Positions 1 through 64,000 of a DNA stretch of 64,000 nt are shown here, in pieces (the stretch's first letter is position 1; the number at the start of each line of letters is the position of its first letter). A program made the translations under genes and the position numbers. This DNA comes from Bigelowiella natans CCMP2755 (lineage: Eukaryota > Protista > Cercozoa): the NCBI GenBank assembly GCA_000320545.1, contig ADNK01003302.1, forward strand, positions 1 to 64,000. Reading direction: 5' to 3'. The notes under the pieces are model-generated. The model made no database searches. It saw nothing but the letters and a program-made list of their open reading frames with translations, and was not told the origin of the DNA.

Positions 1-2
1 CC

Positions 3-320
3 TTAAACCGTACCCGTCCCGTTCCGTCCCTCCCCTCCCCGACCCCCCCTACCCCCCCCCCCTACCCCCACACACACACACACACACGCCTGCATGCACA
101 AGACACCAACCTTTTTCAACATCTCTTTCATCTGGGACATAGCAAGGGATCTCAGGTCAAGCCGTTTCTCTTCCTCGCTGGCATCTTCATCAACTGGCGG
201 CCATTTGCACAAGGGCTTAGCAGCGGAGGAAGACGCATTTTCGGACATCTTTTCTGTGATGAGATGGAAAGGAGAATGGTAAATGCCACCGCGTGCAACT
301 TGTGGCGTGGTGGCTGGCAA
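3..320 (-). CDS. Possible 5' exon of a hypothetical gene running off the left edge
   Basis: ORF segment ...MSENASSSAAKPLCKWPPVDEDASEEEKRLDLRSLAMSQMKEMLKK, followed by a GT and a (GT)n/G-rich tract that looks intronic. No homology recognised. Confidence 0.3.
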   Translation of the reverse strand: MPATTPQVARGGIYHSPFHLITEKMSENASSSAAKPLCKWPPVDEDASEEEKRLDLRSLAMSQMKEMLKKVGVLCMQACVCVCVGVGGGGRGGRGGEGRNGTGTV

Positions 321-559
321 TGAAGGCGAGGAGGCAGGAAGAATGAAGAGCAGTGAATGCTAGAACACAGCGCGTAAATGAGGAGAACGCGAGTTCGTCG
401 CTCGTGTTCGATGTGACCCTGAGCACATGCGCATGCGGTAGATGTCCTCGAGCATTCCGGGCATTCGCTATTCTTTCTACTTTGTCATCGGTACCAACAA
501 ACAACACAGTTCACCTAGCCGCAACTCGTCATCTTGGCTTCCCTAGGTGTGGGTCACCA

Positions 560-1190
560 GCTAGTTGTGCAACTCATCACCAACAGGGTGCTGACAAGTC
601 CTTGCAACCTTTCAAAAACTTTGGTGCCTGAACCGCCGCGTCGGTGTCCATCTCGCACGCTGCCGCCTGAAGAAACTCAAGGAGTCGGCGATCACGAAAG
701 AATTGTTCGTGCTCGTGGGAGACGCAAAATCTCCACGTGGAAAACAATGGAAGTGAACACCAACCTTGCCCACCCAGGCCAGCAGGCCAGCACTGGAGCA
801 GGGCAAGCTGGCAAGGCTGCAGAAGGTGCAACACGTGCGTCCTTTGTTGATGAACCATCGGGTCGCTGTCGCACCCGTGCAAAAGACTCATGAGAGACTT
901 GTCCCAGGCCACACTCGGACAGCAAAAAACACAAGGGCTGGCAATGAGCTCTGAGGGCTGCACTCATTTGGGTCTTCCCAGAGAGCTGTGTCTGTGTCTG
1001 GACGCTCTGCAACTGGTCCTCAAGGTGTTGTGGCAAGATGGGGGAAACCAGTCCCACACCATGCTCAAGGATGGGGCGAACGAAAGTGTCCCAGAGATGA
1101 ATCCGTGTTCTGGGCTGTGAGCCTGCATGCCCAGCATCCCAGCATGCAACAAGCACAACAGTCAAGCCTGCGGAGGCTCTCTTTGCTGTT
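560..1190 (-). mobile_element. Degenerate non-LTR retrotransposon (LINE) ORF2 fragment, region just C-terminal of the RT domain
   Basis: Minus-strand translation RTRIHLWDTFVRPILEHGVGLVSP...LEDQLQSVQ resembles the common LINE motif 'LYxxxVRPILEYGxxxWSP...LESVQ'. The conserved Tyr appears as His (CAT at 1063-1061). No intact RT core seen. Confidence 0.55.
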
Positions 1191-1367
1191 GAACAATGAA
1201 CAATGAACAATGATGACGAACCACATTTCCAAAGTGTTGCAAGACATTTGCAGTGTGCGAAGTGCAGTGCCTCGAACAATGAACAATGAACAATGAACAA
1301 TGACAAAGAACTGCACTTCCAAAATGCAACAAGACATTTGCAGTGTGCGAAACGCAGTGCCTCGAAC
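1191..1367. repeat. Two imperfect ~85-90 bp tandem units, each (GAACAAT)3-4 plus a shared tail containing CAAGACATTTGCAGTGTGCGA...GCAGTGCCTCGAAC
   Basis: Direct alignment of 1211-1277 with 1301-1367. Confidence 0.9.
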
Positions 1368-1869
1368 TAACTTTGGTGAGGACCATCTGGTGAAACCAAA
1401 AGGAATCAAGAATGGCATTGTGGCCACTCCTCCGTTCCTAGTTTCATTGTTTGCTGGTGCCTGATGTTTGCCAACTTCAGGATCACGCATCCCCAAATCC
1501 TGTCGTGATGGTTTGCTCATGCTTGGAGATCACCAAGCAAGAACACCACACCTGCGACCCCCAAGAGCACAATCCCATGGACCACACCTTCATGGTCTAC
1601 TTCACACCTGCCACAACATCCCCGGCTCGAACTGTTGAGTTGTGAGCTAAGAGCGTTTCACTCTGGTGAATGTCGCAGGCAAAAAATTAAAGGCATTTTC
1701 GACAAATTTTTGCCTAAAGTGGGATGGTCACAACAGCGCCAGCACCTCACTGTGGAAACCTCCTTCAGAGAACGATGATGATGATGATGATGATGATGAT
1801 GAAAATCAAATGAACAATTTGAAAGGGCAAAAGGGGCCGAGCATTGTCTAAGGCGAAAAATAGTTCTCA

Positions 1870-3246
1870 GGATTCGGAAAGCCACCACAAACAAAGGAGA
1901 ATCAAGTACAAGAGCGAAGGTCGAGGTCCATTTGGAAAGGGAAAAGACGAAGAGGCATGTTCACTGTGAGTGATCTTTTCAAGGACGTGTATAAACGGCC
2001 TCCAGGCCATGAAGAATCCAATCGTGCTAGAAAATGTGAGAAAAGGGTTTTGAAAAGTGTCATCCGGCAAACAGATTTTCACAACAAACAAGTTGAGGAG
2101 GAAGAAATGTGGGCATCAAGGAAGAAGGAAGAGGATCTGGTAGGAAAATATTCTTTTTCCATGTAAAATGTCCATTTTTTCACTGTCACATAAATGTTAC
2201 AACATAGGGGTAGAGGTACACAATTTAATTTGAATGTTATTTGTTAGGATGAGCGAAGGGGGCCAGTGAAGAAAGGCCCTACGGGCAGAAAAGGTTACGA
2301 TACTCGAGGAGAGAATGGCGATGCCAGACATTCGTCACGTAAAAGACGGGGAAATCAGCCCAAAACAATATATATTAGAAAGAAGCCGCGGAAAAATGGA
2401 GGAGAACAAGATGCAGATGCGTCATTAAAATTCAAGAAACGAGCCGTGAAAATTGACTGGGAAGCAGAGGTTGACAGATACAACTTCCATAAAATTAACC
2501 CTAAGAACCTACTATTTGAAACACAACACAGGCTAAAACTATTTGTGTATATTTTTTAGCGTAGAAAGAATGAACGACTACGGGAACAGGCATGGATGGA
2601 GCGCTCGGCCTCGGATCCTCGCAGCGCGTAAGTTGTTTTGCTATGATACATTCAAAATTGTTATGAACTATGCGCTTCATTTATGGATTTCTTGCGTGCT
2701 AGCTCATAGAAATTGGGTGCATTACGTAGGTTGTTACGAAAAGTAGATATTGAAAGGAATATAGACGCAGGAGCGAGTGGTGAGAAAGAAGCGAAACAGA
2801 AGATTACAAAAGAATGCATAGACAACGACAGCACCTCAGACGTCGCAACAAATTCAAGTCAGCCAAAAGGCCGTAAGCACGTGAAAAAATCTCCGAAAAG
2901 GGAAAAAAGGAAAAAAAAAAAGGAGAAGAAGAGGAAGGAAAAGAAGAAAGAAAAGAGAAGGAAAAGGGAAAAAAAGAAGAAACGTCGCAAGGAAGAATCA
3001 GATCACAATGACGATAGAACGGAAGTTGAGGGAAGAGGAAACATCTCGACCGAACAAAAGGCTGATGTAATTTATAGTAATCATAACAATGTTCCTGGTG
3101 CTCAATTCCAAAAGCGGGATACAAATGTCCCAATTGACGTCAACGTTTCCGCTGCAGCTGATGGTAATGGAGGTGGTGATGGTTCAAGTTTGTCAAATTG
3201 TGTCCTTGCTGCTCTGAAGGAAGATGAAAGTGAGGCAGAAGACTAG
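1870..3246 (+). CDS. Spliced hypothetical Lys/Arg/Glu-rich protein (5' end uncertain)
   Basis: Consistent GT-AG introns at about 2140-2247, 2470-2559 and 2628-2729 join frames ...DERRGPVKKGP...IDWEAE/RRKNERLREQAWMERSASDPRSA/LLRKVDIERN...EAED*. Long basic KKKEKKRK tract. Normal TpA content. Confidence 0.5.
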
Positions 3247-4456
3247 AAAATACCCTAGTATGATGAACTAGTGGTGACCGACATCTTAGCTGCATGTTCA
3301 ATCAACCTGCAACACTTGCAGTTGATTATCTGTGCCGGAGCACGTATCTACAGCCATACATAATAAGCAATATGTAGACAGAGAACGTAGCATGCATGTG
3401 TGATGATGTGGAATTTATGCTTATGGCTCTCTTTACATAGCATGCATGCACATGTGACGGTGTGATCCATGTAGCCACGCACCACATCTAGCAGATCTAG
3501 AGATGCCGCGCTGTCAATCGCGCCGCGCCTTCATGGAGCGCATTTTCATTGTCAAAATGCGTACACTAGTGGCACGCATCACAGAAACACCAGTCCAGAA
3601 GATGACACAAATGCTTCGCGCATGCATGCACACCACATGCGCAACACTGGAACACGCCTAGCTAGCTGGCTAGCTAGACGCTCACGGCCATGCACGTCTG
3701 AACGTCGCATCCAGCCCTGGAGGCATGCAGGCATGTAGCACTCCATCTAGCTGTGCCATTTGCGATGCCCATGGCTTGATCACGCTGCTGCCAATGAAGC
3801 GGCGTAGACCATTGAGTCGCAAGTCACAAAAGAGCGTTGACATCATCAAAGCTCCACCGCACACACACTCTCAGACGCACTGCGCCAGCAGCATGACACA
3901 ACCAGCAGAAACCCGGCAACACTCTGCTGGTCTGGATTTAGCTGGGTGCAGCAGCATGCAACTCGACACCACACCAAGTGACGCTTGAAAACTTTCGAAT
4001 GCGATGAGCATGTGCAACGCTCGAGCAAGTTTCAGGGCGCGCGGGCGCGCACACGCACTTCCTGCTTTGCATGTGGTCATTCCAACCCTCAGATTTGGAA
4101 GCAACCTCACGCTGTTGTGAACACGGCAACTCGATCCAACGGCACGTCTAGACGTGCAAATCCACAATTGAGCATCGCGCACCTTTTCTGGTTTCAGCAA
4201 ACCAATGCCACACACGCTGGCACGGTTTGAGCATTTCGGGGCAAAAAAATGTTTTTTTGAGAACGAACGTCGCGTTTGTGGCGCTGCGATGCATGGCGCC
4301 ACGATGCAGCTGTCCGCTCAAGTGCGACAAGACACACAAGGCGTGCCAACGGAGCTGCACGTGCGTGTCGGACGCACCAGCACGACACTCCACGTGGGAC
4401 GATGCGGCACAATGAAAAACTCTCCGCGCAGAAGTTTCTCAGAAAGTTCGCAAGTG

Positions 4457-4879
4457 GCGACATGACAAAATTGAAAAGCTGACATTGCGACATGACAAAA
4501 GTGAAAAGCTGACAGCTTTTCATTCAAGTCGCAATTGCAACAATTCAGACACATCTCGACAGAACTCAAAAGTCCAAGTGACACATTGAGATCAGAACTC
4601 AACTGCACAAGCAAGCAACCAAGCACACTCAGAACTCAAACGACCAAGTGACATCAGAACTCAAACGTTCAAGTGACAAAGCAACTCAAGGACCAAACAA
4701 CAATGCAACTCAACGACTCATGCGACTTCAGTTCTCAACACGAGACCACATTGCACCACGCCCAACGCTGCAACAATCGACAGCTGCACTCGATGCAGAA
4801 CGAATCGGTTGCATGCGAGGGCGCACATTGCTGCAACAATCGACAGCTGCACGTGATGCAGAACGAATCGGTTGCATGC
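4457..4879. repeat. Cluster of short tandem/iterated repeats
   Basis: 28-bp unit x2 at 30-bp period (4457-4514); CAGAACTCAA x4 and CAAGTGACA x3 (4560-4680); 50-bp unit x2 at 63-bp period (4767-4816, 4830-4879). Confidence 0.85.
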
Positions 4880-5199
4880 AACAGTGCGCATGCGTCTCAA
4901 CTTCAACCCTGCGACACGCATGCTTCTGCACACGTGCGCAGCACCTCTGGACCTCAGATCCACCACCGCGGCACGCTGACCGATCAGCGTCACCCATTCC
5001 GAAGCACGCAGCTTGCCTGGACGAAGAGTTCAAGGACAACAGCCCGGCTGCGGCCGTTCTGCATGCGAATGGTTTCAATGCCGCGTCGCATCATCGCACC
5101 GCGCCTGCTGTCATGCAGGCTGAGCAAGTTCAGACAATCAACAAGGACATTGACAGCATGCCAACTCCCACGCAAGCGATGAATGCCAGGGCTGGGCAC

Positions 5200-5410
5200 A
5201 AATGCTTGAAAACAAACGTGTTTGCAAACACACTTGAACAAACATTGTTTGTTCAAATCAAGTGCTTGTTTGCGTGAGCTGGAGCAGCATTTGAACAAAC
5301 CAAACACAAGTTTGCAAGTGTTTGGTGTTTGGAAATGATTTTTCAAAGTGTTCGCATTTGTTCAAACCAAATCAAATCATGCAAAATGTGTTTGCAAACA
5401 TTTTTGGAAG
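5200..5410. repeat. Palindrome-rich block 1 (TGTTTGCAAACA / TTGAACAAAC motifs)
   Basis: Perfect palindrome GTGTTTGCAAACAC at 5218-5231; 11-bp-arm inverted repeat TTGAACAAACA-T-TGTTTGTTCAA at 5234-5256; TGTTTGCAAACA at 5389-5400. Confidence 0.85.
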
Positions 5411-6599
5411 TGTTTCAAGAAAATCACCAAAATTGAGCTTTTGCATGCGTCCAGCGTGGCCAATTGTTGCCGACATTGCTAGACAAATTTGAGATCGCCT
5501 GAGCTTGCGTTGTCGGTGAATTTCTGAAGAAAAATCACCCACGTGGCCACGGCGACCAGGCTAGCTGGCTAGGCCTGCGCATGTGCTGCGCATGCGCAGC
5601 ATGCACTCACGCAGCCGCTGTGCCATGCGCCAGCACACGTGCTGCGCACTGCTGCTCTGGTGCTGTTGGACTGCACATGCCAGCATGTGCATTGCTAGAT
5701 TGTGACGGACCATTGAAAAAAGTGACAGATCATTTCATTGCATCCGTCTCGCCACCATCTCGCCAGCATCTCGCAGCACTGATGAAACTTCATTGCTGCT
5801 AGCTCCAGTTGGCCAGGGCTAGCTGGTCAGCAGCACGTGCAGCAGCTGCTGTTGCGATCGTGCACATCTTGCGAGAGCGCAGCTCATTCTCATTGGTGCA
5901 ACAAACTGGCAATCAAAAACACGTGTCTGCAACATGCTGCATTGCTTTTGCTTCCCTGATTTCACCAAAGAAACAACCAATCAGATGCCATGTCAGCACT
6001 GTTTCAAATTGCATTTGCAATTGACAACCCCACCCGCAGGGCTTGTCATTTTCCATCAGAATGCATCTTCATGCATGAAGCTCCATTTTGGAGAAGCATC
6101 ACTCGGCATGAAAAGAAAAGTGATGATTTGAAGCCACGTCAGTCGAGTCCGAACGCATCTTCTTGTTGTGTGGCTTGACACTGACAGCGCGTCGAAGTGC
6201 ATTGTCGACAGACACAGCTGAAGCATGGGCAATGCTCAACAAATTGTCAAAGTTGGACAGATTTTGGAAAGTTCTCAAACACGAGAAAGGCACAGCTGGA
6301 GGTTGCAAAGTGGAGAAAAATGGTTCCTGAGTCTGTGGGGCTGAGTCCTGAGTCCTGAGCAGCCATGAGACGGATGTGATGAAGTGATTGAATCTTTTCA
6401 ATGGCAGCATGTGTGCGCCATGATGCTGCACATCCACATGCGCATGGCGTCTGCGCAACAACCACGTCCATCTGCAATGAGTTGTGAAGTTGTGCCTGTG
6501 CGATTGTTTGTTCCCTTTGTCACACGTTGCACAATGCGCATTCAAATGCATTGCGATTTGGTCTGTCATGTCGTGCTTTGCGCGCGCAGCTGCGCAGGA

Positions 6600-6790
6600 A
6601 CGTTTCAAATTTTTCAAATTGTTTGCAAATGATTTTCACAGGAAAATGTTTGCAAACATGTTTGCAAATGCTGCTTCTTGTTCGAACATCATTTGAACAA
6701 ACCAAACACCAGTTTCGCGACACGTGGGCATTGTTTGTTCAAATCAAACACTTGTTCAGAAGCAAAGCAAAGTGTTTCCAAACAAAAAAA
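6600..6790. repeat. Palindrome-rich block 2, related to block 1
   Basis: ATGTTTGCAAACAT at 6646-6659; shares CATTTGAACAAACCAAACAC and CATTGTTTGTTCAAATCAA with 5240-5310. Confidence 0.8.
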
Positions 6791-7383
6791 ATCATTTGTG
6801 CCCAGCTCTGATGAATGCACAAACCGAAGGCGCGACACGTTGCAAAAAAATTTTCAAAATCGATTGTTTGCACCTTCGCGTGCGTCAATTTGTTTCTGTC
6901 GCAACGCGAAAAGGTCCACGTGCAGAGGTTTTTGAGCGCACTGGAAGTCACCAGGAGCTCGTCAGATCGAGTCCACTGGAGTACATTCGCAATGCATGCA
7001 TGGAACGTGTTTTTTTGCAAACTTCCAATCTTTTGATGAAACTTGCCACGGTGCAGCCACCGCCACTAGACCATGCTCTGGTGCTGACACGCTCGCAAAG
7101 CCGATGTTGCAAGTTTCTCCTGTTTGTGAACGCATTTCTGTCAGCTCATCATTGGAAGCCACCAGGAGCTCGCCACCGCGACAGCGCATCCACCTAGCCG
7201 CGCTAGCAATGCAGCACGGGACCGCACGTGCAATGCACAAAAATCTGCTGTGTTCCTCAGGGACGACATGCGTGACACATTTGGACATCTAGACATGGAT
7301 GCATCTAGACATGGATTTGCCATGTCTAGATCCAGAGATGTCGCAGCGTTCGTGACTGACCCACCTCAGCGGCTGCATTCTGC

Positions 7384-8844
7384 ATGCAGTGCACCAACCT
7401 GGACGATGTCGCGTGGCTCGATGCTGTCATGCACAACGAGTTCCTCCCTGAGATCGCGCGCCGGGCTGTCGCGCCCAACGTTGCCGCATGCAACCAGTTC
7501 GTCGGACGGGCCACGCAACACCTGCGTGACACGTTCAATTCAGAATTTGCTACTTCAAAAGTTCACAGAAAAGGAAATGATGCAAACATTTTTGACGACA
7601 CAGGTTCATTTGACATTGCACACCTTCCAAGATTGTGCGACAATCAGGACAAATCAAAAACCGGATGTCTTTCCAACAAAAACACAGAAACATCGCACAA
7701 AAAAGGTTCCATTGAACATCAATTTCAAGAACTGATGAAACCAACATCAAGGCCATCAATTTCAGCATTGGATTCAACTTTCAAAGCTCCCGAGCCTTTT
7801 GAAAATGAAAATTGCAGCGGGGACCAATTTCGTTCCAGAGGAGGTCTTGATTTCCCCATGCTTTTGTGGGCCGCGCAAAGGCACAACACGTCGATCACGG
7901 AAGCCAAACACAAGTTCAACCTCCTCAAAAGCCTTTTGGAAAAATCAATGAACACGAACAAAACGAGCGCAGCCGACGCGCTGATCGGGAAGATGAACCT
8001 GATGCACCTGATCCAGGACGCCCGGACCCAGGTCGATGTGCTCAACCAGTTCCTCCCGGATGTCGATCCGCACACCCTCTGCAACCGGCTCGAGCTCGAG
8101 AACGTGGTCGGGGTCCACATCGAGAGCGCTGAGAACAGCTGCAGCAGTGACCAGGGAATCGGCAACAAGAAGGGCTCCGTCACGTTCCCCAAGATCAAGA
8201 CGGTGCTCGGTCTGCACGATTTCGTCAGCTCGGCCCGCAGCCGCAAGACCAACATTCTGACCGACACGATCTTCTCCAAACTCAACGCCCCCCCGTCCGC
8301 AGCTTCCGGGGCCCCTGGAGCCATCAAGGTCTGGGACATCAGCCCGCAAGCCCGGTGCAAAGCCTTCCACGCGCACACCCCGATCGCCTGCTTCGATGCA
8401 CACATCGAGTCCGAGCAGCGCAAGTGTGAAGCGCACAACGTGCAGTGCAAAGGAAATTTTGGTGATGACAAAAAGCAGCAGCTCACAAAATGCAAAGGCA
8501 TGACGATGAGCAAAGATGCGATCGATGCGGCTGTGAACCCTCTCATCCCTCGCTACTTGTCCTGGGTGCACCTCATCCCGGAAGGGAGCGTCACCTGGAT
8601 CATTGACACCAGTCTCCCTGGCAAGATGCACGTCGTGCACCCATTCTGGGAAACCACCGACACTGTGCTCAAACGCAGACGGGGGGGTGAGCGCAAGGGA
8701 AAGAGCAGCAACACAAACCTGCAGGAGCTGACCACCGTGCCCGATCTCGAGCATGCGATGTCGCACCTCCACCTCCCGCCTTCAGTGTGTGTCACAAACC
8801 CTCTCATGAACTTTGAGGAGCATTGCGAGGGGGCAGAAACCTGA
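7384..8844 (+). pseudogene. Intronless 486-aa orphan ORF, probably a hypermutated foreign (viral/TE) gene
   Basis: Protein-like composition and a GC3-rich middle, but only one Tyr (in a CTAC context) and an excess of His/Cys at positions where Tyr would fit. No family recognised. Confidence 0.55.
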
Positions 8845-9447
8845 ACATGACGATCAACACCAACAGCACTGGCGGCGGGGGCGCCGCCCCGGCCCCGGCA
8901 ACAGAGTCCGCGGAAAACTCGAATGTGTTGCCCGACGACGTGTCCAGCCTGAACCTGACGGCAGCTGACGTGACAGAACAAAGTGCAGGAACTGACCCCA
9001 GTCATCAAGTTCATCTTGGTGCGCCATTCGCAGCTGCGTGAGGATGCTTCCGGTGGGGCACCCCAACAGCACCGGTCGGTGATTTTGTTTGGTCGGCTTT
9101 GCAAGCACCACGCCGCAGATCGATTTCTCGTCGAGAAAAAAGGGGCTGTCCTCGTCTTTCAGCTCCGCGCTTGGCCGTTCAGCAAGAAGGGCGGCTTTTT
9201 TTCGATCGAATCCTGCGCATTTCGCAACGTCGTGGCAATTGTTTGTCAGAAACTCAGTGTCGATTTCTCCCATTTTCGCATCCTTGTGTTTTTGCTTCTT
9301 GTTTTTTTTCATGTCTCTTTGTCAAGTGTTGATTTTTTGTGTTTTCAGTGTGTCAACTTGTGTCGGTCTCAACAACAGTGCATCGCCGCAAAACAGAGAA
9401 AAAAAAACAGGGTGTGACCGAAAAAAAAAACTACGAACAAGAGTGTC

Positions 9448-10086
9448 TTGCAATCAAAACAACCAACTCCGTGCAATGTGCTCAAAAACGACAAAACCAA
9501 AGTGAACGAGATGCAAACGCGCCGGTTGCTTTTGAACAATTGCATGATGCACACGTTCGCGCAAAATTCCGGCATTTGTGACATGCAAATTGCTGACACT
9601 TTGAATGCAGTGACATTGAGTGGTGTGAAAAACATTGAACAGCACATGATGCTTGTGCGCGAATGCACACTGCGCGCAGACAGCGACGCAGAGTGCGCCT
9701 CGCTGCAGAGAGAGAACATCGCGCGCATCCTGGTCGGCGCAGCCGAGGCTTTGTGCACTCATCAGTGTTGCTTGCACAGGAAGTTCTGCGAATGCAAAAG
9801 CAGGGAAAAATCTTCAGAAAGTGGTGACAAAGAAAAAAAGGAACACATGCAAAAATGCCAATCGTGCAAAATCAAAAGCACAAACAACATGGCAAATGTC
9901 ACACTCATGATGGAAACCGTGAACTCCATGTGCGAACATGAGGTCATCGGGACCACTGTGTGCAAGCACATCATGAGTCAGTGCAGGCGCTGCCATGCAT
10001 TCAAAATCAACAGCAAACCACTGAAAATCATTGCTGAGGACGAAGAGAGTGCGTGTGGATTGAATGAAATGACCGATGTTTCGTGA
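9448..10086 (+). pseudogene. Intronless 212-aa orphan ORF, hypermutated
   Basis: No Tyr and many Cys/His/Met. Reads as a plausible helical protein if many C/H are restored to Y. Same strand as the 7384 ORF. Confidence 0.45.
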
Positions 10087-11067
10087 TGAAGAGACTTGCC
10101 TTGCACGTCAAAGCAAGCCATCAGTTTTCAATTTTTCCGAAGACAAACGATTTCTTGTCCATCCTGGTTGCGTTGCTACTGCTAGACTGCCCTCCACCCT
10201 TTGCAGCTTCACGCATTGATGTCAAGCAGCACGTCATGAGCAGGCTAGCAGGTGCAGTCGTCCAGGCTGTGCAGTGTGCAGAGAGTCAGTTGCGCGCTGC
10301 ACAATGATGCTAGAATTGGAAGTGCAATGGTGCTTTCTTCGCAAGGCAGCTTTGGATGTAGCTGTGGATGACGCATGGTTCAAACACACTGGCTAGCTAG
10401 CTAGCTAGCGCAGGATGTGACGAATGAAAATTTGAAGGCGACGGTCCACACTGGCACACGACCATGCACGATCATGCTGCTAGAATGCTGTCACAGCTAG
10501 CAGCTAGCTCAGCTAGCTAGCCTACTTCAGTGCTACACGCTGTCAAGTCCTACTGTCTTGCTTTGGACGCAAACACCTTCTAGACCTTGCACATGGCTAG
10601 ATGGGTGTGCCATGTCCAGCAGATGTGGTCACAGCCAGCACAGCTAGACAGCCGCGTTTTGCAATAGCCCTTGCTAGCTAGAGCCATCGAAATCACATGC
10701 ACAGCTAGATAGCAGTGTTGTGTGCCGGCAAGTCAGAACTGATTGGACACCACAACTCATGGCTGCACACTTGTGCAGTGTCACATGTTCCTGTATTCAT
10801 AGTGAATGTGTTGTTTATGAAGAAAGTTCCAAGCAAGCAACCGCTGCCGTGCACTATGGCCATATAGACGAGATGCGAACACAGCTTGGCAAGTGCAGCA
10901 CGTTCGCGTCCTATTACGGAGCCTGTCATTTGTTTGTCATAGTCGCGGAAAAACTCTACATTGCACAAAAACGAGTGTAATGAAAGTGAATCTTTCCATA
11001 CTATCTGGAGTTGCAATGCAACGGGCACTATCAGGGTTCACGTTAAATCCAGAATTTCACAAACATT

Positions 11068-14000
11068 CTACTCCATCGAATCAAACATATCTTCTTCCTC
11101 TTCCTCAGCTGGACCCGAGAGACTTGGAGCAGACATTGGTGTTTCATCGGGTGTCAGAAACTAAGTATAGCACACATTATTACACATTACACTTGATCCA
11201 TTGCATTGTTGCTGATTCTTTACACAGATTGGGTCAATACTTTCTTGGAGGCTTCCTTCGTATATTTGCTAGTTGCATCTTCTGTCTTATCTATCGGTCG
11301 CATCTTGGCATCCACCACCTTATAATCAGGTTGTAAGTTATACGCGCCCCATATACACGCAAACATACACACAGTGTGCCACTTTTTGAAATTTAATGTG
11401 ATAATAAAAGGTGTCCAAGGACTAGTAGACCCTATTCTAAGTGTCTGATTCCTGTGAATGTTGCTTTAATGTGTAACCAACCATATCCCAGAATGCCTTC
11501 CGATCTCTGAAAGACTTTGCTATTGCTTCCAATCCCGTGTTGAAGTCGCTGCTTTCCTCATTCTTCACGCACACTTCACGTAGCGCCTGTATACAGTCAA
11601 CTGCCTTTGGATATCCAGCAGATCCGAATGATTCTTGCACACAATCGTTAATAATCTTCCACATCTCTTTGATAGCACGGGTGATGATATCTGGATCATC
11701 CTTCCTGTCAGTAATCACGGGCAAGCATGTCACGCATAAATGTTACTACATTGCTGATGCTGATGATGCAGAAAATATAAGTAAAATGGGTCGTAATTAA
11801 AACTATCACCTTTCTGCCATAGCTTTAAGATCTTCAACAGGTGTTGCCGAACCGACCATATCCACTACGAAAACAAGCTCCATTTTTACACGCGCGGACA
11901 CATACACCACTGGCTGGCTCTCTCGCCACAACATCTTCATTCATTTGATAACTCCTGTTACCTTTGTGCGCAACGATGTCATCCATCTTGATTTTAGTGT
12001 CGATACCTTCCCCACCTAACGATGCTCCTTTCAACTTTTTAGCCTGGATGAGGTCTTCATCTTCTTGAACTAACATCGCACTAACATGTGCCACGGAACC
12101 ATCTCCTGATAGAAAATCTCTCCAGTGCCGCTTCTTATTCTAAATTAAAGATTATCACAAACCGACTGATCAACTACGAATATAGATTAAAGATGATCGT
12201 CAATCCAACTGATCAACTACAAATGGCAAGCAAGAAATACAGACGCAGTTCTCATGGCGAATGCAAATCTACCATCAAACACAACAAGCGATAAATAACA
12301 TAGGTAAGATAAGATATCTATCAAATTCATGAGGATGCAGTAGCTGAGCTTACTTTGGAAGCTGTTTTCTTCTCTACAACTTGGAGAGGAAATCTCTCAA
12401 CAACGTTCTTCACCTTAATTTTGAAAAAATACGAGAGTCAAATTGATGATATGTTGCATTCGTGCAAGAAATATATTGTTTTCAGAATAATAGTACGTAC
12501 TGTCAGTGAACAACGAGGCTATTAAGATTCTTCTAGTCAGTGAAGAAGATGACGTAAACACGATGTAGAGCGGGGAATATATACACAAACTACATGCGCT
12601 GTAAATATGATGTAATCGTGCTCGAAGAATCGATCTCAAAAATTTCCTCAATTTACTCAACAAATTAAACCTCCTTTTACCTCCTTTTTAGCCGAAATCA
12701 AAAGCTTTTCATCTGGATTTAGGGTCCTATGAAAAATGATATTAAACTTAATTCGTAGGAAGAAGGGCTGTTGCAGTATCTTGGACACACTAGGGAACTT
12801 TGGGACAGAAAGCAATAAAAGTCAACCAAGATCAAATTAGAGCTTTGTCTTTATCACTTCCTTCGCAACCTTTTACCCAGATTACTCAGTACCGCTACTA
12901 CTACAACCGTCTTCACATCAACCTCCGCACTCTACCACTGTTCTTATTATCTGACCACCATCTCATCCATAAGCCTACTTACTTTGCAACAGCTGGATCC
13001 AGCTCTTCTATAGATACCTCCGGATCGAATGCTCGCCTGTTTTTTGCGCCATCATTAGCATTTTCAACAATAAAAGTAGTTTGAGGAATAGATTTTTTTT
13101 GTATATTGAATCAATTAAATAAGTCGATTTTTTACCATATTTTGGTACAAAAATCTAACAGAAAACGACTGCAAGTTTGCACAGATTGGTGGGAACCACG
13201 AACTATAATTAATCAAGTATTTCATAACTACATGTTTACTTTTCGACGTTTTGATAGAAACGCCTAAGACATGGATTAAAAACTTCTTCCATGTTAAGGG
13301 CCTCAAATTCGAAACTGATTATGATTTTATTGATTCAGCAAATCAAGAAAAACAAGGAAAAAAGAATTGAAACAATGGTTAGCAGAGATTTCACAAATAA
13401 ACGAAGAGACAGAACATACAAAATATGGAGCTCGAACAAATTTCTTAAAATAATTGTATCTAAAATACACACACACCTAGACACACACACACACACGCAC
13501 CATGCAAAACATATGTGCATACACACATATATTACTAAATGCAAATTTTAAATACAATAGGAGGGTACCCGTCTTCGTCTTCCATTGAATTTAAATCCAT
13601 TCTTTTGATCAAATTACGCATCGCAAGCCTTTGATTCTGGTCTGGTTTGTGCTTTTCTTCGAAACTTTCCCATAAGAACACATAGAGGAAAAAAATAAGA
13701 AACACTATTATTGATTTTTAATATAAATATCATAAACTCTTCTCATTTTACAGACTGTGGTAAACCATATACGTATTAACTATCGTGTCAGTTTCACCTT
13801 CCGAAGACGTAGTCTCGATAGTCTTCTGAGAACGGAAGCTGATTCAAATACCTACATTGTATTCATATTTCATGCCCTCGTCATGCTGAGTATTCATTTC
13901 ATTAGTTTTAATCTTTTTGTTTTGTACTTTTCTATCCCCCCCCCCCCCTCCTCCATTTTATTCTCTTATGACTTACAAGCATTCATTTTCTGGGTTGATT

Positions 14001-16073
14001 TCCGGGGTCAAAAGAGCAAAGACTGGTGTTGCATTCTTTCTCTTTACATACCGCGCGGTCACAGCTAACTAAAGGGTTAAGAGCAATATTTGATGAATTT
14101 CGTTTCCTATTTTTTGTGGCTGTTGTTTGAGTAAATATGCTGCTATTTGAATAAGTTTCGTACTTTTTGGTTTGATGCTTTTTACAGAACATACGTCCTT
14201 ATTCTCCTCTTTGACATTTCTTCTTTTTCATACTGGTTCGTCAACATTCATATTTTGGTTTCTCTCTCTTTATCCTAAATTTTTACCGTCAGTAGTACCT
14301 TTTCCTTCTTTAGTGCATGTACAAATGCCGAAAACTTGAGCCCATTCCTAACTCCAGCATCTTTCATTGGAACAACACAGTCGACGGCTCCAAGGCACCA
14401 GTATCTCTTCACTGTGTCACTGCACATTACCCATCACAACAGGTAAGCTTTTTCGCCTTACAATGGGTAAGAATTTTAGATGTGGTACTACATTGGGACA
14501 AAAGCAAGAACTGTGAGACACTTGTCGCATGTATATTTCAGGTTGTCTATATCTGCTTCGGAGAAAGGCACCTACAACAGAGTGTTGGATCATGTATCTC
14601 TCAATACGATTTATTTTTTTATTAAATATTCAATCATCAAATCATCATAGAGAATAGTTGTTTAGTTTCACAATTTTCACTTACGAGTTGCTTGCCATAC
14701 GGATACGCCTTTATTCGATGAAGTTTCTCGACCTCAACATCGTCCTCACCCAATTTGTTGTAGTATGTACGAACCATTCTGACGCCTGGAAGTCATGAAA
14801 TGAAATATATCAGATCCTGACGGCGACATGTTGACAGTACTTACATTGATCATAATCAACGACGCATCAAATAATGAGAGAGCGGTCGAATTGAGGGGAA
14901 GTGTGAGAGACAAATGTTAAATAGCATTAACCAGTATCTAAGCCGTTCTGCTCCACAGCCACTGCCGACTCTTTCTTTAACGTTGGCATATTCTGTACTG
15001 AAGTCTTTCCGTACGTTGCCACCTTCGGTGTGTATGTGCGAGGTATATGAATCTCTTCATTTACTTGAAGCTAAATAAAAAATGTCTTCCGCCACGCCTA
15101 ATACCAACAATACCGCAATAGCCATCATCATTAAAGTACCTGAATCTCTAAGGCTCCTATGTTCATTGGACCTTTGTACTTGTGTACCATACTTACAGTA
15201 CGTTTACGGATGAAGTTAAGAGCTGTCAGAGCTTCTGATCCGATCAGAATTTGTCCACCAGTTCCTTGAGCCAGTTGTCTAAGTATAGTATGGAAGAAAA
15301 ATGCCGCATTTTTTATTTATTTTTTTTTCCATCAACCATCTTCTAATATTACTTTAGTAAAAGTTCTCCTTTGATCTCATTCTCTGCTCGACTCGCGGCC
15401 TTCTTTTCGCCGTCTCCCATTCTGCCGTCAGTGCCACTATCCTCATCTTCATCCTCGTCCTCAGCAAAATCGACTCCAATGATATTTAATCTAAATTGTA
15501 GAAAGCATCAGTTCTCACTCTACGTATGTTCTACAAAGACGTTTCCTACTTCACTTCTTGGATGTTCATCTCATCTATCAACATTTGAATATGAGCATCA
15601 TCCCTTATTGGCCCACCCGCGTCCGTAATCTATTATATAAAGAAGATTTATTTGCAGGTGACAACCTTTGTTAAAACATTGGTCTTACTAGGAATATCCT
15701 TTTAGTGAATTTTAGGTGTTTAACACGGGATACAATCATTTCTAGCCCCACAAATAGAGCATCTAGCACTAATGTAACCAGAATAATACGAACGAATTAG
15801 CGATGAGATGATAATGATAAAGATGGTCTTGTGTTAATCGCATCTACCATCTCCTTCAGCGTCTTCAACTTCAACAGCTGACACAGTTTCGAGGACATCC
15901 AGGTCTGGTTTTGCAAAAACGTGTACTTGCTGGACATGTTTGTAATGATCCGGGTGTTCCTCATTTAGCTTGTTCTCAGTAACTAGAGAGATTGTGATAA
16001 GTTAAGAAGTATCAAAAATGGTAGCAATGAGGGAAATGGCATGGCGCATTACTAAAAATATTACTTAAATATC

Positions 16074-16116
<43 letters not shown>

Positions 16117-16634
16117 TCACATATTATATTACACATATTTGTGCACATTTGATGATGACTGTAGCGATAATAATAAGATAACGATGCTGAGCAGCAAGAT
16201 ACCATCGTATTTAGATGCCTATTGCCTGACCTGCGGTGCCGAAAAGAACCATGGCCATTTCGTCACTCTTCTTTCCGAAGAGAAGCTATCGACAAGTATT
16301 CCAGTAGTTAAAGCAGTGCATGAAATCCAGTAATAATTGACGTAATCAACCTTAGTTTGAACCAACATTTGTACAGCCTTCTTCGCAAGATCCAGTCTAG
16401 TTTCACCACCACTGATCGTTCAAAATATTGGCTCAAGCATCTTAGGCAGTTTCGAGCATTGAAGATTCGAGCATTAAACCACCTTTCCTTCCCCATGGAC
16501 CGTCCCACATCTAGAATTACACAGACTGCTTCCTGAAAGGTACCAAAAAAATATTAATGCAGATGTATCGTCGAAGCTTCCCCATTCTTGATCCATTATT
16601 CCACACTAAAGATTCCCCCATGGACCTTGCTCAT
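11068..16634 (-). CDS. KU80: Ku80 (NHEJ DNA end-binding subunit), multi-exon
   Basis: N-terminal MSK/EAVCVILDVGRSM (vWA start); core exons (KAYPYGKQLV, PDQNQRLAMRNLIKRMDL); C-terminal domain AIKEMWKIINDCVQESFGSAGYPKAVDCIQALREVC...FWDM; acidic tail EEEEEDMFDSME* (stop 11068-11070). Confidence 0.92.
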
Positions 16635-16802
16635 GACGCCAGATTCTATTCCCACGAGGAAGGGTTTCCCGCGTTGCAATACCGGTAGTTGAGATGCCTT
16701 TCACACGAACGTCATCATTATCTCCTTGTCGCAATGTATAAACTGTCGACCTTCGTCCCCCTCTTCCGGTCTGTGCTTAGCTCAGATTCGTCTACCCGAA
16801 GT
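16635..16802. promoter_or_regulatory. Putative ~170-bp bidirectional promoter region (Ku80 / importin-alpha-like)
   Basis: Distance between the inferred divergent ATGs at 16634 (-) and 16803 (+). Confidence 0.5.
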
Positions 16803-18736
16803 ATGCCGACTGCACAAAGAGGTTTATTTTCACACCATACGACAACACCTTTATGGAGATTTTGCATAAATTATATGAATTCTCTCCTCATCGTCCTGAT
16901 TCTTAAATCTTACTACTCACTTTCCAAATATGTTTGTAGCTGGGAAGAAGAAGGACAGGGATGGGGTGAAGAGGATTCACGGACTCAATCTCCGCCAGGC
17001 CTCCTCCCACCGTCGTCAAATGCACCGGGAAAACGGACTTAGGAGGAGGTTTTTCATTTTTGAATTTTGCCCGCTTATTTTTAATTCTTGCGGCGTTTGT
17101 TGTAAATGATACTAAACGAAGTCACAATGCCCAGGAGGGACATGTTAAACAAGCGGCGTAGAATCGCTCCCACGTCGGAGGAAAAGAAGGTAATAAATAA
17201 GGTTGTTTATATGTGTTCTAGTCACTTGGTGCCTCACAGGAGTTGTTCGATTGTTACAAATTTTGATGTCTCATGGGATTCTTTTCCCGTTCTCGTGATC
17301 TAATTAATAATGTATTGTTCATGAAACAAAGACTGCAAATGGAGAAAGTGGTAACCATGACGAAGGAACAATAAAGGATTATATTCAAATGGCAAACGAT
17401 GCTATTCAGGTCCGATTTTCCCCTCTTCGCCACCATCTAACAGAAAAGTACTGATATGACATTATAATAAGAAATTCAAGAAGGCGGTAGAGGAAGCTTC
17501 AGCAGAATCTCAACAACAACAGCTTAACGCTTTGAAGACCATTGTGTATATGCTTTCACGGGAGGATATGGATCCAGAGATGATCATAGACGCCATCATA
17601 AACGTCACTGAAAATCAATAGACTCCATGATCTATTCTTGATTGGCACATGTTGTGTTGTCGTTAGGCTGGGATGGTAAAGAACCTTATTAGTCTTTTGG
17701 AGAGCAGGAACACGACTTCGTCTGAGCTACAGATGCAGGTCACAATCTGCTTCCAGTTCTACGTTTTTTTCACACCCACTCAAGTGAAAATTTATTTTTC
17801 ACTCAGGCAGCGTGGTGCTTGACAAATATAGCAAGCGGCACACATGCCCAGACTGAATTAGTCCTTCCGGTAATTGAAAGCATTCGCAAATGTGTATATA
17901 TGAGTAGAAGTAGTCGTAAAGCAGCAGAAACATATGTGCAACGAAAAGGGTCCATAGATTTTAGTGGTATTGGGTGGTGTCATAGATTTTAGTGGTATTG
18001 TCATATTTCCATCCGATCAGCAGCTATCATAATCAATGTCGTATTTTTCAGTTGTTTGTCAGGATTTATGATTTTTCAAAGCAACCAAATCCTATATTCT
18101 TACAGTGGAGTATGCTTATCATTAGGCTTGCCCCGCTTTTATTCAAGCTTTGAGTGGAAATAATAGAAAACTTAAGGTTTTATTGTTATAGATTCCATCC
18201 CGCAGCTATCATTCCTACACAACTTCACTGGGTCTACCACACGTGAATTTATTCCACAAAGGCCAAAACATCATTGTTGTAGCAATACCCGTTATAAATT
18301 GTTTGTGTTAATACACACACAACGTGCGTGTGTGTGTGTGTGTGTTTGTTTTTGTGTGCAACTTGCGAAAGGTAGCTACTGCTTTATCAAAATCCCTTTT
18401 CATTCTTTAATTTTATTTTTATCCTTTGTTTCTATCTCTCTGTTTGTCTTAGGAGCACGCGGTGTGGGCGTTGGGGAATATTGCTGGCGACTCAGATGAG
18501 TTTAGGGTTGGTATATATTAGAGATGTTCGTGTCAAAATTGGTGCTAATGGCATATAATACACGCCTATGGCAAGAGAGGGATTATGTTTAGTCGTGGGT
18601 AGCTCCACATACAATGGATCCTACCTCATATGTTTATAGTCAATATATTCAAGGGAATCTCTCGTTGAAGAACGTATCTCTCGTTTTTTCCCATTTATCC
18701 ACATTTCAGTACAACATGTAATATATTTGATGGGTG

Positions 18737-18772
<36 letters not shown>

Positions 18773-21006
18773 TGTGTACGTATGTGTAAATTCTGTACAT
18801 TTAGCACATTTTGGTGCATAAGACGCGCGTGTATTTTTTGTATATCAAGAACTCAGTAATACAAATGGGAGGGTTTGCAGCGTTGGCAAAGATTATCGAC
18901 GACTCCGCGAACATGGTAATTCGTTGATAAATGAGCGGAGAAAACCTGCAAGATATGTGTGCAAGGGTTGACTTTTCATTCACTATCTACATACTAGAAT
19001 TTATAATGAGCAATCATAAATTATGTTGTTGTCTTAATTAATTGTTCATTATTGTCTTCTTACAGGAGCTTGTTCGCACTGGTTGCTGGACCCTATCTAA
19101 CATGCTTAAAGTAAAACAATAGTTGATACCTTTGAGTGGAAAATTGAGGCACCACTGATGAAAATATACCCCCGAAATTATATTCATTTTATTTAGTCAC
19201 AGCAGTAAATTGATGAAGGAGCGTTAGTGAAACAGGACTCTTCTCTATTTCTTATATAGGGGCGGGATCCGTCGGCGGCGAGACGAGAGTTTTACAAAAT
19301 AGGAAATGCATATTACATGAAGCGTTTCTTCCAATTGCTAGATTCTAAACAATTGCAGCAGCAGCAACAACAGAAAGAAGTTGTCTTGCAGATAGAAGGT
19401 GTTATTGTAGAGGTTGTCTGGTGCCTCACATACCTAACTTCGCGTGACGAACCAGGTTCTCCCCATTCGTGTCTTCGGGAGGATTTCCCTTCCGTCATTC
19501 TTCTCTTTTTCGTCTACTTACTGTACACTTTCCTTCTCGTGCCCTGCTGCCCTATAGGATGCGGTGCAATAATAAAAGCAGGATTCGCTGACCGAATCGC
19601 CAAGTTAATGCACAAAGATACGAAGACATCGATTCTTATACCCTGTAATAACAACTTAATTCTTGTATTTAGTGGTTTAATAAGACCATAAACGATGATC
19701 AACGTCATGAAAATAGGATGAGAAACCCCAAAAAAATTAAACGTATAACTTGTGATGTTAAAAAATGTGCCTCTTTAATTGCCGTGCTTTTCACAAAGTA
19801 AAATTTTAAATCAGGTAGCGAAAATTACTTTGATGTATTATTCTACCTTATCAATGCTGACACATAATAGTGTTTGAATCTTCTTAAATTTCAAAATGAA
19901 ATAGTTTTCCGGAAAGATTTCAGTGAGACAGTGTTAAGTTAATAAAACCTTTATTTTCGTAATCGTATAAATCTCGACCATCAAGTGCAAATTTCTATGT
20001 TAATTGTTCCAGATAGAATCATCTAATAAAAGTGTTTTTGTTAGCTTTGAGGTGCTTAGGAAATATGCTAGCCTATAGCGACAAATTCAACGAAAAAGGT
20101 ATTCAACGACTACGACAACAACATAGATTATAAAAGATCTTATTATTATGCCGCCCACGGAATGGGGGTTGATCGAATCAGATCGTTACACATAGTAAAT
20201 GATTTACTATTTCATTTGATTTCAATTAGATCTGAGTCGGTCAGATAAGTTGATCTCCTTTTTATTCTCTAGAGAAAGTTTTAAAAAGTGTTCTTGGTGG
20301 ATTAATTCAGAATGTTTAATAAGATTGTCTATCATAGTCATATCTGACTGTGGAGGAAAGCATATCCTTGATTGTTTAGCATTCTGTATGAAGGTATGGA
20401 TGTATTATATGCGTGCATTGATGTTGGATTCTCTCCTTATTGCTGCAGTCTTCACCATCCTACTCCATCATGTGTAGAAATTTACTTCTTCCATATGTAG
20501 AAATAAATGATATAATCCGTGCAGTAGTATAAAATTATGAGGTAGTAGTTGGATGGGTTGGTTGGATAGAAAGATGGATGGATGATGTTGATAAGGAATT
20601 CTAATAGCGAAATATTCTTAGCTTTCAACCTGAATAGTAGGCTTAGTTAATTTGTCAATAAATAGCATCAGCATAGAGGTCTGCGGAAAGAAGCTATATG
20701 GGTAGCATTTGCACAATCACATAAATCAATTTATAAAAGGTTCCTTCTTTTTACGCCTCCTATGTCGTTCTCTAATATTTTTTTTTTCATTTTATCTGTA
20801 ATTATTTCATATTATCCTCTGAAGGTGGTTGGGAATATACTGGCAGGGCCTCCTTCACATAAGAAGGCTGTAGTCGATGTATGTAGAACAAATACAACAA
20901 AAAGAAGAATTTAAAATTGAGAATCATCTACCAAAAAATGATACTCACGTATAGATAAAATTTTACACCAGGCGTAGAAGCGATAATTCTAAATTCAACC
21001 ACACAA

Positions 21007-21051
<45 letters not shown>

Positions 21052-21213
21052 ACACATACACACATTACACAAAAGACAAATCTTTGTAGTATCTTTGTAA
21101 TATCCAATTATTTTGCGCACAAACTTGTTACACAAATTCATTACTTGATCTTTGTTACAAAATGCCTGTAGACCATACAAATCAACACACACACACACAC
21201 ACACACGAGATCA

Positions 21214-21274
<61 letters not shown>

Positions 21275-21402
21275 GTGTGTGTGTTTGTGTGCGTGTGTAT
21301 AAATGTAAACATGTATTTATTAAAATATATGTGTAATAAACTATCATCGAATTGTTTTATGCGCTCAACAAATGGTTCATATTTTATTTTAATATCCAGT
21401 CT

Positions 21403-21440
<38 letters not shown>

Positions 21441-23025
21441 ACATATCTGTATACATAAATGTTTGTGTGTGTGTATGGCTTGAACTAGTAACAGTATGAA
21501 TCGTACTGTCTTTACAGCCATCATTATTTGGAATCACCGTTAACGTCTGTCACATGATTCTGTATTCCTCTCCTACAGGCTGGGTTCCTTCCACAGTTGG
21601 TCGATATTTTGCAAAAATCTCAATTTGATTTGAGGAAAGAGGTTCAGCATACTCAACAGCAACAATAAACCATTATCATCATGAGTATATAGTAAACCTA
21701 CTGTCATGAAGGTTACTCCCTATATTGTTATTTTCTGGGTGATTTCTTTTGGTGGGATTTAGTATTTCAACCCCCTTTTCTATCAGAAGAGAAATGGTTA
21801 TTTTCAATTAATACGTTCTGCGAATTTACAAGTACATCATTTATATTCGCTACTACTCATCTACTTTATTTATTCTGGTTAGGCCGTATACGCGCTCTTT
21901 AATGTCGCTTCGCAGCTCCATATCCTTAGTATTCTCGTGGAAAAGCATGTATGTAAGATGATATAATTCGATGTTACTCATCAAAATAAATATGGTTGAT
22001 TTAGATTTTTCCATAACTGATACGAGGCGATAGTAATGAAATGTAATTCTGAACTTGCCTTAAATGGAGGAGCCTCAATTTGAATATGGCAATATTAAAA
22101 ACCATACTTTGAAATGATTTGTAATCTCAGGAGATAATTCCAAGCATATTGGATCTCATTAAAATTGATGATGTAGACTTGATCAAAATTTGCTTAATGT
22201 TTACCGAAGTAATTCTCGCATCGAACAAGGTTAATGAGAATCACAATACGATGATGATGATGATAATGATGATGAGTACGAGGATTATAACGACCATAAT
22301 TTTTGGTCTGGATGAAAAGACATCAAAGAAAAGAGTACATATATAATATTTTATTATTCCTCAAGAAATTTGTATCGATGGTGGAGGAAGCTGGAGGCAT
22401 AGAGGCTCTCGAGACTGTCCAAACGCATCCTAATACGTAGATAATATTAAAAACAGCAAGAGCATGCAAAATATATAAGTAAATTTTACATACATATTAT
22501 TATAATTATATATATTAATTATTACAGTAGATTATATTTACAAAATATCGAATTTTTATGTTTTTGAATGAAAGTAAATACTGAGTGAAGGTAGAATGTA
22601 TGCTGTTTTTGGTGTAAATTAAATTATTATCATGGATTTCTTTTCCTAAGATCTATTAAAGCTTGAAATATACTTCCAATTTGTCCTTGTATATTATACT
22701 ATTGAAAGTCAATATTAACAATATTTAACTTCAGATGTCATTTTGACTATGAACTAAATTTTATGTATGAAAGGGAACTCTGGGATCATGCAGGGCCGGT
22801 TGTGGATAAATATTGGGGGGAAGATGCGTACGACGACTCTGATCAGGTCCTAACTGCCTACATGAAATATATGATGGCTCAAAAATTAGCCAAGCCTCGT
22901 CTTACAAAAAAAAATGAATATAATCTTTCAAGGATGAAAAGAGCAGAGAGCAAGATATTCTACAGCAGCAACCCATTGAATATCCACCTTGGCGTCTGGG
23001 TGCACATCAGAATATGGAGAAGTGA
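16803..23025 (+). CDS. Importin-alpha family ARM-repeat protein (IMPA-9/TMCO6-like), multi-exon
   Basis: IBB-like HRRQMHRENGLRRRRDMLNKRRRI; ARM motifs AAWCLTNIASG, EHAVWALGNIAGDS, GCWTLSNML, EVVWCLTYLTS, FDLRKE; C-terminal VVDKYWGEDAYDD...EYPPWR...EK* (TGA 23023-23025). Confidence 0.88.
21005..21440. repeat. Intronic (CA)n/(TA)n microsatellite cluster, representative of many SSRs in the window
   Basis: Visible long CA and TA runs. Similar SSRs at about 16080, 18740, 26480, 27790, 41080, 43620 and 55300. Confidence 0.95.
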
Positions 23026-24088
23026 GCGGACCAATGTAGTAATTGGTGCACAAATTTGAAAATTGTTTCATCATCAAAATCTAGATTTTCCGTTGTGGGG
23101 AATCTCGTGGATCGAAAATCTAGATATTCTGCTGTGAGAAATCGTGAATCGAGCGGCCAAATAACTTGCAATTAGTTTTAACAATATGGTGCACCAAACG
23201 ATTTGAATGAGACATGTATCTAGCTACGCAATTGGCCTACACGGTGTGGCGCATGAAATCAAGGTCGCAGTGTTTATAGAAATTATCGAGCGAGGTTTCA
23301 CAATAATCAACATCACATCGTATCGTATTTAGTATGTTTAGGTGGTGCGGCGGCATGCATCCTAGAGAACGTGCATTTGAATGAGAATCTAATGTAGATC
23401 GACTTGGAGAGCGCATGCAATGCGGCACGGCACAGTCTTAGACGCTTCAAAATTAAATGCATATATGCAATGCAAACACATTGCGTCCGCTGCGCCTCTG
23501 ATCTGTGCGAGAGGGCATCAAATTGCGTAAGTCTACAAGCTATATATGTATACAGCTCTAGATATATTACGTTGCCATTATATGATGGTCATTTCGATCA
23601 TGCAACGACGCACACATGTTATGTAACATAATAAAGCAGATAACGATGCTCCGGTGTGATCATGCTGATTTATGCGATATACGTCCAGACTACACACAAA
23701 GCAGTAATACCGTAATGCGTTCTATGCTACGTGCTGAATATCTGCTGCCGGAATTGCTTCAGTGTGTGTAAGACATCGTTATATATAAGACGAATGCAAT
23801 GAATGATTAAATATTTTCAATCATCATCCTAATGTAGCTATGCAATCATATCATTACACCCAAAAGATAAAAGTTTTGAAGGAGCAAATAGTTCCTTAGG
23901 TAGATTAGAAATTTTTATCTCTATCATTTTATCATGTCGATTACGTGGTTGGTTTTATCTAAAATCGGCACACGCATGAAACATGTGCGTGGGATACATA
24001 TTCTTCCTATCAGAAGTTGGTCGTTCTTCATTGAATAATACACTGGTCATCATCCTTCAGGATTGCCTATGATGACAAGTATGCACTA

Positions 24089-26503
24089 CTACTTCTCTTT
24101 CGAGGTTGGAGAGCGCCTCAATTTATCTTTGTTCTGTTTTCTCTTCAACCCGCTTCCACTTTTATTCTGACCTGAGGAAGAGAAAGCGGTATACTTCCGC
24201 CCTCCCGTACTCTTACTAAAATGAGATGAAACTGCTTTGGACGATGATTTCTTTCCCGGACGTGAGGTAGATATAGAACGTTTTTTCTTCCTATCCCCAC
24301 CGCCCTCCTCTTGCCTTCCTCCCTCTCCAGCTGATCTTCTGGGAACGCGGTGTAGACGTGCAGAAAGGGGCTTGCACTTTACCGGCGTCATCGAGAGTTG
24401 GCTCGGTCGCTTGTACAATTTCAGCGAGATACAGCGGCCTGATGACAGAATTGATATTAGCACACACATCAATTTCATTGGAACGGGTGCAGAACCTGCA
24501 ATATTACGGCAATACCCAGAGATACGTTTTCATAATATACACAAACACACAGACACAAATACGCATATTATATATCTCAGTATAACATTTCAACATTTAT
24601 TATGTATAATATATTGATATATTGTACATATATATTTCATGATAATTATCTCATCACCATAGATTATGGTTTCCAATTTTTCGATCCTGTCTCTGAATGT
24701 TTCGTTCACTCGGATCAATTCCTGCGACAAGAATTTTAACTTTTAACTAACATGGGGGACGAAAGCTGTACTTATTAGCTTATCACGTAATTATTGCGTG
24801 ATTGTGTGAAAAAATAGTACAAAACCCTACACACTCACACACACTATGTATAAAAAATATGTATAATTGTGCGTGTGTGTGTTGTGTGCGCACTATGTTG
24901 TTCCATATTTTAGTCTGAACACCTTGTTTTTTTCCTTCGCAGTTTTTCTGTATTTGGAGGTGGAAAACTGCATTTTTGTTGCGCGTGTTTTTGCCTGATG
25001 AAAATACTGAATAAGGATCCTGAAACACGCCCTCGCATTGTTGTAGTTAGTAACTGGACAAGGAGACTCTTTACTGCTCACCACATTACTCTCCACATCG
25101 ACGTCCCCAAAATTAAAAATCAAGGAGGAGGAAGAATTATCAAGAAACAATGCTCTTGACACACAACAAAATTATTAAGATTATGAAAGCGCGTCCTCCT
25201 TTTCTCTGATTGTTGTTTCTTCACTAACTTCTGCAGCAACAATCTTATGGTGAAATACACCGATCAGTCATTCATTCTACGTTAATCGTTCTTCTAAACA
25301 AAGTAAGAGCTGTGATCTACTGTTTTCAAATGATTCTATTTCGCATCTTCTGCATGGTTACTTTTCTAAATCTACACAACCGCTTCGGCTTGTTTGACGC
25401 ATTTCGTCCGTTCTTTGATGAGAGAGATCTGTTTGTTCGAAACAAATCAGAGAGATTAGGAGGAAAAGAGCATGCTGCCTAATGTGCAGGTATAATAATT
25501 ATCACAGTCATCATCATCATCATTAATCTGAATATCCACTACGTTTTGATGACGCAAGAGGTTAATTTTGCTAAGAAGCTCCTAACAAAGGATAGAAGAA
25601 AATAATAGTGATGGCAAATACAAAGACAAGAAAACAAAAAATGAAAATAAGAATTCATAATGAATAATTATTATTATCAAAGAGAAAACTCGAAGTCGTT
25701 TTGACCAATACCTCATTTTGATGGTCGATGCTTCCAGCCCGCTTCTGTTCCTGATTACCCAGAAGAAGAAGACGAAGAAGAAGAAGAAGAAGAAGTCAAG
25801 GGACAACAGAGATCATGAATGCCGATTAGAAAAAATGGTCAAGATGCAAGATATCTGTGTACGATAGTCTTTGTTAAAGCATTTAATCAAATCCTTTCAT
25901 TACACTTGTACCTCACTCAAAACGGATTATCAGTTAATAGCTTTCATCATATTTATCACCTTTTTCACGATATCATGGAGTTCTTCCAACAGGTGTATCG
26001 CCGTAGAATATCTTGATATTAGGGATTTGCGACATTACAACAACAACAAAAGAAAGTGAATATATGAAAGAATCTACCAGTTTTCAGTGCTGATACGTAA
26101 AGCTAATATAGAAGTTTACACTCGAATTTATCGATTTTGTCATCATCCTCTCATTTCTTCTTATCCTGTCTCACAATCGCTCACTTCTTCTTCTGAGATG
26201 CCGTCGTTGAAACCAAAGCCGTAATCTATTTGCAAATGGAACATCGCCATCATTTCATGCTATTCGATATTACTACACCCTTCTCATCATTATATAACAA
26301 TGGATATTTGTTTATGCTATAATATCCTTTGAAAAAACAAATAAAACGACCTTATCTTGAGCCTTGTCAAGCGAGGTTCTGGAGTTCTTCTTGTTCTCTG
26401 GAAAGCATAATCAAATGTCAATCTACAGCAAAATTCTGATGATTCATATTTAATGTATATGATCATGCGCGCGCGCATGTGTGTGTGTGTGTGTGTGTGT
26501 GTG

Positions 26504-26542
<39 letters not shown>

Positions 26543-26695
26543 ATACTGAAATTGATGACAACAATGACGATGGGAGCTGTGGTGCTGCTATGACGACCAC
26601 AACGACGACCACCTTCGAATTCGGCACGAATCTCACGGTTCGTCGATACCTGCGATCATATAAAAAAACATGGCTTAATAATCTGTGATGAATGA

Positions 26696-26727
<32 letters not shown>

Positions 26728-27802
26728 TAGTGATGATGATGGTGAAAGGGAATGGTTGTCAGTGAGGACTTTCCTTACGCGTAATGAGGCACTACTACAC
26801 TGAAAGAGCAAACACCATTTCATCGGTGTTCCTCCTTACCAACAATTCTTCGCCCAAACAAGACGACGACAGGGAATATATTTTACACATAATTATATTT
26901 AAGTTATTTTATTTAATATGTATCGTTTCAATCATACTGCTTCTGCGAGCCTGGTTTCGGTAGCAGACAAGACACCTTTGTGCAATGACAACAACAAATA
27001 ACAACAATCATAATAAATAATAATCATAATAATAATACGATGAAAATCCAACTTTGTGATAGCTGTGGGCCCAACAATACTTCGCATATTCCCTTTCTAG
27101 CTAAAAAGAGTAAAAGAAATCCTTCAAGTGTTGCTTGCTACCACCTTGAAGATAAGACACCTGTCTCCGTAACTCCACAAACTCTCGACTAATAAGAGCG
27201 AAGAAACGAGTTTCATTTTCATCAATCTTCAAATATATTTTCAAAGATGGGGACTTTCTTTAACTTTTTAAATACTAGCGCTGACGTTTATTCAATGATT
27301 GAGAATCGCTTATCCTACCACTACCACATCCATCGATCTCATTTTATACATGTTCTGTACTCTTTTCTCATTATTCTTTCAGGAAAAAGGGGGAAATACT
27401 GCTGTTTACTGTTTCGTGTCAGCTGTCATGCGGCTCCATTCCTGCAATGGAAGGGGGGGGAGGCGGAACAAAATTTTGGATAAATTTTCAAATAAGACCT
27501 TTCCAATGATATCGATGAAAATCTTGCAAGTACTACCGACTTTCGGTTGTGATAACGGAATTACAAGCACAGGGGAAAATAAATGATTTTTTGGTGCAGG
27601 TTAGACCATTTTAAGGAAAAACAACTACTTGAATCGAGTTTTGCACCCTTGTCAACTCAGCAAATTTTCTCCTACAAGTGATGGTGGCGGAGAAGGGTAA
27701 AAACAAGGTTTAGAAGTCATTCGATATAGGATAATATACACACAGCATAGATTAACAAAGTATGATTTGAAATTAGGCGCGCGCATGTGTGTGTGTGTGT
27801 GT

Positions 27803-27839
<37 letters not shown>

Positions 27840-28655
27840 AAGGGGAGGAGTGTTGAGAAGAGAATGAATGGGAAGATTGATGACATACAAAGAGTGTTTA
27901 TGGGCTTCTCGCTCTTCAAATAACTCCAATCTGGACGAAGTAAGACATTTTCGGGGAGAGTGATGAAATCATACGCAAACTAAACACGGTCTTCCAAGAA
28001 CATGCTCATATTGCAGAAAGAAATGCAAATATCGAAACGTCTACGAACTGGTAGACTTCTTGGAAAAGAATATACAATAACAACTACGAACTGGTAGATT
28101 TCTTGGTAAAGAATATACAATAACAATCCAAAACAACAGAAACAGTGAAGAAATAGCTTCGCCACAACGCCGATGTGGTTGCGAGAGAACATAGTGAATC
28201 GATGAATAAAGAAAAGTATCGCACCTCAGGCTGTCTACCACTTTACTCAACGCATAATTTGCGCGGTTTTTATCGATTTTAGTTTTGCTGTTGTCCCCTC
28301 CTCCTCCAATCGCAGTCGAGAATGATGCTGAGACGACTTGAGCAGACGTCCTGACGCCAAAGGTGGTTCTCTTATAGAATCCCTCACTTCCATGATCGTA
28401 GCCATTGCCGCCTCCACCATCGTTGTTGACACCACCACCTTCCTTCATCGTCCTGGAATGGATGATGTCGTCGTTTCCATTCTTGTGCACTACATCGCAC
28501 AACTTTGGCGGTGATACTACATTGTTGAGATGGAGGAACGGTACAGCAGCAGCAGCAGCAGCAGCAGCCTCAATACGAGCTTGCATTCCATCACCTCCTC
28601 CTGTAGCAGTAGCTGTTGACGTGTTCTCATATATCATCCCTTTCTTCTTCTTCAT
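24089..28655 (-). CDS. Multi-exon hypothetical protein (start unresolved)
   Basis: Minus-strand ORF pieces 28041-28655 and 24089-24478 and intervening exon-like segments bounded by GT-AG and microsatellite-rich introns. No homology recognised. Confidence 0.4.
28041..28125. repeat. 43-bp tandem duplication
   Basis: CTACGAACTGGTAGAYTTCTTGGWAAAGAATATACAATAACAA x2. Confidence 0.85.
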
Positions 28656-29246
28656 GCGACCTGACCGGAATAACTATCCCTAACCATAGCCTCTTGTTGC
28701 TCTGCTCTACGGAATACGTCGAGCAATGTTCTCAACCTGAGATTATTTCACAAACATTAAGGCCACTTGCTCTAGAATCTTCAGTGTGATCCTTTTCTTC
28801 TTCTTACGACCATACTTATGGAATATTTTGAAAGCTAGTTGCCACTTAAAATACTGCATAGATATGGCGCCTTGCCCAATCGCATCCACGGTAATGGTAA
28901 AAAGAATAGTGAGTAAAGCTACAAAATACTACAAATTCAGTGTACGCTGGACATTCTTAGTGCCTCTGCGTATTGATGGATGGAATTGCTCGTTCAAATA
29001 GCCAGAATAACCCATTATTCCCCACCCACCTTTCCTGAGAGTTGCGTTATGATTATGTGTTCGAATCAGTGGTTTCGATATTACGAGATTCCTGAGTATA
29101 AATATTATGACTGTTAATTAAATACCGATAAATATATCATTCGGGATATTTATAGGATATTACTAGCACATAATATTGACTAACTACTGGCCCTGTTTTA
29201 GTACATAGCTACGAGTTAGACAAGAACAAGTAAGTGTATTATGTTC

Positions 29247-29525
29247 TAGATAGTCATAATTTATATAATGATACTACTACCACTTACTGCTACCTATTTT
29301 TAAGAACAACGAACAACAAACAACAACCGGGAAAGTATTTAGATAGTCATAATTTATATAATGATACTACTACCACTTACTGCTACCTATTATTAAGAAC
29401 AACGAACAACAAACAACAACCGGGAAAGTATTTAGATAGTCATAATTTATATAATGATACTACTACCACTTACTGCTACCTATTATTAAGAACAACGAAC
29501 AACAAACAACAACCGGGAAAGTATT
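29247..29525. repeat. 3 x 93-bp near-perfect tandem repeat (minisatellite), probably intronic
   Basis: Units start at 29247, 29340 and 29433, with one substitution seen in unit 1. Follows a CAA|GTAAGT donor-like site near 29230. Confidence 0.95.
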
Positions 29526-29645
29526 CAGACTAATCACCTAAACCCACCTCTCCTCCTCCTCCTCCTCCTCCTCCTCCTCCTCCTCCTTTTCCTCTTCTTC
29601 TTCCTCTTCTCCAATACACAAGTAGAACTCTTCTTCTTTCCTCTC

Positions 29646-30348
29646 TAATACAGGAGTAGGACTGAAACCAACCTGAAGATATATCCACGATCGTACGACT
29701 TGAATGACGATTTTTCGTCTGTGGACTACATGCGCTTAAGGAGATTTCGGGTCCCGGGGGGGATGATGGTGATGGTACCACGGCCTCCACGGATTTCGCG
29801 CCAAATTCTTAGCACATTGGGATGGTCTGCAGGATTCTCCTCGAAGAACGATGGCCTTGACAAGGCATGTATCAAATACATTGTCGATTGATAATTCATT
29901 CAAGCTTAGCGTGTTCCTCCCATAGAAATGCCTCTGCCTCTGTTTCTTCTTCTTCTTCTTCTTCTACCACGTCTTTCTCTTTTCATAAAAGTATTTGCTC
30001 ATTTACTCTGGTGGTGCTTTTTTTGCAGACAATAGCAGAGGCGAACAAATTATTCGCTGAGGATTTTGGAATGCAGTCTTTGAGTTCCCCTTTTGATTCT
30101 GGGACTATAGAACAGTATGGGGGGAATAGTTGCAACACGATAGCACAGATCTCAAATAGATCATCGAACTCCCATGCAAAGAAAGACACAAAGCTCAATG
30201 GAGGATCCAAATCTAGAAACGGGGCTGTGAGGAGGATACAGACCCTCCTTGTTGAGGCCCAATCGCAACTCCTCAAGGTAGATAAAGGCTACAATCTCAT
30301 AACACAGCTGCCAAGTTCCAGCAACTTGCTCTTTTTGTAAATTACGTA

Positions 30349-30385
<37 letters not shown>

Positions 30386-30563
30386 GTACATACTGATTTT
30401 GTGCCATGCAATTTGACAATGATGCGTTGCTCACCACAATTCATTTGTGGTTGTGATGATGCAGCTCGAGGAGGATGTCATTTCGCTGTCGAGTGAAAAT
30501 GAAAAGCTCAAGATGGAACTTGCAAAATTTGTCTCCAAAGAAAGCGACAACGCACCCGAATGA
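29646..30563 (+). CDS. Spliced hypothetical protein with C-terminal coiled coil (start uncertain, may lie near 28980)
   Basis: Exons ...DFSSVDYMRLRRF...NDGLDK / TIAEANKLFAEDF...EAQSQLLK / LEEDVISLSSENEKLKMELAKFVSKESDNAPE*. The last intron is phase-0 GT-AG. Confidence 0.5.
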
Positions 30564-32265
30564 TAAATTCCATCGTCGCATCGTCAAAGACAAATTGGAA
30601 GAAACTGAACAAGAATAGGTGCATGTAAGACCTGATATCTGGGCATCGCACCTTGCGACGCCAAATAATGATTAGCTCACGCACTAATGCATCTCCACAT
30701 ACAACTAGTCTTGGTGTTGAATATGAGCATGCTAATTCACTACATACATAGATTTGACACAATCTAGACAATGTCGACCCAGGCCATCCATGCTCCTTGC
30801 ATGTTGCTGGTAGGAGCGGCCGTCATATTACGCATGAATGAAGTTATGTTTCGTAAAATATATCTAGATCTAGAGATATATGTGGCAATGGTGAGCATGA
30901 TCTGTGGCACGTACAGTGCTATATGTGCCGAACAATTTGACACCGTTAACCATCCATGTTGGTCATCTGGCTCACGCTTACCTAGTCATAGTTACACTGA
31001 CATGTGCATATGATGGTGTACACTGCTACAGATAGTCTTGCATTTGATGAGCGAAGGAGTTCGTTTAGCAGATCTGGCACATTCCATTCAAGCATTGTAG
31101 CGCATACAATGTGTGTAATGTGCTACAGCTAACTAGCTAACAAGAACCATACATGTGCATCCGGTCAAGACATGCGCACGCTGCTGGACGTACTGTTATC
31201 TAGTTATGTTTGTTAGCAGGTTGCATAGACGGCGGTGCTACGACCTCATAAAGACAGCAAGCTTTAGAAGTCGCCCCGTGCGCAATTATATTCCGTCTAA
31301 AATAACTAGCAAAGACGGAAGCCAGGCACTTATTATCTATTATCCACATATATAGTCCGTCTTGCTACATACGCGCACTGAGCACGTAGTGATGTCCGAC
31401 AGTATCTAGAGTATGGCTAGATGGGCATGCCACGTACGCGGGTAAATAGTAAATAGCGCAATGTGTGACGGGCAAAGCATAGCGCGTACAAATTAATATC
31501 GCTCATCACACTCATGCCGCATGCAAGCATGTGCCATTGTGTTGAGCGCTAGAGCGTTCAGCATAAGCTTATTAATGAAGAAAATTATCTCCATGTTAGC
31601 TAGCGCATGCTAGCATGGCCTATCTGCCTAGTATCCTACGGCATGGATCCAGATGAAATACATAGCACACACACGAGCGTCACTTCATTACATCCGTTTC
31701 ACACGAGCGTAGAGCATGCATGGAAATAGCACCCACTCATCATCTGTCGATTTTTTTTGTTGTTCCATTCATCGCCACCTAGTCATGCCATTGTAGGAAC
31801 AAAATATTTTTATGAAATGGGATGTACAGAAGATCATGTGCATAACATGCATCACATACAGTCTATTTATATCTTCACTGTTTCTGATGTTCATAGATTT
31901 TACATTCTCAATATGCACAACATGTACCACATGCGAACCATAAGAACTTTTCGAGCGGTAGAATGCAATGCGGGTGTAGTGGCAGTCCAATTTATATTGG
32001 CGCGGAAGTGAAGATTTCAATTAAATTCTACACCCACTATGAGAATATTAAAGAAAGTGCTGGAAGTTTTACTTCTTTCTACAAGTTGTTACTTGTCATA
32101 GTGCGCCTTTGAGGTTCAAGCACGCCACCATACGACATACGAGAATAGAATTTTAAAGTTTTGAAAATTGCAGATCCTGGTTGGGATCTTGTATACGTTC
32201 GGGCAAATGCTTTTGCAGGAAAGGACATTCAAAGAAACTTGGGACATCTCTCGATTAAAGGTATA

Positions 32266-33876
32266 TCATTTCTTTTGATGTTGGAACTTATTTATTACTA
32301 TGCCCAGTAAAATGATAATGAGAATCAGGAGAATCCCAAAGCACCACCAAAATTTTTTCGAAGCTTTTACGGAGTATTGATTCGCCTACCATGGACGCAA
32401 TGTCAAACAGAAAATACTAAAACATTAGCTTATATTCTGACCTGTTCAAGCTCCACATTCCCTGCAACAACCCGCTGGTGTGTGAGTTCAATTTGATAGT
32501 CAATTCTGTCCAGCACCGTCCCCTGAAGAATCATGGTGTGAAATTTGGAGACTTTTAAGGGATGGGCTATTTCTACCTGCTCTACTACTAAAATGGACAT
32601 CTCTCGAAAGATTTGGTTCAATTCCCGAACTGAGTCCACAATCCTGAGGTTGTTGCAAATTATATTCATACGATCGATGAAAATGATTATCAAACTTTAC
32701 TTGTCAATATCAGCCTGTCTCTGATCAGCTCTTCGGTCATTTTCTATCAGCTGAAGTTGCTGTTCATCGGTAAGCATTTGACTGGCCTAATCAATGCAAA
32801 CTTACAATGTCAACGGCATAAGACTTTCTGATTTCAACGATAGTTTTCACCTTATCTCCATCCTTGCTATCAAAAAATTCGTTTCCTGCGTTCTCCTGAT
32901 TTTTCTTTCCTGAGAACGAAAGAATGAAAATTGCCTTAGATTTTGGTCATGTTCAAGTAGTATGTTAATTTGAAATGAAGTAAAATAATCAACACTTAAA
33001 GGATTGTGAACACACACCACACAACACACACATAATTTATTTAGACACATTAAATTTATACAATACTACGTGGGTGAAGGAATTTTCTGATTTTAGCCGA
33101 TTCCTCTAAACTGTAACTACTATATTCGTGTGGATTCATCACTTACTTAATAAAAAATTCTTTTGCTTGTTCTTATGGCTTTTTGATAGAGTTTGGATTC
33201 TTCTTGCAAGCGATCTGCGAAGGGATGCACATGCATGCATTAGTTACTAAATTACATGAAAACAAAATTAATGTATGGAACTCTTCACACTTATTGTAGC
33301 CGTCAATTTCATGCGCACTGCTTTCGCTACCTCATGACGTTCAAGCGAACCACTCTTTCCTGTATTGGAAGCTGTTTGCCCTCAGGATTGCCGATAGTTG
33401 CGATCCGCTTCAGATTTTTGTCCGCTCTACGAAAGATCTATAGAGTAGATAATCAAAGAGAGTTCGTATATAAGATAAAATTATCACCCTCGTTATCTCC
33501 TGTGCAAGGATTTCAATCTCCTTTTCCTGGGAAAGGACATCCTTGGTGAAGCTGACTTTGAGTCTAGCTTCGTAAAGACTTGAGAGTTCTTTCACTGAGA
33601 TAGATCCCAGTTAGATCATGTGAAATATTTTCCAGAAGACGTTTGAGTAAACCATTATTTACCTTTTGCAGCTGCGGCTTTCATATCATCCTCAATCTTG
33701 TCGACGATATCCACCCATTCGGGCGGCAGAGCATTGCGGTCCATGCTGTACTCATCCTTTTCATCTTGGTTCTCCAGGAATTGAGAATCACTCCCATCAC
33801 ACCTATCAATGCTGTCCGCACGACCGCTTTGGTTCCGGAGCTGAATGAACAGACGTGTCCGGTTCCTGGTCGCCAT
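32266..33876 (-). CDS. STX16: Syntaxin-16 / Tlg2 / SYP4-type Qa-SNARE, multi-exon
   Basis: N-peptide MATRNRTRLFIQLR; LPPEWVDIVD; SNARE motif VRELNQIFREMSILVVEQ/GTVLDRIDYQIE; C-terminal TM ...FGISLILIIILLGIVINKFQHQKK*. Confidence 0.93.
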
Positions 33877-34273
33877 TCTCAAGGAAGGACAGTTTTGACG
33901 ATTCGCGTTCAGTTGCTTGAACGGCATTCCCGAAAACTTCCTTAGAAAAAATACGGAAATTTTAAGTATGCGTCTTCATGAAATGGTTGTCGTATGTGAA
34001 AATAAGAATATTATGTTTGGAAATAATCGCAGGAAAACCCATTTCAAAGTGGAAAAATCCAATCGAAGTTCAAAATACGCCTGCAATACGAACAAATCGC
34101 GCGCACTCTCATTTGTAAGCTACAAGATTTGTATGTGAGGATTTAATCTTTATGAAATTCCTCTCATATCTCTCTTGGTGCGACTTGTATTTTCGATTAA
34201 TAATTGACTATCTTGGAGATTCATCTTTGCGCTCTGCTATGTCATAATCTGAGGCGAATATTAGACCCAGACA

Positions 34274-37200
34274 ATGGCTGAGGTTCTTCATCCCTTTCAC
34301 TACCTCACACCCACGCACGCACGCATACAGACTGGTTGAAAATTTGGGAATAATTTAAATTATTGTGCAAAATTTCCTTCTCCACACCTTAAATGTATTA
34401 CGATGCACTAGTCTGCGCTAATGAGCTTTGAGACTCTGTCTGAACTACTGATCTGACCGAGTCTGTACAAGCGATGGAACTCTATGATGAAATGATGTTT
34501 CTCCTGCAAGAGTCTTGAATTATTTTCAAATATATCAGAAAAACGAGAAACTGGCCACCGTAGACCCTGTCCCGGCGGAGGAGGAGGCAAAAACGAAGGA
34601 AAAGAAGGAGATGGAAAAAATGAAGGAAGAGGATATGAAACCAAAAACTAAAGAAGATGAAGAAGAGGGAGACGAAATGGTCTGCATCTGTTTAAGATAC
34701 ACTCTTGTTAGATGGCTTACGTTTCCGTACATGTTGTGTGAAGTCTGAGGAAGATCGAAAGCTCAAGGAGACCCTGGAGCTACTCGTTAAGCAAGTCCAG
34801 AAAGATTTCGCTGCTGAAAAGGACGAAGCATTGCAGAAGTCAGCTATCGATAAATTGCGCGATCATGTTCGATCGTCTACAAGCTCGATGACTTCTGTAC
34901 CGAAGCCTCTCAAATTTCTGAGACCTCATTACAAGGAACTAAAAGAGTTCTTCGAAAGCATGAGGGCGGGTTCAAATAAGGTAGTAGAGTGTACGCAGAG
35001 TTTATATCAGAGTTTGTTTGACAAAGTTTTTGCAGAAACTTCTCGCCGATATTCTGTCGGTTCTCGCAATGACTATGGGAAAGCAGTCCCGTGAAAGCTT
35101 GAAGTACAAACTCATCGGCTCAGATGAACCTCTGGGCTCCTGGGGCCACGAGTATATTAGGTATAAAAAATACGTACAAATCGCTTGTTGCTTTCTTAAT
35201 GGGTCCTCTTTCACAGAAATCTCTCCGGTGAAATCGGTGTTGAGTACAACGAGCGTCTAGAGAAGGAAGAAAAGACTGAAGACCTGTAGGATTTCTTACA
35301 TATACATGTTGAAAAGTATCGAGTACGTTAATGTGTTCGATTCATTAGGATAAAGCTTGTTGACGAAATCATTCCATTCAATATGAAACACAATTCTGAA
35401 GCAGATGCTTGCGATCTTCTTATGGAGGTAGGTATTGTAGTATATATTTCCTGATCCAGCTTAAACTAGATATTTTCCAAGGTTTCAATGCTTGACAAGA
35501 TTCAAGAGTACGTGAACAAAGATAACCATGCCCGTGTCTGTCGATATCTTCTTTCTTGCTCGGATTACTTAAGCGATGAAGAAGAGATTACGAAGTTAAT
35601 GAAAATAGTTTCTACCGCTTACCGAAAATGCGGGCAGATGTGCGATAGTTTAAGAGTGGCAATAAAACTCAACGATCCAGCACTTGTGAAGGAAATTTTC
35701 GACGAAAGCAAAGGGTAAACTTCTAGTATGATTCTGTTTATTTCCCCTTTTAAATAAAATTTTCTGCAAAACCTTTAAAGGATTGAGAAAAGGCAACTTG
35801 CTTTTGTCATCGGGTCCGTAAAATATCCTATTGGAGAGTTCGAAGACGACGAAGAGGAGGAGGAACTCTTAGATATCATTGGCAACGTTCCGGTACGAAA
35901 TATTTTCCTAGATCTCGTCTGTCATCCAATTCTAATTTCTAGATCTATTAGTTGACCAAATTATATAATACGTTGGCGATGGAACTCGACGTCCAAGATG
36001 CTAAGACGCCAGAGGATATTTACAAATCGCACCTGGCTGACTCGGTAAGCAACCGACTGCAGCGTTCCAGACCAGCGAATGTCGATTCTGCTCGCAAAAA
36101 CCTTGCAGATTCATTTGTGAACGGATTCGTTAATGCTGGCTTCTCGAAAGACAAAGTTATAACCCCAAAAGGTGGCATACGCACTAGTTCACAACGAGAG
36201 AAGATCACATGATGGATTTTGTGGCTTAGGTTCGGACTGGGTTTTTAAGAACAAAGATCACGGGAAAATCAGCGCTGCAGCTTCCCTAGGAATGGTCTAC
36301 CTATGGGATACAGACGTTGGCGGCAACGAAATTGACAAATACAGCATGTCTAAGCAGAAGCAAGTGAAGGGCGGAGCTCTGTTGGGTATTGGTATCTGTT
36401 GTGCCGGTGTCACAGGTTCCATGTCGATGGCTCTCGCTCTTCTTTCAGACTACGTTGAAGAAAACGATGCGACGACAAAGACGATGGCAACGTTAGGATT
36501 GGGCATTGCTTACTGCGGAACTGGCAATGAGGAGGTTTCAGAGATTTTATTGAAGCTTGTGTCCCTAGAAAGCGAATCTATGGAGATTGCCTCAATTGCT
36601 AGTCTGGCTCTAGGGATGGTTTTCGCAGGGACTGCGAATGAGGAGATATCAGCTGCAATCTTAGACGTTTATCTCTTTGCTGATGAAAACCAATGCAAGG
36701 ATACCTCAGCAATTTACCTTTGCATCGGACTCGGTCTTCTATATCTCGGGCAAAGGGATACTTGTGAGCCAATCTTAGAGGCTACACAAGCCACTGAGAA
36801 CCCAATCTCGAAATATATGTCACTAACCATTGAAACATGCGCATATGCTGGCACCGGTAATGTTCTTTTGATCCAGAAGCTTCTAAAAGAAGCCAGTGAA
36901 CACATCGATGATGAAAAGATCAACAGGTAGTCTTCAGTATTGTCGCTCTGCTCACAAAAGTTGATTCAACAAATCTGTTATTAGGCATCAAGCAGTCGCA
37001 GTACTGGGACTGGCAATGGTGTCAATGGGGGAGGATTTGGGTAAAGAGATGATTGTGCGTTCGATGGATCACATCCTCCAGTATGCCGAAGTGAACGTTA
37101 CGCGTGCTGTTCCGCTGGCTTTGGCGTTACTAAACGTGTCCAATCCGGATGTATCGATCATGGATACTCTAAGTAAATTGACCCACGATGCCGACCAACA

Positions 37201-38151
37201 AGTAAGATTATTTTTATTAAAGAGACAAATTATCCCCATGGAAGATGATTGATCTCATAGGTGTCCCAAAATGCTGTTCTGGCTCTCGGAATCATTGGTG
37301 CTGGCACCAACAACTCAAGAATAGCTGGACTTTTGCGGCAGTTAAGTAGCTACTACTCAAGAGAACCAAATCACCTTTTTCTTGTTCGGATTGCTCAAGG
37401 TAAAAACTTAAAGTGGTTCACAATTTGAAGCAGCAGTAGCAGCAGGAGGCTTACATATGTTCTGCAATATTTATTCGTAGGTCTGCTGCACTTGGGCAAA
37501 GGGCTCTTAACCTTAGATCCTTTGTTGTCTGATGGATTGCTTCTATCCAAGTCGGCACTCGCGGGATTGTTAGTTGTCCTGCATTCAAGTCTCGATATGA
37601 AAAATAGTAATGAGCATTCATTGCAGATAAATATAGATAAATATTGACCCCTAATTCATATTTTCTTCAGCATTACTGGGGAAAAGACACTACATGCTTT
37701 ACTGTTTATCGTGCGGCATGCGCCCCAGGATGTTAATGACTGTAGATGAAAAACTTCAGCCCATCGCTGTAAAAGTTAGAGTGGGAACAGCTGTAGATAC
37801 AGCAGGGAAGGCAGGAAAGTACGGAATCTAATGAATTTAATATTTTGTATTTTAAATTTTGAGTTTATATATAAGGAAATTTTATGGAATATTTCTGTGT
37901 TCGGGCCAAAAAAATTAATTTATTGTACATTATAGACCAAAGACAATTACGGGATTCCAGACTCATAAAACTCCTGTTTTACTGGCCCATGGGGAAAGAG
38001 CGGAGCTTGCGACAGATTATTGTAAGTGAGAGATTGATAATTTTGTGTTCATATTTAACTAGAAACATTTGCAGATATTTCGATGACGAATGTTCTTGAG
38101 GGAGTCGTAATTGTGAAGAAGAATCCGGATGCAGTAGATGAAGAAGGCTGA
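34274..38151 (+). CDS. RPN1: 26S proteasome regulatory subunit RPN1, multi-exon
   Basis: [98 protein letters not shown]. Confidence 0.96.
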
Positions 38152-38977
38152 GTAAGCTGAATGTACCAGCCCTGTACGTCAAGCTGACGAGTAGCTTGTA
38201 GATGCAGAAGGAAAGGCATAGACATTAACATATTATGATATTGTTTCACGAAACATCTAGTATTGCGAAACATGACTCTTCGCACCACATTTTGTGTCTT
38301 ACAGGAGGCAGTCAAGCTTGCCTGTGTGTTATTTCATGAAACTATGTGTATGTATTTATGTGACTCCTGCTCAGCTAGTCAGTGCTGGGCATATCTATGG
38401 AATTTCAAAATAGTGATGTGAAAAATAAGAAATTATTGTTCTCATGTGACGTACACGCTTTGTGTGTCAATGGCGGAGAACAGTCGATCATCGCATCATG
38501 GAGTTAGAGAGCTATATTGCGGATGCTCTCACAGGCTAGCTACTTGCAGATTGCAGACGTGATTGGTGCATGCTAGCACGCGCTAGCGCGTGCAATGACA
38601 ACACGTTGCACTCATGATCATGAAAACATATAAACTTGACTAAAAGTATAGTCGCGCCGGAAGCTAGCGTACTAGCGTACAAGCTTCTTAGCAGACAACA
38701 TCTAGAGAACTTAGCTAGCTTAGCTAGTTAGCATGCGCATGCATGGTGCCGACAGTTGGTAAAGACATCTAGACATGCGTGTACAGACTCCACACATGTA
38801 CACACACACACACACACAAACGCATGCATGCATAGCGTGTATATACTATGCATGCATATTTACACAGCTGCCTTATTTAATAAATCCTTATGCTAGTATG
38901 TCACACTTATTATCCTGAAGTAATAATTTAACACAGAGTAAACTTCACATATCATTCATCATTCAGTCCAGTGATAT

Positions 38978-41076
38978 TTATGTAATATTCATGCGCTTTT
39001 CGTAATCTTCATGATAGGAGTTGCAGCGAGCCTTGAGCTTGTCGATGAATTTCTTCTTGCGGTTTTCAAATTTGAATTCTCCACCCTTGCAAATCTCGCA
39101 TGATACCCGCTTGGCTAGCTCCATTTCATCTTCTTTCATTAGCCTATCGACCAACCGAGATGCAGCTTCCGTCTCAAGAAGGTCCTGCATGTTGAACCTC
39201 ACCCTACAAATCTTGTAAAGGAGCATATTTGTGTCTACTAAATCACCTTCATCTATAACTTTTCTCTCCATTTTGCTACTTAACGACGACTGTATATCTC
39301 CATCCTCTTTCTTCCTGTCATAGAACGCCAACGTCCGATATCGCCGGTACCTCTGTTTGATCCGCTCATCGACCTTAGCAATGCCCTCCCCCTTTTTCCT
39401 GCTAAATGTTCTACTGCTACTTAGACAACGGTCTTTGAAGAAGTCCAGCAAGCTGCGTATGAGGTGGATGACAACCAGCTTATGCTGTTGCGACGCTAGC
39501 TTCACCGAGAGCTCATCGCAGCAGTCAAGCACGGCCTCTTTGGTCTGTGTTCGAAGATCAGGTTCCTTCAGGCACCATTCGAAACATCGGAATCCAACGT
39601 CCTTGCCGAGAAACTCACACTTCAGCGTTAGAACCTTCTTCCCAAACTTCAAAATCCTAAGCATCGGATCGTCGCCTCCTCCGCGTTCTTGCCGACGATA
39701 ACCCGCGAAAAGCGGTGTTTCGAGTAGCTTCGTTAGAGTTTCAATTCTACTCTGGTCAAGTAATGCCTCGAGTATGTCGTTCGGAGATGCGTAGTGCTTG
39801 AGAAGCGGGCCCTATAAAAGCCATAGTTTTTTTGCATACGTCCAAAAAAGGCAGCAAAATAAAAGGGAAAATAGATGAAGGGAACACAAAGAAAAGCAAT
39901 GAGGACAAACACGTTCAAGCACTTGGTAAAAGGAGAGATCATTCGTCCTCAATCATATTCACCAAAATGTAGTTTCGTATCTATTTCACTTGCTGCTACT
40001 ACTACTTTCACCACCAAGCGTGCATTGATACCTGCAGATCCTCTGGCAATGCAATCAGCATTCTTGAAGCCACAGTAACACGATCGAACCAGCGCTTTTC
40101 CGCACCGACCAGTTTACATTTCCTCTTAAAGAAACGTTCAAGGTATTGGACAACGATATGCACAGCGTGGGTAGACTCTAATTGCATGAGGAGCTTCTGC
40201 GCTACTTTAAACTTTCGAGTGTCGTCGAGGTCCTGTAGTTTTTTTATGGCTCGAATACGGTCTCTTGTTGGGGATCCTTTCCGAAGCAACCTTGCTATAT
40301 CAGCTGCAGAACGAGCGTCGAGGAGGGTTGTCTCAAGCTCCAAGATCATAGTTTTATTATTATGTGGGTTGGTAGCGAAGAGGTGGAAGATCTTCTCCGC
40401 TATTACAACCTGGCGACAAGGTATGATAGTTTCGATCACGTGCTTAAGATCTTTCTCACAATTGCTTTCCAAGGCACGCCAGTCCTGTAATAAGATTCCT
40501 AACTCAGAGCTACCACCTCCTAGTCCTCCTCCCCGCTCTCTCACATCGTTTCGGAGTGCTTCTACAAGTTGCTGGTAGTAGAGACAAATCCTGTACTTGC
40601 GCCTTACTCGTCGAATGAGCATCTCATTTACAGCAGCAGGTAGACCAGCTGCAGCAGTAGTAGTACCGATCTTACAATCATCTCTTCTGGTGTTGCCGTT
40701 ATTCATAGTGTCATCATCACCATCGTAGTTGATACTCGTACCAGCAGCATCAGGCTGCTGGTTCCTTTTTGACATTATCGTCGTCTGATCATCACCACTA
40801 TTCTTGACTGTGTTGTAACTGCTTCTACTACTGCTACTACTTTTATCCATCATAGCGTCGAGATCCGCTAGAAGGTTGAATAACACCTTTTCGTTGATAC
40901 ACAACAACACGTACACTATATATATTCGTTGTGTTTACCATAAACAAAACTCGCGTTAACGCAAGAATGAATTCGTCTTTAAAGGATAGGCAGCACGCTA
41001 TAGCATTATGACTCACAAAATCATGTAAGATCATTCTAACCGTTTGCTGTTTGAGCAGCATGATAGCGTGCACACA

Positions 41077-41137
<61 letters not shown>

Positions 41138-43648
41138 ACACACACACAAATACAGACCACACACCAGAGACTACAAATAGAGCAGGAGAGCACTCATTTG
41201 AATAATATCCTTTTCACACATGTTCAGCATTCAGAAGTAATCACAGCATCTCCACCCACATGGCCGCCTTTCCTCTGTTTGTTACCTGCAAGCACATCTT
41301 AGCGTCGGGCCAAAACTTGATATAGCTGAGACAAAGAACCGCTGCACGTTGAGCGTCCTTCAGTCGCAAGATACACCTCATTCGAAACTCTTCCACTTTT
41401 CGGTACTCATCATCGCTCTTTTTCTGGTCCTTTTCTCGACCATCAAGGAATGACGATGTATTCGTAGCTGCTGCTGCTGTTGGTGTTGCTGCCGATGGCA
41501 TTGACAAGTGTTGTCGCTGCCTTTGAGATGACAAAAATGATTGCTTCGGAGGAGGGAGAGGAGGGTTTGGGATGAGGGGGATAATTCGGCTAAGGAGTTC
41601 CTGCACTATAGATTGCGCTCTTGGGGAAGATAGATCCAGGTATCTGTATAGGAAGAAGAGAAGATAAACAGTCAGCAATGATGATAGATCACAAGCAGGA
41701 GGAAGAGAAGAAAATCGGAGAGCAGACGTAACAAAAACACTACTTGCAGCAGTGAGAACAAATTAACCTTTCCGCAATACGAAGGGCCTTCACAAGGCGA
41801 CTTAGCAGCCTGCTGTTGCTACTGTTTCTCTCCCCCCGTGGCGGTGATGATGATGACGACGATGATGTCACGTTGGTGGTGGTGGTGGTGGTGGTGCCAA
41901 GATGACGTTGTCGTATTCCATCAGTTGTCTGAGCAAGACTAAGGGGTAGGCGGTTGCTGCTGCTACTGCTGCTGCCCTTTGGTTTATTCTTCTCCTGATG
42001 TTCTCTCTCTCCTCCTACTTCTATACCATTCTGCTGCTGCTCGATTGTAGTAGCAGTAGTAGTAGTACTACTAGTAGTGGTAGTTGATTTGCTGAGAAAT
42101 CTTAGGAGAATGTTCTCATACACTTTACCATCGCCTTTTACAGTTTCTTCGCGGAATCCCTCAAGGTAGCCGGCACGCATCATCGTTCTTAGTTCTTCTG
42201 CATCATCCAGTATATGAAGCGCGTTGAGGTACGTGGACACCCGCCATGACATCCATCGATGGAAAGCTGGTAAAAATGATGCTGTCTTTACAGCTTGTTC
42301 ACCTACCGCTCGCATCTGATCGATATCTTGACCGGATGATGCAGCTGGTAGTGCTTGCCGTACACATAACAAAGGAAGGAGCACCCGCTGGGCTAATGCG
42401 CCAACCCGACGAATCACATCTGGAGAGGGGCGGCTTGTGTCGCGGCGGAGGAGAACATGCTCATATGGATGGGTGGTACGATAGTGATGATGATAATGCT
42501 GCCCGTGCCGATAACTACTATTCTCATCGTCGCCACTGCCATCTTCGGTAGTATTACCGTCGTCGTCATCATTAACTCTGCTTTGCTCTTCCCCTTGATC
42601 TTCTTCACCTTCATTTCCTACTCTCCTCCTCCTCCTATCATAGTTAAAGTGAATTCCATTGTTGTTGCTTTCATCATCATCGTACTTATAGTCGTAATAT
42701 CTACTACTGTCGCTTCTCCCCCCTTGGCTAGCCTCTTCAAACGGCACACCGACTGCATCAGGAGGAGGAGGAGATCCCCGCCCAAATGCATCGTTCTCAT
42801 AGCCATAGTTGAAGTCCCAGCTTGGCGAAAGGAGAAAGTCATTATGCTGCTGCTGCTTTTGGTGCTTTAATACAAGGGAGGAGGAGGAGGATCTTGTTGC
42901 CTTTGGTGATGCTAATGATGGTGATGATGATGATAATGGTGGTGGTGGCGGTTGTAGCTGCTGCATGGGTATCGGCGCTTGAATCCCCTCAGCAACTCTT
43001 GCTAAATACTCCAAGATCTTGTAGTAGCTGCCCCCCCCCTGCCTACCCGGCCGCTGGTATTGGCGAGTGTTTTCACCGCCGTCGCCATGATGATCTGGGC
43101 TGCTACTGCCCCCTTCTTCTTCTTTTTCGTCTTCTTTGTCGTTGTCTAAGCAATAACGTTCGTATTCTCTCAAGTACTGCAACCTCATCGTGCCATTCCA
43201 ACCACCAGTGCTGCTGCTGCTGCTACTTTCTTCATTATTCTTGGTGACAAAGCCAGCAGCTCCACGAACAATATTCCGTGATGATTTCATATCAGATGCT
43301 GATGAGAATGATGACGACGATAACGTTCTTGTCCCTGTTGTTGTTCCTGTCCCTCCCCCCCCCGCGGAATCTCCTAAGCCATTGTTCCCGCTTCCATTTG
43401 CACCGCCACCTCCTCCCCCCCCCCCTCCATACTGGCGAATCCAATGAAGGAGAGCGTTAGGAGCAATTCCAGCATGATGATGATGACTGCTGCTCTTGGA
43501 ACCGCTCTTAAGGGTCGGGTTACTGCGGCTTGTAAGTACTCCAGTTGTTGTCGCAGTTGTTGTCGCAGTAGTAACAGCAGCTGTAGGCCCATTCCTTTAT
43601 ACGACATAGTAGTAGTAGTAGTAGTAGTAGTAGTAGCGGTGGTGGTGG

Positions 43649-43689
<41 letters not shown>

Positions 43690-45567
43690 TCGTGAATATA
43701 CTAAATCATGTTGGTTGTTGTTCACACAGAGGAAAAGAGCAATTAAAAGAGGGTAGTAGTAGTAGAAAAGAGAATTATCAACGATAATAGGTTTGGATTT
43801 TCTTCTAAAAAATAAGAATCACCAAGGATATGATTAGGCTTCTCTCTGCAAACACCTGTCGTCTCACTCTATAATACTACTACTCTCTCATCATCAATTA
43901 TTCAGAAACGCGTGCATCACGAAACCATCATCATCATCATCATCTCTTGTTCCATTGTTGTCTTCTTCGTTCCCTCGCTGCTATTTTACCCGTTTCTAGC
44001 AATGTGGTAGTCAGCAAATTGAGAGATTATATCGAATGCAGGCCTCGCTCCATGATCAATAATTGGAAGTAACAGCGTGGAGGCGCGGTTATGATGAAGA
44101 AACTTCTGTGCTGATGGTGCCTCCCTGCCCTTATCATCATCCTCTGATTTCTCCTTTGCTCTTTTCTTCTTATCCCCTGTATAACTACTAGTAGATACCT
44201 CAGTTTGCAGCGGCCGCATGCTCAGCAACCTGTTGGTGAGTGCGAGATAAAACTCGTAAAGGCGCTGTTCACGGTCGTAAGCGGTTATTGCAATGCTTGT
44301 CTTGCTGAGATATTTCTTAGCAAACTCCAGGATTTGCCGATATATGGTGGCAGAGAATCGATGTCGGAAGGTCACAGCAAGGTCAATTGCAAAGAAAAAA
44401 CCTTGTAAAGGTGGGCTGCTCATAGACGACGAGGAGGAGGAGGGCGATGACGACGACTGTGGTGATGAACCACTTGCAATCTCTTCTTCACCTTCCTCCC
44501 CTCCTCTTCCCTCTTCTCTACCCGCTCCTCCTCCTCCCTTGTTCTCCTCATGAGCCTCATTGTTTGCAAACTCAAGGATGAGATCTTTTATGCCTTTCAC
44601 CAGCAGGTTCTTATTTCCATTTTCTATTCTCCCCTTCTTCTTCCTCCTAGATCTCTCGTTGTTCCTCTCTCCATTATTATTATTATTATTTCTTCTAGTG
44701 CTGAAAGGTATGCTCTTCTCATCATTATCGAAGTCTTCGTCATTATCATAACCACCACTATACTTAAAACCGTTATAATCATCCTTAGAATTGTATTGGG
44801 TACTTTTTATCACGAGTTCACTAAGTTTTGACCAGCATTGTGCCTCTTTTATCAGTTTTTGGTGCTCATCTCCTGGTGGCCTGCGGTCTGTAAAGAGCTT
44901 TCCAATCTCGCGTAGCCTATTGAGCCTTAAGAATCGTGCAGAAATGACCTCGAGAGGAGCCACCATTAGCTTGAGCGTTGCCGTTTTGTCATCAAGATTC
45001 CGAATCACACTCAACCGCCAAAGTCCCTCCTTCACATGTGCCTCGAGTGCAAGGAGACGGGTCATCATCTCGGGGCTAGGCAAATTCGCATTATTTCTTT
45101 TCTTCTTCTTGTTGTTGTTCTTTTTTTTCCTTCTTTTCTCCTCGTTTTCAGTCGTACCAGCCCCAGCGTTAGCTGAAGCGGCAGTAGCAGCAGTAGAACG
45201 ATGATGTGAATTTGTTTGCGGGGTAAAGCTGCTGCTGCTGCTATCTGCTGCTGTGTCTGCTGGTCTGCGCTCACTGTCGCTTGCTGCTGCCTCAATCTGG
45301 AGATTTAGCTTTGAAATAACTCGATGCAAATGTGTTAGAATGACCTCGCAGTCGTTCAGACTAACCACAAATTCTGCCTCCTCGCCGTCTTTAAGCTCAT
45401 GGTAAGAAGTCTTGAAAGGAGAAGATGATGACGGCATCGACGATGACGATGACGAAACTCCCGCGCTGCCACTTCTCGGACCCTGGGGATTATGAGATTA
45501 TTGTTATTATTATTTGCTGAGACTTCATGGTGGATCGATGATGACTGTTTACTGCTGCAGGTTGCAT

Positions 45568-45600
<33 letters not shown>

Positions 45601-45609
45601 CAATGACGT

Positions 45610-45645
<36 letters not shown>

Positions 45646-47209
45646 TTCAATGTACTTGGGTCATGCGGCTAAACATAATTATTATCCATACGTCGTTTTT
45701 ACAATTATACCCATGCATTAAAATTATTTAGTTAACATGTTCCTCACAAGAATAAAATATCCAACAGTCAATATGATCACGTTGTCAATCATATCCATCA
45801 TCGCGTCATCATCATCATCATCGTCGTCGTCGTTCAATTTGTTATTACCCCTGTAGCATTAGCTGCAACGACATCAGCCGCTGCGGCAGCAGCCGATGCC
45901 GATGTATTCTTCTCCGATCGATTGATATCTGCTGTGGTGATGAAGAGCAAACAGAAAAGCTTCTCCACCGTAAGTACCTTGATCTCCATCTGTGACATCT
46001 GCAGAATATACCTTTCAGCCTTCTGCCAAACACTTTCAACCACAGATGAGGCAGCCTTGTGATCATCATCATTATCATCATCCACATTATTATATTTGCT
46101 CCTTTCTCCTCCCACTTCTTTCTGTTTCAGAGCAACATCGTTCTCCTCCTCGTCGTCTTTTTCCTCCACAACCCTTGTCAGCACTCCACGTATTGCAAAA
46201 TATGCACGTAGAAGGTCCAGATCATGAGCACATTCCCTCCCACATCCTGCCCATGCGTGTCGATGATTATGCAGTAACGTTAATAGTGCATCCGGGTCAA
46301 GCCCAGGATCAGGTAGATAGTCTCTCAGAGCACACAGAATTGAGTCCTTGCGTAACGATTTCAGAATCTTGCTGCGTTGTTCCTCTTCCCTTCCTTCCCT
46401 ACCTCTTCCTCTCCCCCCACCACCTCCTCCTCTCCCTGTCCCTCCCCCGCCTCCTCCTCCTCCTCCTCCTCCTCCCCCTCCTCTTCCTCCTCCTCCTCCC
46501 CCCCCGTCAATACCACGTGTTTGCTTGGAGAGCACATAGTGTACTAATCGAACGTAGAATGCCAACCGATTGCACCAGCGGGTGATACGAGGTTCCCCAC
46601 ATTCTTCTTCTTCTGATAAATGATGATGATGATGATGATTTCCTATGTTGCTGCTTACGTTTGATGTTTTTGTTGATGATGACGACGACGACGATGAGAA
46701 GTGTTTGGCATTCTTCTTCCTCGCCCCTTTACCTTCTTCTTGGCTTCTACCAGCAGCAGGTGTAGAAGTAGTAGTAGCGATTGTTGAGGAGCCATCGTCG
46801 AGGTCTGCCCCGTTAGTCCATAGATTCGAGATGAGTGCGTGTTTGGTGGTAAAATTGGTGGTGTTGTCCCATGCCAGCAAGATGGCTAAGGCACGCAGTT
46901 GTGGAAACGGCCGCAGCAACAACTTTGCGCGATTCCAATGTAAGTCGCGCGCTGCTTCAAGTGCAGCTCTGAGGGGAAACTGGAACATGTGTGTCTTGAC
47001 AGTTCTACAATATCGTGTGTATTCGCACCAGAAGCTGGCAAGACAGCGATTTCGTACTTCCTGCTTCATCATTGCCTCTACCTTTCCCTGCTGCTGCTGC
47101 TCTTCTAGTCTCGACGATGAATCATCACCTGCTATCTTGAGCTTCTCCACCGCGTCGATCGCATTGCTATAGTCAGTGAAACACTGTGGCACACCGCCTA
47201 ATCCTACAT

Positions 47210-47241
<32 letters not shown>

Positions 47242-47916
47242 TTCCCCCGCATGATACCACTACTACTACTACTGCTAGCACTTCGTCCCTGAATTTCGAG
47301 CAACATCTTGTTTTCGAGGGCACAAAATCGCCTAAGATGATACTCATGGCTTGTATCTTTGCCAGTGAGGAGAGCAGAGTACACAGCACACCGCATCTTT
47401 AGAGTGCGTTGGTACCGATTGACGACGCTTTCAGCCCTCAAATCGTCGAGATCGCGCGAAGGACCTGGCTGCTTTGGCTTGCGAGGTTTGAATCTATCAC
47501 GGAACAGACGTGAAACTTTCTCCTCTAGGTTTTCATGCTTTCTCTCGTGGATACATGCCGCAAACGCTTGAAAGATGCGGTCAATGGCCTCACTCCTCCG
47601 CGGTTTCGTGTATACTTGTGATACTAGCACTCTCAGCGCCTCGCAGGCCTGAGAGAATTCATTCTCTCGAAGAAATAGCATCTCACCGATAATAGCACTG
47701 TAAAATTCGGCCAATTCCAACGCCCCAGATTCTCCAGTTGAGTAGTTGGTGAGCCTATAGCGGGTACTACTACTACTACGATGTCCACTACCAACGACTT
47801 GGAAAACAGAGGAAAGACGATGATGATGGGTGAGTCCTCCTCCTCCTCCTCCTCCTCCTCCTCCTCCTCCTCTTCCACTGTTGTTGCTGCTACTGCTTGT
47901 AGTATTATTATTTGTG

Positions 47917-47949
<33 letters not shown>

Positions 47950-48650
47950 ATATTCCCAGTCGTAGATGCTGCTGGGATGCCGGTATTATCATTGCCACTC
48001 CTATTACTATTACTATTACTACTACTGCCGTGTTTACCACCACCACGACGACGATCTACTACATTAGCTCCAGCAACACCACCTCTTTTACCACCTGCAG
48101 AGATTATTGCAGGATCGTGGCCTCTTCTTCCTCCTCCTCCACCTCCTCCTCCTCCTCCTCCTCCTCCTCCCCTACTACTGCTGCTACTATTACTACTGCT
48201 GCTGCTGCTACTACTACTCCCAAGATGACGACGATGGCGAGCAGTAACATGGCTGCTAGCAGACCTAGCACCAGAGGCCAACGAAGTATTCTTATTATCA
48301 TTATCACTGTGGGGGATAGTACTAATGTCGTTGTTTGGTGATGAAGAGGAATCGAATCCTCCTGCAGTGTTATTCATCGCACCGCCTCCTCCTCCTGACT
48401 TTCTGTCCTCCTCCACCTCCTGCTCACATATAATATCCGTCTCAATCTTCTCAGCACGCACTTGCAGCTCCGCCAGAAGCGCACATATCTCATGACCCAC
48501 AGACGGGACTTTTCGAATAACCCTTCGTATGGCTCGTATAGTATCTTCAGAGTCTACGATCGATTTCACATCGTTAATCACGCCTACGCCTCCTTTGGGG
48601 ATTCGTCTCCCTTTTCCGTCGCTGGTTGAAGGCCAATGGTACTATGTAAA

Positions 48651-48693
<43 letters not shown>

Positions 48694-51677
48694 CTAGTTG
48701 TTGTAATTATGGGAGATTGCATTGGTGTTTGCCTCCTCCAATCAGTGTGTTTTGGTCTAGGTGTCGTGGTTCTTGTGTCTACAGTCGCATTATTATTAAC
48801 ATCATTGTCATTATTATTATTGTTATTATTATGATTATTATTATTTCAGTCGTATTGTTTTTTCTTGATGTATCTGAGCAATAACCACCTCTGAAAAGTA
48901 GTAGTAGTGGTAGTCATCTGCATCATCGTCACTACTATCGTCCGTGGTCCCAAGGATCTTCCCACTTGCTCCCCGTCTACTACGCATGGCTGGTATATTA
49001 TGAAGGACTTTTCTCCTAGCAGTCCTCCAATGCATACGATCGGGTGCTTCAATAAGATACCGTACAACCCCGCTGATGTTACTAGCAACACGTTCACCTA
49101 GTATCCTTCTTGCCTCGTGTACTAGAAGCTGAGCTCGTAGCCATATCTTTCTACTCTCAGAAATATCACCCATTTTCACCGGTTGGTCTGTAAGAGGCAT
49201 GCGAAGGTGCTCCCACCTTAGCTTCAATCGTACGCGCCCCACTACAGTCTTCTTTTTCATATAAATAAATATGTGTATATTTCAGGTGGGAGGAGTAAAT
49301 GAGTGGAAGTGATAGTATCAGAGCAGGACGTGTAGTAGAAGAAGCAAGAAGATAAGAAGAAACCTAGATTTTTAAAATTAAGTAGTTGGAAGGAAGAAAG
49401 TAGCAACGACCTTTGGTACAGAGTCATTGCTGATGTTGCTTCGTTGTCCTCCTCCTCCTCCTCCTTTTCCTCCTCCTCCTCTCTTGGTTGATGCGGCGGT
49501 GAGAGGTATCCAAATGTGGTAGGCGTTCTTCGCTCGAATATGCGTGAGAGAAAGATCGCACTTCCCTACGATGAAGTCCTCTTCTTCAGAAGCTTTACCA
49601 CCGTGTGCAGTAACCATCAAGGATAATTTAGAGTCAGCGTATACTACACGCGCCAGCATTGTCTCCTTCCAAACGCATCTGCGCTCCTGATTATTCGTTC
49701 GCTCGGCCTAGAGCATCATCATCATCATCATCATCAGTTTTGTCATCATCATTATTATCATCATCAACATCATCGGTTATGTCGTCGTAATCATAATCAT
49801 GATCATCTTACCGCTAAGATTTGCGTGCATCGATGAATATTTTCAAAACGAATATTGCACCGAAGATACCTGTGGGAGGTTTGACTTCAGATTCGTTGTT
49901 GAGACGTAAGTAAGTAAAACCGACGCATTTGTGTGTCAACGAAAATGCATTAGATAGTTGTTAGCTGTACTATTTTAATTAATCACAACGAAAATGCATT
50001 AGTTGTTACTGTACTCTTTTAAGTAATCACAAGGGAAGAGTATGTGCTTCACCCTACCCACCATCGCATCCTCTTTATTGTGCCTTCATTCCTCTTCTCC
50101 ACGTTGTCGTTAACGTCGTCATCATCCTCTTCTTCCAGTAGCTTAGCAGGCAGCCAATTCTTTGTCTCATTCTCCATCCGTACCTATAAATCATGATTAC
50201 GATGATATTACAATTGAAAACAGTGATAACTATAATGAAGATAATGATATTTGGTACAATGAAATAATCATTCAATAAGGGTCGGCGAGACCAATTCCTC
50301 CACCAAGTTGAATTATAAGCCAACGACAAGGGGTGGGGAGAATGATGCTGGCGCAGAAGCTGTTGAAATACTAATTGATGGACCATTGTTTTCCTTCTCT
50401 CATCATCCTCCTCCTCGTGATCATCATCATTTCAATAAATAAAGACCTCGCATGCGGTAATCATAAGCACGTCATGTGAGACGAAACCGAGAGGATTTAT
50501 GCCCTGCTTCATCTTGTTTTGCAGTATTGTCCATCTATGATATACATATAAGGATTCAATTATCCAAAAACATAAACGCGCGAATGCCCGCGCATAGTTT
50601 GAAATTCATAAGGGGCAAAAGGATGTATTTGAGAGGAGAGAGAGGGAGAGAGAGAGAGAGAGAGAGAAAAGCTGGCAGTACGTGTGATTATCCATGATCA
50701 TGGGAATTATAAAGACACGTTTGGCAAGGCTGCGTAGCTCTCACATAGTCGCATAGTACCTACCTATCACTATATAAAAACATAAAAACTTACAAACTAT
50801 GACCACACCTTGCTGCACGTCTTAGTCTCTCCCTGCTCTGGGGTGTGGCGTTGTTGTTGTTGAACCTCTCTGGGATCCTCGCTTTGCTCATTACTCTTTT
50901 GAAGAGAGACCGATACTCCACATACCCAAGCCAGGACATGTGATACTGAATAATAATTTATTGAATGGGTGCGAAAAAAGGAGTTAGTTGTCATCACCAA
51001 TATCTGCTTTCATTTGTGTAGTCTTAAGTGTCGTCCGCACACGTTTTTGAGCGGCGAATATCAATCAATAGCTGAATTTTCTGTAGCCATTGCCGCCACA
51101 ACAGAAAGCACAAGCACTGCAGCTAATACCGCTGTTACTGATGCTCCCCCTACTACTATTCCTTCACTACCGCAGAGCGCACTGAAACATCTCTTATCCA
51201 GTCATCTTCCACTCTTCCCATTATCAGCTCTCGCAGGGCCCTGACGACTCGGTCGGGATGGATTTGGAAGAGCTGATCAATAACTGTCCGTGCAAGCTCA
51301 AATTGGGAGAGTGAAAGGTAGTTGCATAGGATTGTGTACAACTTCTGGCTCTCTTGGTTCCTGAGAATGAATGAAAATTCATTAAGGCTGATGTCGTCAT
51401 TCCAAATGCTGCAAAGATGTACTAGTGATTCGACAGATGATGATCAGTTTACAATATTTAGAAGATACTGAGCTTAATTAATTGGCTAATAAAAATAGAT
51501 CGGATATCAAACGCTTAGCACTCTTAGTTTCTAAACGCTTCGTAGTAAATTAGAGAAGACACACCGCGATGTCGATATGACATTGAGATGGTTTGAGGAG
51601 GAGCTCAGGTTCGTAGCTCCCATACCATCTGGCTCTGAGTCCTCCTCCCTTTGACTCCTATTTCCTTTTGTATCCAT
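38978..51677 (-). CDS. Large spastizin/ZFYVE26-like protein with an inserted C2 domain and many homopolymer tracts, multi-exon
   Basis: N-terminal LCNYLSLSQFELARTVIDQL; later blocks RCILRLKDAQRAAVLCLSYIKFW, LLQDWRALESNCEKD and SPNDILEALL resemble plant/Dictyostelium ZFYVE26; C2-like CVWKETM...FIVGKCDLSL...WIPL...GRVRLKLRW at 49200-49700. Start codon inferred. Confidence 0.7.
49937..50032. repeat. Imperfect ~49-bp tandem duplication in an intron
   Basis: CAACGAAAATGCATT...AGTTGTTA(G)CTGTACT...TTTTAA...AATCACAA occurs twice. Confidence 0.75.
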
Positions 51678-52306
51678 TCTCGCTATTATGATCTTCGTTT
51701 CGGCTTGATCGCAAAGGCGAGGGCTAACTACGAGCTCGTACACACCACGAGCTGTCCACACATGCCGGAAATTCAAAATAGAGATAAGAAGAAATCAGAA
51801 CTTCGTTGTACAAAAAGAATAACGAGAGCATTCATTTTGATAAAAAAAACCCATTTGTACCCTTGTCTTTCACTAAAATAAATCAATGTTTCTACCATAC
51901 GTGTGACATAGTTTCAAATTATTTGTGTATATTGTAACTGGAAATTCATCGGATTTCGACGATGCGTGTTGGCAACGATTATCGAATGCCTTCAGATATA
52001 TTCCGCATGAAATATTACCCAGATTATAATTTCTGATGATACTCAGCCGACACCCCAGCATGACGACGACGATCTAGTCCCTTTTCTGGAGATATTCTGG
52101 GTGTGAGTTTGTTTATTCGCATGTGCATGTGTGCATGTGTGCGTGGTGCGTGTGTGTGTGTGTGTTGATAGAATATTCTGATCGAAATCTAGATGTTATC
52201 TCGATAAATAATTATCTAAGATACTCGCAAGCTGTCACAACTCTTGTTCTATCGCACCAGTGGGCTTGCGGGACCCCCCCCCGCACACTTACTATTATAG
52301 CATATC

Positions 52307-52826
52307 ATGCTTCTTAGGGATCTTCTCAAGAACCTGGAGACACCCACTCCCAAAGGTGGGAAGGATAGTAGAGCTGTGCTTGGATGCTGGGGTGTGAACC
52401 GGTGGCAGGGGCATGCTGAACACAATCAAAGCCAGAACTTTCACTCATTCTGCATTGTTTTTCAGATTTGGACCCAGAGGATGATGCCTTTGGGAATCAA
52501 GGGGCAAAGCTTGTGGACGCAGGGGATGATCTTTACAAAGGCATTGAAGATATGACGTAAGTGATGTTCCTTTGAGTTTATTAGCTTCTTACTTGTTTCA
52601 TCCTCCTCATAGGCAAAGGAGTAAACTGCGCTCTCGAGTACAGCATAAAATAGGCTCGTCCTATGCAGGCAAGGTTGTGTCACGTTCTAGCCTAATGAAT
52701 GATGATGAAGATGATGGGGAGGCGGAGGAAAGCGATGAAGATGACGCAGAATTTGACAAGCTAGCGTTGAAATCTCGCAGTAAAGGTGTATCCTTTGCTG
52801 AGGAACCTGATGAAGTCCACGAGTAC

Positions 52827-52858
<32 letters not shown>

Positions 52859-54026
52859 CAGGGATGATGATGAAGATATTCAAGATCAGGATCAAACTGT
52901 TATCAGTCAAGATCGAATTGCTGCAAATCTTGAGTCCGAGTTAAAACGTGTACAAAGAGATGAGAAAGCCTTCATTTTAGAACAGACGAAGGGACGCTAC
53001 AAGAAGGCGCGGGCAGTTAAGATCCAACATAGAATTTGGGAAAACAGTTTGAAAACTCGCATCCGACTTCAAGCTCCCCTAAAGATTGCACACAGGCTTC
53101 CGTATCATGATCTCTACACTGAGTTCAGAAAAACATCTGCTAAGGTTGGACAAGCATTTGATGATGCGGCGGACCGCACTTTAGGAGTTCTGAGGTCTCT
53201 TATTGGGCTTCAGAATAAATTGCTGGAGAAATCAAATGTTTTTACAGCTAGAAATGAGGCCTTACCGTCTTCTCTTTCAACATCCTCTGTCACCTCAAGG
53301 AAGCGAAAAGCTGCGATGATCTTTAAAGAGGCAAGCAGCCTTTGGGAGTACACATCATGTTGTCGAAATTTCGAGGCTCACACCGATAATGCTGTTCGCA
53401 CGCTTGAACGTTGGAGCACCAAAACTAAGCTCGCAAGTGGCCAAGGACAACAACGTAAGTTTAAGGCTTTCGATCGTAGCATCTCAGACCAGGTGGAAGA
53501 TCTGCTACGAGATATGCCCAACTTAGTCAAAAGAACACAACTGCGAAGAATTGAGGGCTGCCGTCCCCTAGGTAGCAAGAAAGCAAGGAATAACGAAGAA
53601 TTGCAAGAGGAGACTATGGATGGGAAGGCTATGGTATATGATAAGGAAGTCTTTGATGACACCGATTTCTACCAGGAGATAATTCGTGATATTCTTGACT
53701 CGAACGAAGGGAGTGCGGCCCTCACCCTACGGCAGCGGGCAGCCAAGAAGGTAAAGAAAAAGAAGGATCGAAGAGCCAGCAAGGGAAGAAAAGTTAGATA
53801 TGTCAACATTCCGAAACTGACAAACTTCACGACTCCTAGGGGTGGGCTTGAAGAGGATTATCCACGGGACAGTCTCTTTAATAGTCTTTTTGGTCAACAG
53901 ATAATACCGATGACTACTCAAGTTTCATCGTCCGTTCTCCATGGGGAGGAACAACTAGAAGTATCGAATCCAACTAATATTGCTGATGCAACAAATGAAA
54001 TAGACATTGACATTCCAATCCTATAG
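52307..54026 (+). CDS. AATF: AATF/Bfr2 (SSU processome factor), 3 exons
   Basis: DLDPEDD, AVKIQHRIWENSLKTRIRLQ, LERWSTKT, FKAFDRSISDQV, VFDDTDFYQEII, DRRASKGRKVRY...PKLTNF, LFNSLFG. Confidence 0.93.
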
Positions 54027-55058
54027 TTGACAATGCTATTAGCCAGAGCATATCAGGAGTGTAGGTATAGAGGCATGTCATGTAGCATCATGCGCTTATA
54101 GCATGCATGCGTTTCATATTAGTGAAACATGACAGTTCATCAAAAGGCAAATAATGTGATACAATAGTGGCGATTGCGCCATTCGGAACTCGCAATGGCA
54201 ACCCGTTGTTCTAGTGTTCTAGTGTTGGCGCCTGACGTCGTAAATAGCTTGGCGACAGTCCCACGCCTGCTTGTGGTTGCATGCTCCGCTCTATAGGCTC
54301 TTCATATCTTTGTAGCACAACATCAGCTGCTTGTTGCGATTCTAAGTGAGTATTATACTAAAGCTAGAAAGAGGCAAAAAGCAAGCCTGGCGCTATTCAT
54401 CAGACGTAGACTACCTAACACCATGCTAGCATGTGGTGTCATTCATTAGTGCAGCATATGCAGCTGGTCGTGTCCAGCGCGTATATATATGCACAGCTGA
54501 ACTCTTTGTGCACATCTATATAGCCAATAAGACTATAGAGCGTACCGGGTCAAAAGCACACATGCTGCATGTTCCCTGAGACATACATGGTTAAAAAACA
54601 TATGTACTGAGGGACACGTGTGGGTAAAATATCTGCGCAAATTTACCATGTACAGGAAAGAACATGTGTATGGAACTACATTTGTTCACACGTGCGTACG
54701 CTATATAGCCAATAAGGCTATAGACATCTACTGCATGTTCTGCTAGTACGCACAGCCTAGGCTATGCCATACGCATCGTGTGCCCAGTACGCATGTGCTG
54801 AAATGGAAAGTCGGACGTCATCATCGATCGCCTTCGATACGATCCGCATGTTGTACCATGCGCAGCGTGCACTACAGCACGACAAAAGTAGTAGGCAGAG
54901 CGACGCGCGATGGCAATAACGACCCGCGCATGATGAGTTGATATGCATTTTTGGATCGGAGGAGAGTTCCAGAGATTGCCAGGAAGGACAACCTTGTAAT
55001 TGTCAACCAATTACATCTGTTGGCATTTGTGCTCTGTGCTGTGGGCGCTACATGCACA

Positions 55059-55108
55059 TCTGTTGCCATCGTGAATGTCACTGAAAGCACTTTCAAGGTA
55101 GTAGTTGC

Positions 55109-55146
<38 letters not shown>

Positions 55147-55259
55147 TAGAAGGGGTAGTAGTAGTAGTGGTGCAAGGGATAGCAGTAGCTAAAAGGAGCA
55201 TTGATCAACACTGCTAGACTGCTTCTACATTGACCTATTCTATCCTACTATCGTTGTTT
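55059..55259 (+). repeat. Inverted partial duplicate of 57682-57860 (UFSP2 exon end plus intron start)
   Basis: Colinear alignment with the reverse complement of 57682-57860, including the (GTA)n tract. Confidence 0.9.
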
Positions 55260-55315
55260 GTCGTGAATGGTATATGTGCAGTATACACACACACACACAC
55301 ACACAAACACACACA

Positions 55316-55355
<40 letters not shown>

Positions 55356-55471
55356 CATGCACATAAGAGCAGAGACAAATAGACACAACATTACTGCTGT
55401 AGCCGCTGCTTTGCATAGCTACGTTAGGATGACTATAAAAAAAAAAATTAATCACTTCATTACATCCGGTT

Positions 55472-55512
<41 letters not shown>

Positions 55513-55645
55513 TATATATATATATATATATTATTTATACGTAACATGTCAGACTAGGCATCTAGATTGAATAGAGTAGTGAGCACGGCCTAGGTACGAG
55601 TAGATACCTCCAGGTGTCTTCATAAATTTAAACATGACAATACAT

Positions 55646-57428
55646 TTATATTACTCTGGGTCTTTGTGGTAACAAAAAGTTATAGAAATTATCTGCTTTG
55701 AACACGTCACTGGCGTCCTTCCAGCCGCACCAACCATTTTTTAGTATCTTTGAAACATTATCATCGCTTCCGGTGTAATGAGGGTCAAGGATAAGATATT
55801 TGCTCTTCTTCTCAGTGACATTCCAGTCAATTCCCAAAAGGCCATATGCAAGGTGTCCACCTCCTATCATCACTGGTGTGCCTTCACTTTTGAAATGCTT
55901 GTAAATGTCTCTAGCTTTGCTGCTCACGTCCGCGCCCGAAGGTACATGTAGAATTCTTGATTCAATACAATATCGGTGCTGTAGAACCATTTGTAGCTCT
56001 ACTGCGCCTATCCATTGTTTTGAACCCACTATCGATGACGACGACGACTGTGAAGATGAAGAGCTACATGCGACCAAATCTTGCTGTATCGTCCTGTGAC
56101 TTGGGACTGGAAGGTTTGTATAACTTGATGATAGTATTGGTTGCCACAACAAATACACACACATTGATGTTAAAGAATGGTTTAGATACATTGACTGGGA
56201 AAAACCGATAGGTGGTTACATCAATCGAGATATATTCAATGACAATCTAAGAGCAGCTCCAGCTGATGTTGCTCTATCGTTATCATGTCACACCGGCACA
56301 TACTTGCGGTTGGAATGTATTAGATATCAATGACACCAATAACATTATCAGAATAGCATAAATTCCTCCTAGCCCATTATCCATGTGACGTTCTATACTT
56401 TCACTCTCCACAGACACAACACCCGTGTACAAGAACGGAAAAAAAAATGGATTTTGATTTGGCACTAAAATACTACCCCTGAAGATGAAGCCAAGAACAA
56501 ATCGTTTGAAATGTTCGATACGCGCAACCCCAACCTTTATCGTCGAAGGAATCCTGATAATAATCGATACAGAGAAGTGTGAGGAAAGATGATTTGGATT
56601 ATACATAAGAAGCAGAAGAGGCCGGGATAGAGGAGGAGGAGGAGGAGGAGGAGGAGGAGGAGGAGATGGAATTGTTGTTAATTAATCATGTTTATGAGCA
56701 GAGCTGCTACTTCGTACTTAATAAAAGGCCATTGGCAAGCCTCATCTCAGGTCGGCGTAAAGGGGGGCAAGAGCCATGTGCGGCAGCAGCAGCAGCAGCA
56801 GCAGCAGTTATAGCAGTAAGTTAGTAAGTTTACCAACCAACCTGCATATAATGGCAGTAAAGGTAATCTCCTTCTACTACTGAGGAGAAAGACGAAGAGT
56901 AAGAAGACTGCCGCGGTTTAAGATATTTGTGGATGTTCCGCAGTTTCTCGATAGTGTACTTTTCCCCTGTTCGCTGCTTTATTTCTTCCCTCCCTCCTCC
57001 TCCTCCTCCTCCTCGTCCTCTTTTGAACGGCACGATATTGTTTAGACGTAGAAGCGGTCGATCCAAAGGTAGCTGCAGTGCAATATGGTATTTCTTGCGT
57101 AGCTGGACCTACGTAGTTTTCAACATTATTTATTATTCGTTATTATTGTTGTTTGCTTTCATATGAATCATCAGGAAGTTGTGAGGTTGTTTCTGAAAAG
57201 TTTCAAAAGAGAGCTAGAACACACAGAGTTGTGATTCAAACCAGATTCGCGTCATATTTGTCGTAGATGCTTGCTTTCTTATTGAGATTGAAACTAATTT
57301 TGTCGTCATCGTCATGGTCATAGTGACGATCATTCAGCTCTAACGGAATCGGCAACATGAGGCAAATCGGATATGAAATCCGCGGTGGTTGGAATATAGC
57401 CCAGCATGATGACGACGACGACGATGAC

Positions 57429-57461
<33 letters not shown>

Positions 57462-58975
57462 AGAGATGCTGCTTGAGTTTTTGCTGACGATAAGGCGGTT
57501 GTGCAAGCAACGGCATATTTGGAAGTAGTATGAGAAGCAGAATAATCATTATCCCACCTCTGCTTAATTTTGGAAAGTTGGGATTGCACCTTCGATATTA
57601 GGAGCTGCATTGCTTCCTAATTGATTTAAAAGTACGGGATTCGCCATTATTACAGGGATTCTTGTTAGCGCCTTAGTGATGAAAACAACGATGGTAGGAT
57701 AGAATGGGTCAATGTAGAAGCAATGTTCATCAATGCTCCTGTTAGCTACTGCTACCCCTTCCACCACCACCACCACCACCACTACTACTACTACTACTAC
57801 CCCTTCTACCACTGCTACTACCTTGAAAGTACTTTCAGTGATATTCACGATAGCAACAGAATCTACTTGAATGCAAATAGTTTGTGCTGCTGGTAATAAG
57901 AACAGAGACTCAGCCGTTTTAATGTCATCGGAATACACGATTCCGTCATCATTAACGAGGCTCAACGTTGGTGCAGCTGCTTTTGTACTCCCTGCTGATG
58001 ACTCCGCCGCTGCATGGGGTTCATCGTTTCTGTGAGCACTACAAGTTCTAGCTGCAGAATTAACAGTAGCTAGCTCCACCCCCACCAATCGAAGTACGTC
58101 TCCACGTGCTGATGAAGATGAAGATGAAGATGAAGATGATGATGATGATGATGGTGATGATGATGGCGATAGAAATTTGGCTCCTATTGAAGTTCTGCTA
58201 CCGTCTCCAAATCCCCCTTTTCCCAGCGCATTCGTCGCTGTTATAGGAGTCATAGCCTTCATCTTGACGAGAAAGCTCTTCCAATTCTCTTCCGACGATA
58301 GTAGTATTCCTTCCTCTTCTTCTCCTTCTTCATTATCTTCTCCTTGTTGTAGGACCTTTTGTTGATTGTGATCTACGATATACATGAACTCGGAATGGGC
58401 AAACTCTGCTGCATACTTGTTAATTTCGCTGTTGAAGCTTGTGCTCTTGATGCGCCGTGTAACACACGTGCGAATTCCGATGTAATTGTTCAGAGGACAT
58501 TTGGTTTCTTCAGTGTAATCGATCTGCATACGTATTTGCCCGTGTGTGTATATTGGTATGGATGCATTGTTGCTGCAGAGAACACGTTTGATATATCTTC
58601 AAATTTACATACCGCTTTGCCATCCAAAAAGAACCCAAGCGATTTTTCCTCTCGATCGATAACACACATAACTTGTTCACTGTTTCTTGTTGAAGATGTA
58701 TCCATAGCGCGAGATGACGTGGAAGTAATAGAGGACGATATTCCATCGGCCTCGGCATGGCTATTTGACGCTGACCTGTAAATTCCGATTACTTTGAAAC
58801 CCTCTGGAAGGATATCGAGGGGGTTCTTCAGTGAATAGAATTGCTTCTGATGTTTCTGAGAAGTGCGACTAGCTACAATAGCATCAACAACACTCGAATC
58901 TACACCAATGAGCCATCCGCTCTCCCCCGCTTTGTCATTCAGCAGACGGTCTTTCGCCACTCTCCACACCCGCAT
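55646..58975 (-). CDS. UFSP2: Ufm1-specific protease 2 (peptidase C78), multi-exon
   Basis: [31 protein letters not shown] (catalytic Cys box), [44 protein letters not shown]. Confidence 0.93.
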
Positions 58976-60031
58976 CTTGTGGATGCTTCCGGAAAGTAGT
59001 CTTCAGTACCACCAGCTCTTCTTCCTTTTACCTTCTGTGGCAACCCTCACGACGGCTTTCGACTTTTGCCCCCCGCCACCTGCTGCATGCGAGTCAAGAA
59101 GATCTACGAGCACACAAGCAACAGCCCGAACGAACAAAATCCGAACTTGAGGATTCTTGAAATTCTATCGGTAGTAACAACCATACCGTTAGTAACGGGG
59201 GTATTTGTTGCCTTCTTGCTCTTGTGGAGCTACCTCTTCTCTTGCTCTTGAGGAAAGGATCTTTGGGTGTACATAAGTCTTCTGTGGATGACAGTTGGCA
59301 ACAGGCTAGTCTCCGCTTAATTTTTATCTACGACATATTTTAACATTAGAATATAACTTAAAATCTCATTCGTTTTGTCCCCTACGTCAAGAAGAAGCCC
59401 GTAAGAGTTCGCAAATACAAAACTCTCTTTCTATTTGTCCAACCGAGAAGAATATCCATTAAAATAAGGCCATTATATTAAATATGCTATATACTAATGA
59501 AGATTCTCAATGATTAATTTATTTTTATATTTGTTGAAATAAATATGTAAAATGAGATAAAATGGAATAGAATATTATTGATTTGATCTGTATTCTTTCA
59601 CATATAGAAATTAGAAGAAACATTATAGTTTGAATTTATGTAGCAGAATATAATTTCTTCCTGTGGTCCTTCAATCTTACCTATTTAAGAGCCATATATA
59701 TGCATTAATTTGACTGTTAAATATAAAATACAATTTGAATTCGTTCTACGACTTACAAGAATGATACGAATAGGGAAAAAATAAATGTTTTTACGAAGAA
59801 TAATAATTAAAATAGGTTTAATCGTGTGCGAAGTTCACTATTTAATAAGCCTTTCATTGGCTACCCTGCCACGCAAATCCAGCTCGAAGCCGGTCTATTG
59901 CCTGGTTTTAGGTTTTACCCCGGTCAGCAACAGGCTGTGTGGTGAGAAGAGTTTCTGTAGTATCCAGCGTGCCTACCAAGAAGCGCAAGAAGTCGTCGTC
60001 TGTCAGGCATACCTTCGAAAGAGAGTGCGCG

Positions 60032-63000
60032 ATGCCTGATCAACAAGCTTCGCACTACATGGCTATCAATGAGCCCCTTCGCCCGAAGGCTCGCTCCTCT
60101 TCGGCATCTTCGTCTTGGGCGAATTTCTTTTTTAAGTCTTGTCGAGCCACAACAGCAGTGATGTTCGTGGGTACCATAGTTGCCCTTGCATGCTTCGGGA
60201 TCTCTTCCAAATTGGTAAGTGGCAAGAATTTTTCTCCCATGCCAAAGCTCTCTTGTATCTATGACCCTTTATATATGGAAATTTTGCTGAATAAGGGTGT
60301 CGGTGGTGCAGTTATCTACTACCTCCTTAGTACATTCATTTAAAGTGATCGGACACATCCACATATTACACATACGTACGTATCTATTATTAGCACCCAT
60401 TCTTACCAACAGCACACATTCGAAGTTCTTCGAGAATGAAGAAGGCATATCGATTCACACTTGTGTCATTTAGGGTCTTGGGGTAGCACCAAAAATGGCA
60501 GCACCATCTGTGAACATGCAGCTTCAGGCCCCACGATTCGCTGCTCCAACAATCACGAGTAGACAACAAGTACTAGCACGCAATAGAATGCCTATGGTTT
60601 TCGGCCGCAATATGCCCCAGCATTCCGGACGTAGCACTGTATCTCTCCCCAGAGCTTTTCAGCCAGCCACTACTGAGACTGATGTCAAGATGCCGTCAGC
60701 TGGAGGTATGTTCACGGCAACAAAGCCTGAGGAGCGTAGAATTCAGCCTCGAGATGAAAGGGGAAGGAAGAAGTTCAAGGTGGTATACGTAGTCCTCGAA
60801 TCTCAATACCAATCTTCGATGACTGAAGCTGTGAAAAGCATAAACAAGAATCAAGATGGAGTTTGCGTTGAATGCTCTGGATACCTGCTCGAGGAATTGC
60901 GTGATCCGGCCAACTTTGAGGCGTTCAAGAAAGACGTCCAAGACGCGAACGTGTTCATTGGATCGCTCATTTTCGTTCAAGATCTCGCTGAGAAGGTCGT
61001 TGAGGCTGTAAAGCCTGCTCGCGATAACATGGATGCATGTCTTATCTTCCCTTCCATGCCGGATGTCATGAAGCTCAACAAGCTTGGACAATTCTCTCTC
61101 GCCAGTCTTGGAGTCGGAAATGAGAAGGGAGGCGAAGAACCTGCTGCTGATGCTCCAAAGAAAAAGAACAGTGTTGTAAAAGATTTTTTCAAGGCTGCTA
61201 GTAAGGCTAGTCCTGCAACCTTCGAGGAGAACCTCTTGAAGCTCCTGCGTACACTGCCTACTGTCCTTAAATTCTTACCAGCTGGAATTGCTCAAGATGG
61301 TCGCTCTTTCCTTTTATCTCTTCAATACTGGCTGGGTGGCTCTGGTGACAACCTTGAGAACTTCCTCCTGATGATCGCAAACAAATATGTAGATGGTATC
61401 CAGGGAGCTGATCTCATCGATGAGAAGAAGATTGCTGCACCTGCTCTTATTGCAGAGAAAGGCATTTGGCATCCGCTAGCTCCGCAGGTGTTTGATAGCT
61501 CAGATGAATACCTCGAGTGGTACAATCGTGAGATGTGTCCTCTTAACGGCGTAGCTACTGATGCGCCAACCGTCGGTGTCATTCTTCAGAAATCGCATAT
61601 TAACACCAAAGACGAGGCGCATTACGTGTCTCTCTTCCAGGAGTTGGAATCGCGAGGTTCCCGTGTAGTACCCGTATACACGGGTTCGTTGGACTTTTCC
61701 ATCCCAGTTGAGCAGTACTTCTACAACAGACAGGGCAAATGCATTGTAGACAGTGTCATCAACCTCACCGGATTCGCAATGGTTGGAGGTCCAGCGACTC
61801 AAGATCACGATAGGGCGGTCGCTGTGCTGCAGAAGCTCAACCGGCCTTATCTTGTGTCAGTACCACTTGTCTTTCAGTCATTTGAAGAATGGGAGAAATC
61901 ACAGCTTGGCCTTCACCCAGTACAGACCGCCCTGCAGGTGTCTCTCCCCGAACTGGACGGAGCCATTGAGCCGATCATCTTCGCTGGACGTGATCCTGCC
62001 ACCGGTAAAATAATAATCAAGAACAGAATGAGGATCAGACAATATCATGCAGTGATCAACATCAACAAAAAACCATCGTATGCGAACATCTAAAATACCA
62101 TGCTCGATGAGATGCGAGAAATTCGGCCGCGGTTTTACTTCATCATTATCACTTTTATCATTAAATATATCTTTGTATTTTTGTAATATATGCGATTGAT
62201 ATCTTTTCCAATGTTCACGCTTTAAATTAGGCCGCTCTGTTCCAATGCAAGACCGTATCGAAATCCTTGCTGAGAGAGCTCAAAAGTGGGCGACACTTCG
62301 TGCTATTCCTAATGCAGAGAAGAAGCTCGCGATTACAATCTTCTCGTTCCCTCCTGATAAGGGGAATGTTGGTACAGCAGCTTACCTGAATGTGTTTGGT
62401 TCGATCCATGCTGTAATGAAAGAATTGAAACGAAAAGGATACGACGTCGAGGTTCCTGATACCGTTGAGGAGCTCATTGATGGTGTTCTCAAAGATAAAG
62501 AGGCAGAGATTGCATCTCCTGAACTGAACGTTGAGTACCGTATGTCCATGGACGAGTACAAGAAAAAGACTCCTTACGCAAAAGATCTTGAAGACAACTG
62601 GGGTCCTCCTCCAGGAAATCTCAACAGTGATGGAGAGAATCTCCTTGTCTACGGAAAGAAATTCGGAAATGTTTTCATCGGCGTGCAACCTAGCTTCGGT
62701 TACGAGGGCGACCCAATGCGTCTGCTGTTCGCTAAGAGTGCCAGCCCACACCACGGATTTGCCGCATACTACACTTACATCGAAAAAGTATTTGGTGCAA
62801 ACGCTGTCCTACACTTTGGAACACACGGATCGCTCGAATTCATGCCTGGAAAGCAAGTTGGGATGTCTGGAAAGTGCTATCCTGATCGCTTGATTCATGC
62901 GCTACCAAACATCTACTACTATGCAGCTAATAACCCTAGTGAGGCTACAATTGCAAAACGTCGTGGATATGCTTCCACGATTTCCTACTTAACCCCTCCT

Positions 63001-64000
63001 GCAGAGAATGCTGGCCTTTACAAGGGATTGAAAGAGCTTGGAGAGCTCGTAGGTTCTTATCAGGGACTCCGTGAGACTGGTCGAGGCCCAAGCATCGTTA
63101 ACTCTATCGTTGCGAGCGCACGACAATGCAACCTTGACAAGGATATCACGGATCTGCCTTTGGAGGAAGAAGATGCTAAAGAAATGGACCAAGATACCAG
63201 AGATAGAGTGGTGGGGAAGGTGTACAACCAACTCATGGAGATCGAGTCGAGACTACTACCTTGTGGACTTCACACCGTCGGTGTTCCCCCAACCGTTGAG
63301 GAGGCTGTCGCTACTCTGGTGAACATTGCATCTCTCGATCGACCTGAGGATGGCTTCAAGTCGCTTCCTCGCCTTGTTGCTGAGAGTGTTGGACGAGATA
63401 TTGAGGAGATTTATCGAAACTCTGACAATGGTGTACTCGAGGATGTGCAGTTGAGGCAGAACATAGTTGAGGCGACACGTGCAGCAGTACGTGCTGCTGC
63501 CATGCAGTCGGCTAACAAAGATGGTAGGATTGAAGAAGTAAATCCAATGGCCGTTCAGCTGCAGGGTCTAGTAGGCATCAAGTCACCTTGGCGGCAAGCT
63601 CTCAAGGATACAGGTTTTGACGTTTCGGAAGCTGAGCTCACTCCATTGTTCAAGTACCTCGGATTTTGCCTCGAGCAGGTAGTAGCAGATAATGAGCTGG
63701 GAGGTCTGATGAGCGCTCTTGATGGAGAATACATTCTCCCAGGGCCAGGAGGAGACCCTATCCGTAACCCAAAGGTCTTGCCAACGGGCAAGAACATGCA
63801 CGCCCTCGACCCTCAAGCAATTCCTACAAAGGCTGCCGTTGACTGCGCGAAAGTGGTTGTAGATAGGTTGCTTGACAGGCAAAAGCAGGATATGGGTGGT
63901 CAATACCCGGAATCTGTTGCTCTTACTCTCTGGGGAACCGATAATATTAAGACATACGGTGAATCTCTCGCACAGGTAATGTGGCTCGTAGGAGTCCAGC
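60032..64000 (+). CDS. chlH: Magnesium chelatase subunit H, nuclear-encoded, plastid-targeted; runs off the right edge
   Basis: Exons 60032-60214, 60474-62004 and 62231->64000 in compatible phase. [104 protein letters not shown]. Confidence 0.97.

Follow-up and report, generated by a model that had tools for sequence, protein, structure and literature searches.

A near-saturated TpA→TpG/CpA footprint on transposon debris and a split gene, probably left by the hypermutation process of Bigelowiella natans

In a 64-kb window (the whole stretch of DNA analysed), we found an island that is probably a near-saturated, two-strand TpA→TpG/CpA footprint on nested transposon debris and on a split gene likely of giant-virus origin. 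It was likely produced by the same process as that measured in B. natans, which likely stems from a host adenosine deaminase of the ADAT/TadA kind acting on silenced DNA. Taken separately, the identity of the island as a footprint of the published B. natans process is very probable, and the chances that a deaminase is the agent are about even.

The process itself has already been described by Mettrop et al. (bioRxiv 10.64898/2026.01.13.699255), who followed mutation accumulation in B. natans and reported that integrated DNA of NCLDV and virophages is hypermutated from TpA to TpG or CpA. Among the de novo changes in two viral regions, 230 of 231 were A>G or T>C, every one at TpA, and the genome-wide survey gave 124 TpA-poor clusters in which DDE and RT domains were enriched. 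The first-pass annotation had presented the process as novel, which is not supported, because the same signature had already been measured de novo and surveyed genome-wide. The island is a new locus of a known TpA hypermutation process, and may already be among the 124 clusters. No other report of TpA→TpG/CpA hypermutation was recognisable from the titles and abstract openings of the literature matches listed.

Results

Extent of TpA loss

The region from 4150 to 10170 contains 16 TpA, where 363 are expected from base composition (rho 0.044; Poisson P ~1e-103, taken at the host rate), and rho in the host comparison region (12000-64000) is 0.82. CpA/TpG rho is 1.60 and CpG rho 0.93 at a GC content of 0.51, in agreement with the earlier claim that TG and CA are abundant and CpG retained. 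Coding and non-coding parts were emptied of TpA to an equal degree. The kilobase stretches described as TpA-free are real: the consecutive TpA at 4149 and 5480 leave a gap of 1331, those at 5820 and 6982 a gap of 1162, and the three TpA described in 7330-10170 lie at 7551, 8554, and 9432. Host DNA is TpA-rich as noted (53 TpA in 59501-60000). The scarcity of Tyr was also borne out, with 1 of 494 residues at 7360-8841 and 0 of 222 at 9418-10083, counted stop to stop.

The depletion fades at both margins of the island, and the ordinary TpA level resumes beyond about 10800 (Table 1). Rightward of the second TpA-free zone, which the first-pass annotation had overlooked, it tapers off over 1370-2050. 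Five of the 64 1-kb windows, each below 10000, lie within both cluster cut-offs of the preprint, and 4001-7000 comprises three consecutive ones on the grid of this analysis. No further copy of the island was found inside the 64-kb window, no Rfam match was found in 1-12000, and exact-match look-ups of four window proteins found none.

Table 1. Features in and around the TpA-depleted island
Feature	Position	Strand	Evidence or content
Second TpA-free zone	562..1370	.	TpA rho 0.044; gap 562-1368
Split gene, 5' piece	610..753	+	tblastn: residues 135-182 of B. natans aug1.10_g4670, 92% identical
Likely spliced low-complexity gene	1864..3246	+	Open frames; start and exon limits approximate
Left margin	3440..4150	.	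13 TpA: 8 CTAG, 3 CTAC
Repeat nest (TpA erased) with numerous related copies in the rest of the genome	3970..7230	.	Many variant contigs, with summed depth high in all three DNA runs; internal repeats
hAT-like non-autonomous element, 1624 bp	5187..6810	.	Termini, flanks, insert-free contigs
Inner inverted repeat of ~40 bp, arms 5710-5750 / 6367-6404	5710..6404	.	Belongs to a repeat seen with many different flanks
Split gene, 3' piece (main ORF)	7387..8844	+	73-79% identical to intact 681-686 aa homologues
Second ORF	9478..10086	+	66% identical to two 204-205 aa Logan-contig proteins; 0/7 conserved Tyr kept
Right margin	10170..10790	.	25 TpA: 18 CTAG, 5 CTAC

The sequence was compared with Logan contigs from three DNA runs (X1, X4, and X14), which represent three samples from three studies, one of them possibly the source sample. 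No letter differed at 3970-4305 and 8640-9250 in the contigs of all three runs. The stretch 3100-3995 was letter-identical in X1 and X4 (in X14 over 3100-3784), 6762-7441 in X1 and X14 (in X4 over 6762-7231), and 7500-7876 in X1 and X4; this agreement is for separate pieces within 3100-9250 and not for a single contig across the whole stretch. An assembly artefact is rejected for these single-piece stretches, which the contigs match exactly. At 3100-3995 no ongoing change was seen, CTAG/CTAC and other TpA being identical in the runs compared, in contigs that drop rare variants and in DNA with few fast targets left.

Direction and strand symmetry of the change

To polarise the changes in the main ORF, we used the 399 columns in which its relatives P0002 and P0003 agree, and applied Fisher tests. 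Eleven of 12 conserved Tyr were altered (7 to His, 4 to Cys), compared with 45 among the 387 other residues (P=1.8e-9), and four Ile had become Met (ATG). All seven conserved Tyr of the ORF at 9478 were altered as well (3 Cys, 2 His, 1 Thr, and 1 Phe), as against 38 of 168 other residues (P=5e-5). In the two ORFs combined, 16 of the 18 changed Tyr are now His or Cys. Since Cys (7) and His (9) do not differ significantly in frequency among them (P=0.80), both strands were hit, and since no Tyr became Arg, there were no double hits. Of the protein differences, TpA change accounts for only 19 of 56 in the main ORF and only 9 of 45 in the second ORF; the remainder is other divergence.

Variation among repeat copies points the same way. 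Among the best-supported 40 of 292 variant rows, 12 represent six CA/TG swaps and 14 have TpA in another copy, so that a TpA origin fits 26 of the 40. CpG versus TpG/CpA is involved in 6 of these 40. One possibility raised against the proposal, that intact homologues are already Tyr-poor, is contradicted by the 19-20 Tyr found in the homologues of 681-686 aa and the 7-11 in those of 204-205 aa. Homologue polarisation and the CA/TG swaps between copies together support the claim that both strands of foreign or repeated DNA undergo TpA→TpG/CpA change; this process removes Tyr without creating stops. Because TAA and TAG are removed and the change cannot create an in-frame stop, the frames stay open and missense spoils the proteins.

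Repeats and transcripts in the island

The hAT-like element within the repeat nest has terminal inverted repeats that match at 17 of 18 bases, extended into imperfect arms of about 210-230 bp, and is flanked by an 8-bp target site duplication (identical 8-mers at 5179-5186 and 6811-6818). Contigs with an empty site exist, joining 5171-5177 to 6809-6810. A Pfam scan of two frames that overlap the element, 6099-6635 and 6697-7194, detected no transposase family.

No RNA data set is among those listed as containing the island. At 5994-6100, sister-copy RNA reads retain TpA in contexts that are erased in the island. At 6552-6553, 27 of 27 RNA reads carry CA for TG, indicating that a mutated copy is also transcribed. 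Transcription is therefore not always an escape from the TpA change.

The low-complexity gene at 1864-3246 sits between the two TpA-free zones and retains most of its TpA (rho 0.63 over 2050-3430), with an RNA depth of 12.5 at its 3' end (3100-3305). No specific Pfam family was found for it.

The split gene

The two pieces of the split gene fit together: the 3' piece picks up one residue past the end of the 610-753 piece, which lies 6.6 kb upstream inside the second TpA-free zone. The final ~20 residues are missing from the 3' piece, over which RNA depth is never above 0.2. The 754-7386 insert has the same 9-mer close to each of its ends, but this was rejected as a target duplication because it is not cleanly at the junctions.

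The nearest named paralogue of the main ORF is aug1.10_g4670 (P0003) of B. natans. Its numbering, near aug1.10_g4662, which is named as the capsid gene of the scaffold-10 virus (10.64898/2026.01.13.699255), is the evidence for a likely giant-virus origin of the split gene. No NCLDV hallmark gene was seen in the 64-kb window, and IMG/VR and JGI metagenome scans gave no relatives. A profile search yielded 12 unnamed proteins at E<=0.001; alignment A4 does not include P0139, P0141, P0146, and P0147. Neither the split gene nor its aligned relatives had a Pfam hit above cut-off, and P0141, outside the alignment, had a weak LEF-9 match of 29 residues. No sequence match was found in PDB. Structure prediction gave a pLDDT of 30.5 for the 3-sequence model and 64.9 (pTM 0.67) for the 10-sequence model; for the latter, Foldseek searches of BFVD and PDB gave nothing at E<=0.001, and the best Z in a wide fold search was 4.8. 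The Atlas yielded no usable feature match for P0003 or P0140, and structure comparison gave TM under 0.3 only.

Sequence context of the surviving TpA

The surviving TpA share a sequence context that the first-pass annotation had not noted, almost all of them being CTAG or CTAC. Of 55, 53 read CTA on at least one strand (1329 of 3681 in the host), and 39 lie in CTAG (127 of 3681 in the host; P=3e-42). In the right margin, CTAG density rises to 29 per kb, as against 2.4 in the host. Neither the CTA/CTAG-sparing rule nor a transcribed copy that keeps TpA appears in the main text of the B. natans preprint.

A forward model, in which a TpA-only change was applied to host DNA, reproduced the CpA/TpG rho (1.65-1.92 modelled, 1.4-1.75 seen) and the ApA rho (1.16-1.28 modelled, 1.26-1.46 in core zones). 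CpG rho was 0.90-1.01 in 4150-10170 against 0.56-0.60 in the model, and GpC rho was 1.57 in repeats against 1.0-1.14. Adding a slower CpA→CpG step lifted the modelled CpG rho to about 1.0. Thus CpG rho, GpC rho, and the CTAG density of the right margin are not accounted for by TpA loss alone.

Discussion

We propose that viral-type and transposon DNA came to this site and would then have been silenced. The A of TpA would be deaminated to inosine, one strand at a time, and replication would fix G to give TpG or CpA. A preceding C would slow the reaction, so that CTAG, which is a CTA whichever strand is read, would last longest. The gene transcribed between the two TpA-free zones would escape, as would one or more transcribed sister copies. 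An ADAT-like deaminase, one of the candidates in the first-pass annotation, was also proposed as the agent in 10.64898/2026.01.13.699255, with the B. natans ADAT2-like protein Bn78255 as candidate. In engineered TadA editors, TA motifs are favoured among genome-wide off-target changes (PMC13225742). More tentatively, at somewhat less than even chances, the agent may be a chromatin-guided DNA adenine editor that takes TpA after A, G, or T, with CTA almost exempt and CTAG left behind as a fossil barcode. Silencing, and not foreign origin, would guide it, so that nested transposons and their flanks are erased and the transcribed gene and sister copy are spared. A slower CpA→CpG step may be added.

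The target could instead be the T of TpA, if a TET/JBP-type enzyme oxidises thymine (to 5-hydroxymethyl- or 5-formyluracil) as a mark of silenced DNA and the product is read as C by mistake. In sequence, a change of A>G on either strand looks the same as T>C on the opposite one, and the context rule could be read as 'TAG is spared'. Thymine modification occurs in protists, and 5-formyluracil mispairs with G. We consider this route unlikely, since no such base or enzyme was seen for this lineage in this analysis, whereas a TA preference is documented for TadA-type enzymes (PMC13225742) and B. natans has its ADAT2-like candidate.

Error-prone repair synthesis of the Pol-eta type, with its WA hotspot, or biased mismatch repair in silenced chromatin had been listed among the mechanisms in the first-pass annotation. 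Either would give A>G on both strands and fading margins, as seen, and might allow the slower CpA→CpG step that brings the modelled CpG rho to about 1.0. Pol eta prefers WA, however, and ApA has been retained (at a rho of 1.3-1.46, similar to that of the TpA-only model), which disfavours the Pol-eta mechanism. The GC-biased changes in 10.64898/2026.01.13.699255 were, moreover, all at TpA, and we regard this explanation as quite improbable.

That the DNA arrived TpA-poor by native virus or transposon composition, or was shaped by selection or CpG decay with no targeted mutator, has a negligible probability: mild TpA under-representation in most DNA (host rho 0.82) and the six variant rows with CpG speak for it, but the homologues bear Tyr, sister copies retain TpA or resolved it the opposite way, CpG is not depleted in the island, and TpA loss is equal in coding and non-coding DNA. 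Native TpA avoidance and CpG decay are rejected.

The island shows the end state of the hypermutation process, and adds two testable constraints, the flanking-base rule by which CTA is spared and the escape of transcribed DNA. In the portion of the literature searched, eukaryotic genome defence by A:T→G:C hypermutation has one description, the 2026 preprint. A natural DNA adenine deaminase, if true, would be of interest for base-editing work, and the CTAG barcode, if true, would let the pathway be traced through eukaryote genomes and provide a direct specificity test for a candidate ADAT2/3 pair (Bn78255 and Bn77986).

Among known systems, TadA/ADAT deaminases and TadA-8e base editors (PMC13225742) resemble the proposed agent in making A>G changes on DNA with TA preference; those editors are engineered and show a preference only, whereas the island follows a near-absolute TpA rule. 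Non-autonomous hAT elements (PMC3942097) have in common with 5187-6810 the terminal inverted repeats and a target duplication of 8 bp, but this element has long imperfect arms, an interior of other repeats, and no transposase found.

Fungal RIP, in ascomycetes, changes CpA to TpA and makes stops, and it depends on the pairing of homologous sequences during the sexual phase and on a RID methyltransferase-like protein. The island is like RIP in its locus-wide, dinucleotide-specific transitions on both strands, which spoil repeats and leak into flanks, but the change runs the opposite way; with TpA rho at 0.044 and CpA/TpG rho at 1.60, rather than CpA→TpA with TpA enrichment, classical RIP is rejected. 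The earlier label 'inverse RIP' is fair only as an analogy; RIP is named as an analogy in 10.64898/2026.01.13.699255 too, where the main hypermutation target is single-copy.

The closest match is B. natans hypermutation, with the same TpA→TpG/CpA change on both strands of foreign or repeated targets in the same lineage and likely the same species. The host is a chlorarachniophyte, likely B. natans: its ChlH is 79-90% identical to named proteins of Norrisiella and Chlorarachnion and 100% identical, over 590 aa, to unnamed records. The cluster cut-offs hold for 4001-7000, and the main ORF is paralogous to a scaffold-10 gene numbered beside the capsid gene. The preprint also reports a virophage region hypermutated despite expression that is not unusual (10.64898/2026.01.13.699255). 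Compared with the viral regions of the preprint, the island also includes transposon debris and no ongoing mutation was seen in its contig-matched pieces, and, compared with the scaffold-10 region (rho 0.45), it is near completion (rho 0.04).

Loss of TpA from the island

The island (4150-10170) holds 16 TpA where 363 would be expected from base composition, an observed/expected ratio (rho) of 0.044 as against 0.82 in the host part of the window (12000-64000). CpA/TpG is raised (rho 1.60) and CpG is retained (rho 0.93). No TpA was counted in 4151-5479 and 5822-6981 and three within 7330-10170, in agreement with the depletion described in the first-pass annotation. Short tandem duplications lie in the TpA-free zones at 1190-1367, 4457-4678 and 4759-4884, with spacings of 90 bp, 25-37 bp and 63 bp.

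The window was compared with contigs of three DNA runs, one of which is possibly the source sample. In the listed stretches matched in a single piece, including 6762-7441 across the repeat/ORF junction, the contigs of these runs were identical to the window, with no other letters. The TpA-free sequence is therefore reproduced, and assembly error excluded, where tested.

Features of the window
Feature	Position	Remarks
5' piece of split gene	610-753	encodes residues 135-182 of aug1.10_g4670
Second TpA-free zone	562-1368	dinucleotide count
Likely spliced gene	about 1864-3246	between both TpA-free zones; TpA mostly retained; RNA reads at 3' end
Repeat nest	3970-7230	many related contigs in every DNA run
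hAT-like element, 1624 bp	inside 3970-7230	terminal match 17/18 bases; identical 8-bp flanks
TpA alleles in deep DNA contigs	5452, 5540, 5567, 5814, 5825, 5908, 6135	
Main ORF, 3' piece of split gene	7387-8844	identity of 73-79% with intact proteins of 681-686 aa
Second ORF	9478-10086	two relatives, 66% identical
Proteasome Rpn1	34696-36930	
Several long low-complexity open frames	38978-49281	minus strand; 277-935 aa; amid many microsatellites
AATF/Bfr2	52548-54026	
Peptidase C78	55646-56215	
Magnesium chelatase ChlH	60032-64000	with N-terminal extension

Direction and context of the changes

Changes in the main ORF were polarised on the 399 columns in which two intact homologues, P0002 and P0003, agree. 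Eleven of the 12 conserved Tyr were changed (7 to His, 4 to Cys), compared with 45 among the 387 remaining residues (P=1.8e-9), and four Ile had become Met. The second ORF lost all seven conserved Tyr, five of them to Cys or His. Cys and His were balanced among the Tyr replacements (7:9) and no Tyr had become Arg, which argues that both strands were mutated, one at a time. TpA-type changes accounted for just 19 of 56 differences in the main ORF and 9 of 45 in the second, so the copies had diverged in other ways too. Among the 40 variants shown of 292 rows from repeat copies, 12 made up six CA/TG swaps, 14 had TpA in another copy, 6 involved CpG and 8 were other. The Tyr changes and the CA/TG swaps bear out the proposed direction, TpA to TpG/CpA; neither homologues lacking Tyr nor a majority of CpG changes, both named beforehand as contrary patterns, was found.

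Of the 55 TpA surviving in 3440-10790, 39 lie in CTAG and 11 in CTAC/GTAG; 53 have CTA on at least one strand, compared with 1329 of 3681 host TpA. The sole surviving Tyr sits in a CTAC, and the seven TpA alleles in deep contigs of the repeat nest are all CTAG or CTAC, assuming neighbours as in the window. CTAG reaches 29 per kb at 10170-10790 and 11 at 3440-4150, with about 2 in the host part, and GCTA-type runs are present. This density in the margins exceeds what survival alone would yield.

A forward model applying TpA loss to host DNA matched the CpA/TpG and ApA shifts and predicted a CpG rho of 0.56-0.60. This fits 562-1370 (0.58) and misfits 4150-10170 (0.90-1.01). Adding a slow CpA to CpG step brought CpG rho up to about 1.0; such a step and a CpG-rich ancestor are equally possible sources of the excess. 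TpA loss leaves unaccounted for the GpC rho of 1.57 in the repeats and the CTAG density of the right margin (host, 2.4 per kb).

Repeats and transcribed copies

Inverted termini and an 8-bp flanking duplication are described among hAT features (PMC3942097), and the 1624-bp element shares both. Contigs free of the insert exist, and no transposase was found in the two overlapping frames scanned (6099-6635 and 6697-7194). The 40-bp stretch at 6364-6404 has many different flanks across DNA contigs; 99 RNA reads continue past 6404 into a poly(A)-like tail.

The RNA evidence comes from one run, with about 6 in 100 reads sampled, and from the variant rows shown. At 5994, 6012, 6054, 6064 and 6100, all RNA reads (53-125 each) carried a T that makes a TpA. 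These TpA lie in contexts that account for 3 of the 55 survivors; at three of the five sites the alleles recur in shallow DNA contigs. A transcribed sister copy thus seems to have been spared, since its TpA stand in contexts erased in the island. A simple rule of escape by transcription is contradicted at 6552-6553, where all RNA reads (27 of 27) derive from a mutated copy.

Split gene and host genes

Coding at 7387 resumes one residue past the end of the 5' piece as aligned to aug1.10_g4670, the B. natans homologue P0003; the two are consecutive pieces of one gene, separated by about 6.6 kb in which lie the repeat nest and a transcribed gene that keeps its TpA. The giant virus integrated on scaffold 10 has aug1.10_g4662 as its major capsid gene (Mettrop et al., 10.64898/2026.01.13.699255), so the gene numbering suggests a viral origin. 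IMG/VR and JGI metagenome scans found no relatives on viral contigs, and Pfam, PDB and structure searches assigned no family or fold. The family of the split gene (P0137-P0145, alignment A4) consists of proteins of 630-790 aa that share conserved motifs but match no known domain or fold. The most conserved part of the main ORF (7852-8826, about 975 bp) possibly corresponds to a match of 994 bp that the scaffold-10 virus region is said to have on another scaffold (Mettrop et al., 10.64898/2026.01.13.699255).

ChlH is 79-90% identical to proteins of Norrisiella sphaerica and Chlorarachnion reptans, at most 64% to the other 118 matches listed, and 100% over 590 residues to further database records. 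The host is a chlorarachniophyte, likely B. natans. The low-complexity frames probably belong, as exons, to a single large host gene.

Mechanism and relation to the published process

The agent is most likely a host ADAT/TadA-type deaminase, which would target the A of TpA in foreign DNA that is silenced. A preference for TA is described for engineered TadA editors (PMC13225742). Modification of the T of TpA, rather than the A, would look the same as deamination in the sequence. A Pol-eta-type process with its WA hotspot, also suggested earlier, is disfavoured because ApA is untouched. No ongoing activity was seen at the locus, TpA at 3100-3995 being unchanged across the DNA runs compared.

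The first-pass annotation was aware of no characterised pathway of the kind; the same signature has already been reported in B. natans (Mettrop et al., bioRxiv, 10.64898/2026.01.13.699255), and no further report of such a process was among the papers listed in our literature search. In that study two viral regions carried 231 of 302 nuclear mutations, and TpA was the site of an A>G or T>C change in 230 of the 231; the rate was about 6e-7 per site and generation, in a subset of the lines. The study also reports 124 TpA-poor clusters and an enrichment of DDE and RT domains, and it names an ADAT2-like enzyme as candidate. None of "CTAG", "trinucleotide", "flanking" or "hAT" occurs in its main text; Tables S2 and S10 of the study may hold data relevant to the context rule and to this locus. 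Window positions 4001-7000 fall within its cluster cut-offs. The island is a real and striking new locus of the process already reported in B. natans, likely the same species, to which it adds the sparing of CTA/CTAG, the anatomy of a split gene and transcribed DNA that escapes.
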